Source: Candidatus Latescibacterota bacterium (GTDB lineage Bacteria > Latescibacterota > UBA2968 > UBA8231). From it: a stretch of 64,000 bases of DNA. The DNA lies in contig OZ241867.1 of NCBI GenBank assembly GCA_965203175.1, forward strand, positions 4,544,001-4,608,000. The letters are read 5' to 3'. Each line of letters opens with the position of its first letter. The first letter of the stretch is position 1. Both the position numbers and the translations under genes were made by a program. The notes below the pieces were generated by a model that did not search any database, was not told the origin of the DNA, and was given only the letters and a program-made list of their open reading frames with translations. This document shows, piece after piece, positions 1 to 64,000 of the stretch.

Positions 1-847
1 CTTTGAGGAAGAAGAACGCCACAAACGGCACAATCACTGCAAAAGTAAGACCCGAGATCACCCCCTCGATAAACATCGTAGTGCCCCCCAACATGGTCTT
101 CATCAGCCGCTCGCCATGTTCCCGGATCAACTCGGCGAGGCGGAAATCGCTCCCCAAATAGGGCTGCAGCATGGGCTCAATGCTTGAGGCTCTAGCGCTG
201 GTTTCCGTCAGGATCCTATCGCCTATTTCCACCAAGACGTTGGGGTCGACCTTGCCAAAACCAACATCGGCACGCGAAAACACAACGGAACCCGATTTGC
301 CTACTGCTTGGTCCCCGGCGACCGCACCGCTATTGCCGTGGACGCTAATGCGCTGGCTGTACTCGTCTTTTCCCTGCGAGTACGCGATCAAGAGCGCGTT
401 TGCAGCCGGTGAGTGGTCTTTGGGCACAAAGCGAAGGTGAATTGCCAATTCCTCCCTGGGAGCGATCCCTAGTGGCCAGCGGTGTTCCTCTCTTAGGACG
501 AACGGCTGTTCCCGCGAATCGTCTTCCCAAGCCATCCCTTGGATGATTAGGAGTTTGTCGCCGGTGTTGGCGATGGTAAGAACCTGATCAACCGTTTCTC
601 CGGTCAGCTTATCTCCGACCTTGAATGCGCCTATCCCCAACCCGGCAAAAACGATCAAGAAAACAAAAAGTGTACTCCAAACTCGCCCCAAGCCCCTTCT
701 CTCCATCCAATCGACGATCGGGTAGAGGATATAGGCCAAGACGAAGGCGAAAACAAAAGGAGTAAGAATTCCGCGAATCTCGTATAGAAACCACCCGAGG
801 ACCGCTACGGCCACCAAGCCGATTGCGACTTTAACTTGCCAATTCAT
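1..847 (-). CDS. AI-2E family transporter with inserted Ig-like domain (3' end runs off window)
   Basis: Not in ORF track; hand translation from ATG at 847 is open to the window edge: MNWQVKVAIGLVAVAVLGWFLYEIRGILTPFVFAFVLAYILYPIVDWMERRGLGR...VIVPFVAFFFLK. 'PF..AFVLAYIL.P.VD..ERRG..R' and 'P.VAFFFLK' are AI-2E motifs. Start overlaps the upstream stop (ATGA). Confidence 0.88.
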   Translation of the reverse strand, partial: MNWQVKVAIGLVAVAVLGWFLYEIRGILTPFVFAFVLAYILYPIVDWMERRGLGRVWSTLFVFLIVFAGLGIGAFKVGDKLTGETVDQVLTIANTGDKLLIIQGMAWEDDSREQPFVLREEHRWPLGIAPREELAIHLRFVPKDHSPAANALLIAYSQGKDEYSQRISVHGNSGAVAGDQAVGKSGSVVFSRADVGFGKVDPNVLVEIGDRILTETSARASSIEPMLQPYLGSDFRLAELIREHGERLMKTMLGGTTMFIEGVISGLTFAVIVPFVAFFFLK

Positions 848-1422
848 TGTATATTACCTGCCCGCCGCGCCCCTTTTAGCAGGCGCTCGGGGGTGCGTAG
901 CTGCACCGAGAATTTCTTTATCAGTTCGGGTACGTCGGTCGAGATCATTTGCGCTAAGCCCTCGACCATCTTCAAGGCGAGTGGGGTGTTGTTCTCTAGG
1001 AGTTCAAGTAAGTCGGGGCGGCAAAACACGAGGAGCCTACAAGGTTGGAGGGCGTAAGCTGAAGCGGAGCGCGGCAATTCATCTACAAGGGCCTGCGCGC
1101 CGAAAAAATCTCCACGTGTCAAGGTGGCTAGCTGTTTCTCAAACCCATCGTCGCCTATCTGTGCGATCCGCACTTGGCCGGAGGCGACGATGTACATCCC
1201 CATCCCGGGATCCCCTTGGTTGATAATCGTTTCGCCGGCTCGCCAATTCCGCGGCCCGTAGAGCATGTCTTCTATCTTGTGCAGCTCGCGTCCGCTCAGG
1301 TCCTGAAAAATGGGCACTTTCTTCAAGAGCCTACAGGTGGAGGACTCTTCCTCCTTACGACCGCTCCTTACGCTTTCTTGCAGACGGCGAAAGACATGCC
1401 TCCAGAGAGGATTAGACGGCAT
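844..1422 (-). CDS. cyclic nucleotide-binding domain protein
   Basis: LKKVPIFQDLS, GETIINQGDPGMGMYIVASGQV, GDFFGAQAL..PRSASA; no obvious C-terminal HTH. ATG 1422 chosen for GGGAG spacing (GTG 1431 alternative). Confidence 0.85.
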   Translation of the reverse strand: MPSNPLWRHVFRRLQESVRSGRKEEESSTCRLLKKVPIFQDLSGRELHKIEDMLYGPRNWRAGETIINQGDPGMGMYIVASGQVRIAQIGDDGFEKQLATLTRGDFFGAQALVDELPRSASAYALQPCRLLVFCRPDLLELLENNTPLALKMVEGLAQMISTDVPELIKKFSVQLRTPERLLKGARRAGNIQ

Positions 1423-1475
1423 CTTTAGCACTCCCGCTCAGACCGGCAACGCCCCAAACCCTCTCGTCCGCACAA

Positions 1476-1802
1476 TTAGGCCAATGCGGTCTCTAGCTTT
1501 TCGGTGATTTGCCCTTTGGGGACGGCGCCAATGATCTGGTCGGCGACTTTGCCCCCTTTAAAAATGAGTAAGGTGGGGATGCTGCGGATGCCGAATTCGG
1601 CGGCTGTTTTCTGGGCCATATCGACGTCCAATTTGCACACTTTGGCCCTGCCCTCGTATTCACTGCTCAATTCTTGGACAATCGGGGCAATCACTCGGCA
1701 CGGGCCACACCACGTCGCCCAAAAATCCACGAGCACGGGCAGGCTGGTATCGAGAACTTCAGCACTGAAATTGTCATCGGTTAAGACGATGGGTTCACTC
1801 AC
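1476..1802 (-). CDS. trxA: thioredoxin
   Basis: VDFWATWCGPC active site, IRSIPTL, 108 aa. Confidence 0.97.
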   Translation of the reverse strand: MSEPIVLTDDNFSAEVLDTSLPVLVDFWATWCGPCRVIAPIVQELSSEYEGRAKVCKLDVDMAQKTAAEFGIRSIPTLLIFKGGKVADQIIGAVPKGQITEKLETALA

Positions 1803-1867
1803 GATAGGTCCTTTGCTTATTAGTTTATACTTTTCAACATGTTACAAACACAACACCTTGTGTTTCA

Positions 1868-1896
1868 ATTATAGTCCTAGCACTACCCATTGTCAA
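1868..1896 (-). promoter_or_regulatory. sigma70 promoter of trxA
   Basis: Perfect TTGACA-17 nt-TATAAT on the minus strand. Confidence 0.85.
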
Positions 1897-1898
1897 GC

Positions 1899-2918
1899 TT
1901 AGCGCTTCCTGCACAACTTGGCCACCAGCAATTCCAAAATTAGGTAATCTTGGCGTCGTCCCTGCGATTTCAGACGCCAATCGGCTTCCCTTAAGGCACT
2001 CAACCCCGCCCACAGCCAAGAGGCGGGACGGTGCTGGGCCTGCTCCAAATACCCAGGCAAAAAGAACGGCGCAACACCTAATTCAGCGGCCATTTTGTCG
2101 CGCGGCAGCGACTTGTCCATTAGCCCCTTAGCCTTGAGTAAAAGTTGAAAGTGGCGAGTGACCATAGCTACGGCACGGGTCGGCTCTTCTCCTTGGCGGA
2201 GAAACCTTTGCATCAACTCTTGAGCTAGTTTACCCTGCCCTTTGCCGAGGGCATCGGCGAGATCGAACACGCCAGCCCCGCGTGTGATACCGGCGACCTG
2301 TTCAACCACAGAGGCAGTGATCAACTGCCCCTCCCCAACAAAACTGACCAACTTTTCTATCTCGCTGACTAGCTCGCGTGGTTTGGCCCCCACGTACTGG
2401 CTGAGCAGCTGGACGGCCTCGGAATCAATCTGTATCCCTTGGCGCTTGGAGTACCGCTGTATCCACTGCGGAACTTGGTTTTCGTAGGGCAGCCTAAATT
2501 CTAGCGCGCGACCCCGCTGCGAAAGTTCGCGAAAGAACTTCCGGCGCATATCCACCTTTTGGCCCACCACCAGCAGCCGACTGGTCCCCACCGGCGTTGT
2601 AAATACGCGCTCCAAACCGCGACACTGGTCAGCCGCTAGGGCCTCGGCATCGCGCAACACAATCAGTCGGCTCTCGGCCATCATGGGATAGGTCTCATAT
2701 ACCTGAAAAAAATCCAGCACCTCCAGGCGCTCGGCCCTCAGTACGTCGAGATTGAAATCCCGCGTCTGGGCTGGTACCAAAGCTTCTATCATAGACGCGA
2801 CCAAGGCTTCGCGCTCGTATTCCTCGTCCCCGTGAAGCAAATAAAAAGGGCGAACATCCCCCTTGGCGATTTCGGCCAGCAGTTGTTCAGGACTTAGCCC
2901 TTTGGCTCGCTTAGCCAC
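1899..2918 (-). CDS. holA: DNA polymerase III subunit delta
   Basis: FYLLHGDEEY, YPMMAESRLIVL, SEIEKL, VFDLADAL, EAD.RLKS motifs; 339 aa. Confidence 0.92.
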   Translation of the reverse strand: MAKRAKGLSPEQLLAEIAKGDVRPFYLLHGDEEYEREALVASMIEALVPAQTRDFNLDVLRAERLEVLDFFQVYETYPMMAESRLIVLRDAEALAADQCRGLERVFTTPVGTSRLLVVGQKVDMRRKFFRELSQRGRALEFRLPYENQVPQWIQRYSKRQGIQIDSEAVQLLSQYVGAKPRELVSEIEKLVSFVGEGQLITASVVEQVAGITRGAGVFDLADALGKGQGKLAQELMQRFLRQGEEPTRAVAMVTRHFQLLLKAKGLMDKSLPRDKMAAELGVAPFFLPGYLEQAQHRPASWLWAGLSALREADWRLKSQGRRQDYLILELLVAKLCRKR

Positions 2919-3105
2919 GATCTTTGCGTTCTACCTCTTCTTCATCCAATATGCTGTATTCGGCCTCGGCGACGCGGCTCGGATCAATGCTGCCGTGCTT
3001 GTTGGATGTGCCTCGGCGAGGCCCACCCCTTAGCTGTCGGTACACGGCGTAACACAGCAACACGATCGCCGTCGCCAGCAGCAGTTTGAACAACATGAAC
3101 ACCAT
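2911..3105 (-). CDS. small single-TM hypothetical protein
   Basis: N-terminal hydrophobic helix and acidic tail (VAEAEYSILDEEE); overlaps holA start by 8 nt. Confidence 0.7.
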   Translation of the reverse strand: MVFMLFKLLLATAIVLLCYAVYRQLRGGPRRGTSNKHGSIDPSRVAEAEYSILDEEEVERKDRG

Positions 3106-3144
3106 GGCTTGTTCATCCCTTCTTTCTGCCCGGAAATTTAATGC

Positions 3145-3174
3145 AAAAAGCTCCCCCTGTTACCGGGGGAGCTC
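3145..3174 (-). terminator. intrinsic terminator
   Basis: AGCTCCCCC/GGGGGAGCT stem followed by a T-run on the minus strand. Confidence 0.7.
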
Positions 3175-3202
3175 TACGCAATGCAGCGAGCGGCGGACTC
3201 GA

Positions 3203-3658
3203 CTATTCCACGGCTTCCCACTTGAGCGGGAAGGGTTCGGTCTTGCCGGCCCTCTCCCACATTATCTCTAGGTTGCCATATATCTTGGTGAATTCGTCTT
3301 CGAGGCGCCCAATGCTCTTTTGGGCATTGGGCACAAAAGTCGGGAAGTCCGGCTCGACCAGCTTGCGCATCGCCGCCTTTAAGGCTCGCTTCATGGCGTT
3401 GTGCAAGGCCCGGAGACGCTTGTCTTCGAGCTCGACCTTCTCCAGCTCGTCGAGCAAGGTCTGCATGACCTGCTCGACGTCGTGGGCCTGAGAGGTCATG
3501 CCCTCGGTTGTTAAGTAGCGCTGATAGCGCATTAGCTGTTGGCTATGGCTTTCCAAGCCCTGCAAAGTCTGGATATAAGGAGTTAACTCATCTCTTTTTT
3601 CCCCACAGGCCAAAAGCCCGCTGACGACGAGTGCGATTATGATCGAATTTTTACGCAT
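3203..3658 (-). CDS. hypothetical helical lipoprotein
   Basis: MRKNSIIIALVVSGLLAC lipobox; GGAGG upstream of ATG 3658. Confidence 0.8.
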   Translation of the reverse strand: MRKNSIIIALVVSGLLACGEKRDELTPYIQTLQGLESHSQQLMRYQRYLTTEGMTSQAHDVEQVMQTLLDELEKVELEDKRLRALHNAMKRALKAAMRKLVEPDFPTFVPNAQKSIGRLEDEFTKIYGNLEIMWERAGKTEPFPLKWEAVE

Positions 3659-3701
3659 TGGTTCCTCCATTTCCCAAAGACATTGCTATATAAGCCCCAA
3701 C

Positions 3702-4562
3702 CTAATAATCTGTCGGGTATGCGTCAAATGGATGGCGGCGGCGATAGAGCACCGCGTTCAATTCACCGCCCAACAATAATGAAAAAGCCAGCAAGTACGC
3801 GGACAGCAAGAGGATGATGGCAGTCCCGAGTACGCCATGGATGATATTGTAATAGCTGAACCGCTCGATATAATCCAAGGCAATGGCTATGACCCCGGCC
3901 AAGCCAGAAGACATCACACTTCCCGGCAACACGTCCAACCAACGCAAGCGCACGGCAGGCATGATGTAGTAAATACAGGCGGCCGTGGTGACCATACCGA
4001 TCACGACCACCGCGCGCCTCAACAAGGCTACCAACGGAGCAAAGTGTGGAGAAGTCCAATAGCCCCTTAGCCAACTCTCGACGTGTTCGCCGAATATGAT
4101 GAGGTTAAAGAAAAAGACAAAAGAAATTCCCAAGACCACGATTAGGGCGAGCGAGAGAATGCGCCGCTTGTAGAAGGACCGATGCTCTTGCACGCCATAG
4201 GCTCGGTTGAGCGCCATCATCGTAGTGGACATGCTAGCCGACGCCGGCCAGATGACACCCAAGAATCCGATGACGAACAAACTCTGCGACGAGAGAAAGT
4301 TGATATTGTCTTCGACGACTGCCAGCAGCGGGACGGGGATGACAATACCTAAAAATTCGAGAACTTTGATGAAATCCTCAGGCGATATGCCTAGGAAGCC
4401 CAACAGGGCAGTCAGCACGAGAATACCTGGGAAAATGGCAAAAATAAAGTCAAAGGCCATGGCCGGGGCCGCAGTCGTGCAATCGTGGCGGTACGTCGCC
4501 ACCACGGCATCACGGCCAACTGCTAGACAGAAGGCGATCCGGCTTCTAAGCGCCTCTATCAC
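3702..4562 (-). CDS. YihY/virulence factor BrkB family membrane protein
   Basis: AMAF..IFAIFP, ALNRAYGV.E.RS, Y..I.G.LG..IILLL..YL...LL.GGELNA. GTG 4562 overlaps the hisN stop. Confidence 0.9.
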   Translation of the reverse strand: MIEALRSRIAFCLAVGRDAVVATYRHDCTTAAPAMAFDFIFAIFPGILVLTALLGFLGISPEDFIKVLEFLGIVIPVPLLAVVEDNINFLSSQSLFVIGFLGVIWPASASMSTTMMALNRAYGVQEHRSFYKRRILSLALIVVLGISFVFFFNLIIFGEHVESWLRGYWTSPHFAPLVALLRRAVVVIGMVTTAACIYYIMPAVRLRWLDVLPGSVMSSGLAGVIAIALDYIERFSYYNIIHGVLGTAIILLLSAYLLAFSLLLGGELNAVLYRRRHPFDAYPTDY

Positions 4563-5335
4563 TGTGGCTGACCCAGATGCCCCATGATGGATGCAAAGAG
4601 ATGGCCGTTGGAAGAGAAGGCGTCTTTGCCGTATATCGTCGGCACTCCCTGCCAATCGGTAAAGGTGCCTCCGGCTTCCTGCAGAATCGGCAGCAATGGC
4701 CCGCAGTCCCACGGATTCATAATGGGGTCGAAGCTGGCCTCGGCCCGGCCGGTGGCCACGAGAATGTGGCCGTAACAATCGCCCCACCCCCGGCGCAGCC
4801 GAGTGCTAGTGACCAGCTTCTGCCACTCCTGTTGGCGGCCCTGTTCGGCAAAGCTCGGCCACGATGTATAGCAGATACAGGCCTGGCCTAACTCGGTTAC
4901 CGCAGACACCGCCGCTCGCCTGCCATTCCACCAACAGCCCTCGCCCCTAGCGGCCCACACCATCTCGTCAAGGGCCGGCATATAGCAACAGCCTACGTCA
5001 ACCCCATCGGGCCCTTCTCGCGCGATGAGCACTCCGTAAAGCGGCACCCCTTGGACAAAAGATTTCGTTCCGTCTATCGGGTCGATGATCCAACGCTTGC
5101 CGGAGCTTCCCTCAACTTGGCCAAACTCCTCGCCGACAATTCCGTCGTCGGGATAGGATAAGGCCAATAAGTCCCGTATCTTGGCCTCAGCTTCGCGGTC
5201 GGCGACGGTCACCGGCGATAGGTCTTCCTTCCACTCAGCGCGGATGCCCGACTGGAAGTAGCGCAGGGTGATCTTGCCCGCTTGCCAAGCCGCATCTACT
5301 GCAAAATCCAAGCAACTCCGCAGCGACGCGCTCAA
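4559..5335 (-). CDS. hisN: inositol monophosphatase family, probable histidinol-phosphatase
   Basis: SPVTVADREAE, GEEFG, WIIDPIDGTKSF, WGDCYG, PWD motifs. Confidence 0.8.
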   Translation of the reverse strand: MSASLRSCLDFAVDAAWQAGKITLRYFQSGIRAEWKEDLSPVTVADREAEAKIRDLLALSYPDDGIVGEEFGQVEGSSGKRWIIDPIDGTKSFVQGVPLYGVLIAREGPDGVDVGCCYMPALDEMVWAARGEGCWWNGRRAAVSAVTELGQACICYTSWPSFAEQGRQQEWQKLVTSTRLRRGWGDCYGHILVATGRAEASFDPIMNPWDCGPLLPILQEAGGTFTDWQGVPTIYGKDAFSSNGHLFASIMGHLGQPQ

Positions 5336-6165
5336 CCCAAAATCTCTCGGCGCAGATCGATGAGTAGCTGTAGGGCCGCGCGGATATCCCCGACTTGGTC
5401 CGGGGCGTATTCGCGCTCAATGGTCAGCGGCCCCTCGTACCCCAAATCGCGCAACTTCAAGAGGAAGGCCCTGATGTTGACGTCGCCTTGGCCAAGCGGC
5501 GCATCCTCGTACCACGGCTGGCCTGGGCGGCGCTCGATCGCGGCGTCTTTACAGTGTACGCTGCGGACAAAGCGCCCCACCCGATCCAAGGCTTCTAGGG
5601 GTGGGCCGGCCTGATAGAGGATCATATTGGCCGGATCGAAATTGACTGCGAGGTTCTCGCGGTCGACGGCCTCGATAAAAGCGAGAAGTTCATCGGCGGT
5701 CTCTTGACCGGTTTCCAAGTGAAAATACTGCCCGTGTCCCCGGCAGTGATCGCACACCGTGCGCGCAACTTCGACGACCGCAGCAAAATCCGGGTCCGAC
5801 TCCTCCGGCACGAAGCCTAAGTGCATGCCGACGGCATCCACGCCTAACGCGGCGGCAAAGTCTGCGATGGCCAAGGTCTCTTCGAGTCGGCGCTCTCGAC
5901 GGTCTAAAGGCACAAGCCCGACCGTTTGCTGAGCGATTTCCGGCGTGGTGTAATCGTCATCGGGAAAACCGGCGAAAACCACGCTGATTTCAATCCCGGC
6001 CGCGGCGAATTGGTCCTTGATTTCCGCTGTTTTCTCTGCAGTGCGAAAATCGCGACCTGGCGCGTGCAAGTGCACGGTGGAGACCCCTAGATCCTTCACC
6101 GAATCCAATCCGGCCCCCAAGCCCTCGTCGATAGAGGTAAATATGCCTGTTGCCCATTTGTTCAT
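5332..6165 (-). CDS. sugar phosphate isomerase/epimerase (xylose isomerase-like TIM barrel)
   Basis: LETGQE, NFDPAN, VHCKD, LTIERE metal-ligand motifs. Confidence 0.9.
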   Translation of the reverse strand: MNKWATGIFTSIDEGLGAGLDSVKDLGVSTVHLHAPGRDFRTAEKTAEIKDQFAAAGIEISVVFAGFPDDDYTTPEIAQQTVGLVPLDRRERRLEETLAIADFAAALGVDAVGMHLGFVPEESDPDFAAVVEVARTVCDHCRGHGQYFHLETGQETADELLAFIEAVDRENLAVNFDPANMILYQAGPPLEALDRVGRFVRSVHCKDAAIERRPGQPWYEDAPLGQGDVNIRAFLLKLRDLGYEGPLTIEREYAPDQVGDIRAALQLLIDLRREILG

Positions 6166-6194
6166 TTCGGTCCTCTCCATTTGATTGCAAACAA

Positions 6195-6230
6195 ATTAAA
6201 AGAGGGGACAGCCAAGCCATCCCCTCTTTA
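6195..6230 (-). terminator. intrinsic terminator
   Basis: AAAGAGGGGA/TCCCCTCTTT stem with T-rich tail on the minus strand. Confidence 0.65.
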
Positions 6231-6248
6231 CGTAAATCCACGCGCCGC

Positions 6249-6404
6249 TTATCTCCTCGCGCTCCCTTCCTTTTCGTTGCGCCGCGTTCCCTCGGCCTGG
6301 GCAGCGTCCAAAACGGCCCGCACCCGCTGGCGAAAATTTTTGATCTGATTGTCAACTTCGTCTATGGAATTCAGCAGATCCTCCTCAACTGCATCTTCTG
6401 GCAT
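6249..6404 (-). CDS. 51-aa hypothetical helical protein
   Basis: Below ORF-track cutoff; MPEDAVEEDLLNSIDEVDNQIKNFRQRVRAVLDAAQAEGTRRNEKEGSARR, AGGAG upstream, followed by a terminator. Confidence 0.6.
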   Translation of the reverse strand: MPEDAVEEDLLNSIDEVDNQIKNFRQRVRAVLDAAQAEGTRRNEKEGSARR

Positions 6405-6455
6405 GGCATACTCCTGCGACTTTTGGGGAGCAGGGGAGCCTGTTGGGGGTCGTCT

Positions 6456-7316
6456 TCAAGCGCGGCTATAGGTGCGCAGATGATCGCAACGGCTGGGGTG
6501 CCGCAAACGGTGCAGCGCTTTCTCCTTAATTTGCCGGACTCGCTCTCGCGTAAGCCCAAAGCGCATACCGATCTGGTCCAAGGTCATAGGCTCTTCTCCG
6601 TTCAACCCAAAATAGAGACGGAGGATCTCGGCCTCGCGCCCGATGAGCCGACTTAGAGCCGAGTCGATCTGCCCGCGCAGGCAGCCGCGCATCACTTGGT
6701 TTTCAGGGGACTCTTGGCGCTCATCCGGCAGCACGTCGAGCAGGCTGTGGTCCTCTTCACCGAGAAAGGCCGCGTCTAGCGACCGCATTGAGCGACCGCA
6801 CAGCAAGGTTTCTTTAACCTCTTCAACTGGAACGTCGAGTTGCTCGGCGATAGCTTCCGGGTTGGGATCGTCGGTGCGCTCTTGCTGCAAAATGCGAGAC
6901 GCCTTTGATATCTTGTAGAGCAAGCCGATTTTATTTAGCGGCAAGCGGACTGTTCTCGACTGTTCGGCCAGCGTCTGTAGGATGGCTTGACGGATCCACC
7001 ACACTGCATAGGAAATGAATTTAAACCCCTTGTCTTCGTCAAAACGCTCAGCGGCGGTGATCAATCCCATATTCCCAGCACTGACCAAATCGGCAAGAGG
7101 AACGCCGCGATTTTGGTATTCCTTCGCCACGCTGACTACAAAGCGCAAATTCGCTTCGACTAATCTATTGCGGGCGTGCTCATCCCCTTGTTTGATCTTT
7201 CGCGCCAGATTGACCTCATCGGCCGGGGAGAGAGGCTTGGAATGGGCAATTTCGGCCAGATAACTCCCGAGGCAATCTTCCATGTCCCAAAATGGAGCTT
7301 TAGTCATTCCCGCCAT
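6456..7316 (-). CDS. RNA polymerase sigma factor, RpoD/SigA family (short form, no region 1.1)
   Basis: ANLRFVVSVAK.YQNRG, FKFISYAVWWIRQAI, LTRERVRQIKEKAL. Confidence 0.95.
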   Translation of the reverse strand: MAGMTKAPFWDMEDCLGSYLAEIAHSKPLSPADEVNLARKIKQGDEHARNRLVEANLRFVVSVAKEYQNRGVPLADLVSAGNMGLITAAERFDEDKGFKFISYAVWWIRQAILQTLAEQSRTVRLPLNKIGLLYKISKASRILQQERTDDPNPEAIAEQLDVPVEEVKETLLCGRSMRSLDAAFLGEEDHSLLDVLPDERQESPENQVMRGCLRGQIDSALSRLIGREAEILRLYFGLNGEEPMTLDQIGMRFGLTRERVRQIKEKALHRLRHPSRCDHLRTYSRA

Positions 7317-7389
7317 GAAACCATCCTCTTCGTTATAGAGTGGGGAGGAAAAGGAAAGCTACACGTGCATTAAACTAAAGATGTGTTAT

Positions 7390-7418
7390 AACTTAGCCGG
7401 GGTCACAAAACCTGTCAA
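7390..7418 (-). promoter_or_regulatory. putative sigma70 promoter of the sigma gene
   Basis: TTGACA-17 nt-TAAGTT on the minus strand. Confidence 0.55.
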
Positions 7419-7435
7419 GCAATTTCTCCCAACCC

Positions 7436-8149
7436 CTAAGCCCCCGTAAGTGCGCTTAAAACAGACTGTTGCACGGCCAATAGGCGATCTATGCCCACAG
7501 CCGCCAAGTCGATCAGTTCGACGGCCTGAGCGCGGGTAAAGGGACGCCCCTCAGCCGTGCCTTGGACTTCGACGATCCCCCCCGAGCCGGTCATGACGAC
7601 GTTCATATCAGTTTCGGCCCGGCTATCTTCCTCATAGCACAGATCCAATAGGGGCTGGTCTCCTACTACCCCGACGCTAACGGCGGCAACCTGATCTACG
7701 AGCACATCGCCTTGCAGCGTCTGCAACGCCTCTACTAAAGCCACATAAGCCCCTGTTATTGAGGCTGTGCGCGTCCCACCATCTGCCTGTATGACATCGC
7801 AATCGACATACAGTGTCCGCTCGCCTATTTGCTCCAAATGCACTACAGTGCGCAGCGATCGACCGATCAGACGCTGAATTTCCCGCGCCCGGCTATTGGA
7901 TTCGCGGGCTACTCGGCGCGCAGAGGAACCCGGCAGCATGCTGTACTCGGCGGTCAGCCATCCCTTACCGGTCCCCGCCAGAAAGGGCGGCACCCCATCT
8001 ACGGGCGATACCGTGCATAGCACTTTTGTATCGCCCATTTCGATCAGAGCCGATCCAGCCGCCGTTTTCAGATACCTCGGGGAGATTTGCACCGGTCGCA
8101 ATTGATCGGGCCGGCGTCCATCGCTGCGTTCCCAGCTTGTCTCACTCAT
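7436..8149 (-). CDS. rph: ribonuclease PH
   Basis: [53 protein letters not shown]. Confidence 0.97.
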
Positions 8150-8969
8150 TGAGGTGCATCCGATAATCAGGGCCAGCCATGGGGACGAGATGGCACATCT
8201 CTACTAGGCGCGAGTAGATGCGGCCTTTGGCGAGATCCCTGAGTTCGTCAAGGGGCTGGTTAGTCGTCACGACCGTGAACCGCTGGTCGCCGTAGCGGGC
8301 ATCTACGAGATCGTAGAGCATTTCTATTTCCCACTCGGTCCCCCGCTGGATGCCGAAGTCATCTAAGACGAGGTAGGGCATAGTGCACAACTCTTCGAGA
8401 ATTGACCAAGTGTGGCCATAGCGCTCGCTGTCGGCTGAATAGGTATCGCGCAACTTCTGAAAATACGTACGCGACAGACTGAGAAAGCGGCCTGGTTTGG
8501 CCCAGCGCAACATGAGCTCGTTGAGTGCAATGCAGCCCATCAAGGTCTTGCCCGTGCCGGGATTTCCGTGGAGGAGATAACCGCGCTTAGGCTCCTTTGC
8601 TGCTTCGATCAGGTCTTGGTGAATGCGGAGATAGACCGTGGTCGCTAGGTCGATGGGCGTCCCGTCTGGTGCCGCCATTCGGAAGTCGTCGACGAACTTC
8701 CACTTGTAGCGCTCGGGGATATCGGCCTGGCGAAACAGGCGGTTGGTTTCTGTCATTTTACGGCGATAGGGACGGCAAGGACACCACTGATTGCGCGAAT
8801 CGTCGTCCCAGTACTGGTAGGGTGCCCTGCCCCCACAGCGGCACTCGACGCACTCGCAAAGCCGAAGCGTACCATAGCGGCCCACCTCGACTATCGGGTC
8901 GTAGTATAGGCCCCCACCGCCGCACTTAGAACAGCGCGTCACTTTCTGGTTGGCCGCAGGCAAACTCAC
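8142..8969 (-). CDS. DnaC/IstB-like AAA+ ATPase with Cys-rich N-terminus
   Basis: CSKC, CEC, CRC, CPC; Walker A GNPGTGKT; Walker B LVLDDFG; TVVTTN; RIYSRL; GPDYR. Confidence 0.88.
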
Positions 8970-9445
8970 CGGTGCCGCTCCTTAAGGGCCCGGTCGACAT
9001 CGCGGTCGGCCTGGCGTTGGGCCAAAGCTCGGCGTTTGTCGAACTGCTTCTTGCCGCGGACCAGTGCCAATTCCACCTTGGCTCTGCCGCGCTTGAAGTA
9101 GATCTTCAGCGGCACCAAGGTAAGGCCCTGCTGTTGCGTCCTCCCCGTCAGCCTGCGGATTTCGCTGCGGTGCAAGAGCAATTTGCGCACGCGCTCTGGA
9201 TCGTGGTTGAAACTGTTACCTCGCTCGTATTGGGCAATATGGACATTGTGCAGGAAAATTTCTCCGCGTTCAACTAACGCGAAGCTATCCTTGAGGTTGG
9301 CGCGTCCAGCGCGCAGCGATTTGACCTCTGTGCCGCGCAAGACAATGCCGGTTTCATAGCGGCCCATCACCTCGTAGTCGTGCCGGGCTTTGCGGTTTTG
9401 CACGGCGATCAACTCTCTCTTGGTATCACTTTCCGTTTTGGCCAT
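8966..9445 (-). CDS. smpB: SsrA-binding protein
   Basis: [39 protein letters not shown]; ATG 9445. Confidence 0.97.
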
Positions 9446-9518
9446 AACCAGCCTATTTTCACGAAGGGAAACGGGCTTGACGGCTGCAAACCCTGCATTT
9501 AATTTGTGCTTTTCAATT

Positions 9519-9605
9519 GCCGAAGTGGCGAAATTGGTAGACGCGCATGGTTCAGGACCATGTGGGGGCAACCCCGTGGAGGTTCGAGTCCTCTCTTCGG
9601 CACCA
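9519..9605 (+). tRNA. tRNA-Leu(CAG)
   Basis: GCCGAAG acceptor, anticodon arm CATGG-TTCAGGA-CCATG, long variable arm, GGTTCGAGTCC, encoded CCA. Confidence 0.97.
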
Positions 9606-9725
9606 CTTTTCGCTTCTATTCCCTGACTGATTTAATCTACACGCCTCGTTCTAACCCGCGCAAGGGACTGCCTGCACACGCAGCAGCCCCTACCAAAATT
9701 ATACAACCCGCGAAAGGATGTCCCT

Positions 9726-10103
9726 ATGGCTCGCTTCCTGCACACTCGCATCCGCGTCAGCGATCTCGACCGCTCCATTGAGTGGTATTGCACTCACCTC
9801 GGCTTTGAGGTCCGGAGCCGCTCCGATAAATCGCCCGCTGGCAACCAAATTGTCCATCTCGAGCTACCCGGCAATGAACACACCCTAGAATTGACCTATT
9901 CCGCCGATTATCAGCTTGCCGTCCCCGAAGATCTCATGCACCTCGCGATCGCGGTTCCCGATTTGATCGGCTTTTGCGACACGTTGGAAAACAACGGGAT
10001 CGAAATATGGCCTGGCGATTGGCGCACGACCTTTCCCACCGGCCGCAAGATGGCCTTTATCGACGATCCCGACGGTTACGAGATCGAGCTACTCGAAGAT
10101 TGA
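9726..10103 (+). CDS. VOC/glyoxalase family protein
   Basis: FLHTRIRVSDLDRSIEWY, LELTY, HLAIAV, AFIDDPDGYEIEL. Confidence 0.92.
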   Translation: MARFLHTRIRVSDLDRSIEWYCTHLGFEVRSRSDKSPAGNQIVHLELPGNEHTLELTYSADYQLAVPEDLMHLAIAVPDLIGFCDTLENNGIEIWPGDWRTTFPTGRKMAFIDDPDGYEIELLED

Positions 10104-11548
10104 TTGGACTCTCCCTTGTCGCGCAAGTACTGCGGCAAGTAGGCGTCGATGAAGTCTCGCGCCGTCCGGCCTCCGACTAAATCGTGATTGTGTCGCATCC
10201 GCCAAACCTCGAAAGTGGCCAATAAATCTTCTTCTGGCAGGTCGATCCCTGCCCGACGCGCATAGGACAGAATCATGGCGCGATATTGCTGCCGGCTAGG
10301 CAGATCGAGGAAGACTTTGAGGGCAAAACGGTCGTCGAGCGCTCGCTCCTGATCGAGGCGTTGCAGTTGTTGAGGGTCGTAGAACTCGGCTTGAATACCT
10401 TGGTTGACTCGGTTGGGACGCTCGTCGTCTAGCTGCATCTGGCCGAGCCCTTGCGGACGCTCGCCCTCCCGATCGACTAAATCCTTGTAGTTGGAGGTCG
10501 CATAGAAAACCAAGTTGTCCGGGCATGCCTCGAGTCCTCCATCGAGCGTCCGCGAGAGCAGGTGCAGGCTGTTGTCGCCCCGGTCCAGAGAGACATTGTC
10601 CAGCACGCCCACAAAGCGCTGGCAACGCCCCCGGACGAGGGCAAAGAGATCGGGTAACAGATGGTAACAAGACGGGGCGATTTCGACGGCGCGCAGGCCG
10701 CGATCAAAGAACTTTCCCACTAAGGCCCGTATCAGCGTCGATTTGCCGCCGCCTCGCGGGCCCCAGATCAGCGCGTTGTGCGCCCGATAACCGGCGAGAA
10801 AATGACGCGTGTTTTCTTCAAGCACTTGGATTCTCGCTTCGTTGCCCTCCAGCCAGCCAAGGGGAAATTCCGCGAAGTGGCGGATGGGTTCCAAGCTGGG
10901 TTTGGCCCCCCTATCGACTAAGCGAAAGGCCGGGAATCGGCGCAGCGCACCCCGCCCGTACTCGCGTATCAAGCATCCGAGCACCTCAGCCAACTCAGCC
11001 CAATCCTCGCTGCGGGCAAAGCGATCTTTCAGTTGACCAACGGCTGCGGGTTCCACCCCATCCCCGGGCATGAAGGTCAAAGGGGCCGCGTCGCGGCCAA
11101 TCAGCCGTAGCCAAATCCCCCAAGGGGGGCGGGCCAAGACCGAGGCACTTTGCAAGTCGCGACACGCAACCTGGCGCAGTGCAGCGGGAACATCTGCTGG
11201 AGCCTGCTCTTCGCAAGCGCGCAAAAACGAGTGTTGGCCATCGAAAAGCCGGTTGAGTAACATCCCTTGTAAATCCGGAGTGCCACCACCCCAATCGCCG
11301 TTAAGTGCCGCCGCGAGAAGCGCCTCTGAACAACGCTGATGTTGCACGGCCAGTTCGTCCGCAGTGCGCTGGGCCTCTTTACCGGCCGCCAGCCTGTCGG
11401 CACACGCCTGCGCACAGCGCAGCAAGGAGCGCAACTGATCGATCTCGCTGGGCTCGAGCAGCCGACTGAAGGTGGAGAGCCGGTCCAAAGCCGCAAGCAT
11501 GGCTTCGACTTGGCCGGGTATTTGTAGCGTCTCTTCACTTCTTGTCAT
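10076..11548 (-). CDS. DUF815-like AAA+ ATPase with long N-terminal extension
   Basis: ENT..FLAG..AHNALIWGPRGGGKST, YATSN, DRFAL, GRTARDF. Start uncertain (ATG 11548 or GTG 11608). Confidence 0.82.
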   Translation of the reverse strand: MTRSEETLQIPGQVEAMLAALDRLSTFSRLLEPSEIDQLRSLLRCAQACADRLAAGKEAQRTADELAVQHQRCSEALLAAALNGDWGGGTPDLQGMLLNRLFDGQHSFLRACEEQAPADVPAALRQVACRDLQSASVLARPPWGIWLRLIGRDAAPLTFMPGDGVEPAAVGQLKDRFARSEDWAELAEVLGCLIREYGRGALRRFPAFRLVDRGAKPSLEPIRHFAEFPLGWLEGNEARIQVLEENTRHFLAGYRAHNALIWGPRGGGKSTLIRALVGKFFDRGLRAVEIAPSCYHLLPDLFALVRGRCQRFVGVLDNVSLDRGDNSLHLLSRTLDGGLEACPDNLVFYATSNYKDLVDREGERPQGLGQMQLDDERPNRVNQGIQAEFYDPQQLQRLDQERALDDRFALKVFLDLPSRQQYRAMILSYARRAGIDLPEEDLLATFEVWRMRHNHDLVGGRTARDFIDAYLPQYLRDKGESNQSSSSSIS

Positions 11549-11651
11549 CTCGATGCGCAACCTGTTGATCTGAGTAATACAATTCGCTTTAGATAGGGGT
11601 TGCCGCACGGCCGTAACTGCTTGGGGGGCAGCCGTTAGGAACGAAATAAAC

Positions 11652-11725
11652 TACCCCCGGGCGGATTCGAACCGCCGACCCACAGATTAGGAATCTGTTG
11701 CTCTATCCTGCTGAGCTACGGGGGT
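11652..11725 (-). tRNA. tRNA-Arg(CCT)
   Basis: Reverse complement ACCCCCGTAGCTCAGCAGGATAGAGCAACAGATTCCTAATCTGT...GGTTCGAATCC; no encoded CCA. Confidence 0.96.
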
Positions 11726-11798
11726 TATAGGAGGGACGCTATTCATATTATATCGCGAGAGACCCAAAGTCAAATGTCCATGTTTTTTATTGCATGTG

Positions 11799-11826
11799 TT
11801 GACACCAAATTAAACTGGCCTAATTT
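11799..11826 (+). promoter_or_regulatory. putative promoter of the act-cox operon
   Basis: TTGACA-16 nt-TAATTT; the -35 sits in the near-palindrome GTGTTGACAC. Confidence 0.5.
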
Positions 11827-11892
11827 ACAAGACTGTTTTGGCCTGAAGAGGTCAAGGCCAGCTTTCTACAACCTCAGCTAAACTAATAAAAC

Positions 11893-12549
11893 ATGGCTCA
11901 AGTATTTCCGCGCAGCGCTAACTGGGCTTCCAAAGCCAGCATCCTCGTTGGCCTCGTCCTAGTCGGCAGTATCCTCGCTATCGTACTCAACATCAATCGC
12001 ATTTACTTCGTCAATCAAGTCAACGTGCCTATCGATCAGCCCGTTCCCTTCAGCCATAAACACCACGTCACCGGCATGGGCATTGACTGCCGCTATTGTC
12101 ACACCACCGTCGAGGAGAGTGCCTTCGCCGGCATTCCCCCGACCGAAACCTGCATGACCTGCCACTCGCAGATCTGGACCGAAGCGCCCATCCTCGAACC
12201 CGTGCGCGCCAGTTTCCGCGACAACGTGCCCATCGAGTGGAACCGCGTCCACGACTTGCCCGACTTCGCCTATTTCAACCACAGCATCCACGTCAACCAA
12301 GGCATTGGCTGCCAGTCGTGCCACGGCCAAGTCGATCAAATGCCTCTGATGTGGAAAGCTGAATCGCTGAACATGGAGTGGTGCCTAGATTGCCACCGCG
12401 ATCCAGCCCAGTACATCCGCCCGCGCGACCAAGTTTTTAACATGAACTACCAGTATCCAGCCGACCAAGAAAATTTGGGTGCGCAACTCGTCGCCGAATA
12501 CGGCGTGCAGACCAGCCAACTCACCAACTGCTCTATCTGCCACCGCTAA
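11893..12549 (+). CDS. actA: alternative complex III pentaheme cytochrome c subunit
   Basis: N-terminal TM; five CxxCH (CRYCH, CMTCH, CQSCH, CLDCH, CSICH); QPVPFSHKHH. Confidence 0.95.
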   Translation: MAQVFPRSANWASKASILVGLVLVGSILAIVLNINRIYFVNQVNVPIDQPVPFSHKHHVTGMGIDCRYCHTTVEESAFAGIPPTETCMTCHSQIWTEAPILEPVRASFRDNVPIEWNRVHDLPDFAYFNHSIHVNQGIGCQSCHGQVDQMPLMWKAESLNMEWCLDCHRDPAQYIRPRDQVFNMNYQYPADQENLGAQLVAEYGVQTSQLTNCSICHR

Positions 12550-12550
12550 C

Positions 12551-15535
12551 ATGGAAACTAGAAAAAACATCGATCTCTCGGCCATCCGCGCCCGCCTTGA
12601 AGCCGCCCAAGGCCAAGAGTACTGGCGCAGCTTGGACCAATTGGCCCAGACTGAAGAATTCGCCGCCATGGTCCAGCGCGAGTTTCCCGAGCAAGCTGCC
12701 GAGTTGAAGGATCCGGTAAGTCGGCGGAATTTTCTCAAGCTCATGAGCGCATCGCTGGCATTGGGTGGGCTTTCAAGCTGTACGATTCAGCCTAGCGAAA
12801 AAATAGTCCCCCAGGTCCGAGCGCCCGAAAACGTCATCCCCGGTAAGCCGCAGTACTTTGCCTCCGCCACCTCGCTCGGCGGTATTGGCATGGGTATCCT
12901 GGTCGAGAGCCACATGGGGCGACCGACCAAAATTGAGGGCAATCCCGAGCATCCCTCCGGCAGCCGCGGCTCGAATGCGCTCGTACAGGCTTCGATTCTC
13001 GACCTCTACGATCCCGACCGGTCACAAACGGTCAAAAACGCCGGTCGCATCAGCGCTTGGAGCATCTTCCTAGCCGATCTGACGCAGCGGCTGAGTTTGC
13101 ACGAATCCAACGGCGGCGCTGGCCTGCGCATCCTGACTCAGACGGTAACTTCTCCAACCCTCGGGCACCAGTTGCAGGCCCTGCGGGATAAATTTTCCCA
13201 AGCCCAGTGGCACCAGTACGAACCGGTCAATCGCGACAACGCCCGTGCCGGGGCCCAAATGGCGTTTGGCGAGCCGGTGCATGCGTTTTACGACGTAGCC
13301 AAAGCCAAGGTCATTCTATCGCTGGATGCGGATTTTACCTACAGTGGTGCTGGCAATGTCCGCCACGCTCGGGATTTCGCGGCCGGTCGCAGGGTCCGCA
13401 ACGGCTCCAAGGCCAGCAATCGGCTCTATGCGGTCGAAAGCAGTCCAACGGCCACGGGCAGCATAGCCGATCACCGCTTGGCATTGGGCACGGCGCACAT
13501 CGAAGCCTTGGCCTTGAAGGTGGCCCAAGGGCTTGGCATCGGCTGGGAGGGGCCGAGCGTTCCCTCTGACTTCTCCGCCCATGACGCCTGGATTGCAGCC
13601 CTAGTCGACGACCTAAAGTCCCACCCTGGCCAAAGCCTCGTACTCGCTGGTGACCAGCAAGCCCCAGCCGTACACGCTTTGGCCCACGCGATCAACCACG
13701 CCCTAGGCAATGCGGGCACAACCGTACACTACACCGAACCTCTCGAAGTCGAGTCGGTTGACCAGCACGAGTCGCTATCCGGGCTAGTAGCCGACATGAA
13801 CGCCGGTCGAGTCGAGTCCCTGTTCATCCTCGGCGGCAATCCGGTGTACGACGCGCCTGTGGATCTCGACTTTGCCTCGGCGCTCGACAAAGTCGGCTAC
13901 CGCGTCCACCTCGGCCTGTACGACAACGAAACGTCAGAACTCTGCCACTGGCACATTCCGGAATCGCACTTCCTCGAAGCTTGGAGCGACACCCGCACCC
14001 ACGACGGCCTCGCCACGATCGTCCAGCCGCTGATTCGTCCGCTCTACAAGAGCAAATCAGCCCACGACCTCTTGGCGGTGCTCACCGGCCAGCCCGGGGT
14101 CCCCGATCTCGACATCGTGCGCCAGTACTGGGAGAGCCAAGGCCTAGATGCGATTGCTTGGCGCCGCGCACTGCACGATGGCTTCGTCGAGGGCACGCGC
14201 CCCGAAGCCCAGTCCGTGGAGCTAGGCACTCTGCAGTTGCCGATAACGACCGGAAACCTTCCCGAGGAAGAAGATCTCGAAATCCACTTTCGGCCCGATC
14301 CCATGGTGTGGGACGGCCGCTTTGCCAATAACGCTTGGCTACAGGAAACCCCAAAACCCATCACGAAGCTCACTTGGGACAACGCCGCCCTCGTCAGCCC
14401 AGCCACGGCCGAGCGCCTGCGACTCGAGAGCGAATTCCTCGCCGAACTGCGCTTTGATGGGCGTGCGATCAATGCAGCGGTTTGGGTCGTGCCCGGCCAA
14501 GCCGACGGCGTCGTCACCCTGCACTTGGGCTACGGCCAACAGCGCAGTGGCCGCATCGGGCGCGATAAGGGATTTAACGCCTATGCCCTGCGTCCTACGG
14601 CGGCTTTGTGGAGCGGCGTCGGCCTACAGGTCAACGCCTCTTACGACGGCTATCGCCTCGCCTGCACCCAAGATCATCACAGCATGGAGGGCCGCAACTT
14701 TGTACGGCAAGCTTCGTTGGACTACTACCAATCACATCCGCACTTTGCCCACGAGGGGGCCCACGATCCGCCCGATGACTTGACTTTGCACAACCGCACG
14801 GATCACCAGTACACGGGCTATGCCTGGGGTATGGTCATCGATTTAGGGGCCTGCATCGGCTGCAATACGTGTGCTATGGCCTGCCAGGCCGAAAACAACA
14901 TCCCCATCGTCGGCAAGGACGAAGTCCTCAACGGCCGCGAAATGTCTTGGGTGCGCGTCGATCGCTACTACAAAGGCTCGGAGTACAACCCCGACGAGAT
15001 CGTGCACCAACCCGTGCCCTGCATGCAGTGCGAAAACGCTCCTTGCGAGTTGGTCTGTCCAGTCGCAGCGACGACGCACAGTGACGAAGGTCTCAACGAC
15101 ATGACCTACAATCGCTGCGTCGGCACCCGCTACTGCGCCAACAACTGCCCCTACAAAGTGCGGCGCTTCAACTTCCTCCAATACGCCGACCGCGATACCG
15201 AGAGCTTAAAACTACAGCGCAACCCAGATGTCACCACGCGCTCCCGCGGTGTAATGGAAAAATGCACGTACTGCGTCCAGCGCATCAATCAAGCGCGGAT
15301 TGAGGCCAAAAAGGCCAATCGCACCATAGGCGATGGCGAAATCGTCACCGCCTGTGAACAGGCCTGCCCCACCGAAGCCATCGTCTTCGGGGACATCAAC
15401 GATCCCAATAGCCGGGTTTCCGCCCTCAAGGCATCGCCGCTCAACTACGGCATTCTCACTGAGTTGAACACGCGCCCCCGCACTACGTACTTAGCAAGCA
15501 TCAAAAACCCGAATCCCAAGATTGCCGAGGCTTGA
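12551..15535 (+). CDS. actB: alternative complex III subunit B (molybdopterin-oxidoreductase-like + Fe-S)
   Basis: YWRSL..L leader, TAT SRRNFLK with lipobox [18 protein letters not shown]-terminal CIGCNTC, CMQC..PC..VCP, CVGTRYC..NCPY, KCTYC. Confidence 0.95.
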
Positions 15536-15537
15536 GC

Positions 15538-16911
15538 ATGTCCGAAGCTGCGAAAACGCCGTATCGCCCCCCAGTATCGGAACTAGGCCCGGGCCAGACC
15601 TCGCACACCTCGATCACCGACAAGATCAGTGGGATCGTCCTGACCAAAAACACCCCACTGGCGTGGTTCTGCTGCTTTGCTTTGGGCTTTCTGCTGCTGC
15701 ACGGGTTCATGATAGGCGTTCCTTACCTGCTCTTTGAGGGCGTGGGCATCTGGGGCATCAACAACCCCATAGGCTGGGGTTGGGCCATTATCAATTTTGT
15801 CTGGTGGATCGGTATCGGCCACGCCGGCACCCTGATCTCGGCGATTCTACTACTGTTTCGGCAACGGTGGCGTACCTCGATCAACCGCGCGGCAGAAGCC
15901 ATGACCATCTTTGCTGTGCTCTGCGCCGCGCAGTTTCCGCTCTTCCACACGGGGCGGCCCTGGCTGGCTTGCTACTGGCTGTTACCCTATCCCAACTCCA
16001 TGGACATCTGGCCGCAGTTCCGCAGCCCGCTGATCTGGGATGTCTTCGCGGTCTCTACGTATTTGACAGTGTCTCTGGTCTTTTGGTTTGTCGGCTTAGT
16101 TCCAGACTTAGCAAGCCTGCGCGACCGCGCTAAAAACCGCATCGCCCAAGTCATCTACGGCGTGCTGGCACTCGGTTGGCGCGGTTCGGCCATTCACTGG
16201 GAGCGCTACGAAATGGCGTCCCTCCTGCTGGCCGGCCTCTCTACACCCCTCGTGCTTTCTGTCCACAGCGTCGTCAGTCTCGATTTTGCCGTAGGGCTTA
16301 TCCCCGGATGGCACACGACCATATTCCCTCCCTATTTCGTCGCCGGGGCGATCTATGCGGGCTTCGCCATGGTGCTGACCTTGATGATCCCCATGCGCCT
16401 TATCTATGGCTTAGACGACTTCATAACCGAGCGCCATCTAAACAACATGGCCAAAGTCATGTTGGCTTCCGGGCTAATTGTGGGATATGGTTATTTCATG
16501 GAGCAACTCATCGCCTGGTACAGTGCCAGTGTCTTTGAGGGCTTTATGATGCAAAACCGCATGCACGGCCCATACGGCCCCTACTACTGGGCCTTGATCC
16601 TCTGCAACATAGTCGTGCCGCAGCTCCTGTGGTTTAGACACTTCCGCACGAGCATGTTCTGGCTGTTTTTCATTTCCCAGTTCATCAACGTCGGCATGTG
16701 GCTGGAGCGCTTTGTCATCGTCGTCACGAGCCTACACCGGGATTTTATGCCCTCTTCTTGGGACATGTTTCATCCGACGATTTGGGACATCGCCATCTAC
16801 GCGGGTACCATCGGCCTGTTCATCGTCCTGTTTTTTCTATTCGTCCGCGGCCTACCGATGATTTCCATCCACGAGATCCGCAATCTGCTGGTCTCCGGAG
16901 ACCACAAGTGA
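15538..16911 (+). CDS. actC: alternative complex III subunit C (NrfD family quinol-binding)
   Basis: [48 protein letters not shown]. Confidence 0.95.
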
Positions 16912-16923
16912 GCCATTGAACTT

Positions 16924-17469
16924 ATGCAGCAGCACGAAGAATCAACGCACTACGGCCTGCTGGCCGAATTTGAATCTCCCGACGACTTGCTGACCGCGGC
17001 CAAGGAGACCTTTGCCGCTGGCTATCGCAAGATCGACGCCTATTCGCCCATGCCCGTCCACGGCTTGGGCGAGGCCATCGGCTTTCCTCGCACTAGGTTA
17101 CCCTGGCTGGTTTTCGCTTTTGGCCTACTTGGTGCCATCACGGGCTACTCCCTGTGCTATTGGGTCTCAGCCATCGACTATCCGCTCAATATCGCCGGCA
17201 AACCCTTGCACAGCGGGCCGATGTTCATCCCGGTAACCTTTGAGTTGACCATTCTCTTTGCCGCGCTCAGTTCGGCCTTTGGCATGTTCATCGCCAACGG
17301 ATTGCCCCAGCCCTATCACCCAGTTTTCAACGCGCCCAATTTCGCCCGCGCCAGCCAAGATCGCTTCTTTCTCAGCATCGAGGCCGAAGATCCTCAGTTC
17401 GACCGAGAAAAAACCGAGGAATTTCTGCGCGGCCTGAATCCGCATGAGGTTGTCGAAGTTGAAAAGTGA
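16924..17469 (+). CDS. actD: alternative complex III subunit D (DUF3341)
   Basis: AEF..PDDLL.AA, DAYSPMPVHGL, FIPVTFELTILFAA. Confidence 0.93.
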   Translation: MQQHEESTHYGLLAEFESPDDLLTAAKETFAAGYRKIDAYSPMPVHGLGEAIGFPRTRLPWLVFAFGLLGAITGYSLCYWVSAIDYPLNIAGKPLHSGPMFIPVTFELTILFAALSSAFGMFIANGLPQPYHPVFNAPNFARASQDRFFLSIEAEDPQFDREKTEEFLRGLNPHEVVEVEK

Positions 17470-17470
17470 A

Positions 17471-18055
17471 ATGACCATCGCCAAGCGACGGCTGGCTGCC
17501 TTATTGGGAGCGGTGCTGTTGCTGATTGGTACCGCCGGTTGCGAACTGCGGCAGGCCATGTACGACCAAGAAAAATACGAGCCGCTAGAAGCCTCGACGT
17601 TCTTCGCCGACGGCATGTCTTTCCGCTCGCAGGTTGACGGCACCGTGGCGCGGGGCCAATTGATGCTCGACGAGCACTTCTACCAAGGGAAAATACAAGG
17701 CCAACTCGCGGAGACCCTGCCGGTGGCCGTTGACCGCCAGTTGCTAGAGCGCGGCCAAGAGCGCTACAACATTTTTTGCGCCCCCTGCCACGGCAGGACC
17801 GGAGCGGGCAACGGCATGATCGTCCAGCGCGGGCTCAAACAGCCACCAACCTATCATCAACAGCGGCTGCGCGAGATGCCCGTCGGTCACTTTTACGATG
17901 TCATTACCAATGGCTTTGGCGTCATGTACAGCTATGCCTCCCGCATTTCCGTGGCCGACCGCTGGGCCATAGTCGCTTATATCAAGGTGTTACAGCTAAG
18001 CCAGAACCTCGAATTCGACCAATTGCCGGCCGAGGACCAAAGGCAACTTCAATGA
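17471..18055 (+). CDS. actE: alternative complex III monoheme cytochrome c lipoprotein
   Basis: Lipobox TAGC, MYDQ.KY.PLE.S.FF.DG, single CAPCH. Confidence 0.93.
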   Translation: MTIAKRRLAALLGAVLLLIGTAGCELRQAMYDQEKYEPLEASTFFADGMSFRSQVDGTVARGQLMLDEHFYQGKIQGQLAETLPVAVDRQLLERGQERYNIFCAPCHGRTGAGNGMIVQRGLKQPPTYHQQRLREMPVGHFYDVITNGFGVMYSYASRISVADRWAIVAYIKVLQLSQNLEFDQLPAEDQRQLQ

Positions 18056-19287
18056 ACGAGTCGATTACCCAACAGTCCGCCGCCCTGCACCCCTATTTAG
18101 ATAACCTCCAGCGCTACGCGCTAGTCGTGGGCTTGGTCGGTTTGGCCGCCACTGCGGTCGGCTACTTCATGGACGTGGAGCAGTTCTTCCGCTCTTATTT
18201 GCTGGCCTTTACCTTCTGGATCGGCCTGCCCTTGGGCAGCTTGGGCATCCTCATGATCCACCACGTCGGCGGTGGCACTTGGGGATTTTCGATCCGGCGG
18301 CTGCTCGAAGCCGGGACTCGCACCCTGCCGCTGCTGTTTGTGCTGTCGCTGCCGATCCTCTTCTTCGGCTTGCACAGCCTTTACGAGTGGGCTAACCCGG
18401 AAGTCGTGCAAAAAGACAGCATCATCCAAAAAAAAGTCCCCTTTCTCACCGAGCCGTGGTTTATCGCGCGCACTGTGCTCTACTTCGCCATTTGGGGACT
18501 GTTCGCCTTCTTGCTCAACCGCTGGTCACTGCAGCAGGACCAGACGACGGAGACGCATCCGACCCATCGCATGCAGATCCTGAGCGGTCCGGGCATCGTC
18601 ATTTTCTTTCTTACCGCGACGCTAGCTTCTATTGATTGGCTAATGTCGCTTGAGCCGCATTGGTTTTCGACGATCTTCGGCGTCATCTACATCATAGGCA
18701 TGGCGCTGATGACCTGGGGGTTCATGTACCTCATCGCCGTCCCCCTCTCGCGGCGGGAACCTCTACAGGGCGTAATTACAGAGCAGCACCTGCGCGACTT
18801 GGGTACCTTTATGCTAGCCTGCGTCATGCTCTGGGCATATACCTCGTTTTCCCAGTTGCTCATCATCTGGTCGGCTAATTTGCCCGAGGAAATTACTTGG
18901 TACATAACCCGTTTGGAGGGCGGCTGGCAATACGTCGGCTACGGGCTGTTGGTGTTTCACTTTGCCGTCCCCTTTCTGTTCCTCATATCCAGCACTATGA
19001 AGTCCAAAACCAAGCTACTCGCCACCATTGCCGCCGGCTTGATCTTCATGCGCTTGGTCGATTTGTACTGGATCACGGCACCGACCTTCACCAAGGTCCA
19101 CGCCGAAAAGGGACCGAGCTTCCACAGCACTGGGTTCACTCTACATTGGCTCGACCTAGCCATTCCAATAGGAATCGGCGGCATCGTCCTTGCGCTTTTC
19201 TTCGCGCAGTTAAAAAAGCGCACCTTGATCGCGCAAAACGATCCCCGCTTTGCAGACCTTTATAGCGGCGAAAGCAATCATGGCTGA
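18052..19287 (+). CDS. actF: alternative complex III subunit F
   Basis: Multi-TM; DWLMSLEPHWFSTIFG, WAYTSFSQLLIIWSANLPEE; ATGA overlap with actE. Confidence 0.93.
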   Translation: MNESITQQSAALHPYLDNLQRYALVVGLVGLAATAVGYFMDVEQFFRSYLLAFTFWIGLPLGSLGILMIHHVGGGTWGFSIRRLLEAGTRTLPLLFVLSLPILFFGLHSLYEWANPEVVQKDSIIQKKVPFLTEPWFIARTVLYFAIWGLFAFLLNRWSLQQDQTTETHPTHRMQILSGPGIVIFFLTATLASIDWLMSLEPHWFSTIFGVIYIIGMALMTWGFMYLIAVPLSRREPLQGVITEQHLRDLGTFMLACVMLWAYTSFSQLLIIWSANLPEEITWYITRLEGGWQYVGYGLLVFHFAVPFLFLISSTMKSKTKLLATIAAGLIFMRLVDLYWITAPTFTKVHAEKGPSFHSTGFTLHWLDLAIPIGIGGIVLALFFAQLKKRTLIAQNDPRFADLYSGESNHG

Positions 19288-19675
19288 ACAAGCACACGAC
19301 CAAAGCAACTCCGGCTACGAGACGACGGACGCGCAAGTAAAGCCGCTGGCACAGACCGGCGTCTTCCTTACCGTGTTAGTCATCGCTTCCTTTATTGCCA
19401 TGATCGTCTTATTCAGGGGTCTTGCCTATTACCAGGAGCTCTTTGACGATCCAGTTCCGCCGCTCGTCGAGAATCGCATTGCCAGCGACGCACCGAGGCT
19501 ACAGGTGGACCCGCCAAAGCAAAAGTTTGAGTTGGCCCAAAGCGAAGCCGCGATCCTCAACTCCTACGGCTGGATCGACGAACAAGTGAAGGTAGTCCAC
19601 ATTCCCATCGAGCGAGCAATTGATCTGGTGAGCGAGGGCAAAATGCCGCTCATCGCTCCGCCAGCAACACCATGA
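19280..19675 (+). CDS. actG: alternative complex III subunit G-like
   Basis: GYETTD, single TM, PRLQ, LNSYGWIDE...HIPIERAI; position between actF and SCO. Confidence 0.8.
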   Translation: MAEQAHDQSNSGYETTDAQVKPLAQTGVFLTVLVIASFIAMIVLFRGLAYYQELFDDPVPPLVENRIASDAPRLQVDPPKQKFELAQSEAAILNSYGWIDEQVKVVHIPIERAIDLVSEGKMPLIAPPATP

Positions 19676-20511
19676 GCAGACCTACAACGACATTCGCTCG
19701 CAGCGCGATCTTTTCGGCATTAACTCTGCCGCTTTTGCTAGCCGGCCAGACCCGGGCGCAAAGCTATACCCAGCAGCTACAAAAGAGCATCGGCATCGAC
19801 CAAAAATTGGGCGACCAGATTCCCTTGGATCTCGAATTCACCGACTCCAATGGCAAGCGCACTGCGCTGCGCCAATACTTCGGCCAAAAGCCCATCGTAC
19901 TCACCTTGGTGTACTACGAGTGCCCCATGCTCTGCACCCAAGTGCTGAATAGTCTCTTGCGGGCAATGAATGTGCTGAGTTTTGGCATTGGCACGGATTT
20001 CGACGTCTTGACCATCAGCGTCGATCCCGGGGAAACTCCGGAGTTGGCCGCAGCCAAAAAGGCCGAGTACAGCAAAAACTACCGCGGCCGCGATGGTTCT
20101 ACGGGTTGGCATTTTCTCACCGGCGAGGAAGACCAGATCGAGCAACTGGCCTCAGCCGTCGGCTTTCGTTACGAATACGATGAAGATACCGACCAGTACA
20201 TTCACGCTAGCGGCTTGATGGTGCTGACGCCGGACGGCAAACTGGCGCGCTATTTATACGGCATTGACTACCCTCCGCGCGACTTGCGCTGGGGCCTCGT
20301 CGAAGCAGCCGACGGTGCCATCGGCAATCCAGTTGACCAGCTCCTACTGCTCTGCTATAGCTACGACCCAATGACCGGCAAATACGGTCTCTACATCCGC
20401 AATTCTCTGCGCATCGGGGGGTTGATTACTGTGCTCGCTCTCGTTGGTTTTATCATCGCAATGCTCAAGCGGGATCGCCGCAACAACCTGCACCAGCCTC
20501 AGCTCAACTAG
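19672..20511 (+). CDS. SCO family copper chaperone
   Basis: YYECPMLC (CxxxC), WHFLTG, H.SG, C-terminal TM. Confidence 0.93.
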   Translation: MSRPTTTFARSAIFSALTLPLLLAGQTRAQSYTQQLQKSIGIDQKLGDQIPLDLEFTDSNGKRTALRQYFGQKPIVLTLVYYECPMLCTQVLNSLLRAMNVLSFGIGTDFDVLTISVDPGETPELAAAKKAEYSKNYRGRDGSTGWHFLTGEEDQIEQLASAVGFRYEYDEDTDQYIHASGLMVLTPDGKLARYLYGIDYPPRDLRWGLVEAADGAIGNPVDQLLLLCYSYDPMTGKYGLYIRNSLRIGGLITVLALVGFIIAMLKRDRRNNLHQPQLN

Positions 20512-20529
20512 TTCGGAGCCTTGAACCGC

Positions 20530-21465
20530 ATGTCCGACTTTCCACTTTTTCCCGCCCAAGCCTCCACCATCGCCTGGCAAGTAGATGCCCTGTACGCATT
20601 CTTGCTCGTCTTGACTGTGATTTTCTGCCTGCTCGTCTTCGGTATGGTAATCATCTTCGCCATCAAGTACCGCCGCCGCTCTGAAGACGAACAGCCCGAG
20701 CAAACTCACGGCAATCTCGTCCTCGAATTATCTTGGACCATCATCCCACTCTTTTTGGCGCTTTTTGTCTTTTTGCTCGGAGCCGATGTCTTCTTCCGGC
20801 TCCAGCGGCCGCCGTCCGACCCCTTGGAGATTTACGCGGTCGGCAAGCAGTGGATGTGGAAAATCCAACACGAATCGGGCAAGCGAGAAATCAATACTCT
20901 GCACGTACCCAAGGGCCAGCCCGTCCGCCTTACCATGACCTCAGAGGACGTAATCCACGACTTTTTCATCCCAGCCTTCCGCGTCAAAAACGACGTGTTG
21001 CCCGGGCGCTACACGACTCTGTGGTTCGAAGCCACGCAGACAGGCGAGTTCCACTTGTTTTGCGCTGAGTATTGCGGCACCCAGCACGCGGGCATGATCG
21101 GCAAGGTGATCGTCTTAGAGCCAGCGGATTACCACGACTGGCTGATGGGAGCGTCCAGTGGCGAATCCATGGTCGAGGCCGGTGAGCGCCAGTTCCAGCA
21201 ACTCGGCTGCGAGACCTGCCACAAATCCACGGCCACGGGTCGCGGGCCTTCGTTGGTCGGGATTTACGACAAACCGGTGACACTCAGCAACGGGCAAGAA
21301 GTCGTCGTCGATAGCGACTACATCCGCGAGTCCATACTCCAACCCCAGGCCAAAATCGTCGCTGGGTACGAGCCGATTATGCCCATCTTTGAAGGGCAGA
21401 TCAGCGAGCAGTCGCTGTTGCAAATCGCATCCTATATCGAATCCCTGAGTGAGTCCGCAGAGTGA
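20530..21465 (+). CDS. coxB: cytochrome c oxidase subunit II with fused cytochrome c (caa3 type)
   Basis: CuA ligands DVIH...[12 protein letters not shown]; C-terminal CETCH heme motif. Confidence 0.96.
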
Positions 21466-21490
21466 ACATCTCAACGAGGTCATTCAAGCC

Positions 21491-23158
21491 ATGAGCCACG
21501 CAGTCAGCGCCAACGGCGAGCCGAGAAACTATCTCAACGAAACGTATGGGATCAAATCTTGGCTCCTGACCCTAGACCACAAGCGCATCGGTATCCTCTA
21601 CTTGATAACGCTGGCGGTCTTCTTCTTGGTCGGCAGCATGTTCGCCAGCCTCATTCGCTTTGAGTTGATGACGCCCAAAGGCGATTTGGTCGAAGCAGAG
21701 ACCTACAACAAGCTCTTCACCATGCACGGGGTGGTGATGATCTTCTTCTTTCTGATCCCCTCGATCCCGGCGGTGTTGGGCAACTTTCTTATTCCCCTAC
21801 AGATCGGCGCGCGGGACGTGGCCTTCCCCCGCTTAAATCTCCTCAGCTATTACCTCTACGTCGCCGGCGGGGCCTTCGCCGTGCTGGCCATCATTATGGG
21901 GGGCATTGATACGGGTTGGACCTTTTACACGCCTTATAGCAGTACGTACTCCACTTCGTTCGTTTCCCTAGCCTTAGTCGGCGTTTTTGTCAACGGCTTC
22001 TCTTCGATCCTCACCGGGGTCAACTTCATGGTCACCATCCACAAGATGCGGGCCCCAGGTATGACGTGGTTCCGCTTGCCGCTTTTTATTTGGGGGCACT
22101 ACGCGACCAGCTTGATTCAGGTCCTAGGCACCCCGGTGGTGGCCATCACCTTGTTGCTGGTTTGCTTCGAGCGCGCCTTCAAGATCGGCATTTTCGATCC
22201 CAATTACGGCGGTGATCCGGTGCTTTTCCAGCACATGTTTTGGTTTTACTCGCATCCGGCCGTGTACATCATGATCTTGCCGGGCTTTGCCGTCATCAGC
22301 GATGTCATAGCTTGCTTCTCGCGCAAGCGCGTCTTCGGCTATTCCTTTGTGGCTTTTTCCTCGCTGGCCATCGCCGTCCTTGGCTTTCTCGTCTGGGGCC
22401 ACCATTTGTTCGTATCGGGCCAATCCACCTATGCCAGCATGGTTTTTTCCTTCATCACCTTTTTCATCGCCGTACCCACGGCCATCAAAATTTTCAACTG
22501 GGCTTTCACTCTCCACAAAGCCTCGGTTAAGCTAGACTCGCCGATGCTCTACGTGATGGGCTTTATCGGCCTTTTCACCATCGGCGGCCTGACGGGCCTG
22601 TTCCTCTCCACCTTGGGCATAGACGTCCATCTCCACGATACCTACTTCGTGGTTGCCCATTTTCACTATGTCATGGTGGGCGGCATGGTCATGGGGTTCC
22701 TCTGCGGCCTGCATTTTTGGTGGCCTAAAATGACCGGGCGCATGTACTCGGAAGGGGCGGCCAAGCTCGGCGTCATGTTCGTCTTCGCCGGGTTCAACTT
22801 GACCTTCTTCCCGCAATTTATCTTGGGTTACTTGGGAATGCCTCGGCGCTATCACGCCTATCCCGAGGAATGGCAAGCCCTCAACATCATGTCCACGGCG
22901 GGCGCCACTGTCCTCGGCTTGGGCTTCACACTGACCATCGTCTATCTCCTCTGGTCCTTGTTTAAGGGCGAGAAGGCCACCGCCAATCCGTTCCAAGCCA
23001 AGGGCCTTGAATGGGACATCCCCTCGCCGCCCATAGCCCACAATTTTGAAGCCATCCCGATAGTTACCTGGGAAGCCTATCCGTACGGTGAGGAGGAACC
23101 GGCGGAACCGAGTACTGAGGCCGTACCTGAACGCGCTAAGGAGGATGAAGTTGTCTGA
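21491..23158 (+). CDS. coxA: cytochrome c oxidase subunit I (type A2)
   Basis: [24 protein letters not shown] (YS motif), VWGHH, AHFHYV, GMPRRY. Confidence 0.97.
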
Positions 23159-23813
23159 TCACGCACATAGCGCCCACCACCTACACCAGTTCGAGACGGC
23201 GCAGCAGCAATACGAAGCCGCTAGTCTCGGCATGTGGGCGTTCATCATCCAGGAAATCCTGTTCTTCGGGGGGTTGTTCGGTGCCTATACTGTGTACCGC
23301 AACGAATATATTGAAGCCTTTACCGCTGGCTCTAAGCTCCTCAGCATCGGCTGGGGCACCTTCAACACCATCGTGCTGATCGCCAGCAGTCTGACCATGG
23401 CGCTAGCCGTCCGCGCCGCGCAGACCAATGCTGGTCGCAACGCGATTACGGGGTGGCTCGTCGCCACGATCATTCTCGGCTGCGCTTTCTTAGGCGTCAA
23501 GTACATCGAGTACAGCCACAAGTTGCACCAGAACCTCATCCCCGCCGGCAGCATGTTCCAGTGGAACGACCCGGCGGTCACGCTCGGCAACGCCAAAATT
23601 TTCTTCTCGTTTTACTTCGTGATGACCGGGATGCACGCGCTGCACATGGTCGTTGGCGTCGGCATCATGCTGTGGATGATCGCCAAGGTCCGGCGCAACG
23701 AGATCTCGGCTCAGTACTTTACGCCGATTGAAATCAGCGGCCTTTATTGGCACTTCGTCGATATCGTGTGGATTTTCCTCTTCCCGCTGCTCTATCTGAT
23801 TGGACGCCACTAA
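23151..23813 (+). CDS. coxC: cytochrome c oxidase subunit III
   Basis: [33 protein letters not shown]; TTG start 6 nt after AAGGAGG. Confidence 0.95.
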
Positions 23814-24154
23814 TGTCTGAACATCACTCTGAACACCATGTCGTCCCACTCAAGATCTACTTTCTGATCTTCTTCGCCCTGATGATCGGCACGGTAATCA
23901 CGGTGGCTGCCGCCTTCGTCGACATGGGCTTTTTGAATACCCCGGTCGCCCTGATCATCGCTTTAGTAAAGGCATCGCTGGTCATCTTGTTCTTCATGCA
24001 CGTGAAATACAGCCCCAAGCTAGTCGGGCTTTTCGCGGTCGCCGGCTTTTTCTGGCTGTGCATCCTGCTGGCCTTGACCATGCAGGACTACTACACGCGC
24101 GGCTGGGGTCAAGAAGCACCGGTGGAGTTTCTCAAGCAGGGATCTTTCTTCTAA
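23813..24154 (+). CDS. coxD: cytochrome c oxidase subunit IV family
   Basis: Three TMs, IA.VKASLVILFFMHVKY; TAATG overlap. Confidence 0.9.
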   Translation: MSEHHSEHHVVPLKIYFLIFFALMIGTVITVAAAFVDMGFLNTPVALIIALVKASLVILFFMHVKYSPKLVGLFAVAGFFWLCILLALTMQDYYTRGWGQEAPVEFLKQGSFF

Positions 24155-24183
24155 ATCCTAACCCCTCTACAGTATTTCACGAA

Positions 24184-24217
24184 AATAGCCCGGGCCGCTT
24201 GAGCGATCCGGGCTATT
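24184..24217. terminator. hairpin between convergent genes
   Basis: AATAGCCCGG...CCGGGCTATT inverted repeat downstream of coxD. Confidence 0.65.
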
Positions 24218-24258
24218 GTATTGCCGCAATGTTCTACCTTCTACCTTGCTGGTCGTCC

Positions 24259-24840
24259 TCACTCTGAACTGGCTACCATAGTTTCGGCTAGCGCAAAACA
24301 GCAGGAACTGCGGGCTTGGCCCAAGCTTTTGCTCCAGGCATCGCGTGGATAGGGGCGACCGGGTACAGCCATATCGTCGAGTTGCATCTGGCCGGCAGCA
24401 GCAAAAATCAGCACCGTGAAGACGATGTGCGGGTTGACGGTGGGCGGGCCAACTAAGGGGCTTTCCAATTGCTCCCAAGTGGCAGTCAGAGCGTGGGACT
24501 CGCTTTGGATAGTCCAAGAAGGATTGTGGTCGATGTGACCGGCGCGGCTGAAGGAGGCGGGCCATTGAGGCAGGTCGCGGTCGAATGGATTATTGCTGCC
24601 GCGAATCATGGTGGCCGTAATAAAATCGGCCAAGTCGGGGTTGTCGGAGCAGACGGCGGTCAGGCCCTCGGAGCCGGGAATGTCGATATAGGCCACCGTT
24701 CCCTGACCTGCAGGGCTGTAGGCGGCGTAGTATAGACTGAGTTGTCCGCTATCGGCTTGGCTCCCAGGCAGGCGCAGATAGAGAATCCAGTGTTCGCCGG
24801 ACCAGAGGAGCGGACCGCGGCTGAGGGTGGCTTGGGTCAT
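24259..24840 (-). CDS. hypothetical protein
   Basis: 193-aa ORF in the minus-strand gene run; no family recognised. Confidence 0.75.
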   Translation of the reverse strand: MTQATLSRGPLLWSGEHWILYLRLPGSQADSGQLSLYYAAYSPAGQGTVAYIDIPGSEGLTAVCSDNPDLADFITATMIRGSNNPFDRDLPQWPASFSRAGHIDHNPSWTIQSESHALTATWEQLESPLVGPPTVNPHIVFTVLIFAAAGQMQLDDMAVPGRPYPRDAWSKSLGQARSSCCFALAETMVASSE

Positions 24841-24861
24841 GGATTGAACTCTTCGCGGACC

Positions 24862-25224
24862 TCAAGCAATGTCGCGGACGAGCACTAAAATCGCTGCCTG
24901 CGGCACGACGATGAACTTCTCGTCGTCGAACTTAATTTCTACCGCGTCTTTGCGCAGGAAAATGGCGTGGTCGCCTTTTTTGGCCTGGAGGCCGATGTAG
25001 CGCATCTGCTCGCCCCCCTCTTCCCAAGGTGCACCGTCGTCATCGGCTTTTGGCGGCAAGGGAACGCCTGGCCCCACTTCTTCGACACGCCCGCTTTGCA
25101 CATTCTCCTTTTCTAAGGCGGTCGGCGGCAGATAAAGCCCCACGGCCGTGCGCTCTTCCATGTCGTCAACCCGGATTAGCACGCGGTCGCCGACTACGTA
25201 CAGTTCCTTGTCGCCCCTAATCAT
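24862..25224 (-). CDS. co-chaperonin GroES/Cpn10 family protein
   Basis: VGDRVLI, T.vGLYLP mobile loop, G.V.EVGPG, K.GD, IL; ATG 25224. Confidence 0.88.
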   Translation of the reverse strand: MIRGDKELYVVGDRVLIRVDDMEERTAVGLYLPPTALEKENVQSGRVEEVGPGVPLPPKADDDGAPWEEGGEQMRYIGLQAKKGDHAIFLRKDAVEIKFDDEKFIVVPQAAILVLVRDIA

Positions 25225-25249
25225 CTGCTTCTGTACTCCTCTTGGATTA

Positions 25250-26464
25250 TTAAGACGCCAGCCGCAAACATTCGCCGTAGCGCTCGAAGCGCTCTCCTTC
25301 CTCCTCTTCTGGATCGACGTACTTGAGCCAAAGGGCACTGTCCTTCTTATCGCCGCTGAGATCGCGGCGGCTACCCAGATTGCTCGGATCGACGCCGTTC
25401 CACACCACTTGGCCATCCTGTAGGTAGATGAATTGCCCGCCATAGCGGCCAATCAGTTGATCCTGTTGATCTTGGTAGATCAGCCCCTGTTCACAAGTAG
25501 TGCGCCGCCAGTTGGCTACCGTGGCGTCTGAGTCCGTAGATACGGAGTCGAATTCGGCCAACGGGGCCTCGACCTCGCTCGCAAAGTCGATCTCGTCCAA
25601 ATCCACCGTGCCAAAGCCGCGCGCGGCAGCTATCAGCAAGTGATTGCGGTCGCGGCGGAAAGGCGGAGTCGGCCAATCGGATTGGGGATCGTGGCCCATC
25701 AGGGTCATGCCGCAGGCATCCGTCGCCACTGGATGATCGCCAGCCATCAAGGCATTGCAAATCCGGCCCTCACCGCCCCATTCACGGCCCCATTGGCCGG
25801 TGAGGGCCTCGACGATGTTGAGGCAGGGCTTGGTAATCAAGCCCAAGTCCGGCAGGACATAGGAAAGCCGGATTATATGGTGATAGTACGACCGCGTCCG
25901 CCCTTCCGGCGGAATCATTGGAGGCAGGCCAAAAAGGTTTTTCAGAGTCAAGGTAATGCCCATAAAGGCGTGATTCTTCATCTTGGCGATGGAGACCATC
26001 TCGTCGGCCTCGGCAAAGACCGAGTTGAGCACGTAGTGGTCGAACATGCAGCCGCCATCGGGCACGGCAAAAGTAGTAAAGGGCGGCAAATTGCCATCGA
26101 CGAAGCGGACGCCAAACTCGTCCAACAAGTAGCGGTAGTTAAAATCGTCTGGGGTCACATGGCCATTGCTGTATGGATAGGTATCTACCGCCACGAGCTC
26201 GGCCGTCGTCCGCTCCCGCAACAGGCGCAACACCGCACGGGCCACCGCGTCATCGACCAATTCTCGGCGGCGACCAGCAAAATACTCAACGCGCTCCGGC
26301 GGCTTGATCATGTTAAACTTCAGCGCGATCCGCCTCGCCTTGGCTAACTTTTCCCACGATCGTTCTAGCGGTTCGGTAGTGCGCTTGAGCACTTGATATA
26401 TTTCTTCATCGCTCGCCTGATGGTCGCAATGCGAAGCTCGGACCTTGTACTGTTTGTCGCTCAT
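25250..26464 (-). CDS. DUF362 domain protein
   Basis: IALKFN, SIAKMKNH, TLTLKNLFG, D.VATDA; ATG 26464 after AAGGAG. Confidence 0.85.
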   Translation of the reverse strand: MSDKQYKVRASHCDHQASDEEIYQVLKRTTEPLERSWEKLAKARRIALKFNMIKPPERVEYFAGRRRELVDDAVARAVLRLLRERTTAELVAVDTYPYSNGHVTPDDFNYRYLLDEFGVRFVDGNLPPFTTFAVPDGGCMFDHYVLNSVFAEADEMVSIAKMKNHAFMGITLTLKNLFGLPPMIPPEGRTRSYYHHIIRLSYVLPDLGLITKPCLNIVEALTGQWGREWGGEGRICNALMAGDHPVATDACGMTLMGHDPQSDWPTPPFRRDRNHLLIAAARGFGTVDLDEIDFASEVEAPLAEFDSVSTDSDATVANWRRTTCEQGLIYQDQQDQLIGRYGGQFIYLQDGQVVWNGVDPSNLGSRRDLSGDKKDSALWLKYVDPEEEEGERFERYGECLRLAS

Positions 26465-26585
26465 GGAACGCTCCTTTGAGGCCTTTTCACTGTGCGTGCT
26501 AGGTGATATATTGGAAAACATATTGTGCGACTTTTCTCTGTCAAGCCAGCCGCTCTTCCCTCTCATCCTCAGCAAAGGGTATCCC

Positions 26586-27413
26586 ATGAGACCGCTGGTC
26601 CTGTTCCACGGAGGCTGCAACGACGGCTTCTGTGCCGCGTGGATCTATCGCCGCTACGTAAACCCGCAAACCGAGTTTAAGGCGGTTCAATACAATACCG
26701 ATCCACCGGCTACGGCTGGTCGCGACGTCGTCATCCTCGACTTCAGCTATGAGCGGGCACAGCTCATGGAGATGCACGAACGCGCCCGCTCGCTCTTGGT
26801 TTTGGACCATCATGAGACGGCTGCGGACGCCTTAGCTGGACTCGACTATTGCGTATTCGCCGAGGGCAAGTCTGGCGCACGCATGACTTGGGAGTACTTT
26901 TTCGACCCCCGCTCTCAGGTCAGTGCCCACGACGTTCCCTGGCTAGTGGCCTATACCGAAGACCGCGACCTATGGCGATGGACTTTGCCCGATTCCAAGG
27001 CCGTCAACGCTGCCCTCGCCTCATACCCACGAGACTTTGCCGTGTGGGACAAAATCGCCGAGCGGGGACCGCAAGCTCTCGCCGTGGAGGGGCAAGCGAT
27101 TCTCCGCTTCCAATACCGGCTCATCCGGCCGCGTGTGCGGAATCACGGTTGGACCACCATTAGTGGCTTTCGCGTCCCCATCACCAATGCCACGTTTCTG
27201 ACCTCTGAAATCGGCAATGCCCTCGCCGAAGGGCATCCTTTTTCCGCGGTGTTCTTCATCCGCCCCGACAGCAAGGTCGTGTACAATCTGCGCTCCAAGG
27301 GGGACGCGGCCGCGGATGTGGGCCGCATCGCGCGCAATTACGGCGGTGGAGGGCACAAGCACGCGGCGGCTTTTACCTTGGAGACCATGTTGCCGATGGA
27401 AGCTGATACCTAG
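26586..27413 (+). CDS. DHH/DHHA1 family phosphoesterase
   Basis: FHGGCNDG, ILDFS, LDHH, EDRDLW, GGGGHKHAAAF. Confidence 0.9.
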   Translation: MRPLVLFHGGCNDGFCAAWIYRRYVNPQTEFKAVQYNTDPPATAGRDVVILDFSYERAQLMEMHERARSLLVLDHHETAADALAGLDYCVFAEGKSGARMTWEYFFDPRSQVSAHDVPWLVAYTEDRDLWRWTLPDSKAVNAALASYPRDFAVWDKIAERGPQALAVEGQAILRFQYRLIRPRVRNHGWTTISGFRVPITNATFLTSEIGNALAEGHPFSAVFFIRPDSKVVYNLRSKGDAAADVGRIARNYGGGGHKHAAAFTLETMLPMEADT

Positions 27414-28214
27414 ATGACCCCCGAACAGCGCTATCTATTCGACATCAACGGCTATTTGCACCTTCCCAACGTGCTCAGCGGCGGCGAACTAGCAGCCGCC
27501 CGAGCAGCCATAGATCGCTATATGGCCACGCCCGACGATGAACTGCCCGAGGGCTTTTCCCGCTCCAACGAAGGCAAGTTCTACGCCAACGGTTTTGCCT
27601 TCGACAAGGCGCTCGAATCCTTGATCTTCCACCCGATCCTGTGGCCCATCATCAAAGAATTCACCCACGATCGGCCTGCTTTTTCCCGGGGTACCCTGTT
27701 GATAGATAGTCACCAGCACGAGCCGGCGCGCCTGCATTGTGCTCGCGAAGATTTCGGCTGGCAAAGCACGCGCTACGACACCCGCGAGGACCGCATCTTC
27801 TGCGACGATTTTGTCATTTTCCCCTATTTCGACAACGTCTTTCCAAGCGACGGCGGCTTATTGGTGGTCCCTGGCTCGCACAAGGCGGCGTTTGCGCGTC
27901 CGCCCAGCCTGTTCAACGGCGGCGTCATCGCCGAGTTGGAGGACCTACCTGTTGGGGTTGTCAATGTAACACCGAGGGCCGGAGACGTCGTGGTAATGAC
28001 GGAAATGCTGGCCCACGGAACCTTGCAATGGAAGCCCAAAGATCGCCTACGACGCACCTTGGTGTTGCGCTATCGGCCCCAATTCAAGGGCCAAGCTGCG
28101 GTCCCGGAAGTCCTCTACGACCGCTTGTCGCCACAAACTATAGAACTGATGGCTCCGGCTCACTACACCCATGTCAAGGAGATCGTCAAGGAGGACGTGG
28201 TACGGCTCGCGTAA
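27414..28214 (+). CDS. phytanoyl-CoA dioxygenase (PhyH) family protein
   Basis: QRYLFDINGYL, GGLLVVPGSHK, AGDVVVMTE.LAHGT, RRTLVLRY. Confidence 0.88.
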   Translation: MTPEQRYLFDINGYLHLPNVLSGGELAAARAAIDRYMATPDDELPEGFSRSNEGKFYANGFAFDKALESLIFHPILWPIIKEFTHDRPAFSRGTLLIDSHQHEPARLHCAREDFGWQSTRYDTREDRIFCDDFVIFPYFDNVFPSDGGLLVVPGSHKAAFARPPSLFNGGVIAELEDLPVGVVNVTPRAGDVVVMTEMLAHGTLQWKPKDRLRRTLVLRYRPQFKGQAAVPEVLYDRLSPQTIELMAPAHYTHVKEIVKEDVVRLA

Positions 28215-28232
28215 ACAAAATCAACATCAAGC

Positions 28233-28272
28233 AAAACAGGCACCTGCGATCGGTCGCAAGTGCCTGTTTTTT
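28233..28272. terminator. bidirectional intrinsic terminator
   Basis: AAAACAGGCAC..GCGA..TCGC..GTGCCTGTTTTTTT between convergent phyH and tRNA-Lys. Confidence 0.8.
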
Positions 28273-28348
28273 TGGTGAGCCCACTGGGAGTCGAACCCAG
28301 GACCTACGGATTAAAAGTCCGGTGCTCTACCAGCTGAGCTATAGGCTC
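28273..28348 (-). tRNA. tRNA-Lys(TTT)
   Basis: Reverse complement GAGCCTATAGCTCAGCTGGTAGAGCACCGGACTTTTAATCCGTAGGTCCTGGGTTCGACTCCCAGTGGGCTCACCA. Confidence 0.97.
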
Positions 28349-28455
28349 TATCGGTGCTGTATCTAATTCAAAATAAGCGGTTTGCGTGTCCCTCGCAAGA
28401 CTTCCTACTGCATTGGTGGCTTTTATCCTAGGCCTAGCGGTACCCGCCAATAAGC

Positions 28456-30744
28456 TCAATAGGCCAACGCGATAATTTGGGTCGTTTTATGCGTCTGCGC
28501 ATCGCCTTGTACCACAATTCGCAAAATATAGTTGCCCGGCGCGACCAGTTGCCCGGATTCGTCCTGGCCGTCCCAACTCAATGTTATCGGCCCGGCTGTT
28601 TGCTGCTGGTCGTGTAGCACCCGGATTTCCCGTCCGCTCAGGTCGTAGAGTGCCACGTGCAGCAAACGGGGCTGGAGAATATTCAACAGGGCGAACTCTA
28701 TCTGCAGCAAATCGCCGATACCATCGCCGTTGGGGGTCACGAGCGCGGCCGACAACGCAAGTCCGTCAATCAACGCGGGGCCGACCGGTAGCGACACGGC
28801 GATCACTTCACTGGCAACCGCGTCGCTGGCATCACCCACATCCACCCGCTGCCTTATCTGTCGCTCTCTCCGACCACTGGCCAAGAAGGCCTCAAAGGGC
28901 ATCTGTTGGCGATATATGGTGCTGGCGAAGTCAAGCTCGATCAACCCGGCCCGGACGAACGGATTGGCAAAGGTAATGTCCCATCCGCCGTCCACTCGGG
29001 CGACCTCCGCGTTCAATACCTGCCCCCCAGAGCGGATCTCGTCAAGCTCAATGTCTGCTTTTGAACGCATGAGCAACTGATCGAAACCCGTGCTACCGGC
29101 ACCGACATCCCAACCAAGATAATAGGTGAACTCCGTGCGCTGCCCTGGTTCGGCCTGAATCGGGTAGATCTCCGCTCGCGTTGCTGCTGCCAACGGCTCG
29201 GCGTAGCTGAGGACCATCTCGTCGAGGATCGCCCCCTGCATGGGGTCGTCGCTGAGCAAATAGGCCTGCAATTGGACGAAACGCCTCGGCGTTGGCGAGA
29301 GAAAACCCCGATCTGACCGCTCGTACGCCTGACTCCAGATACTCCAATCGTCGCCGGGCGAACGGACCGTATCAATCCTGCCTTTAAAACTCGGTATGAG
29401 CTTGTTGTATTTCCTCTCGGTTACTTCCTTGCCGTTTTTGTCGTGGAAGACATAGGACTCCTGCAACAAGTTGCCCGTCCGCGAACGAATTTCTACGCGG
29501 GCCCCCTCAGGTGTCTCGACCTGCCAACTCAACCCCGTGGCGTTGCGCACCGCCCCCAGATCGTAGATCGGGGATTGCATGATGGTGCCGGCGGGATAGC
29601 CTTCGCCAAAGACCTGGAATTCGGCTGTCGTACCCGTGATGCAACACTGCCTGTTCGGATAGCGCATCCGCAGATAGCGCAGTGGCCGGAGCGAGAACTG
29701 CTCTTCAAAATGGACAATATCGCGCAAATTGCGGGGGTGTTCGGGCAACTCCCCTAGGACCTGCCAGCGCAGCGATCCGTCCGGTGCCAGCGATCCGTCC
29801 GACCCCCAGATGATATACCAAGGGAAGTGGATGGCGTTGCGCCGGGTCCAGCGCCAGTCAACGCTGCTGGGTGCAATGCCAGCCAGATCGCCCAAAATCC
29901 GCACCCGATCCACCCAGTATAGGGCACCCAAATCAAAGGTAAATTCCGTGTCGCCCGGTTGGGAAAACCCCCAGTAGCGCCAACTCGACACAATATCGCC
30001 GTCGATCAGCGCGTTGCTATTGCCCGTTGACTCGTAGCCTTCGGCCCGCGTGCCGATTTCGTTGAGGATATCGACCTGACCGCCGCGTTCCCGCATCCCC
30101 AGCGAGATATTGTCCCCCACGGCCTCTACCTCAATCGAACTAATTCCCGCGCCCACGGTGGGCAAGTCCACTTCAATGCGGATGAATTGCAGTGGCTTAA
30201 GGCCGTATTCGATGACCAACTCCCGCTGCTGGTTAAAGCTGTAGCGGACGCGATCGCTGTAGCGCACAATGCTCGGCAGAGGCAGTCCGGTCGAATCAAA
30301 AAAGCGCTCGCCATTGGACAGCAGAACCTGAAAAAGCTCCAGTGGCGGCCCATCTTCTCTGAGCCGCAAGACCACGCGCCGCGCGGAAACGACGCGGCCC
30401 AGATCGACCTCGACGTACATATTCTCGGGATCATCGCCCCAATCGGGAGCCCAGAAGCTGCTCAAGCTCCCGTCGATTAGGTTACCAGCATCGCCGCTGT
30501 TGGAGCCTGCAGCGCGGATGCCCCCGCCGAAATCTCCAGCATTGGCGACCGCGTCGATATCCCGCCGCACGAATCTGGGACCGGCCTTCCCTCGGCTGAT
30601 TTCGATTGCGTCGCCAGGCCGCTGCCACTCCCTCCAATCCGCGCTGGTCCCAATCCTCAGCTCCTCGCCCGTCGCGGATGAATATACCATACCGCAAAGC
30701 AGCAGGACCCAAAGAGCAAACCCCAACTGGCGTTTATTTTCCAC
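28456..30744 (-). CDS. secreted protein with discoidin-like domains and C-terminal FlgD Ig-like domain
   Basis: Signal peptide; two NLIDG...W..VDLG segments; TPNGDGIGD, YDLSGR, WDGQDESGQLVAPG.YI C-terminus. Confidence 0.85.
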   Translation of the reverse strand: MENKRQLGFALWVLLLCGMVYSSATGEELRIGTSADWREWQRPGDAIEISRGKAGPRFVRRDIDAVANAGDFGGGIRAAGSNSGDAGNLIDGSLSSFWAPDWGDDPENMYVEVDLGRVVSARRVVLRLREDGPPLELFQVLLSNGERFFDSTGLPLPSIVRYSDRVRYSFNQQRELVIEYGLKPLQFIRIEVDLPTVGAGISSIEVEAVGDNISLGMRERGGQVDILNEIGTRAEGYESTGNSNALIDGDIVSSWRYWGFSQPGDTEFTFDLGALYWVDRVRILGDLAGIAPSSVDWRWTRRNAIHFPWYIIWGSDGSLAPDGSLRWQVLGELPEHPRNLRDIVHFEEQFSLRPLRYLRMRYPNRQCCITGTTAEFQVFGEGYPAGTIMQSPIYDLGAVRNATGLSWQVETPEGARVEIRSRTGNLLQESYVFHDKNGKEVTERKYNKLIPSFKGRIDTVRSPGDDWSIWSQAYERSDRGFLSPTPRRFVQLQAYLLSDDPMQGAILDEMVLSYAEPLAAATRAEIYPIQAEPGQRTEFTYYLGWDVGAGSTGFDQLLMRSKADIELDEIRSGGQVLNAEVARVDGGWDITFANPFVRAGLIELDFASTIYRQQMPFEAFLASGRRERQIRQRVDVGDASDAVASEVIAVSLPVGPALIDGLALSAALVTPNGDGIGDLLQIEFALLNILQPRLLHVALYDLSGREIRVLHDQQQTAGPITLSWDGQDESGQLVAPGNYILRIVVQGDAQTHKTTQIIALAY

Positions 30745-30776
30745 GGTACGACTCCCGCGCTCGGGTATAAAGTACC

Positions 30777-31787
30777 CTACCCCACGCGATACTTCTCCAC
30801 AGCCTCCATATCCAGTTCAACGCCCAGCCCGGGCGCGTCCGGCACGGTGACGAAGCCATCGACCGGCGTTAAGGCTCCGCCGATTAGGTCGTTCTCGCGC
30901 GTGAAATGCAGGCTGTCGGAGGGGATCGTCGCATTGGGAATGGTCGCGTGGACATGCGTGCCATACGCCCCTGACACACCTAGTCCCAGCCCCACGACCT
31001 GCAACCAAACCGGCATCCCGGCCGCCGCGGCCATTCCGGCGCAGATCTGCGCGCGCTCGACATTGCCACCTAGATTGAAGCAATCAGCCGCCTCGGCGCG
31101 GATCGCGCTCAGTACCATCTGCGGATCGCCTAAATGAGGGGCGAGCCGGATGCGGGTGTGGCGGCGGAAATCGCGGTACTGATGCCAGCCCGGCAAGTAC
31201 TGGAAAGGATCCTCAAACGCCTCGATGTTATACGGCTCCAATGACTCGGCCAGCCGCAGGCTCGTGCTCAAATCGCCAAAGGAGAAATTCGGATCGACGA
31301 TAATGCCGTAGTCCGGGCCAGCGGCTTTGGTCATCAGCTTGACGGTCTCGACGATGTTCCAAGGCCGTGCCTTGAGCTTGTGGGTTTTAAACCCCTGCTT
31401 GGCCCCCTCTTCGGCCATGGCGGCGAATTCACGCGGCTCCAACGGCGGCGACCACCAGCCCACCGGCACTTGGGCCCAGTGCTTGGACCCCATCAGCTTC
31501 CAGGCCGGCACCCCGAGGGCCTTGCCGACAATGTCGTACAGGGCCATGATCATCGCTCCGCCCTTGTCGCCCAAGTTGACCTGCATGGGATCGACGCCGG
31601 TCCACTCGGCCTCCAAGCTAGCCAACGAGCCACCACGCCCCCCTTCGCCCACTCCGTAGATGCCCTCGTCGGTATACACCTTAATCAGGCTGATGGGCTG
31701 TTCCAAGTAATGGCCGGGACGACTCTTTTCGATTGAGGGAATATGCGGCACTGCGGTGACAAACTCTTCGATCTGGGTGATTTTCAC
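30777..31787 (-). CDS. mandelate racemase/muconate lactonizing enzyme family
   Basis: MKITQIE, ALYDIVGKALGVP, KxK (KLK), DPN, EDP, PGLGVELD. Confidence 0.9.
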   Translation of the reverse strand: MKITQIEEFVTAVPHIPSIEKSRPGHYLEQPISLIKVYTDEGIYGVGEGGRGGSLASLEAEWTGVDPMQVNLGDKGGAMIMALYDIVGKALGVPAWKLMGSKHWAQVPVGWWSPPLEPREFAAMAEEGAKQGFKTHKLKARPWNIVETVKLMTKAAGPDYGIIVDPNFSFGDLSTSLRLAESLEPYNIEAFEDPFQYLPGWHQYRDFRRHTRIRLAPHLGDPQMVLSAIRAEAADCFNLGGNVERAQICAGMAAAAGMPVWLQVVGLGLGVSGAYGTHVHATIPNATIPSDSLHFTRENDLIGGALTPVDGFVTVPDAPGLGVELDMEAVEKYRVG

Positions 31788-31789
31788 GA

Positions 31790-32992
31790 TTACACCTCCC
31801 TTAGCCAGTCCTCGGGGATGTCGATCCCAAAGCCGGGGCCTTTGGGCAGACCAAGCAGGCCGTTTTGTGGCACGTTAGTCCCCGGCGGAACTTTGTAGTG
31901 TCGCTGCCCCGATTTTGAAGGCGTCCCGATGTAACACTCCGACAACGGCACCCCGGGCAGGGAGCCGATGAAAAATTCGATCAGTGGGGTATTGGGCATC
32001 GCCGCCGTCCAGTGTTGGCCATACGGGTCATTGCCTCCAGTGTGCAGGCACATCTGGACGCCTTGCGAATCAGCGTAGTAGGCCAGTTTCATCGCCTCGG
32101 TAAAGCCCCCTATCCAGTAGATATCGGCCTGGATCAAATCGACGAGCCGCTCCTGAACGGCCCTCATGCCTGGATGGCGAGTGGACCAGTGCTCGCCGTC
32201 GGCCAGCGTTTGCCAAGGCACGCGCTGGCGCAGGGCGCGGTGCCCCTCCCAGTCGTGAGGCATCAGCATTTCCTCCATCCAGCGCATCCGATACGGCTTG
32301 AGCGCCTCGCAGATGCGCACGGCAAAGTCGAGGTCAAAGGTCATCCAGCAATCGAGCATCAAGTCGGGATCCGGACCGATTAACTCGCGGCACTTGGCCA
32401 TCAGCTCAACCGTGCCGTCGATTCCGGCTTGGCCATCAACGGGTCCGTGCGGACGGGCCAGCTTGAACTTTTTGAAGCCCAACTCCAAGTACCAATCCAC
32501 ATCGTTGCCGGTGGCATAGACTTCCATCTGGGTGCGCTGCGGACCTCCAGCCAGCCGATAGACGGGCTCGTCGAGGGTTTTGCCCCACAAATCCCACAGC
32601 GCCAGATCGACCCCGGCGACTGCCCGCGCCGTAAGCCCTTCGTTGCCAAAGGAGAGCGTCCCTCGCCACATGCGATCGTTGCACCGGTCAATGGCCCCCA
32701 CCTCCTGCCCGACGACTAGAGGAGCTAGGCACTCGGCGATAATCGGCTGGGTCACATGGCCCGAATCCGTGCGACCCAAGCCAAAGGTGCCGTCCTCGGC
32801 GATGGCCTTAACCCATATCGCCCCACCCGGCTTGGGCATGAGCCGCTCCTCGGGCGCGAATTTATCCATCGGCGTGGCCTGCCCAGGTGCCCAAAGCCAC
32901 GTCTGCCCGCGCAGCGGGCGGGTGCCCTCCTCGCTCGGCGGCGGAGGCGACAATTCAAAGGTTTGGATGGCAACTATTTTCTTGGCGTACAT
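31790..32992 (-). CDS. L-rhamnonate dehydratase-like enolase superfamily enzyme
   Basis: VDLALWDLWGK, YATGND, LMLDCWM, WMEE, GEH, PGFGI. Confidence 0.85.
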   Translation of the reverse strand: MYAKKIVAIQTFELSPPPPSEEGTRPLRGQTWLWAPGQATPMDKFAPEERLMPKPGGAIWVKAIAEDGTFGLGRTDSGHVTQPIIAECLAPLVVGQEVGAIDRCNDRMWRGTLSFGNEGLTARAVAGVDLALWDLWGKTLDEPVYRLAGGPQRTQMEVYATGNDVDWYLELGFKKFKLARPHGPVDGQAGIDGTVELMAKCRELIGPDPDLMLDCWMTFDLDFAVRICEALKPYRMRWMEEMLMPHDWEGHRALRQRVPWQTLADGEHWSTRHPGMRAVQERLVDLIQADIYWIGGFTEAMKLAYYADSQGVQMCLHTGGNDPYGQHWTAAMPNTPLIEFFIGSLPGVPLSECYIGTPSKSGQRHYKVPPGTNVPQNGLLGLPKGPGFGIDIPEDWLREV

Positions 32993-33016
32993 AATGTTAT
33001 GTATAAAAAATAACAA

Positions 33017-33139
33017 TCAAAACGAAGTAACAATCAACGCTGCTGTCTGCAATCCCTCACCGGATGTTCCTGCGCCCGAGCGAACAACCGCTGCTAAGGG
33101 CACCGCGACGACGATCCGCTCTGCATCTACGACTTTCAC
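33017..33139 (-). pseudogene. truncated enolase-superfamily 5' fragment or short leader ORF (40 aa)
   Basis: AGGAGG then GTG: MKVVDAERIVVAVPLAAVVRSGAGTSGEGLQTAALIVTSF*; first 15 aa resemble the MR/MLE N-terminal strand. Confidence 0.5.
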
Positions 33140-33180
33140 GGCTTGCCTCCTGAAGTTAGGTTGATACGTTTATTTTATTC

Positions 33181-34209
33181 TCACAGTTCGAGTTGGCATC
33201 CTCGCGCAGCCGCATTGTATGCCGCCTCGACAAAGCGCATAGCCTGCCAAGCATCATCGCCATTGGTGATAAAAGTACCCTGCCCACGGCTAGCGGCGAC
33301 AAAGTCGGCGATAAAACCCAATCCGGCCGCCCCGCCGTACCCAGGTGCCTCGCCGACCGAGAGGTCGAATTGGCGGTACTCGTCCTCGGTCCAACCTTCG
33401 GCTTGGCTCTGGACGATGAGCCGGTCGCCGCGTCCTTCCCAATCTTGCATCACCCAAGTTGCATCCCCTGCAGTTCCCCTGAAACACAAGTAGATATCGC
33501 CGTAGCGGCGTGGTAGAACATAGCCAGCGTGGAGGCTACCCAGTGCGCCGTTGTCCATGCGAAACGAAGCGGCGAGCACGTCTTCGACGTCGATACCCGT
33601 GCCGCTCAGCGTTGCCTTGTGGGCGCTGACACCCTTGTACTCTAGGCCGCTGATATAACGAATCATATCGACCGTGTGAATCGCCAGCCAGTGCAATATT
33701 CCCCCGCCCGCCTGTGCGCGGTCAAAGAGCCAGTGCTCCGGATTGCGCTGCTGGACGGTGCTGGTGACCATCCGCCCCTCGATGGAGACGATGCGGCCCA
33801 GGACGCCGGCGGCGACGAGTTCGCGCGCTTTTCCGGCAATCGGATGACAGCGGTTCAAAAAGGCCGTCGCCCACAAGACCTGCTTTGCGGCGGCGATTTC
33901 GTTGAGACGAGCGATGTCAGCAGCTGTGCGCGCGACCGGTTTCTCGGCAATGACCGGTACACCAGCCTGCAAAAACTGCGCAATGCGGTCTGGCGCTTGA
34001 TCATTGCGCGTGCACACTATGGCTAATCCCAGCTTCTCGTCCGCCAATAGCGCGTCTAGGCTACCATACACCTGATCGACATCAGTGCATTCTTCGGCCG
34101 TATAAACGACTAATCGACCCACCGCCTCGCAGTGTTGTAGTGAGGTCAACCAACCTTTGCTGTGGGGATTGTCCAGCCCAACAAGGGCAGCACATACTTT
34201 ATCCGTCAT
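33181..34209 (-). CDS. Gfo/Idh/MocA family oxidoreductase
   Basis: AEKPVA, GGGILHWLAIHTVD, EDV; ATG 34209. Confidence 0.9.
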   Translation of the reverse strand: MTDKVCAALVGLDNPHSKGWLTSLQHCEAVGRLVVYTAEECTDVDQVYGSLDALLADEKLGLAIVCTRNDQAPDRIAQFLQAGVPVIAEKPVARTAADIARLNEIAAAKQVLWATAFLNRCHPIAGKARELVAAGVLGRIVSIEGRMVTSTVQQRNPEHWLFDRAQAGGGILHWLAIHTVDMIRYISGLEYKGVSAHKATLSGTGIDVEDVLAASFRMDNGALGSLHAGYVLPRRYGDIYLCFRGTAGDATWVMQDWEGRGDRLIVQSQAEGWTEDEYRQFDLSVGEAPGYGGAAGLGFIADFVAASRGQGTFITNGDDAWQAMRFVEAAYNAAARGCQLEL

Positions 34210-35185
34210 AGTAATCCAGCACCTTTCCCTCCCGCGCCGAGCGGTAGATGTTTTCCAACAGCGCCACCGTGCGGCGGCCCTCGCGGCCATCCACCCGCAG
34301 GGCGGTCCCGTTCTCTAGGGCCGAGACCACGTCCTCGACGACGTTGGCCAGCGGATTGTCCATGGCCAGCAGCTTCTCTTCCAATCCATCGCCAAAGACC
34401 CGCATCTCGCCCGACAGCACGGCGTCCAGCAACACCCCCCCTTCGCTGCCGTGTACCTCGGCGCTAAAATAGGGGCTTTCTGGGAAGGTCGTCGTGCCCA
34501 AGATCCCTCCCTTGGCCCCGCTTGCGAAATTCAAGATGGCCTGGCCAATATCCTCGGTCTCAATATCGTGGTTCATAATCGCCGTTTCGCCATAGACGGT
34601 TTTGGGTACGCCCATGAACCACAGCAGGAGATCGATCAAGTGCGACCCCTGATTGGCCAGCGATCCGCCCCCGTCCATGGCCCAAGTGCCGCGCCAGCCG
34701 CCGCTGTGTTCAAAGTACTCCTGCGAGCGAAACCACTTAAAGCGCACCTCGCCGAGAATGGGCTTGCCCAACAAGCCCTGCTTGAGGGCTTCGGCAACGC
34801 GGTAATTGTTATCGACGTAGCGGCTTTGGTAATCGACGCCGAGCAAGAGGCCCCCCGCGTCGGCTGCGGCGATCAGCTCGTCGCAGGCTTTGGTGCTGAC
34901 GTCCATGGGTTTGGTGGTGATTACGTGCTTGCCGGCTTTGAGCGCCTCAACGCCGATGGACGCGTGCAGCCCACTCGGGGTCATCACCAATACGACATCC
35001 ACATTGCTCCTCCCCAAGGCATCTTCGAGGGCCGTACACCACGCGCAGCCCATTTCCTCACCCACTTGGCGGGCCAAGTCTTCGTTGAGATCGACGACCA
35101 CGCGCAGCTCGGTTCCTTCGGTCTCGACCACTTGCCGAGCGCGATTGCGCCCCATGCCCAGTCCTACAACGGCAAATCCGATCAT
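34199..35185 (-). CDS. Gfo/Idh/MocA family oxidoreductase
   Basis: AVVGLGMG, TPSGLH, TKPM, WRGTW..DGGGSL.NQGSH.ID. Confidence 0.92.
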   Translation of the reverse strand: MIGFAVVGLGMGRNRARQVVETEGTELRVVVDLNEDLARQVGEEMGCAWCTALEDALGRSNVDVVLVMTPSGLHASIGVEALKAGKHVITTKPMDVSTKACDELIAAADAGGLLLGVDYQSRYVDNNYRVAEALKQGLLGKPILGEVRFKWFRSQEYFEHSGGWRGTWAMDGGGSLANQGSHLIDLLLWFMGVPKTVYGETAIMNHDIETEDIGQAILNFASGAKGGILGTTTFPESPYFSAEVHGSEGGVLLDAVLSGEMRVFGDGLEEKLLAMDNPLANVVEDVVSALENGTALRVDGREGRRTVALLENIYRSAREGKVLDYYDG

Positions 35186-35241
35186 TTCCCTAGCTCCTCT
35201 CTAATTGGTCGGCTGAATAATAGACGGGAGCACCGTAACCG

Positions 35242-36846
35242 TCAATTTTCCACCACATGTAGTCGCTGGTTGGCAGCCAAGTCTTCGAGCACTTGCACCC
35301 CCCCGGCCGGCCAGTGAATCTCCAGTCGCTCGATGCGCTTGGCTGTTCCCAAGCCGAACAAGGGATCGCGTTGACTGGTCGAGAGGAAACCCGATCCCGC
35401 CTTTACTTCCCTGAGCTGCCGCCGACCACCGGCCCATAGATACAGTCGGGCGCCGATGCCGTCGCGATTGCTCTGCCGGCCCTCCAGCGCGACCGAGAGA
35501 TAGTTACCTCGAGGACCGTCGTTGCGCAGCAGGGCGAAGCGGCGGCCGTTGTTAACGAGGGCAATGTCCAAGTCGCCATCTTGGTCAATGTCCCCGAAGG
35601 AGGAGCCGCGCACCACGTAGAAGGCGGAGAAAGCCGGGCCGCTCTCAGCGGTCACTTCGCGGAAGACGCCCCTGCCCCCATTGCGAAAAAGCTGTGCCTG
35701 TTGTGCGTAAGTCACCAATTCGTCGTACTGTTCAATGTTGTCGTGGACGTGGCCGTTGCCCACGAACAGGTCGAGGTACCCGTCGTTGTCCGGGTCGAAA
35801 AACCCCGTGCCAAAACCAAGGTAGTTCAGGCTGAGGTCTCCGAGGCCAGCCTTGAAGCTGATCTCAGAGTAAAACGAGCCGTCGTTGCGATACAGCCCGT
35901 TGTTTTCCAACTGATAGTTGGTGACGAACAGGTCGAGGTCGCCGTCTTGGTCTATGTCGCCAGCATCGACGCCCATGCCCGCTTGGCTAGCCCCGTCTGC
36001 GCTCAGCGCGGTTCCGACCAGCAAACCGGTCTCGGCAAAAGCACCGTCGCCTTGGTTGACGTAGTGGAAATTGGGCGTCAAGTCGTTGGCCACGTACAGA
36101 TCCGGGTCGCCGTCCCCATCATAGTCACCAGCTACCGCACCTAACCCATTGCCCTCGCCCGTGATACCCGCTTGGCGGCTGACCTCGGAAAAGACGCCGT
36201 GGCCCTCATTGCGATAGAGAATATCCACAGTGGGCTCAAAGACCCTCGGGTCGCAATAGAAGCGCAGCCCCATGTCCCCTCGTCCACACCAAGGCTGCTC
36301 CCCCAAGACAAAGCGGACGTATTGCGCAGCGAAGAGGTCGAGGTCGCCGTCGAGATCGTAGTCGAATGCAACGGCGCTGGTGGTCCATCCCGCGTGGCCG
36401 AGACCGGCTACGTCCGTCGCATCGACATAGCCGTCTCCTTCGCGCCGGTAGAACTGATCCGGCCCCCACGCCGTCAGGTAGAAATCCGGGTCGCCGTCCC
36501 CATCGTAGTCGGCCGCGGTCACCCCCATGCCATAGGAGGTGCCGGGCGCACCAGCTGCGCCGTCCATCCGCACAAAGACGCTCCCGTCGTTGCGAAAGAG
36601 CTGGTTAGAGGCTGCGCCCCGCCCCCGCTCCATGTCTCCGCTGTTGACCAAGTACAAGTCCCAATCTCCGTCATCGTCGTAGTCGAGAAAGGCACTGCCA
36701 GCACCATTAGTCTCAGGCAGATTCTTCTCGGCAGAAGCCCCGTTGTCGTGGACGAAATCGATGCCTAATTCACGGGCGACCTCGACGAAGTGGCTCTGCC
36801 CGTAGCTAGCTGCCGACAACAGGAGCACGAGAAGCAGAGCACTCAC
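35242..36846 (-). CDS. CRTAC1 family protein (FG-GAP/VCBS repeats + ASPIC/UnbV)
   Basis: Signal peptide; repeated DYDxDGDxDL motifs; SNRDGIGAR, FGLG, I.WPAG..Q. Confidence 0.92.
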   Translation of the reverse strand: MSALLLVLLLSAASYGQSHFVEVARELGIDFVHDNGASAEKNLPETNGAGSAFLDYDDDGDWDLYLVNSGDMERGRGAASNQLFRNDGSVFVRMDGAAGAPGTSYGMGVTAADYDGDGDPDFYLTAWGPDQFYRREGDGYVDATDVAGLGHAGWTTSAVAFDYDLDGDLDLFAAQYVRFVLGEQPWCGRGDMGLRFYCDPRVFEPTVDILYRNEGHGVFSEVSRQAGITGEGNGLGAVAGDYDGDGDPDLYVANDLTPNFHYVNQGDGAFAETGLLVGTALSADGASQAGMGVDAGDIDQDGDLDLFVTNYQLENNGLYRNDGSFYSEISFKAGLGDLSLNYLGFGTGFFDPDNDGYLDLFVGNGHVHDNIEQYDELVTYAQQAQLFRNGGRGVFREVTAESGPAFSAFYVVRGSSFGDIDQDGDLDIALVNNGRRFALLRNDGPRGNYLSVALEGRQSNRDGIGARLYLWAGGRRQLREVKAGSGFLSTSQRDPLFGLGTAKRIERLEIHWPAGGVQVLEDLAANQRLHVVEN

Positions 36847-36848
36847 TG

Positions 36849-37709
36849 CTATCCTCTGAGCAGCGGCTCAATATGGTCCTTGGCCCGCAACAAACCTTCC
36901 TGTTGCAACTCGGGCGTCTGCCAGAAGTAGTGGTCTTCGAGTTCCACCGAGAGCACGCCGTCGTACCCTGTGTCTTCGAGCCGGCGTATTACAAAGTTCC
37001 AATCCACTTCGCCTTCCCCGGGGATGGTATAGCGCCACCAGCCTTCGCCGCATACGTAGGTCGGACTGTATGCTTCGCCCAAATTGCCAGATTCGTAGAG
37101 CTTTTCCGGCATGATCTCGGTATCCTTGAGATGGACGTGCCGCACGCGGTCGCCAAACTCGTGCAAGAGCCGCTGATAGTCTATCTGCAAGCGCACAAAG
37201 TGGGAGGGATCGTAGCAGATGCCCAACCGTGGCGACGGGCACGCTGCAAAAATCAAGCGCAAGCTCTCGGGCGAGCAGCCCAGATTGGGGTAGTAGGGTC
37301 GGCCGCCCGGCCAAGGTTCGATGGCGATATTGACGCCTACCTTCTCGGCATGGGCCACGACCCGAGGGTAGACTTTGGCAAAGATCTCAAAGGTCTCAGC
37401 CTTGGACATGCTCGGATCGTCTGGGCCGAGCACGGTAAAGAGCGTGTGGCCGCCATGCCGAGCAATCGCGCTCAAACTCTTCTTGATCTCGCTCAATCCC
37501 TTGCGGCGCTTAGCTGCGTCGCGGGTGAGGACTTGGCCGCCGCCGTCCGAGGTGCCGAGAGCCAAGCCTAGTCGCTCGCAGGTGCGGGCAATCTGCCGGG
37601 TCAAAAGCGGGGTATCGACCGCGCCGAAACCGTTCTCGGCCAACCACGCGGCATAAGCGTCAAAACCGATTTGATGGGAAAACGGAGGCATGCGGGTGCC
37701 AATTCTCAT
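36849..37709 (-). CDS. sugar phosphate isomerase/epimerase
   Basis: IEPWP, YDPSH, HVHLKD, PGEGEVDW, SVELED. Confidence 0.9.
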   Translation of the reverse strand: MRIGTRMPPFSHQIGFDAYAAWLAENGFGAVDTPLLTRQIARTCERLGLALGTSDGGGQVLTRDAAKRRKGLSEIKKSLSAIARHGGHTLFTVLGPDDPSMSKAETFEIFAKVYPRVVAHAEKVGVNIAIEPWPGGRPYYPNLGCSPESLRLIFAACPSPRLGICYDPSHFVRLQIDYQRLLHEFGDRVRHVHLKDTEIMPEKLYESGNLGEAYSPTYVCGEGWWRYTIPGEGEVDWNFVIRRLEDTGYDGVLSVELEDHYFWQTPELQQEGLLRAKDHIEPLLRG

Positions 37710-37735
37710 GATATGTTCCCTTCTATTGGGTTGGA

Positions 37736-38890
37736 TTAAATGGGTATGCGGCGCTGCTTATCTGGATTGACCCACTGGGTTACTACCAGCGAGACCAGCG
37801 CCAAAAGCGCGCCGCTGATAAAAATGATCTCGTAGCCAAAAAAGAGCCAGACGTAGCCGCCGACTAAGGGTGCGGCCACCGCGGCTACGTGGTTCATGGT
37901 CACCCCCATGGAAAGCGTGGGTTTGAGTTCGTCTGGGGGCGCAATCTTGTGCGCGTAGGTAGTCAGCGCGATTCCACCGAAGAAGATGAGGTTGTCGAGG
38001 CAATAGAGCGCGTACAGGCTCGGCCGGTGTTCCACGATCGCATAACCCAAAAAGACGAAGACCAACACGCTATAACTTAGCGTGAGCATCCGCCGCTCGC
38101 CAAAGCGATCTACCAAGCGGCCCATCCACGCAGCCGTCAAGGTGATGAGCACTTGGTTGATCAGCACCAAGACCATGGTCGTCTCCACCGGCATCCCGTG
38201 TACTTTCACGAGGGCGAAAATGGCGAAGGTAATGAACATCTGCTTGCGCATGCCTTGGAGGAAATTCAGGGCGTAGAAGAGCAGATAGCGCCGCTTGAGC
38301 ACCAAGCGCTTTTCGCCTGCGGGCGCGTCCTTGTTATCGGCCCAAAACAGGGCCAAGCCGCCCATGGCCGTACACACTCCAGCTAAAATAAAGACCCCCT
38401 CGTAGCGCAAAAACTCCAGCCCCACCATGCACACGCCAATCGCCGCTAGCCAAGCCAAGCTGCTGATGCTGCGCAATTGTCCCAGCCAGCGGCCCTTGTC
38501 CGCAGTTGGGCCGTAAGTCAGACCCATGCTCTGCTCTAGCGGAAGCCAGCAGTGAAAACCCAAGCTCCACACCAGCGAGAACGAGGCCAACATGAAGACC
38601 GATGACACCTCTGAGTACGCGGCAAGCCCGATGCCCATCACCACCAGTGCAACCGCAGCAACTTTCGGCGGGGCCCAGCGGACGATCAGCGCCAGAAAGA
38701 ACGCGTTGAGAAAACCAGGGACTTCTCTCAGGGCCTCGACGTAGCCCAGTTCGTGCGGCTCGATGCCCAGCCGTTCGACGATAAAGTTGTTAAACAGGGT
38801 CAACTGCACCCCGAAAAACACCCCCGTCCCGGCCACAGCCACGGCCAAAAGTGCGAAGTTTTTATTCCACTCTGCGAAAGGATTGGCGAT
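37736..38890 (-). CDS. MFS transporter
   Basis: About 12 TMs, GRLVDRFGERR motif. Start uncertain: TTG 38848 or non-canonical ATC 38890. Confidence 0.88.
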   Translation of the reverse strand: MANPFAEWNKNFALLAVAVAGTGVFFGVQLTLFNNFIVERLGIEPHELGYVEALREVPGFLNAFFLALIVRWAPPKVAAVALVVMGIGLAAYSEVSSVFMLASFSLVWSLGFHCWLPLEQSMGLTYGPTADKGRWLGQLRSISSLAWLAAIGVCMVGLEFLRYEGVFILAGVCTAMGGLALFWADNKDAPAGEKRLVLKRRYLLFYALNFLQGMRKQMFITFAIFALVKVHGMPVETTMVLVLINQVLITLTAAWMGRLVDRFGERRMLTLSYSVLVFVFLGYAIVEHRPSLYALYCLDNLIFFGGIALTTYAHKIAPPDELKPTLSMGVTMNHVAAVAAPLVGGYVWLFFGYEIIFISGALLALVSLVVTQWVNPDKQRRIPI

Positions 38891-39027
38891 GACAGCCCCC
38901 CTTATTGATGTTGTAGTGAATTCAAGTGTGCTTTTCCCTCGCGGTCAACCGAGCCCTCTATTACTTGACGCACAGATAGACAGCCTTTAAGCTACCGGCC
39001 CCAACTAACGCAAAGGAGATTGTTACG

Positions 39028-39771
39028 ATGGCTGACGAACGAGTCTTTGTTGGCGACCTGACTCGCAGGGAATTCCGCGAGCGCATCCAAGCGGGTACAA
39101 TTAAGGCCGCCATAGTGCCCACCGCCGCAACCGAACAGCACAACGAACACCTGCATATGATCCACGACACCTTCCACGCCAGCTATATGGCCGAACACGC
39201 GGCCAAAAAGCTCCTGCCCCAAGTGGTAGTAGCCACGCCGGTGGGCATCGGCGTTTCCGAGCACTGGATGGAACACCTCGGCACCCTAACCGTACGGCCG
39301 GAAATTTTCTGCGAATATGTCTTTGACGTTTGCCATTCGCTCGTGCGGGCCGGCGTTGAGAACATATTGGTGCTCAACGGCCACGGCGGCAACGTCAAAC
39401 CCATGATGCGCCGCATTGACGAATACCGGGAAAAACTCGGCGTCAACCTCCGCTTCCAGTCCTATTGGGACGTATATGACCCCGACTACGTGCAGCAACA
39501 CATGGAGCGAGGACGCCTGCCTGGACACGCCGACGAATTCGAGACGTCAACTATGCTCTACCTAGCGCCGGAGCGCGTCCAGACCGAGGCCATCGACAAC
39601 CCGGCCGCCGCCTTGGGCACGCGCGCCAAGGGCGAGGCTTTAGTCGGACCAGCCGTGGACGGGGTCGCCGCGCTGTTGGAGCAAATGATCGCCGGCGAGG
39701 AAATCGATCTGCCGCCGGTGACCTTCTATCCAGAGGGCAAGCGCAACCTCGTCACCGGCGAGCCGGTTTGA
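39028..39771 (+). CDS. creatininase family protein
   Basis: TEQH..HL...D, GVSEHW, LNGHGGN, GHADEFETS. Confidence 0.92.
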   Translation: MADERVFVGDLTRREFRERIQAGTIKAAIVPTAATEQHNEHLHMIHDTFHASYMAEHAAKKLLPQVVVATPVGIGVSEHWMEHLGTLTVRPEIFCEYVFDVCHSLVRAGVENILVLNGHGGNVKPMMRRIDEYREKLGVNLRFQSYWDVYDPDYVQQHMERGRLPGHADEFETSTMLYLAPERVQTEAIDNPAAALGTRAKGEALVGPAVDGVAALLEQMIAGEEIDLPPVTFYPEGKRNLVTGEPV

Positions 39772-40801
39772 ACACAACTCCCAGCGCCTCGGCTGGCGAC
39801 TCGACGAGCACATCTACGGCCGCGGCGACCTCTTCGAGGGCAAATTCGTGCGTATAGAGCGGTTGGACGTACAGCTTCCCGGCAGCCATGGCGCGCAGGC
39901 ACTCGGCTAGGTTGCGCTGAGTCGGCCACTCGACGAAGACCTGGGGATATGCTTGGCCGCGCTCGTACGCTGAGTCGTGATAGCCGGGACCGGTGCGCGC
40001 CGCACTCCGCACATCCACGTTGCCCAGTGCGGATCCAAAGCCGTGCGCTACCTGTGCTCCTCCCACGAGGACAATGCGCCCCATGCGATGCGTATCCGGC
40101 GCTTGCTTTAGGCTCTGATAAATGGCAGCAAAGGCATTAGTGGCCTCGCCACCAAAGGCAACGACGCCGAAATCCATGCCATATCCTCGGGTAAACTCCC
40201 CGGCCTGCTCGACCACATCCTGCACGGTCGGATCGACGACGCACTCTATGCCTACCTGCTGGGCGATATCCCGACGCCGAGCAAAGCGATCGACCCCCAA
40301 GACGTGGCAGCCGCTTAGCTGGGCAAATTGGGCCGTGAATTGGCCGACCAAACCCAACCCGACGACGACCCCGTTTTCTCCGTATAAAGGAGCTGTGCGG
40401 CGCACTGCGTGTAATCCGGTCGCTGCCAGATGCACAGACGCGGCCTCGACAAAGCTAACGCCCTCGGGTATGGTCGCGCACAAATTCTGCGGCACACAGG
40501 CCCAATCAGAGTGAAGGGCGTACCCTCCTCCCATGCAGGCCACCCTCTGCCCTACCTCGAATTGCTCTACTCCATTTCCGACCTCCTCAACGACGCCGGC
40601 GTTGCTGTAGCCAAAAGGACGCGGTGGCCTGTCGGGTTGAGGATTTTCCCGCATGGCCCTCACTCGCCCTAGTTCGCTCCCAGGGCTAATCAACGAAGCC
40701 TCCACCTGCACCTTTACCTCTCCGGGGCCAAGTGCGGGCATGGTTTCCTCTAGGCATACCCCCTGACCGCGGCCATCAATAGCGGCGACTTTCCGCTGCA
40801 T
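39752..40801 (-). CDS. medium-chain (zinc-binding type) dehydrogenase family
   Basis: ISPGSE, FGYSNAGVVEEVG, VVGLGLVG; ATG 40801 after GGAGG. Confidence 0.88.
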   Translation of the reverse strand: MQRKVAAIDGRGQGVCLEETMPALGPGEVKVQVEASLISPGSELGRVRAMRENPQPDRPPRPFGYSNAGVVEEVGNGVEQFEVGQRVACMGGGYALHSDWACVPQNLCATIPEGVSFVEAASVHLAATGLHAVRRTAPLYGENGVVVGLGLVGQFTAQFAQLSGCHVLGVDRFARRRDIAQQVGIECVVDPTVQDVVEQAGEFTRGYGMDFGVVAFGGEATNAFAAIYQSLKQAPDTHRMGRIVLVGGAQVAHGFGSALGNVDVRSAARTGPGYHDSAYERGQAYPQVFVEWPTQRNLAECLRAMAAGKLYVQPLYTHEFALEEVAAAVDVLVESPAEALGVVFKPARR

Positions 40802-40905
40802 AAGCACCTCCTTCTCGTGCTAGTTGCACATCTACGGGCTGCTATTACTTATATATTTACTTATATTTAATTATTCTTTTTGTCTATTGCCCTATTCGAG
40901 GCCCT

Positions 40906-41676
40906 GTGAACGTCATCATCGCGGCAATTTTAGTAGGCGTCCTCTTGGTTTGGGGCGGGTTTTGGGGCCTGCTCCGCATCGCGGACCCCTTCGAGCGCAA
41001 ACACGTGTTAATCCTCGCCGTGTACACTATCGTCGTCGTCGGCAGTGTTATGGGCTTGGTACTCTTTATAAATCACGAGCAGCAAAAGAAGCACCGCGCT
41101 CAGCTAGAGGCGCAAATGGACAAGTTCGACAATCGCCTCTCCGAGCTGAGTACCCGGCTCATTGGCCAGTTAGAGGAAAAAGCCAATCTGACTGCCTCTG
41201 AATTCGAGATCCGCTCCCTCCTGCAAAACGAAAAGGATCACCATAAGCGCACCCGTAACCAACTAGCGGCCCAAATCGATCGCACCAACGCGCTGGAAAA
41301 CAAAATGGAAACCGAGCGCAAAGAGCGGCTGCGCTACCAATCCGATACCGACCTCAAGCTCGAAGAACGCTTTCGGCAGGAAGATCGACGTTACCAAAAA
41401 CTCGTCGATACCCACAAGCGCTCCTTGGCGAGCGTGCAGGCCGAACTCGCCCCCCTCAACAGCGCGTTGACCCGCCTGCAAGAGCAAACCGCGACCTTAC
41501 AGCGCAATCAGCAAGCGATCATAGACAAAATTGCCGCCGCCCGCGAGACTCAAACGCTCTCGGCCCAAACGCTCGACGCGCTTGCCCGCAGCCTGAGCGC
41601 CCTGTCCAATGACTTCCACCAAACCATGACACAAGTTGACAGCCTGTATAATAGAACATCCCTAACGCCGCCTTAA
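40906..41676 (+). CDS. membrane-anchored coiled-coil protein
   Basis: Two N-terminal TMs, then about 190 aa of heptad-rich helix. Confidence 0.8.
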   Translation: MNVIIAAILVGVLLVWGGFWGLLRIADPFERKHVLILAVYTIVVVGSVMGLVLFINHEQQKKHRAQLEAQMDKFDNRLSELSTRLIGQLEEKANLTASEFEIRSLLQNEKDHHKRTRNQLAAQIDRTNALENKMETERKERLRYQSDTDLKLEERFRQEDRRYQKLVDTHKRSLASVQAELAPLNSALTRLQEQTATLQRNQQAIIDKIAAARETQTLSAQTLDALARSLSALSNDFHQTMTQVDSLYNRTSLTPP

Positions 41677-41686
41677 GGAGCCGACA

Positions 41687-42505
41687 ATGAAACGCATTCT
41701 CATCCCTTTCATCGCCCTATTCCTTGCCTCCTGCACCAATAAGGAGCAGGAGATGCTCCTCCTCCAATTACAAAGCGACATGGGCCGCGCCAACGCCGCT
41801 ATTGACTCGCTGACGTACTCGCTCGACGATTCCAACCGCTTGCTCGACGACATGCGGGCACAAGTTGACAGCACCCAACAGGTTAACGACAAGCTGCTCA
41901 AAAACGTGCAAAAGCTCAATAAAGAACTGCGGCACTGGAGTAAACTGGCCACCGAATACAAGCAGAGCAATGAGCGATTAAAGCTCGAAATTGAGCAGCT
42001 AAGAAGGGAAAAGCAAGCGGACCGCTACACTATTTCCCAGCTGCGCGCCGAGACCGACCGCCTCAATGGCGAACTGCTGGAAACCCATAGTAGCATCCGT
42101 CGCCAGAGCGATCACATCCGCCGCTTAGAGCAAGAGTTGGCCCAGACCAAGGCCGAACTGGACGAGGCCAAGAAAGCCGCGCAAAACGCAGTGTACCTCT
42201 ATGCTGCCAACGAGACGCAGCTCGTAGAGCAGGGCTATCTCAAAACCTACCGCCCCTTTGGCAGCGGATTTCGCAAGCAGTACGAGTTGGTAAAACAGAT
42301 CCGTCGCGACAACCCGGGTACCCAAGTCGCGCCCATTGGCCAAACCATCACGCTACCAGGAGAAGTCGAGGCCCTCGTCGATCACTACGGTAAGCTCAGG
42401 AAGGGGGACGACTACGAAATGACACTTGGCGAAGCTGGAGTGCAGGTCGCGTTCCTCAACGAGTTGGCCGGTGGCACAGGCGTCTTGGCGATACTTAAGG
42501 AATAA
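41687..42505 (+). CDS. coiled-coil lipoprotein (Cbp1-like C-terminal domain, tentative)
   Basis: TAAGGAG RBS; lipobox FLASC; about 150-aa coiled coil; NAVYLYAANETQLVEQGYL. Confidence 0.8.
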   Translation: MKRILIPFIALFLASCTNKEQEMLLLQLQSDMGRANAAIDSLTYSLDDSNRLLDDMRAQVDSTQQVNDKLLKNVQKLNKELRHWSKLATEYKQSNERLKLEIEQLRREKQADRYTISQLRAETDRLNGELLETHSSIRRQSDHIRRLEQELAQTKAELDEAKKAAQNAVYLYAANETQLVEQGYLKTYRPFGSGFRKQYELVKQIRRDNPGTQVAPIGQTITLPGEVEALVDHYGKLRKGDDYEMTLGEAGVQVAFLNELAGGTGVLAILKE

Positions 42506-42515
42506 GCTTGGGGCC

Positions 42516-42935
42516 TCACCAAGTATGGACGTAAACCGCCGAGCGCACCTTCTCCCCGGCTTGGTCGGTCGAGAGCAGTGAGTCGGCAAACGACGCGTGT
42601 TTGGCCAGCCGCTCGCGGCTACCCCCTTTGAGAAACAAGTGCAAACTAGCTTCGGGCTCGGCAGCGAGACGGCGTACCATCCGGCGAAACTCCCACTCGC
42701 TCAAAGGGCTGTCGATGGTGTAGCCATCGCGCGATAGCCCCACGCTCGCGCTCGTGTACAGTACGACCCGATCCCCAGGCTGTGGGTCGTGGCGATGTAC
42801 CCGCCAGACCGGTTGCGTCACGTTGAGAATCATAATACCCAAGCTCAACATCAGCATCATAATGCCCAAGAAGAGTTCCTTGCTAATATCGTGCTCTTCG
42901 AGCTCGGCGGCTTGGCGTTTGAGATAGCGGCTCAC
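42516..42935 (-). CDS. ExbD/TolR-like single-TM protein (divergent)
   Basis: Short basic/acidic N-terminus, one TM, small periplasmic domain; GTGA overlap with the MotA/TolQ/ExbB gene. Confidence 0.65.
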   Translation of the reverse strand: MSRYLKRQAAELEEHDISKELFLGIMMLMLSLGIMILNVTQPVWRVHRHDPQPGDRVVLYTSASVGLSRDGYTIDSPLSEWEFRRMVRRLAAEPEASLHLFLKGGSRERLAKHASFADSLLSTDQAGEKVRSAVYVHTW

Positions 42936-43717
42936 AATTTTCTATTCCTCTCTCTGACCCAAGCGTCCTCCTGCCGGGAGAGCCGCTGGACTAAGTAGTC
43001 GGCGATCTTGCGCAACGGCAAGTAGGCTAAGAGGCCGACGAGCGTGGTTTTAAAGGCCAAAACCAAGCCCTCGGCCATGGCGCTGAGTGCCTTAAAGGTC
43101 TGGGTCGCCTCGTCGATCTGACTCAATTCCTGCGCGGTCAGCAGTATGCCGCAGACCGTACCCAAGTAGCCGTACAGAGGGATCCTTGTCAGATCGCGGC
43201 GCACGTGCGTCAAAGGGTCGCCGAGAAAACCCACGAGTTCGTCCACCAACTCCTCGTCTCTGCTCTTGAGGTCGCTGTAGCTGGCGGATTGGCGCTGCAA
43301 TTCTGCTAGCTGTTCCATTCTCTGGCGGCCCAAGGTGTTGGAGCCGGGACCGCCGCGCCGCGCCCAAGCTCGCTCCTCGCGACGGAGGTGCAAGCTAATG
43401 TGTGCCAAGCTCAACAGATGACCTCCAGCCGACCAAGCGATCAGCACGTATGAGAAGCGGCCAATCCACGCAAAGGGGCTGGCTAGCTGCGGGTTTACGA
43501 AGAGGTAATAAGCGGGCAGTGCCCCGACGATCAACCCGGTCAGCAAGCCTATACAGCTAGCGAGGTACTGCAGGCGTGGCAAGTTCAGAGAGTACGCTTC
43601 GTCGTGCCGGCGCATGCGCCGGGCTCGTCGTAAGTGCAAACAGCTAACGGTGACGCCGCCGGCCAGCACCAACAGGATGCTGCTGACTAATACTAATTCG
43701 TCGTTCAAGAGGTCCAT
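42932..43717 (-). CDS. MotA/TolQ/ExbB proton channel family protein
   Basis: IPLYGYLGTVCGI and GLVLAFKTTLVGL match the ExbB/TolQ TM hairpin; ATG 43717. Confidence 0.85.
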   Translation of the reverse strand: MDLLNDELVLVSSILLVLAGGVTVSCLHLRRARRMRRHDEAYSLNLPRLQYLASCIGLLTGLIVGALPAYYLFVNPQLASPFAWIGRFSYVLIAWSAGGHLLSLAHISLHLRREERAWARRGGPGSNTLGRQRMEQLAELQRQSASYSDLKSRDEELVDELVGFLGDPLTHVRRDLTRIPLYGYLGTVCGILLTAQELSQIDEATQTFKALSAMAEGLVLAFKTTLVGLLAYLPLRKIADYLVQRLSRQEDAWVRERNRKL

Positions 43718-44913
43718 CCCTTCGCACTCAAGAGCTTCCACCATTGCCGACTCACCACTCCCAGATAAAACAGCAGGCCAGTCGCAATCCCCCACAGTTC
43801 CCACGGCGCGTTGCGGCCGATGTGGATGCCCCGAGCGGACGATTCCTGTCCGCCCATTCCCGTAGCGCGGCCTTCGCCTTTGGCTGAACCGCGTGCAGCT
43901 GGAGGTACGTAATCTCGGCGGCGATCTGCTTCTCCGCGCGCAGTGCTGGCCACAGCGCGCTGCGGCACGACGTGGCTCACGCCTTTAAGAGCTTGTTTTT
44001 TGGGGAAAACCAACTCGCGTTGCGCAGCGGGCAGTGCCTCGGTCCAAGCGAGTAGTTTTTTCGCCGCGTCTATGCTTTCGATTTCGGCCAATTTGTCCGC
44101 TTTCCCGAGGGAAAAAGCCAGCCGTCCGCGGACAGATCCCTGATAGAGCACGTCTGGTGCTGCGCTGCGACGCGCTTGGAGTTTTTGCGCTAATTCGTCG
44201 CGTTGCTTTTGCAAATGCACCAGACGGCTGACGACCATGTGAGTCTCCATAGGCTGGTGCTGCGCCGCTCCGGCCGCGTCCGCACCGGTGAGCGGCCGTC
44301 GCCGTGCAGCTCGGGCCAATTGCGCGGCGTCAAAGCGGGCCTCTAATTCGACTTCGCCAAACAGCGTCATCCCCCAGATGACTTCGGCTCCGGGAATGTC
44401 GGGCAAGCTGTGGTTGTAAAAACGCGGCTCGGCCCGCTGGCCATCCACCCACCAGCGGCCATCGCCAGTAGCCAGCACCTTGCGCAATCGACCGCGACCA
44501 TCTTGCAAGTACAAACCAGCCATAAAGCCACTCTCGACTCGGTCGGTGTCCCAGCAATGGGCGCGTAGGATATTGGAGCTGAGCAGATACACAACGGGAA
44601 TTTCGACTCGGATTGGGGTCAAGCGCGTCTCCCCGATCCGGTGCCCATTGAGGAACAGCTCTGCTTCATCGTCAGCCCAGAAAATCAGTACCAGTTTGGA
44701 ATTGGCTGGCAATAGCCGGCTGTTTTCTTTGCGCTTTGCCAATTCGCGCAGCTTATCCCCCCCATAGAGGCGGACTAAGGTGTCGATGCTGGCGGACACT
44801 TGGTTGTACTGTTGTCTGAGTGCCACCACGTCATCGGCCGCAGCGGCTGTGCTCCAACCGACTCCGCACGCCGTCCAAGCCAACCAACGCATCCATCGCG
44901 CACAGCCGCTCAT
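43705..44913 (-). CDS. secreted, C-terminally anchored hypothetical protein with jelly-roll-like domain
   Basis: Signal peptide ending STAAAA; WADDEAELFLNGHRIG; C-terminal TM with basic tail; ATGA overlap with the SDR stop. Confidence 0.75.
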   Translation of the reverse strand: MSGCARWMRWLAWTACGVGWSTAAAADDVVALRQQYNQVSASIDTLVRLYGGDKLRELAKRKENSRLLPANSKLVLIFWADDEAELFLNGHRIGETRLTPIRVEIPVVYLLSSNILRAHCWDTDRVESGFMAGLYLQDGRGRLRKVLATGDGRWWVDGQRAEPRFYNHSLPDIPGAEVIWGMTLFGEVELEARFDAAQLARAARRRPLTGADAAGAAQHQPMETHMVVSRLVHLQKQRDELAQKLQARRSAAPDVLYQGSVRGRLAFSLGKADKLAEIESIDAAKKLLAWTEALPAAQRELVFPKKQALKGVSHVVPQRAVASTARGEADRRRDYVPPAARGSAKGEGRATGMGGQESSARGIHIGRNAPWELWGIATGLLFYLGVVSRQWWKLLSAKGWTS

Positions 44914-45680
44914 ATATTGGACTTGGATTGCCCCCCATCGACATTGATACAAGCACCGGTCACCCACTGCGCCCGATCGGACGCCAAAAAGGCCACGACA
45001 TCGGCGACCTCTTCTGGGGTACCAAAGCGGCCAAAGGGTATGTTGGCGTCGATAAATGCCTGGATTTGTGCTGGGTTCTCCTTCATTCGCCGCTCCCAAC
45101 TCCCCCCGGGAAAGAGAATGGAGCCCGGAGCCACGGTATTGACGCGGATATTCTTTTTCGCCGCTTCAATGGCTAGGTTGGCCCCTAGGCTAATCAGTGC
45201 CGCTTTAGCGGCATTATACGAGATAGGTCCACCGGCTTCGCGGCCAAAGATTGAAGAAATGTGGACGATGCTGCCGCCCCCACGCGCTTCCATCAAGGGA
45301 ATCGCCGCCCGACTCACCCGCACGGCCGAAAGAAAGCTCAAGTTGATGATTTCGTTCCACTCGGCATCGTCGATCTCGACAAAGGAGGTCCACTTCGATC
45401 CGCCGACATTGTTTACGAGAATATCGAGCCCGCCAAAGCGATTTTTTGCAGCCTCCACCACAGCGATCGCACCTTCCGGTGTAGTCACATCTTGCGCGAT
45501 CTCCTCCACCTCTGCACCTCTATTTGCTAAGTCGGCAGCCGCTTCCGCCAGCGCGTCGGCACCGCGCGCGCAGATACAGAGCCGGGCACCCTCGGCGGCC
45601 AAGGCCGCGGCGATGCGCTTGCCAATGCCACGGCTAGCTCCGGTCACTAAGGCGATTTTGTCTTTGAGTTCTAGATCCAA
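44910..45680 (-). CDS. SDR family oxidoreductase
   Basis: TGASRGIG, NNVG, YNAAK, NTVAPG, VDGG; TTG 45680 after GGAG. Confidence 0.95.
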   Translation of the reverse strand: MDLELKDKIALVTGASRGIGKRIAAALAAEGARLCICARGADALAEAAADLANRGAEVEEIAQDVTTPEGAIAVVEAAKNRFGGLDILVNNVGGSKWTSFVEIDDAEWNEIINLSFLSAVRVSRAAIPLMEARGGGSIVHISSIFGREAGGPISYNAAKAALISLGANLAIEAAKKNIRVNTVAPGSILFPGGSWERRMKENPAQIQAFIDANIPFGRFGTPEEVADVVAFLASDRAQWVTGACINVDGGQSKSNI

Positions 45681-45691
45681 ACTACACTCCT

Positions 45692-46669
45692 TTACTCCAT
45701 GCCCGGAGCCAGTGCTCCGGGGTTGGTCGCGAAAAGCGCGATCAAATAAGCAATGCACAACGCCAACAACACCAAGCCCTTCCAGCGGTTTAACTCGTAG
45801 CCTAAGCGCATCAACCCGAGCATCGTCAGCACGATCGCCAGCATCCACGGGAACATGAAATTGACCACGTTGGCCGGAACCACCAGCGGATTGGCCAGGG
45901 CCGAAGCGCCGGCAATCCAGCAGATATTGAGGATGTCGGCTCCGAGGATGTTGCCCACCGCCAAGGCCCCTTGGCCCTTGCGGGCGGCGACAATGCAGGT
46001 GGCGACCTCGGGTATCGAAGTGCCCAAGGCCACAACCACCAAGCCTATGACCACATTCGGCAGTCCCAATGCCTCCCCTACCACCGGGGTGGCCTCGACG
46101 ATAAAGTGGCTGCTGACGACCACCCCAGCCAAACCGCCGACGAATAGTAAGGCGACCAGCCAGAGGCTGCGCGAGGGGGCTTCCTCTTCGACTATCTCGG
46201 CGCGCGGTCGCCGCTTCTGCTCCCAGAACGAGTATATCAGGTATAGGACAAAAAGACCCACCAACGCGCCGCCTTCCACCCGGGCTAGCGTCCCATCGAA
46301 AGCCATGTACCAAGCCACTAGATCTACGGTGATGAGAAAGATCGCTGCCGAGCGCAGCACGATGCGGTCGATGGCGATGGCCGTAGTGGCAAAAAGCGCA
46401 GCCATGGGCAGAGCCAAGCCATCGTCGTAAATAACCGACCCTACGGCATTGCCCAGTGCCACTTCGGGCGAATCCCTAAGGGCGGCGGTCACGGAGACCG
46501 CCAGTTCGGGCGCGGTAGTGCCAAGGCCGACGATGACGATGCCGATCAAAATCGGCGGAGCGTGGAGGTAGCGCGCAATATCAATGGCTCCCTCCACCAG
46601 ATAGTCGGCACATTTGGCCAACAGCACGAAGGATAGGGCCATCAGGCCCACTGCCTCCCATACCCCCAT
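45692..46669 (-). CDS. calcium/sodium antiporter (YrbG/CaCA family)
   Basis: Alpha repeats GTTAPEL...GNAVGS and GTSIPEV...GNILGA. Confidence 0.92.
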   Translation of the reverse strand: MGVWEAVGLMALSFVLLAKCADYLVEGAIDIARYLHAPPILIGIVIVGLGTTAPELAVSVTAALRDSPEVALGNAVGSVIYDDGLALPMAALFATTAIAIDRIVLRSAAIFLITVDLVAWYMAFDGTLARVEGGALVGLFVLYLIYSFWEQKRRPRAEIVEEEAPSRSLWLVALLFVGGLAGVVVSSHFIVEATPVVGEALGLPNVVIGLVVVALGTSIPEVATCIVAARKGQGALAVGNILGADILNICWIAGASALANPLVVPANVVNFMFPWMLAIVLTMLGLMRLGYELNRWKGLVLLALCIAYLIALFATNPGALAPGME

Positions 46670-46690
46670 AGTTTTAGCTCTTGGCCGTCC

Positions 46691-47563
46691 TCACGGCGCG
46701 TCTAAGTAGGAAGACAAGAGGCGCTCGGCGTTTTGGTAGGCGATCTTGTCAAAAGCTTCCGCAGGTAGCTCAAGGGTGCGCAGAAAATCCATCAGCTGGG
46801 AGTCAAAGTAGTCCCGACCAAAGAGCAATTTGTCCTGAAATTCGAGGAGAAAATTGCGCCCGAAGTCCCGATCCCTTTGCAGCGCGCGCAAACCCGACCC
46901 GGCCGACAGGTCGGCATATAGGTTGGGGTATTGGCGCATCATTGGGGCCAAGCGTCCATTGGGCAGCACCGGCCCGCGCGGGTAGCTCTCCTTGTCGTAG
47001 CGATCATCTCCGGAAATATGGGCCCAGAACCCAGGAGCATGGCCGATAAAGACCGTCTGTGGACAGGCTGCAATCGCTCGTTCAAGCGCGTCGAGGCTGC
47101 CACCGTACCACCAGTTGGGGCGAGGATAAGCGCCGCGGCCGTGGTCAATTGGATAGTCGAGATGGATCGTAATGGGCAAGCGCATCTCACCACAAGCATC
47201 GTACAGGCGCAGCGCATCTGGATCGTCAAACGGAAGGCGCACCTTCAGCTCGGAGGCAACCTGCACGCCGTGAATTTCGACTGCGGCCTTGAGCCGATCT
47301 ATGGCGTCGGGACGCTTGGGATGCGGCATGTAGCCGAGAACAAAGCGATCAGGCGCTTCTCTGCCGACGGCCAACACATCTTCAAAGGGAATCCCCGAGC
47401 CCGTAGGGGGCAACACCGAGTGATACGCAGGCGAGTATTCATCTACAGGGACCTCCCACGAGAAAAGCCACATTTGGTCGATGCCCTGCTCGTCCATGTT
47501 GCGCAGGATTTTGGCGGCGTTAAAGCCGTGCCAATTGGGGTGATTATGCGCGTCAATAAGCAT
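46691..47563 (-). CDS. amidohydrolase_2 family protein
   Basis: IDAHNH, ELK, IHLD, IGHAP, YADLSA, LFGRD. Confidence 0.9.
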   Translation of the reverse strand: MLIDAHNHPNWHGFNAAKILRNMDEQGIDQMWLFSWEVPVDEYSPAYHSVLPPTGSGIPFEDVLAVGREAPDRFVLGYMPHPKRPDAIDRLKAAVEIHGVQVASELKVRLPFDDPDALRLYDACGEMRLPITIHLDYPIDHGRGAYPRPNWWYGGSLDALERAIAACPQTVFIGHAPGFWAHISGDDRYDKESYPRGPVLPNGRLAPMMRQYPNLYADLSAGSGLRALQRDRDFGRNFLLEFQDKLLFGRDYFDSQLMDFLRTLELPAEAFDKIAYQNAERLLSSYLDAP

Positions 47564-47569
47564 TTGTTA

Positions 47570-47598
47570 ATGATATTCTTGCAAGCGAAAACTGTCAA
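47570..47598 (-). promoter_or_regulatory. sigma70 promoter, probably leaderless transcript
   Basis: TTGACA-17 nt-TATCAT, then 6 nt to the ATG at 47563. Confidence 0.7.
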
Positions 47599-47627
47599 GA
47601 TAAAGTGAGCTTTATCTATTGTTTTTA

Positions 47628-47682
47628 TTAATAATTATTCTTGATAAATAATTTTTATTCATTAAATTATTTATCCTATTCA
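47628..47682. promoter_or_regulatory. putative ARG boxes upstream of argG
   Basis: AT-rich tract with TTAATAATTATTCT, ATAATTTTTATTCA and ATTTATCCTATTCA at 20-21 bp spacing. Confidence 0.4.
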
Positions 47683-47704
47683 CAAAAGCGCAAAAGGAGC
47701 AACC

Positions 47705-48964
47705 ATGAACATCGCAGATCTAAAGAGTCAAAAGGTCATGCTAGCCGCATCCGGTGGCCTCGATAGCTGTACCATCACCCATTGGCTTCAATCGCAAGGG
47801 CTAGAGGTTGTCGCCTATACCGCCGATCTGGGGCAACCCGACGAGGAGCGCATTGAAGACATACGGAGCCGGATGCAGGCTTGTGGAGCCGCTGAGATGA
47901 TTCTCGACGACCGCAGAGAGGCTATTTGCCAAGCTGGCATCCAACTTGTCCAAACTCAGGCCCGCTACGAGGGGGGCTATTGGAACACTACTGGCATCGC
48001 CCGGCACGTGACGGTGGCCGGCATGTTGCCCCACATGCAAGAACGCGGCATCCAAATAATGGCGCACGGAGCAACCGGACGCGGCAACGATCAAGTCCGC
48101 TTCCAACTAGCGGCGCAAATGCTCGCGCCACACATCGAGGTGTACGCTCCCTGGCGCGACCCGGCTTTCTTGCAAAATTTTGGTGGGCGCAGCGAGATGA
48201 TCGCCTACTGCCAGGAGCACGGCTTGCCCATAACTGCCACCCAGGATAAACCCTATTCTACGGATGCCAATATGCTCGGTCTGACGCACGAAGCTGGCCA
48301 GCTCGAAGCCCTAGATACCGCGGCCAGCCTCATCTCACCTGGTATGGGTTGTTTTCCGCAGCAGGCTCCGGATACCGCCGAGACTTTTACCGTGCGCCTT
48401 GAACGAGGTGTCCCAATCGCCATCAACGGCCACGCCGTCGGCCCGATCACAGCCATCGAGCAAAGCAACGCCATTGCCGGGCGGCACGGGGTCGGCATTG
48501 GCTTACACGCGGTAGAAAATCGCTTCGTTGGCATCAAGTCGCGCGGCGTCTATGAAGCACCAGCCCTAGAGCTACTCGGCCAGTGCTACGATTACTTGCT
48601 CCAACTCATTCTCGATCGCCGTGCGAGACGGATTTTCACCGTTGTCTCTGGATTTATTGCCGAGCAAATCTACCAAGGCTATTGGTTTGACACGGCGACT
48701 CAAGCGAGTTGGAAGCTCATTGAGCATTTTAATCAATTGGCGACTGGGACCATCTCCGTCTCGCTCTACAAAGGCCAAGTCGCCTTTTGCGCGGCCAGCG
48801 ACGTCCCCCACTCGCTCTACAGCGAGGACACCGCTTCCATGGAGGCCATCGGCGATTTCGACCACCGCGACTCCGAGGGCTTCCTCGGCGTCTTGGGCGT
48901 CAGCGCCCGCGCACTTCATCAGGCTGGGCAGGTTGTGCAACCCAATGGCGATACAGCAGCTTGA
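47705..48964 (+). CDS. argG: argininosuccinate synthase
   Basis: ASGGLDS, ADLGQ, HGATGRGNDQVRF, YSTDAN, VENRFVGIKSRGVYEAP. Confidence 0.96.
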   Translation: MNIADLKSQKVMLAASGGLDSCTITHWLQSQGLEVVAYTADLGQPDEERIEDIRSRMQACGAAEMILDDRREAICQAGIQLVQTQARYEGGYWNTTGIARHVTVAGMLPHMQERGIQIMAHGATGRGNDQVRFQLAAQMLAPHIEVYAPWRDPAFLQNFGGRSEMIAYCQEHGLPITATQDKPYSTDANMLGLTHEAGQLEALDTAASLISPGMGCFPQQAPDTAETFTVRLERGVPIAINGHAVGPITAIEQSNAIAGRHGVGIGLHAVENRFVGIKSRGVYEAPALELLGQCYDYLLQLILDRRARRIFTVVSGFIAEQIYQGYWFDTATQASWKLIEHFNQLATGTISVSLYKGQVAFCAASDVPHSLYSEDTASMEAIGDFDHRDSEGFLGVLGVSARALHQAGQVVQPNGDTAA

Positions 48965-49769
48965 CCTCTTTGGGTAATCGGTCAAAAACTTCCCGTTCAA
49001 TCGGCACCATCTCGTAGTTTTTACCTCCGGTCTCCATCACCATCGCCTCGTGCTCAGGCCGGCCGATGAGCGTGGGGTTTAGGTTCAGCCACCAAGGGGC
49101 GTAGCGCACGATAAGGGCGACGCGATCGCTTTCGCTTTGGTTGGGAGCTACGGCGTGCCAAAGCCGGCTGTCGTACACCAAGACGCTGCCAGCCGCTCCT
49201 TCGATCTGGCACTCGGTCGGATAGGGCGCGTCCTGATCCATTTCGTGCATGTCCCCAGCCGCGGGATTGCGCGGCCAGCGATGACTGCCCGGCACCACGA
49301 AGGTCCCCCCTGTCTCAGGAGCAAACGGCGTCAGCATCCATATCGTCGAAAGATGCAGGACCGCGTTTGGGTACGGCGCGGGGATGTGCGAGGCGTTGGT
49401 GGAGTTGTAAGGCCAATCGGCGTGCCAATAGCCCCGCGCATTACCCGGGTGATTGACCACGCAGTCCGTGCAGGAAATCCGCGCCCACGCCCCGAAAAAA
49501 GACTCGACTACCTCTAGGAGCCGGCGGTCGGCTAAGTACGGAGCAAAGGATTGCACCTGATTGATGACTTGTTTGAACTGGGCCACGCCTGGGGTGCCGA
49601 TCCGGTGACCGCGGCGGCGAATTTCGGCCAATTTGGCGTCGGACTGCTGGCGATTGTGCTCGACCACAGCCGCCAGCTCGGCGCATATATCCCCGACTAG
49701 TGCCTTGGGAATCACTTGCTCGACGACGCAAAAGCCGTCGCGCTCGATGTGCTGTTTGTAGATAGTCAC
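48900..49769 (-). CDS. phytanoyl-CoA dioxygenase (PhyH) family protein
   Basis: RDGFCVV, WHADWP (HxD), GGTFVVPGSH, RLWHAVAPN, R.ALIVRY. Confidence 0.92.
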   Translation of the reverse strand: MTIYKQHIERDGFCVVEQVIPKALVGDICAELAAVVEHNRQQSDAKLAEIRRRGHRIGTPGVAQFKQVINQVQSFAPYLADRRLLEVVESFFGAWARISCTDCVVNHPGNARGYWHADWPYNSTNASHIPAPYPNAVLHLSTIWMLTPFAPETGGTFVVPGSHRWPRNPAAGDMHEMDQDAPYPTECQIEGAAGSVLVYDSRLWHAVAPNQSESDRVALIVRYAPWWLNLNPTLIGRPEHEAMVMETGGKNYEMVPIEREVFDRLPKEVKLLYRHWVAQPAQPDEVRGR

Positions 49770-49770
49770 T

Positions 49771-50670
49771 TTACCCTCGGAAGAGTGGTGCGATGCCCGA
49801 CCAAATGATCTCCAACTCGGTCAGCGCGTCGCCGTCTAGGATAGGCACGGGTGCCCGGCAAACTGTAGAGCGAATCAACCCGCGCTTTTGCAAAATCCAC
49901 TTGTAGATCGCAATCCCATAGAGCCGCTCGTAGTTCATCAGCGGCAGGAGCTGATAGAAGTGCGCCCGCGCCGTCGCCTCGTCGCCTGCTTCGAGGGCAT
50001 CCCAGATCGACGCCATGGCGTCGGTCACGTGACAGCCCGGCATATTGCCGCAGGCACCGCGCCGATACTCATCGAGTAAATAAACGCCCCCTTTGCCACC
50101 CAATACGCCCTTGCAGGCCGCGCCCGCCAGCGCCAGCGTGCGGCTGACCTGCCAAGGTTCGGGAACGGTCTCTTCCTTTATATAATCGACGCCCGCTAAC
50201 TCGCGGCACATCCGCCCCAATAGCTCGCCGCTCATGGGCGTCCCGACCGGCGCGTCGAAATTCTGTATGCAGATCGGAACCTCAACCGCGTCTGCTAATT
50301 GCTGGTAAAAGGCGTAGCAGCCTTCTTGGTCAACGCGCAATACGTGCGGCGGCATGGACATGATCCCGTCGGCTCCCGCGGCTTGGGCGAACTGAGCGAG
50401 AGCCACGGCCGGTACGGCATGGCCGGAGGTGACGGAGGCCACTACGGGCACTCGACCATCAGCCGCGGCGACGACGATCTCGATCCAGCGGCGGCGTTCC
50501 TCGTCGGAAAGGGTCGAAAATTCGCTGGCATTGGCCGGTCCCACCAAGCCCGTGGCACCCGCTTCAATACTGAAGGCGACCAAATCCTGTAAAGCTCCTT
50601 CGTCGAGCGCGTAGCTATCGGTAAAGGGGGTCACCACAATCGGCATGATTCCGCGCCACGTTTCAGTCAT
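49771..50670 (-). CDS. dihydrodipicolinate synthase family protein
   Basis: GIMPIVVTPF, ASEFSTLSDEER, YIKEE Schiff-base Lys. Confidence 0.9.
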   Translation of the reverse strand: MTETWRGIMPIVVTPFTDSYALDEGALQDLVAFSIEAGATGLVGPANASEFSTLSDEERRRWIEIVVAAADGRVPVVASVTSGHAVPAVALAQFAQAAGADGIMSMPPHVLRVDQEGCYAFYQQLADAVEVPICIQNFDAPVGTPMSGELLGRMCRELAGVDYIKEETVPEPWQVSRTLALAGAACKGVLGGKGGVYLLDEYRRGACGNMPGCHVTDAMASIWDALEAGDEATARAHFYQLLPLMNYERLYGIAIYKWILQKRGLIRSTVCRAPVPILDGDALTELEIIWSGIAPLFRG

Positions 50671-50723
50671 GGGTATCTCCTTTTAGCCCCAGCAAAGCGG
50701 CTTCATAAATAGCGGTCGTAAAC

Positions 50724-51467
50724 CTACTCCTTGTAAGCGACTACGCGCAGACGCCAGTAATCGGCGTGCCAGCCCCCATCGCCATACAATACCGAGCGGA
50801 CAGCGTCTTCCACTGCGTCCCACAGCTCTTCGCGCATCGAGGGAGGAACATCCGCAGTAAGTGCCTCGGCGAACATCTCCAACCAGTCGCGCAACCCACT
50901 CGCACCCTCTAGGGGCGTTGGACGGGGAAAGTGGCTGGCATAAGCAACGCGCAGCCCGGCCTGCTCCACGAGCCGCGCGTACTCCCCCAAGCTGGGAAAA
51001 TACCAAGGCGACTGCGGATGAAAGCCCCGAGTGGCCAATTGGTCAATCAGCCCTTGGCTGATGGTAGCAATGTTCCGCGCTCCCCCCAGCTCGGCGACAA
51101 AACGCCCACCCTGCCCCAGACAAGCGGCAATGCACGCAAGTGCCTCTTCCGGCGGCTTGACCCAGTGCAGGGCGGCGTTGGAAAAAACCGCATCGAACGG
51201 CTCGGCAAAGGAAAATTCCCGCGCATCGCCGACGGCAAAAAACAGGCCCGGGAACTGCTCGCGGGAGGCCTCGATCATCTCGGCCGACAAGTCAATACCC
51301 ACGACCTCAGCTCCGGTTGCGGCAATCTGGGCACTCAGCTGCCCCGTGCCGCAACCCAAGTCGAGGACGCGTTCCCCGACTTGAGGAGCCAAGACTTCCA
51401 CCAAGTCGGCACCCGCGGCGGTGACATAGTGATGTTTGGCTTGGTAGCGCTTAGGGTCTTGAAACAT
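50724..51467 (-). CDS. class I SAM-dependent methyltransferase (Tam-like)
   Basis: VLDLGCGTG, FDAVFSNAALHW, ADY.RLR. Confidence 0.92.
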   Translation of the reverse strand: MFQDPKRYQAKHHYVTAAGADLVEVLAPQVGERVLDLGCGTGQLSAQIAATGAEVVGIDLSAEMIEASREQFPGLFFAVGDAREFSFAEPFDAVFSNAALHWVKPPEEALACIAACLGQGGRFVAELGGARNIATISQGLIDQLATRGFHPQSPWYFPSLGEYARLVEQAGLRVAYASHFPRPTPLEGASGLRDWLEMFAEALTADVPPSMREELWDAVEDAVRSVLYGDGGWHADYWRLRVVAYKE

Positions 51468-51468
51468 A

Positions 51469-52458
51469 TCAACTCAAGAGGTCGGCGATGACCGCACGCT
51501 CCTCTTTGAGCTCGTCTTCGGTAGCCTTGATCTTCGCACGGGCGAAGTCGCTCAGTTCCAAGCCCTGCACGATTTCCCAGCCACCTTGACCGTCGCTGCG
51601 AATGGGGAAGGAAAACATCAACCCTTCGTCGATCCCGTAGCTGCCGTCCGAATAGACGCCAGCCGAGAAAAAGTCGCCCGCAAGCGTGGCGCTTTCAACA
51701 CTGACAATGTGGTCGAGTGCGGCATTGGCCGCCGACGCAGCCGACGACAAGCCACGGGCGTCGATGACGGCCGCGCCCCGCTGCTGGACGATTTGGATAA
51801 ATTCCTCTCGCAACCAAGCGTGATGGCCTATGACGTCGTATGCTGGGTGCCCCTCAATCCGCGCGTTTTCGGCATCTGGGTATTGCGTGGCGCTGTGGTT
51901 ACCCCAGATGGCCATATTGGTTACCGCCAAGACCTTGACTCCAGCCTTTTGGGCGAGCTGGGCTTGAGCTCGGTTTTGATCTAGCCGGGTCATAGCCTGG
52001 AAGCGGTCTCGGGGGATGCCGGCCTTGTGGCCGTGGCTCATGGCGATCAAGCCATTGGTATTAGCTGGATTACCCACCACCAAGACTCGCACATCCGCGG
52101 CGGCCCGGGCTAGAGCCTGACCTTGGCCGACGAATATCGGACCGTTTTCCCGAATTAAGTCTCCCCGTTCCATACCGGGGCCGCGCGGCTTGGAGCCAAT
52201 TAGCAATCCCCAATTGATCCCGTCAAAGGCCTTTTCAGCTTGGTCGGTGATCACGATGTCGTCGAGGAGTGGAAAGGCGCAGTCGTCGAGCTCCATAACT
52301 ACGCCTTCTAAGACTTTGAGCGCCGGAGTAATCTCCAGCAAGTGCAGCGAGATTCGGACGTCGCGACCAAAAACCTCGCCCGAGGCCAAACGCGGCAATA
52401 TAGCATAGCCGATCTGGCCAGCCGCCCCAGTGACGGCTACTTTCACAGTGCGTGCCAT
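51469..52458 (-). CDS. mdh: malate dehydrogenase
   Basis: VTGAAGQIGY, PRGPGMERGDL, VGNPANTN, WGNHSATQYPD. Confidence 0.97.
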   Translation of the reverse strand: MARTVKVAVTGAAGQIGYAILPRLASGEVFGRDVRISLHLLEITPALKVLEGVVMELDDCAFPLLDDIVITDQAEKAFDGINWGLLIGSKPRGPGMERGDLIRENGPIFVGQGQALARAAADVRVLVVGNPANTNGLIAMSHGHKAGIPRDRFQAMTRLDQNRAQAQLAQKAGVKVLAVTNMAIWGNHSATQYPDAENARIEGHPAYDVIGHHAWLREEFIQIVQQRGAAVIDARGLSSAASAANAALDHIVSVESATLAGDFFSAGVYSDGSYGIDEGLMFSFPIRSDGQGGWEIVQGLELSDFARAKIKATEDELKEERAVIADLLS

Positions 52459-52614
52459 GTATTCCTCCTAAAAAAGGCAGTTTCTAGACAGAGAAAATTT
52501 GCCAAAAAAAATCGTTCTGTGCAACGCGAGCCCAGCCCTTGCTCACACCTTGGCGGGGTGTTTATTCTAGGGCTTTATTTCCAAACACGGCCCTCGGGCG
52601 AAAGGACGGCCATT

Positions 52615-53775
52615 ATGAGCGGCGACTTCGACCTCATCATCCAAGGTGGGCATCTAATTGACCCCAAAAACGATCTCGACGGACCAGCCGATATTGCCAT
52701 CCAGGACGGGCTAGTCGCTGCGGTCGCCGACCGAATCGAGTGCAGTTCGGCAAAGATCATAGACGCGTCTGGACTCTATGTAACCCCGGGATTGATCGAT
52801 ATCCACGTCCACGTCTATGGAGGGTATGGGGGCTGGCTCTTTCCCGACCAGCACGCCCTGCCCTACGGCGTGACCACCGTAGTAGATACAGGCGGCTCTG
52901 GGTGGAAGGATTTTGCCGACTTCAAGCGCACCATCATCGACCCCGCCCAGACCCGTGTCTTGGCCTTTGTCAATATCGTCGGTGCTGGCATGATCGGTGC
53001 TCCCGAGCAAGACATCAGCGAAATGGATCCTGCGCTCTGCGCCGCGGCGGTCGAGCAATACCGCGAGCACGTTGTCGGCACCAAGTCGGCCCACTTCGGC
53101 GGCCCGGGTTGGGAGTCAGCTGGCGGCGCGATCGAGGCGGCGCGACAGAGCGATTCCATCGCCATGATCGACTTTGCCCCCCAGCCCACTCGCTCGTACG
53201 AGGAATTGCTCGAGCGCATGAGCCCAGGGGACATCCACACGCACCTCTACGCCGCTCATATCCCCCTGCTCGACGCGAACAAAAAAGTCGCAAACTACGT
53301 GCGCCAAGCCCGACAGCGCGGCATCGTCTTTGACACAGGACACGGCAACGGTTCCTTCTGGTTTCGCATTGCCGTGCCTGCCATGGCCCAGAACTTCCCC
53401 CCGGATACCATCAGCACGGACCTACACAAGGCCAGTCGCATGCTGCCCAACGCCACCATGCCCATAACTATGTCCAAATTCCTGAACCTCGGCATGCCCT
53501 TCCAAGAGGCCGTCTATCGCTCGACATACAGACCTGCCGAGGTAATCAGACGCCCAGAGCTAGGCCACCTCAGTGTCGGAGCCGAAGCCGACTTAGCGGC
53601 TTTGGCTCTGCACGAAGGGGATTTTGCCTTTGTCGATTCGGGCCGGGCGCGCATGCTGGGTCGGCAAAAACTCGAATGCGAGCTAACGCTGAGAGCGGGT
53701 CGAGTCGTCTGGGACCTAAACGGCCGCAGCTTAGTGGACTGGGATAAGGCCGGCGAATACCGCCACCTTACTTAA
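52615..53775 (+). CDS. amidohydrolase/deacetylase family (dihydroorotase-like)
   Basis: TPGLIDIHVH, GVTTVVDTG, GDIHTH, FDTGHG.GSF, ISTDLH. Confidence 0.9.
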   Translation: MSGDFDLIIQGGHLIDPKNDLDGPADIAIQDGLVAAVADRIECSSAKIIDASGLYVTPGLIDIHVHVYGGYGGWLFPDQHALPYGVTTVVDTGGSGWKDFADFKRTIIDPAQTRVLAFVNIVGAGMIGAPEQDISEMDPALCAAAVEQYREHVVGTKSAHFGGPGWESAGGAIEAARQSDSIAMIDFAPQPTRSYEELLERMSPGDIHTHLYAAHIPLLDANKKVANYVRQARQRGIVFDTGHGNGSFWFRIAVPAMAQNFPPDTISTDLHKASRMLPNATMPITMSKFLNLGMPFQEAVYRSTYRPAEVIRRPELGHLSVGAEADLAALALHEGDFAFVDSGRARMLGRQKLECELTLRAGRVVWDLNGRSLVDWDKAGEYRHLT

Positions 53776-53791
53776 GACACGCAAGTGTCTT
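53774..53791 (+). terminator. short hairpin after stop codon
   Basis: AAGACAC-GCAA-GTGTCTT; weak T tail. Confidence 0.4.
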
Positions 53792-53801
53792 CGCAAACAA
53801 C

Positions 53802-53830
53802 TTGACGCAGCGCTACTCCTTATGTATAAT
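53802..53830 (+). promoter_or_regulatory. sigma70 promoter of the second sigma gene
   Basis: TTGACG-17 nt-TATAAT. Confidence 0.8.
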
Positions 53831-53948
53831 CAGTTAGTTTCGCCTGTACCTATGCCACGCTTGCCATTGCACCGAGAGTATTTCGCTGCTGTGAGACACG
53901 GCACAAGACCTGCCGTGCAGGCAACTCCCCTGTACAATGAGAGGCTCT

Positions 53949-54797
53949 ATGCATAATCTGCACGACGAGGAAAACACCCTCCGACTCTATTTCGACGATA
54001 TTGCTGAGTCCACGCCCCTTTCGAGAGAACGCGAAGTAGAACTAGCCGATCGCATCAAAAATGGCGATATGCATGCCCGCGAAGAAATGATCAGCGCCAA
54101 TTTGCGGTTTGTCGTCGATGTGGCTAAGAAGTACCAAAACCGCGGTTTGTCCCTTTCCGACCTGATTAGCGCCGGTAATCTCGGCCTTATCACGGCAGCC
54201 GACCGCTTCGATGGCACGAAGGGCTACAAATTCATTTCATACGCGGTTTGGTGGATCCGCCAGTCCATTCTTCAAACCCTCGCCGAGCACGTGCGCACCG
54301 TGCGCCTTCCCCTCAACAAAGTCAGCTTACTCAAGGATATTTCCAAGGCCTCGCGCAAATTGGGCCAACATCGCGCCAGTGAGCCTGACATAGAGGAAAT
54401 CGCCGCCGAACTCGAAGTCCCGGCCGAAGAGGTTTTAGAGACCATCCTCAGCGCCCGCGCCGTGTGTTCGCTCGACGAGTCCTTTACTGACGACGACGAG
54501 CGCAGCCTGCTCAACACCTTGGCCGACAACACGGCCGCAGCCCCGGATGCCGACATTTTGAGCGAATCGGCACGAGAGCAGCTCGAAACGGCTTTGGAAA
54601 CCCTCGAGGAGCGAGAATTGCGCATTATCAGGCTCTATTTTGGCCTAGATGGCAACGAGGCCCTGACGCTCGAGGAAATCGGCGACATGATGAATCTCAC
54701 GCGCGAGCGCATCCGCCAGCTCAAAGAGCGGGCGCTCAGCAAGCTACGCCATCCTTCGCGGCACCAAGTGCTCAAAACGCTGGCTAGCGGCACCTGA
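53949..54797 (+). CDS. RNA polymerase sigma factor, RpoD/SigA family (short form)
   Basis: ANLRFVV.VAKKYQNRG, YKFISYAVWWIRQSI, LTRERIRQLKERAL; ATG 53949 after GAGAGG (53937 alternative). Confidence 0.95.
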   Translation: MHNLHDEENTLRLYFDDIAESTPLSREREVELADRIKNGDMHAREEMISANLRFVVDVAKKYQNRGLSLSDLISAGNLGLITAADRFDGTKGYKFISYAVWWIRQSILQTLAEHVRTVRLPLNKVSLLKDISKASRKLGQHRASEPDIEEIAAELEVPAEEVLETILSARAVCSLDESFTDDDERSLLNTLADNTAAAPDADILSESAREQLETALETLEERELRIIRLYFGLDGNEALTLEEIGDMMNLTRERIRQLKERALSKLRHPSRHQVLKTLASGT

Positions 54798-54810
54798 GAA
54801 TCTGCCGAAA

Positions 54811-54896
54811 GGGGGGATACCGAAGTGGTCAAACGGGGCAGACTGTAAATCTGTTGGCTTATGCCTTCGCAGGTTCAAATCCTGCTCCCCCCACCA
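54811..54896 (+). tRNA. tRNA-Tyr(GTA)
   Basis: GGGGGGA/TCCCCCC acceptor, GCAGA-CTGTAAA-TCTGT anticodon arm, long variable arm, encoded CCA. Confidence 0.97.
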
Positions 54897-54904
54897 CTAA
54901 TACT

Positions 54905-54941
54905 AAAAAAGGCCGTTCCGTTTCGGAGACGGCCTTTTCTT
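54905..54941. terminator. bidirectional intrinsic terminator
   Basis: AAAAAAGGCCGT.CCG TTT CGG.GACGGCCTTTTCTT. Confidence 0.8.
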
Positions 54942-54972
54942 TTGCTGTAAGATCCAGATCCAAGCGCACTTA

Positions 54973-56100
54973 TTACTCCTCTTCCACGATCCGGTCCAGT
55001 TCCAAGCCCAAGGCGTCAGCCAGTAAAAATCCCGCCCGGGTCAAACGCAATCTCTGTCCTTCAAGCGCGACGTATCCAACTTTCTCCAGATCGTCAAAGC
55101 GCTTGCTGCTCTGCACTCGACCGACCTCTTCTTCAGTCAGTTCAATTCCCTCTATGGTGCGCAAACCCATCCATAGACGTTCCCTGCGAGCCGTGTCCGG
55201 GGCTATGGTCTCCCCCCCTGTGCACGGCGACTGGCCTTGGGCCATAGCGTCGAGATAGGCATTGAGATCACGTGTATTCCAAAATCGCTTCCCATCGACG
55301 AAGCTATGGGCCCCGAGGCCAACACCTAAGTAAGGAACTCCCGTCCAGTAGCTCCAATTGTGGCGCGAGCGGTAGCCAAGCCGAGCGTAGTTTGAAACTT
55401 CGTAGTGTTCATAGCCAGCCGCCACCAACCGAGCGTCAGTCCATTCCAAGGTGCGAGCTTGCCTGTCGTCCGCGACCGATTTCAGCAGGCCCTGACGCTG
55501 CCGTTGGGCGAAGATCGTGCCTTCTTCAATGGTGAGGCTATAGACCGAAAGATGCTCTGGAGCCAAGGCGATAGCCCGCTCGACGCTAAAGTGCCAATTG
55601 GCCTCTGAGACTCCAGGTACATTGGCCACCAAGTCCAAGCTCACATTGGCAAAACCAGCCGCTCTGGCCGCGGCATACGCCCTTTCGACATCGGCCGCGC
55701 TATGCTGCCGGCCTAAGTGTCGCAAATCGGCATCGCGAAAAGCCTGCGCACCAATGCTGATGCGGTTGAACCCCAGCGTCTTTAGCCTTGCAAATTTCTC
55801 GCGGTCAACCGTTCTAGGGTTGACTTCAACGGAAATTTCCGCGTCTGGGTGTAGCCCTAAATGATTTTGAGCTGCCTCAAGCATCTGCCCAATTAACGTC
55901 GGCTCGACTTGGCTCGGGGTGCCTCCACCCAAGAACACAGTTTCCACAGGTCCCGACAAATGGGCCCAAGACTCAATTTCTCGGCAGACCGCCTCGGCAT
56001 ATAGGTCGTGGCGGTCTTCTTGGCCAACGACCGTGGCAAAGGCGCAGTAGGGGCAGCGTTGGGGGCAAAACGGCACGTGGATATAGAGGCCCAACGCCAT
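54973..56100 (-). CDS. hemW: radical SAM heme chaperone
   Basis: LYIHVPFCPQRCPYCAF, FLGGGTPS, YEVSNYA, HNWSYW. Confidence 0.92.
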   Translation of the reverse strand: MALGLYIHVPFCPQRCPYCAFATVVGQEDRHDLYAEAVCREIESWAHLSGPVETVFLGGGTPSQVEPTLIGQMLEAAQNHLGLHPDAEISVEVNPRTVDREKFARLKTLGFNRISIGAQAFRDADLRHLGRQHSAADVERAYAAARAAGFANVSLDLVANVPGVSEANWHFSVERAIALAPEHLSVYSLTIEEGTIFAQRQRQGLLKSVADDRQARTLEWTDARLVAAGYEHYEVSNYARLGYRSRHNWSYWTGVPYLGVGLGAHSFVDGKRFWNTRDLNAYLDAMAQGQSPCTGGETIAPDTARRERLWMGLRTIEGIELTEEEVGRVQSSKRFDDLEKVGYVALEGQRLRLTRAGFLLADALGLELDRIVEEE

Positions 56101-56158
56101 TATTTACTTTTTCGGGATTAAGGGAGTCGGGATCGGCAAGTACGCCTCTTGCTCGTAA

Positions 56159-57955
56159 TTAGGCTTCCATCTTGAGCGCGGCCAAAAACGCTTCTTGGGG
56201 GATTTCCACCTTCCCAAACTGCTTCATGCGCTTCTTGCCTTCCTTCTGCCTTTCGAGCAATTTGCGCTTGCGAGTCACGTCGCCGCCGTAGCACTTGGCG
56301 GTCACATTTTTGCGGAACGGCTTGACCACCTCACGGGCAATCACCTTACTCCCCACCACCCCTTGGATGACCACTTCGAACATCTGTCGTGGAATCAACT
56401 CCTTGAGCTTTGTGCAGAGCTGCCGACCCCACTCATAGGCCTTGTCGCGATGAATGATCACCGAGAGCGCGTCCATCGGCTCGCCATTGATCATAATGTC
56501 GAGCCTAGATAGTAATCCGGCTCGCATCTCTAGATGCTCGTAATCGAATGATGCATAGCCTCGCGACACCGACTTGAGGCGGTCGTAAAAGTCGATCACT
56601 ACTTCGGCCAAAGGCATCTCAAAGCTCAGGATAGCTCGGCTACCGTCGAGATACTCGGTATTGCGGTAGCTCCCGCGCCGCTCAGTGCAGATTTTCATCA
56701 CGGCACCGATATATTCCCTCGGCACCAAGATCTGGACGGCGAGAATCGGCTCGCGCACCTGGTCGATCTCAGTAGCAGGCGGCAACAAAGAGGGATTGTC
56801 CACGTCGATCAGTTGCCCGTCCTTGGTCAGAATCTCGTAGAGCACATTGGGCAGGGTCGTGATGATTTCGACCTGGTACTCGCGGTCGAGGCGCTCCTGG
56901 ACGATTTCCATGTGCAGCAGCCCTAAGAAGCCGCAACGAAAACCAAATCCCAACGCGGGGGAAGTTTCCGGCTCATAGGAGAACGCGGCGTCGTTGAGCT
57001 TGAGTCGCTCTAAGGCGTCGCGTAGCACCTCATAGTCCTCTGGGACAACGGGATAAAGACCGCTGAAGACCATAGGTTTAAGCGGTTGGTATCCAGGCAA
57101 TGGCTCCACTTCAGTCTCTGCATCAACAACCGTGTCACCGACGTGAGCCTCGGCCAACTCTTTGATTCCAGCGATGAAATAGCCGACTTCACCCGTCTCA
57201 AGTGCTTGGGCCGGCACTCGGTTTAAGACTAAGTGACCGACTTCCTCGACTTCGTAGTGTCGTCCGGTGGAGTGAAAGCGGATTTTCTGCCCCTTGTGGA
57301 TGCGTCCATCAACGACTCGGATAAAACAAACGACGCCTCGGTACTGGTCGTAGAGCGAGTCAAAAACCAGTGCCCGTAACGGCTCCTGCTGACGCCCGGT
57401 CGGCGCTGGTATGCGGTCGACAATAGCTTCCATCACTTCCTCAATCCCAATCCCTTCCTTGGCGCTGATTTGCAAAATATCCTCGGCTTCACCCCCTAGC
57501 AGATCGAGCACCTGTTGCTGCACCGCTGCGGCCTGAGCAGCGGGCATATCGATCTTGTTGAGCACTGGGATGACGACCAAGTCGCTATTTAACGCCAACA
57601 GCAAATTGCTCACGGTCTGGGCTTCTACGCCCTGTGTGGCGTCGACAACCAAAATAGCCCCTTCGCAGGCGGCCAAACTACGCGACACCTCATAGGTAAA
57701 ATCCACGTGTCCCGGCGTGTCGATCAAGTTGAACTGGCAGATTCTACCGTCGGTCGCCTGATAGTGCATTCGCACGGCGTGGGCCTTGATTGTAATGCCC
57801 CGCTCCCGCTCTAAATCCATGCTGTCGAGTACCTGCTCCTGCATCTGTTTAGCTGTCAGGGTCGCAGTTTTTTCAAGCAGGCGGTCCGCTAGCGTTGATT
57901 TGCCGTGATCAATGTGGGCAATGATGGAGAAATTGCGAATCTGCACGATACTCAT
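56159..57955 (-). CDS. lepA: elongation factor 4
   Basis: [41 protein letters not shown]. Confidence 0.98.
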
Positions 57956-57998
57956 ACGGTTTGGTAGGTAAAGTTAGTGGGAAAGACTCGGCAAGCAG

Positions 57999-58625
57999 TC
58001 AGGATATGCGCTGGCGATACAGGCTCTGATCTACCACGCTAGCCATCTGCCACACATCTAAGGGGAGAGCGAGAAAGGTCTTGATCTCGTGGCTCGTAGC
58101 AAGCGGGTCGCGCAAGACAGCGGCGTAGTCGACATAAAGCACCTTCATTTGCGGGTGCTCCGCCAACCACTGTTGCACTGCACTCAAGTGCCGACCGAAG
58201 GCGGCGGCCATCTCGGCGTCGGAAACCCGGTCACAGGGCCGTCCTCGCCGCGCTAACATCGCCCGCTGCGAAGCTAAAATCTCGTCCATTTTCCGAAGGG
58301 CAAACACGATTTTATATGGCCTGTGAGGCGGCAATTGGTCGAGCAATTGGGATATGACCTTGACAGCTTTACCCCTCGCCGATTCGAGCCATGCTGTGTC
58401 TCTTTCTAGCTGCTTAACCTTCTCGAATTCGTAATATCCCCCGGGATTGTCGGCATCGGCCGCGCGGATACCGTCTGTTAGGGGCGGCAATCCGCCCGCA
58501 GCCAACATCTTCATCAGCATCGAGGTACCAGACCGGGGTAAGCCGGACACAATAGTTATGTACTCGCCCGGCTGTGGAAGTGAGGTGGGATGAGAAGGCA
58601 AAGTAAAGACAGCATGACACGACAC
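57999..58625 (-). CDS. sulfotransferase family protein
   Basis: IVSGLPRSGTSMLM PAPS-binding loop, DNPGGYYE. Start uncertain (GTG 58625 or TTG 58601). Confidence 0.85.
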   Translation of the reverse strand: MSCHAVFTLPSHPTSLPQPGEYITIVSGLPRSGTSMLMKMLAAGGLPPLTDGIRAADADNPGGYYEFEKVKQLERDTAWLESARGKAVKVISQLLDQLPPHRPYKIVFALRKMDEILASQRAMLARRGRPCDRVSDAEMAAAFGRHLSAVQQWLAEHPQMKVLYVDYAAVLRDPLATSHEIKTFLALPLDVWQMASVVDQSLYRQRIS

Positions 58626-58663
58626 ACGCTTCCAAAGCTTAGCTCCGGAAGCGTGTGTCGTGT
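58617..58663. repeat. 17-bp perfect inverted repeat
   Basis: ACACGACACACGCTTCC (58617-58633) / GGAAGCGTGTGTCGTGT (58647-58663), 13-nt loop. Confidence 0.85.
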
Positions 58664-58682
58664 ACTACATGGTGTGTGTCAA

Positions 58683-61600
58683 TTAAAAAACCAGACGCCC
58701 ACGCAACAGGAGTCCATGCGAGGCACCGGCCATGCGCTGCCAGCGAGAACTCTCTAGGCTCACTGACATCGCCGAATCCACTTCAAAGCGCGTACCTAAG
58801 CGCAACTGCATGCGCTCTGGCGCTTGCGTCATCCCGCTGTATACAGTGTATACTCCCCGACCGCCAAGTGCGGCTAAACCGTAGCCGACCTCGGCTCTAA
58901 GCTGGCCTTGCGCGTTCGCAACACCCCGGTCCGCTATCTCGGCTACGCTGCGCTCCCACAGCGTCAGGCTATTCGCCTGCGTACCGTAGGTCGGCATCAC
59001 CCGCAACGACAACCCTCGGCCACCGGTGCCTGCCGAGCGCTGGAGCAGCAGATGCGCACCCCATTCTTTGTACTCGGCCTCGTCGTTGCCGTCACTTACC
59101 AGGCTCCGCCCCATAGCTTCCAGCGTGAAGCCACCTCCCTCATAGCGCAGACCACCGCCAACTTCTACGCCGGATCCGGTCAGTCCGTCGCCGCCATCTT
59201 GGCGCAGAGCAACCTCTAACTCGGGTGTCACCTGCCCATCCATACCCGCTTCGTAAGCATGGGAAGCTTTGAGTGCCAGCCTCAAGCGGTTAGCACTCAC
59301 CGTCTCTTCGGCGATCCGGTTTCCTTGTCCATTCTCGACTGCTCCACCCTCGACTTCAACCTGTGCTACAGTAGCAGCAGCCTTGATCCGCAACTGAGTC
59401 GGACCACCGGAGAGCAAGTCTCCGCTAGCCCCTACACTTCCAGTCCGCAGCGACGTATCGCTCGACTGCTGGCCTACGGTTCCCTGTTGGTCGTCAATAT
59501 CAAGGTTGCCGCGTCCTAAGCCCGCCGTCAACCATACCCCCAACCGCCCTGGCGAGAACCCGACGTATGGATGCAGGCTCAACATGCGAGTCTCATAGGT
59601 ACCGTCGACTCGCTCTTCACCGAGCAACGGAGCGGTATAATCGAACGATCCTTGGGCCCACGACAGCGCCAAACCGGTTAGCATTTCGGCACCTGGCCGG
59701 GCGTCCAAACCAATCTGAGCACGGCTTAGGTTGCCTTCCCAATCCAGCGAACCATCGTCGCTAGACATTTGGCCGTAGTCTCCTCGGCCCCAGAATGTAG
59801 GACTGCCGGGACAAATAACGCATCCTCTACCGAAACCGAACGGCACCGCGAAGGACGAGCCATTCACAACCTGTGACATATTAACCGGGCGGTTCTCAAA
59901 GATTCGGCCGGATTGAATCAGGTCGTGGAGGGTAGACTCAGCGGCAAAGCTAAAAGACCTATTCACATCGCCGGCTCTGTCCATATGCTCAAGGCGATTT
60001 TCGATGGCGCGATTCGTTCCATCGGCGATAGCCAAGGCGTACTTGGACAAGATCTGTTTGTTGAGCTCCGAAAAACGGTCCGTAGCCGATTCTTCCACTC
60101 GGACCTCGAAGCTGAGGATAGCTGCGTCCTCAGCAGTCATATTGTCATCGGAGTCGTGGGCCGTATACGTCAACGTATACGTTCCGACCTCTGTCGGTGT
60201 GCCCGAAAGCATCGGCGACATGGGGTTGGGGTCAAACGTCAGACCCGGCGGCACGTTATCTAAGGTATACGTCAACTCGCCGAAATCGACCTCGCCATCC
60301 GGATTCAGCGAAAGCAAGTTGCCGCCCGAAGCCAAAGGCAACACCAAGTCTTCAATCGCCTCACCATCTATGTACGTCTGGTTGGCCACATCTCCGCTAA
60401 AGCTAGGCGCACCATCTACCGTTATGTGAAAGGTCAACTCAGCCGAATCGCCATCTTGGTCTTCCACCTGGTAGACCAAACGATACACGCCAGTGTGCGT
60501 CGGCGTGCCCGAAAGCGTCCGGGCTGCAGCGTCGAAGCTCAGACCCGGCACATTCATATCTAAACTATATGTCAAGTCGCCGTTGCCTCCCGCAGCCGCA
60601 GGGAATTCCCACGAATCCATCGCCTCATTCTGACGCAAGATTCGATCCTCAATGACCGCGTCAAAAAAGGTAGGATTGCCGTCGACTGTCAGGAAGAAGC
60701 TCAACTCAGCCGAATCGCCATCTTGGTCTTCCACCCGAAACGTCAACTCATATCCCTCGGCGGGATGCGACACATGAAGCTCCGGCGTACCCGAAATCGT
60801 CCGCGACGTAGCATCAAACGCCAGACCCGGCGGCAAATTCTCCTCACTCAAGCTATAGGTCAACTCGCCGTTGCCGCCCAAAGCCGCAGGCAACTCCAAC
60901 GGGGCCATTTCCTCCCCTTCAGGAACCCACTGATTCGTAATGGCTCCCTCAAAGAAGGGCATACCATTCACCGAAACCGTGAAGGTCAACGGGGCTGGCT
61001 CTTCGCCATCGACATCCGCCACCCGATACGTCAACGCATATGCCTCGGGAGAATATGACACATTAGGCGACAACTCACCCGAAATCGTCCGAGCCGTGGG
61101 ATTAAACGCCAGCCCCGGAGGCAGCTCCCCATCCAAGAAATATGTCAACGCTACATTCCCACCGACCGCCTCTGGCAACTCCAAGCTCACCGCCTCGCCC
61201 ACCGTGTACTGCTGATCTTCTACGACCTGATCGCCGAAGCTAGGTATGCCATTCACCGCAATCGTGAAGCGCAATGTCACAGCATCGCCATCGACATCCG
61301 TCACCCGATACGTCAACCCATAGCCCTCGGCAAGATACAAGTAATCGGCTGGCAGCGTACCTGAAATCGTCCGCGCCGCGCCATCAAACGACAGATCCGG
61401 CGGCAACTCCCCTTCCAGGGTATACGTCAACGCGCCATTCCCACCGACCGCTTCCGGCAAACCTAAGCTCACCTCATTGCCCGCCTCATACAACTGGTCG
61501 TCTACAACCTGAGCGTGGAAGCTGGGCATACCATGTATCACAATCGTGAATTCCAAAACGGCCGGCGCATCGCCATCCTGATCCGTCACCTGATACGTCA

Positions 61601-64000
61601 ACGCATACCCCTCGCTCTCAGCAGCATACGTCGCATCCGCCGACAGCGTACCTGAAATCGTCCGCGTCGCGCTATCATAGCTCAGACCCTCCGGCAACTC
61701 CCCAGCCAACTCATACGTCACCTCGCCGTTGCCACCCGAAGCCGAAGGCAACACCCAAGGATCGATCGTCTGCCCTTCGGCAAAGGTGACCTGACTTGAC
61801 ACGGTTTCGTCAAAGCGAGGGATACCATCCACCCGAATCGTGAACACCAACGGGGCCGGCTCTTCGCCATCGACATCCGCCACCCGATACGTCACCGTAT
61901 ATCCGTCAAAGGTATACCACGCAAACTCCGGCGGCGTACCCGAAATCGTCCGAGTCCCCGGATCAAACGACAGCCCCGCAGGCAACTCCCCATCCAAGCG
62001 ATACGTCCTCGCCACATTCCCACCTTCCGCCTCCGGCAACTCCAAGCTCACCGCCTCGCCCGCCGTATACGGCTGATCGTCCTGCTCCTGGACGAAGCTG
62101 GGGATGCCATTCACCCGAATCGAGAAGGTCAACGTCACAGTATCGCCATCCACATCCGTCACCCGATACGTGAACCCATAGGACTCATCATACGTCACAT
62201 CCGTCGGCGGCGTACCTGAAATCGTCCGCGCCACGCCATCAAACGAAAGACCCGCAGGCAACTCCCCTTCCAACGTATACGTCAAACCGTTATTCCCACC
62301 GACCGCTTCCGGCAAACCTAAGCTCACCTCATTGCCCGCCTCATACAACTGGTCGTCTACAACCTGAGCGTGGAAGCTGGGCATACCATGTATCACAATC
62401 GTGAATTCCAAAACGGCCGGCGCATCGCCATCCTGATCCGTCACCTGATACGTCAACGCATACCCCTCGCTCTCAGCAGCATACGTCGCATCCGCCGACA
62501 GCGTACCTGAAATCGTCCGCGTCGCGCTATCATAGCTCAGACCCTCCGGCAACTCCCCAGCCAACTCATACGTCACCTCGCCGTTGCCACCCGAAGCCGA
62601 AGGCAACACCCAAGGATCGATCGTCTGCCCTTCGGCAAAGGTGACCTGACTTGACACGGTTTCGTCAAAGCGAGGGATACCATCCACCCGAATCGTGAAC
62701 ACCAACGGGGCCGGCTCTTCGCCATCGACATCCGCCACCCGATACGTCACCGTATATCCGTCAAAGGTATACCACGCAAACTCCGGCGGCGTACCCGAAA
62801 TCGTCCGAGTCCCCGGATCAAACGACAGCCCCGCAGGCAACTCCCCATCCAAGCGATACGTCCTCGCCACATTCCCACCTTCCGCCTCCGGCAACTCCAA
62901 GCTCACCGCCTCGCCCGCCGTATACGGCTGATCGTCCTGCTCCTGGACGAAGCTGGGGATGCCATTCACCCGAATCGAGAAGGTCAACGTCACAGTATCG
63001 CCATCCACATCCGTCACCCGATACGTGAACCCATAGGACTCATCATACGTCACATCCGTCGGCGGCGTACCTGAAATCGTCCGCGCCACGCCATCAAACG
63101 AAAGACCCGCAGGCAACTCCCCTTCCAACGTATACGTCAAACCGTTATTCCCACCGACCGCTTCCGGCAAACCTAAGCTCACCTCATTGCCCGCCTCATA
63201 CAACTGGTCGTCTACAACCTGAGCGTGGAAGCTGGGCATACCATGCACCACGATCGTGAATTCCAAAACGGCCGGCGCATCGCCATCCTGATCCGTCACC
63301 TGATACGTCAACGCATACCCCTCGCTCTCAGCAGCATACGTCGCATCCGCCGACAGCGTACCTGAAATCGTCCGCGTCGCGCTATCATAGCTCAGACCCT
63401 CCGGCAACTCCCCAGCCAACTCATACGTCACCTCGCCGTTGCCACCCGAAGCCGAGGGCAACACCCAAGGATCGATCGTCTGCCCTTCGGCAAAAGTGAC
63501 TTGACTCGACACGGCTTCGTCAAAGCGAGGGATACCATCCACCCGAATCGTGAACACCAACGGGGCCGGCTCTTCGCCATCGACATCCGCCACCCGATAC
63601 GTCACCGTATACCCGTCAAAGGTATACCACGCAAACTCCGGCGGCGTACCCGAAATCGTCCGAGTCCCCGGATCAAACGACAGCCCCGCAGGCAACTCCC
63701 CATCCAAGCGATACGTCCTCGCCACATTCCCACCTTCCGCCTCCGGCAACTCCAAGCTCACCGCCTCGCCCGCCGTATACGGCTGGTCGTCCTGCTCCCG
63801 GACGAAGCTGGGGATGCCATTCACCCGAATCGAGAAGGTCAACGTCACAGTATCGCCATCCACATCCGTCACCCGATACGTGAACCCATAGGACTCATCA
63901 TACGTCACATCCGTCGGCGGCGTACCTGAAATCGTCCGCGCCACGCCATCAAACGAAAGACCCGCAGGCAACTCCCCTTCCAACGTATACGTCAAACCGT
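58683..64000 (-). CDS. giant putative-Ig (He_PIG/cadherin-like) repeat autotransporter (5' end outside window)
   Basis: Many ~95-aa units with LPxGLSFD...TISGT and DxDGD; C-terminal beta-barrel-type sequence ending RGRLVF; frame open to the window edge. Confidence 0.9.
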   Translation of the reverse strand, partial: GLTYTLEGELPAGLSFDGVARTISGTPPTDVTYDESYGFTYRVTDVDGDTVTLTFSIRVNGIPSFVREQDDQPYTAGEAVSLELPEAEGGNVARTYRLDGELPAGLSFDPGTRTISGTPPEFAWYTFDGYTVTYRVADVDGEEPAPLVFTIRVDGIPRFDEAVSSQVTFAEGQTIDPWVLPSASGGNGEVTYELAGELPEGLSYDSATRTISGTLSADATYAAESEGYALTYQVTDQDGDAPAVLEFTIVVHGMPSFHAQVVDDQLYEAGNEVSLGLPEAVGGNNGLTYTLEGELPAGLSFDGVARTISGTPPTDVTYDESYGFTYRVTDVDGDTVTLTFSIRVNGIPSFVQEQDDQPYTAGEAVSLELPEAEGGNVARTYRLDGELPAGLSFDPGTRTISGTPPEFAWYTFDGYTVTYRVADVDGEEPAPLVFTIRVDGIPRFDETVSSQVTFAEGQTIDPWVLPSASGGNGEVTYELAGELPEGLSYDSATRTISGTLSADATYAAESEGYALTYQVTDQDGDAPAVLEFTIVIHGMPSFHAQVVDDQLYEAGNEVSLGLPEAVGGNNGLTYTLEGELPAGLSFDGVARTISGTPPTDVTYDESYGFTYRVTDVDGDTVTLTFSIRVNGIPSFVQEQDDQPYTAGEAVSLELPEAEGGNVARTYRLDGELPAGLSFDPGTRTISGTPPEFAWYTFDGYTVTYRVADVDGEEPAPLVFTIRVDGIPRFDETVSSQVTFAEGQTIDPWVLPSASGGNGEVTYELAGELPEGLSYDSATRTISGTLSADATYAAESEGYALTYQVTDQDGDAPAVLEFTIVIHGMPSFHAQVVDDQLYEAGNEVSLGLPEAVGGNGALTYTLEGELPPDLSFDGAARTISGTLPADYLYLAEGYGLTYRVTDVDGDAVTLRFTIAVNGIPSFGDQVVEDQQYTVGEAVSLELPEAVGGNVALTYFLDGELPPGLAFNPTARTISGELSPNVSYSPEAYALTYRVADVDGEEPAPLTFTVSVNGMPFFEGAITNQWVPEGEEMAPLELPAALGGNGELTYSLSEENLPPGLAFDATSRTISGTPELHVSHPAEGYELTFRVEDQDGDSAELSFFLTVDGNPTFFDAVIEDRILRQNEAMDSWEFPAAAGGNGDLTYSLDMNVPGLSFDAAARTLSGTPTHTGVYRLVYQVEDQDGDSAELTFHITVDGAPSFSGDVANQTYIDGEAIEDLVLPLASGGNLLSLNPDGEVDFGELTYTLDNVPPGLTFDPNPMSPMLSGTPTEVGTYTLTYTAHDSDDNMTAEDAAILSFEVRVEESATDRFSELNKQILSKYALAIADGTNRAIENRLEHMDRAGDVNRSFSFAAESTLHDLIQSGRIFENRPVNMSQVVNGSSFAVPFGFGRGCVICPGSPTFWGRGDYGQMSSDDGSLDWEGNLSRAQIGLDARPGAEMLTGLALSWAQGSFDYTAPLLGEERVDGTYETRMLSLHPYVGFSPGRLGVWLTAGLGRGNLDIDDQQGTVGQQSSDTSLRTGSVGASGDLLSGGPTQLRIKAAATVAQVEVEGGAVENGQGNRIAEETVSANRLRLALKASHAYEAGMDGQVTPELEVALRQDGGDGLTGSGVEVGGGLRYEGGGFTLEAMGRSLVSDGNDEAEYKEWGAHLLLQRSAGTGGRGLSLRVMPTYGTQANSLTLWERSVAEIADRGVANAQGQLRAEVGYGLAALGGRGVYTVYSGMTQAPERMQLRLGTRFEVDSAMSVSLESSRWQRMAGASHGLLLRGRLVF
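61437..64000. repeat. 855-bp tandem repeat, three near-identical copies in window
   Basis: GTCAAACCGT ends at 62290, 63145 and 64000; antisense ORFs recur at 61840, 62695 and 63550. Confidence 0.95.

Follow-up and report, generated by a model that had tools for sequence, protein, structure and literature searches.

Three overlapping genes and their neighbours

The window, the whole 64,000-nucleotide stretch of DNA analysed here, carries on its minus strand a module of three overlapping genes that encode A402, a MotA-like A subunit and S139 (Table 1). All three open reading frames (ORFs), with the make-up given in a preliminary description of this DNA, were recovered in the ORF list. By their coordinates the genes are closely packed: S139 starts within a 4-nt overlap with the MotA-like stop, the 5′ end of the MotA-like ORF contains the A402 stop, and the A402 ATG overlaps the stop of an upstream SDR gene. 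TAG stops interrupt the upstream extension of the MotA-like ORF in relatives, and database homologues are mostly ~245–275 aa long, so the true start of this gene lies near 43717. A promoter and terminator scan was uninformative: it found no sigma-70-like site at the module, and one weak hairpin directly 3′ of the S139 stop.

Table 1. Positions (in the window) and properties of the module genes and the adjoining coiled-coil genes.
Feature	Position	Strand	Description
CC1	40906..41676	+	two N-terminal transmembrane segments (hydropathy), coiled coil; upstream of CC2
CC2	41687..42505	+	lipoprotein-like (Cys after signal sequence), coiled coil, C-terminal globular part
S139	42516..42935	−	ORF, GTG start, 139 aa
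MotA-like A subunit	42932..43717	−	~261 aa from revised start; open frame reaches 43804
A402	43705..44913	−	ORF, ATG start, 402 aa

Metatranscriptome contigs from four runs in three studies cover parts of all three module genes. One assembled RNA-library contig (42830–43058) spans the S139/MotA-like junction and another (43417–43752) spans the MotA-like start and the A402 end. Since these contigs are assembled, and DNA can occur in such libraries, they give only a weak hint of module expression, and stretches that no contig covers carry no meaning.

The trio was contiguous in all 15 loci examined, and the distance between A402 and S139 was 0.8–1.6 kb in each of the 51 genomes compared by eye. 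Present as a single copy, the module is confined to families f1, f2 and f4 of one Latescibacterota class, while A402 alone also occurs in family f3; some f1 genera lack the trio. An A402 profile matched 111 of the 168 genomes of the phylum. The bacteria that carry the module are mostly sponge-associated, uncultured Latescibacterota. In one genome (G030, 96% complete), A402 is intact, the motor pair was not found, and an IS200-like transposase ORF stands in its place. Thus, A402 may be independent of the motor, or the pair may have been lost only recently. No description of the module was found in the literature searched.

In a wider version of the preliminary description, the motor drives the adjacent coiled-coil proteins CC1 and CC2 as envelope-spanning rods, using Na+ or Ca2+ instead of protons. 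The two genes do adjoin the module locus in families f1, f3 and f4, and still adjoin A402 in G030; a membrane-anchored CC1 and a lipoprotein-like CC2 would also suit such rods. However, both genes converge with the module, tail to tail, and are not co-transcribed with it, and in family f2 the CC2 homologue lies ~0.9 Mb off, next to a TolC-like gene, with no adjoining CC1 found. Across 40.9–44.9 kb, then, the trio is syntenic in every locus examined but the coiled-coil genes are unlinked in f2. Searches with CC2 returned coiled-coil noise only from Pfam and NCBIfam, and noise only from the PDB. The Ca2+/Na+ antiporter had previously been read as a hint of a non-proton ion. Only in the window's own family does it adjoin the module, as does the SDR gene, and both are absent from five of five f2 and f4 loci. 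Both genes are therefore uninformative on the coupling ion, and on these grounds of synteny we rejected the antiporter as a clue to it; nor did the residues give any evidence for Na+. We give very little credence to the wider version, and regard CC1 and CC2 as only possible accessories of the module.

The MotA-like protein and S139

The MotA-like protein matched PF01618 well above the gathering score of 22.9 bits (E 5.2e-9, 36.4 bits, residues 209–282 of the 290-aa ORF), the same match was recovered in a whole-genome search, and 106 of its 110 homologues carry the domain. Hydropathy placed five transmembrane (TM) segments in this protein, three N-terminal and two C-terminal, compared with one plus two in E. 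coli ExbB and TolQ. Its earlier assignment as a MotA/TolQ/ExbB protein with three N-terminal TM segments is thus borne out. Profile alignment (hhalign) with the genome's own ExbB paralogues was collinear and covered the whole of ExbB (E 1e-4, residues 86–249), and the family HMM gave E. coli TolQ 18.6 bits and ExbB 10.7 bits and left MotA unscored. In a stator tree, a very long branch separated the family from every reference; no sister was resolved, and long-branch attraction was flagged, so that the tree gives no placement. The preliminary view of an undescribed, divergent ExbB/ExbD-type motor accords with the strong divergence, the constant A402 partner and the lack of a description in the literature searched, but a proper place in the sequence tree did not emerge.

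S139 has a single hydrophobic segment (21–39 by hydropathy) and no match at E ≤ 1 in Pfam, NCBIfam or PADLOC. As there is no Pfam match of any kind at that level, S139 has no OmpA domain, which agrees with its first description as a single-TM protein lacking a peptidoglycan-binding domain of the OmpA type. Alignment with nine of the genome's own ExbD paralogues gave no link (hhalign probability 0.1%), a PDB profile search gave no match, and a phmmer search of 1.84 billion representatives returned its own family only (9 clusters). The AF2 model (pLDDT 80) starts with a TM helix, after which the elements run b-b-b-a-b-a-b. Foldseek ranked TolR (5by4) first for this model (prob 0.98, E 0.035) and ExbD (8pek) second. 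VIA also placed TolR first, among 48,161 entries, with scores that are moderate and at a level typical of the best chance-level matches (Z 7.2, rmsd 3.8, 90 aligned residues); for TolR 2jwk, Z was 5.5. In a language-model search, the second match was a cluster named ‘ExbD family’ (0.91). With structural scores of this moderate size, the model suggests that S139 is built like a B subunit, a single N-terminal TM helix preceding a periplasmic domain of TolR/ExbD fold.

The TM segment of S139 is the most conserved part of the module. All 15 aligned sequences share H15, D16, S18, K19, E20 and residues 21–30, and the invariant polar residues in or beside the segment are D16, S18, K19, E20, N38 and Q41. 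Invariant positions make up 41% of S139, the whole TM segment among them, and 15–17% of the other two proteins, as counted in three alignments of differing sequence sets. Glu20 (or Asp16) had been taken to replace the essential TM Asp. In a MAFFT profile merge with E. coli ExbD and TolR and nine paralogues from the same genome, an alignment that carries no statistical support, the essential column (ExbD Asp25, TolR Asp23) is instead occupied by Gly24, itself invariant in 15 of 15 family sequences, and the invariant Glu20 lies four residues upstream. On the A-subunit side, a MAFFT merge with E. coli ExbB and TolQ, likewise without statistical support, showed Thr in the columns of ExbB Thr148 and Thr181 in the window protein and seven aligned family members, and Leu in the Glu176 column of the family. 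The legend of a review figure terms Thr148 and Thr181 of ExbB essential (PMC12905483).

With neither the canonical Asp nor the Glu176 column kept, ion conduction by this pair is not assured. We considered a degenerate motor, in which an ExbBD-derived pair no longer conducts ions or rotates and instead supports A402 as a static scaffold, or a sensor, in the membrane. The Gly and Leu substitutions, the very long branch that parts the family from every reference stator and the divergence of S139 past sequence recognition would all fit such a decay. Yet the six invariant polar residues of S139, together with the threonine columns kept in the A subunit, resemble a maintained polar pathway, and it is the TM segment that varies least in the whole module. 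On balance, we consider a degenerate motor unlikely.

A402, the candidate driven partner

The AF2 model of A402 (pLDDT 73 overall) begins with a long N-terminal helix, continues into a beta-sandwich at pLDDT above 90 (residues 73–195) and then more helices, is disordered at 253–274, 307–329 and 340–368, and ends in a helix (371–397). The N-terminus, read from the sequence, resembles a cleavable signal peptide. A402 is thus predicted to be a type-I membrane protein with a stalk helix, a disordered linker and a C-terminal TM helix at 371–397. The anatomy first proposed for it (signal, helix, sandwich, linker, C-terminal TM) agrees with the model, the signal being a matter of sequence reading. 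In the alignment, the linker region contains an invariant LKG (309–311) and invariant R331, Y335 and P338.

None of the 264 A402 homologues has a Pfam domain, and a PDB profile search gave no match. By structure, VIA related the sandwich to the CBM67 region of 3w5n (Z 8.6, 107 aligned residues), to a Pleurotus lectin (6kbj; Z 8.6) and to GH78 N-terminal domains (Z 7.0–7.5). Foldseek also matched the 3w5n CBM67 region and the Pleurotus lectin, at a high probability (0.97) but E values of only ~0.03–0.05, an atlas search gave weak leads from A402 to Bac_rhamnosid_N clusters (0.76–0.78), and there was no HMM match between the sandwich and the CBM67/GH78 sequence families. In the model, residues ~67–220 thus form what appears to be a CBM67/GH78-N-like, lectin-like beta-sandwich.

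We asked whether A402 has the marks of a known transducer. A published description gives the hallmark of TonB and TolA as an N-terminal TM helix with an SHLS motif plus a TonB_C-type C-terminal domain (PMC12204202). A402 had no match in Pfam, and its membrane helix is C-terminal (371–397) and contains no His, and so no SHLS. A complex prediction with two copies of the S139 periplasmic domain (45–139) and the A402 linker (250–370) scored 0.01 against a mark of 0.32, which gives no answer and counts neither way on binding; the fold of the partner itself was uncertain.

No Ton, Tol, OmpA, flagellar or Zorya families were found by Pfam among the 55 long ORFs of the window plus the antiporter. The earlier statement that no TonB, TolA, receptor, flagellar or Zorya gene is present therefore holds for the window, but not for the genome, which has canonical ExbBD, TonB and TonB-dependent receptors elsewhere: there are six canonical ExbB/TolQ genes, and the matches to canonical ExbD-type, TonB_C and Plug domains number eleven, four and 32. 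Of all PF01618, ExbD, TonB_C and Plug matches in the genome, the MotA-like gene alone lies within the window.

These counts bear on whether the motor, if real, has its output elsewhere, on a genomic TonB or another protein, with A402 being a co-transcribed periplasmic glycan-binding protein. The TonB_C and Plug-domain matches supply candidate outputs, A402 has none of the defining TonB/TolA features, and it persists in G030 without the pair. Set against this, gene order and adjacency are strict in three families, the A402 stop falls within the start region of a motor gene, and the TonB proteins are already served by the six canonical ExbB/TolQ sets. We judge an output elsewhere to be quite improbable.

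A proposed motor and its relation to known systems

Our preferred reading, whose chances we see as evenly balanced, is a derived Ton/Tol-type 5:2 motor that acts on A402 as a C-terminally anchored, lectin-like force transducer, the reverse of TonB. The MotA-like protein and S139 would form an inner-membrane, ion-driven motor of the ExbBD/TolQR type, presumably with five A subunits around two B subunits. Its ion-binding carboxylate would have been relocated: Gly stands in place of the canonical TM Asp, and the invariant Glu, flanked by Lys19, lies a helical turn closer to the cytoplasm, where it may face the retained threonine ring. We infer that this motor contacts and acts on A402, held in the same membrane by its C-terminal helix. 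From the membrane outward, A402 would present first its disordered linker, which bears a short conserved motif, then a helical stalk and finally the distal lectin-like beta-sandwich, a spatial layout like that of TonB and TolA with the polarity of the chain reversed. The sandwich may bind an envelope glycan, either peptidoglycan or an outer-layer polysaccharide. Several observations count against this reading: S139 has no sequence-level link to ExbD and its structural scores are middling, the canonical Asp and the Glu176 residue are missing in alignments that carry no statistical support, the A402 TM helix has no SHLS-like His and a polarity opposite to TonB, and G030 keeps A402 without the motor pair.

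The module resembles ExbB-ExbD and TolQ-TolR in that its A subunit belongs to PF01618 and keeps the Thr148 and Thr181 columns; S139 is small, with one N-terminal TM helix, a predicted TolR/ExbD-fold periplasmic domain and no OmpA domain; and the motor genes are adjacent and overlapping, with a third membrane-anchored periplasmic protein encoded in the operon. In contrast to those systems, the A subunit has five TM segments where theirs has three and Leu in the Glu176 column, S139 has Gly24 for the essential Asp with an invariant Glu four residues earlier and goes unrecognised by sequence profiles, and the third gene has no relationship to TonB or TolA. From the membrane outward, A402 itself is laid out like TonB and TolA: its TM anchor leads into a disordered linker that bears a short conserved motif, and then into an extended region and a distal globular domain. 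Its gene, like theirs, adjoins motor genes. It differs from them in its C-terminal anchor, its cleavable-looking N-terminal signal, the lack of SHLS/His or TonB_C, and a distal sandwich that looks CBM67/GH78-N-like.

Other 5:2-type motors offer further comparisons. The GldLM/PorLM motor of gliding and type IX secretion, from the FCB superphylum, uses a Glu rather than the canonical Asp as its key carboxylate; in GldLM, the pentameric subunit carries this Glu and is partnered by a long periplasmic dimer of GldM. We saw no sequence or fold match from the module proteins to GldLM/PorLM. Unlike B subunits of MotB/PomB-type stators, S139 has no OmpA-like peptidoglycan-binding domain. PADLOC ZorA models reached the MotA-like protein only at E 0.007–0.014, on the PF01618 core; among the five proteins scanned with PADLOC there was no ZorB match and otherwise coiled-coil noise only, and no Zorya effector family was found by Pfam among the window ORFs, which sets the module apart from ZorAB of Zorya.

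A precedent is given by the vWA-family transducers, which section 8 of one paper describes as new, non-TonB proteins paired with motor genes (PMC12204202). As presented in that section, they too combine an ExbBD/TolQR-type motor with a periplasmic protein that is tethered to the membrane, distinct from TonB and of unknown function (PMC12204202). Their TM helices are N-terminal, with SHLS or a pore helix that bears an Asp, and their domains are vWA (PMC12204202). In our module, A402 has a C-terminal anchor and a lectin-like domain, and the motor is without the Asp.

A bolder form of our reading, which we hold tentatively and rate as less likely than not, is that the module represents a third independent kind of periplasmic force transduction. 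Here the carboxylate of an ExbBD-derived 5:2 motor would have moved by one turn (Asp to Gly, with Glu at i-4), the equivalent of Glu176 would have been lost, and the motor would drive a C-terminally anchored, lectin-like transducer of reverse polarity that grips an envelope glycan; the convergent coiled-coil pair may then be its trans-envelope counterpart.

Arguments about how Ton/Tol/Mot-type 5:2 motors work lean largely on a single invariant Asp together with a ring of threonines. A strongly conserved natural family that keeps the threonines but carries the carboxylate one turn lower, as Glu, is a test of how fixed the ion path is. If our preferred reading is true, A402 adds a transducer architecture, with a C-terminal anchor and a lectin-like head, beside TonB, TolA and the recently proposed vWA proteins, and Ton/Tol-type motors would serve a wider range of envelope tasks. 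The module is, moreover, a marker of one mostly sponge-associated clade of Latescibacterota, where the biology of envelope glycans may be relevant to the symbiosis.

A divergent ExbB/TolQ-type subunit in an overlapping trio

The best-supported reading of the three genes is that of a lineage-specific, strongly derived ExbBD/TolQR-type motor acting on the 402-aa partner protein, A402. As the preliminary description had it, the genes for A402, the MotA-like A subunit and the 139-aa B-subunit-like protein, S139, overlap; all three lie on the minus strand (Table). The S139 start and the MotA-like stop share 4 nt, and A402 ends inside the 5′ part of the MotA-like frame. The first 29 codons of that frame are probably noncoding, and we place the start, again probably, near 43717 (261 aa), because relatives carry TAG stops within the matching stretch and database homologues are mostly ~245–275 aa long.

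Table. Features of the window.
Feature	Coordinates	Strand	Remarks
A402	43705-44913	-	402 aa counted from ATG; ORF call
MotA-like ORF	42932-43804	-	290-aa open frame
S139	42516-42935	-	GTG start; ORF call
CC1	40906-41676	+	coiled coil and two TM segments
CC2	41687-42505	+	lipoprotein-like; coiled coil and C-terminal domain
Respiratory cluster	11893-24154		multihaem cytochrome c; alternative complex III subunits Fer4, NrfD, ActD; SCO1; cytochrome c oxidase subunits II, I, III, IV
Very large surface protein	58683-63995	-	at least 1,770 aa, ORF reaching the window edge; 11 He_PIG Ig-like repeats and autotransporter beta-domain
Two secreted-looking glycan or adhesion-type proteins	28456-30744 and 35242-36846		one with F5/8 type C (galactose-binding-like) and FlgD-Ig domains, the other an FG-GAP/ASPIC-UnbV protein

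The MotA-like protein matched PF01618 in Pfam (36.4 bits; gathering score 22.9), and its top NCBIfam matches were ExbB and TolQ models, far under their cut-offs. A profile built from 25 family members gave a collinear alignment to canonical ExbB paralogues from the window's genome, in which residues 86–249 of the family pair with ExbB 25–198 (hhalign E 1e-4, probability 58%). Therefore, the third hydrophobic segment of the MotA-like protein corresponds to ExbB TM1 and is preceded by two extra TM segments, which bears out the earlier count of three N-terminal TMs instead of the usual one; hydropathy likewise gave five segments, where E. coli ExbB and TolQ have three. When these two proteins were joined to the MotA-like family by a MAFFT profile merge, the columns of ExbB Thr148 and Thr181 were Thr in the family and that of Glu176 was Leu. 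Asp25, Thr148 and Thr181 are named as essential in a figure legend of a review (PMC12905483). The family HMM scored E. coli TolQ at 18.6 bits and ExbB at 10.7, MotA gave no score, and in a small stator tree the family stood alone on a long branch. By sequence, the MotA-like protein is nearer to ExbB/TolQ than to MotA, yet very divergent.

A predicted TolR/ExbD-like fold in S139

S139 had no match in Pfam, NCBIfam or PADLOC, its PDB profile search was empty, and hhalign found no match to nine ExbD paralogues of its own genome. A phmmer search of 1.84 billion representatives returned only nine clusters, all of the protein's own family or fragments of it. Its AF2 model (pLDDT 80) consists of a long N-terminal helix followed by a β-β-β-α-β-α-β domain, for which Foldseek ranked E. 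coli TolR first (5by4; probability 0.98, E 0.035) and the ExbD periplasmic dimer second (8pek; probability 0.95, E 0.055). An all-against-all aligner also put TolR 5by4 first among 48,161 chains (Z 7.2, rmsd 3.8, 90 aligned residues), with TolR 2jwk at Z 5.5; these scores are moderate, and the weight rests on two independent methods naming the same family. As a lead only, a language-model search returned, after the protein's own cluster, one labeled 'Biopolymer transporter ExbD family protein' (0.91).

Glu20 (or Asp16) had been proposed to take the place of the essential TM Asp. When S139 was aligned with E. coli ExbD, TolR and the nine ExbD paralogues, the canonical Asp column instead contained Gly24 and, four positions before it, Glu20 shared a column with ExbD Thr21; this alignment carries no statistical support of its own. 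At this column a rival reading enters, that the MotA-like protein and S139 form a non-conducting scaffold. Among 15 S139 sequences spanning three families, H15, D16, S18, K19, E20, residues 21–30, N38 and Q41–V46 were invariant in all 15; across 46 locus translations, a set that contains the window's locus and has one genome represented more than once, by several loci, H15–L30 varied solely by Ile/Val at position 17. Invariant positions made up 41% of S139, 15% of A402 and 16.5% of the MotA-like protein, in alignments of different sequence sets, and class-level identity was 58–64% for S139 and ~48–51% and 39–43% for the other two proteins. By these comparisons S139 shows the strongest conservation within the trio. 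Among the abstracts listed for papers that treat ExbD paralogues and their conserved Asp, none described an ExbD-like protein with the Gly24/Glu20 pattern.

The partner protein and the range of the trio

None of 264 A402 homologues had a Pfam domain. The N-terminus reads by eye as a putative Sec signal peptide, and the AF2 model (pLDDT 73) has an N-terminal helix, a β-sandwich (73–195; pLDDT >90), helices 196–247 and 277–302, disordered stretches and a terminal helix (371–397). Structural matches to the sandwich were a Streptomyces rhamnosidase in its CBM67 region (3w5n; 107 aligned residues) and a Pleurotus lectin (6kbj), both at Z 8.6, along with GH78 N-terminal domains (Z 7.0–7.5) and a Ca-dependent CBM (2xhh; Z 6.6); Foldseek agreement was weak, as were atlas leads to Bac_rhamnosid_N clusters. 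The sandwich bears clustered invariant acidic and aromatic residues (W79–A84, N89, W121–D124, E127–G133), and the linker holds short invariant motifs (L309-K310-G311; R331, Y335, P338). A402 lacks the features by which PMC12204202 defines TonB and TolA; its parts follow the same spatial order outward from the membrane, but with the chain polarity reversed.

The association of A402 with the pair bears on another rival, a motor that serves something other than A402. The trio was contiguous in 15/15 loci (two on the same contig), and in all 51 of the large-contig genomes compared A402 and S139 lay on the same contig, 0.8–1.6 kb apart (coordinate lists compared by eye). The S139 profile matched 107 of 168 phylum genomes (57/75 in f1, the window's own family, 28/31 in f2 and 21/22 in f4) and 0/39 genomes of the other eleven Latescibacterota families; the A402 profile matched 111 of 168 (f1 58/75, f2 29/31, f4 22/22, f3 1/3). 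Matches fell on separate contigs in the fragmentary assemblies G088, G096 and G119, and presence mismatches were confined to fragmentary assemblies except in G030 (96% complete). In this natural variant (L054, G030:C1:331000-344000, at 5591–9685) the A402 homologue is intact, and next to it comes a transposase-like ORF, with CC2 and CC1 homologues beyond; the ORF (6904–7404, minus strand), which takes the position of the motor pair, looks by eye like an IS200/IS605-type transposase, and searches of the G030 genome gave neither a MotA-like nor an S139 match. S139 occurred at one place per genome, except for one split match (G106:C24:28291-29038; residues 2–51 and 45–139, ~300 bp apart) that may reflect an insertion or a frameshift.

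The sections consulted of the stator-diversity papers PMC12204202, PMC12505986 and PMC12905483 make no mention of the MotA-like/S139/A402 family, and 'Latescibacter' is absent from the main texts of PMC12204202 and PMC12505986.

Neighboring genes and canonical Ton parts

The preliminary description offered a further rival, in which the motor acts on the adjacent coiled-coil rods and may use a non-proton ion, and raised the question of how far the 40.9–44.9 kb neighborhood is conserved. Conservation extended to the trio and, in f1, f3 and f4, to the coiled-coil genes CC1 and CC2, which adjoin the module in convergent orientation, but not in f2: CC2 homologues lay away from the module in four f2 genomes, and CC1 was not found in these four loci. 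In G029 (f2) ~0.9 Mb separates the module from the CC2 homologue, whose neighbor is an ORF resembling, by eye, a TolC-type outer-membrane efflux protein. The upstream SDR gene accompanied the trio in 9/15 loci and the Ca2+/Na+ antiporter in 6/15, only in f1-type loci; both were absent from 5/5 f2 and f4 loci. The two secreted-looking genes of the window showed no link to the module among the other genomes examined.

Pfam searches of all 55 long ORFs and the antiporter found no Ton, Tol, OmpA, flagellar or Zorya family in the window, as had been noted; elsewhere the genome does carry Ton-type parts: the canonical ones are six PF01618 genes and eleven ExbD-type matches (with three weaker ones within long ORFs), and there are four TonB_C and 32 Plug-domain matches. 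This genome is a single-contig MAG (6.58 Mb, 6.5% contamination), and the DNA runs holding the stretch are mostly sponge metagenomes. The spacing between two ExbB-ExbD-ExbD clusters with identical scores (G000:C1 ~5,538,211-5,539,409 and 6,172,542-6,173,740) is exactly 634,331 bp; they reflect either an exact duplication of large size or an artefact of the assembly. Two further ExbD genes, exbd5 and exbd6 (G000:C1 2,806,433-2,806,852 and 6,529,749-6,530,177), have Asn in the essential Asp column and lie in tandem ExbD pairs of canonical clusters whose neighbor copy keeps Asp, an arrangement suggesting that these B subunits pair as heterodimers with only one carboxylate.
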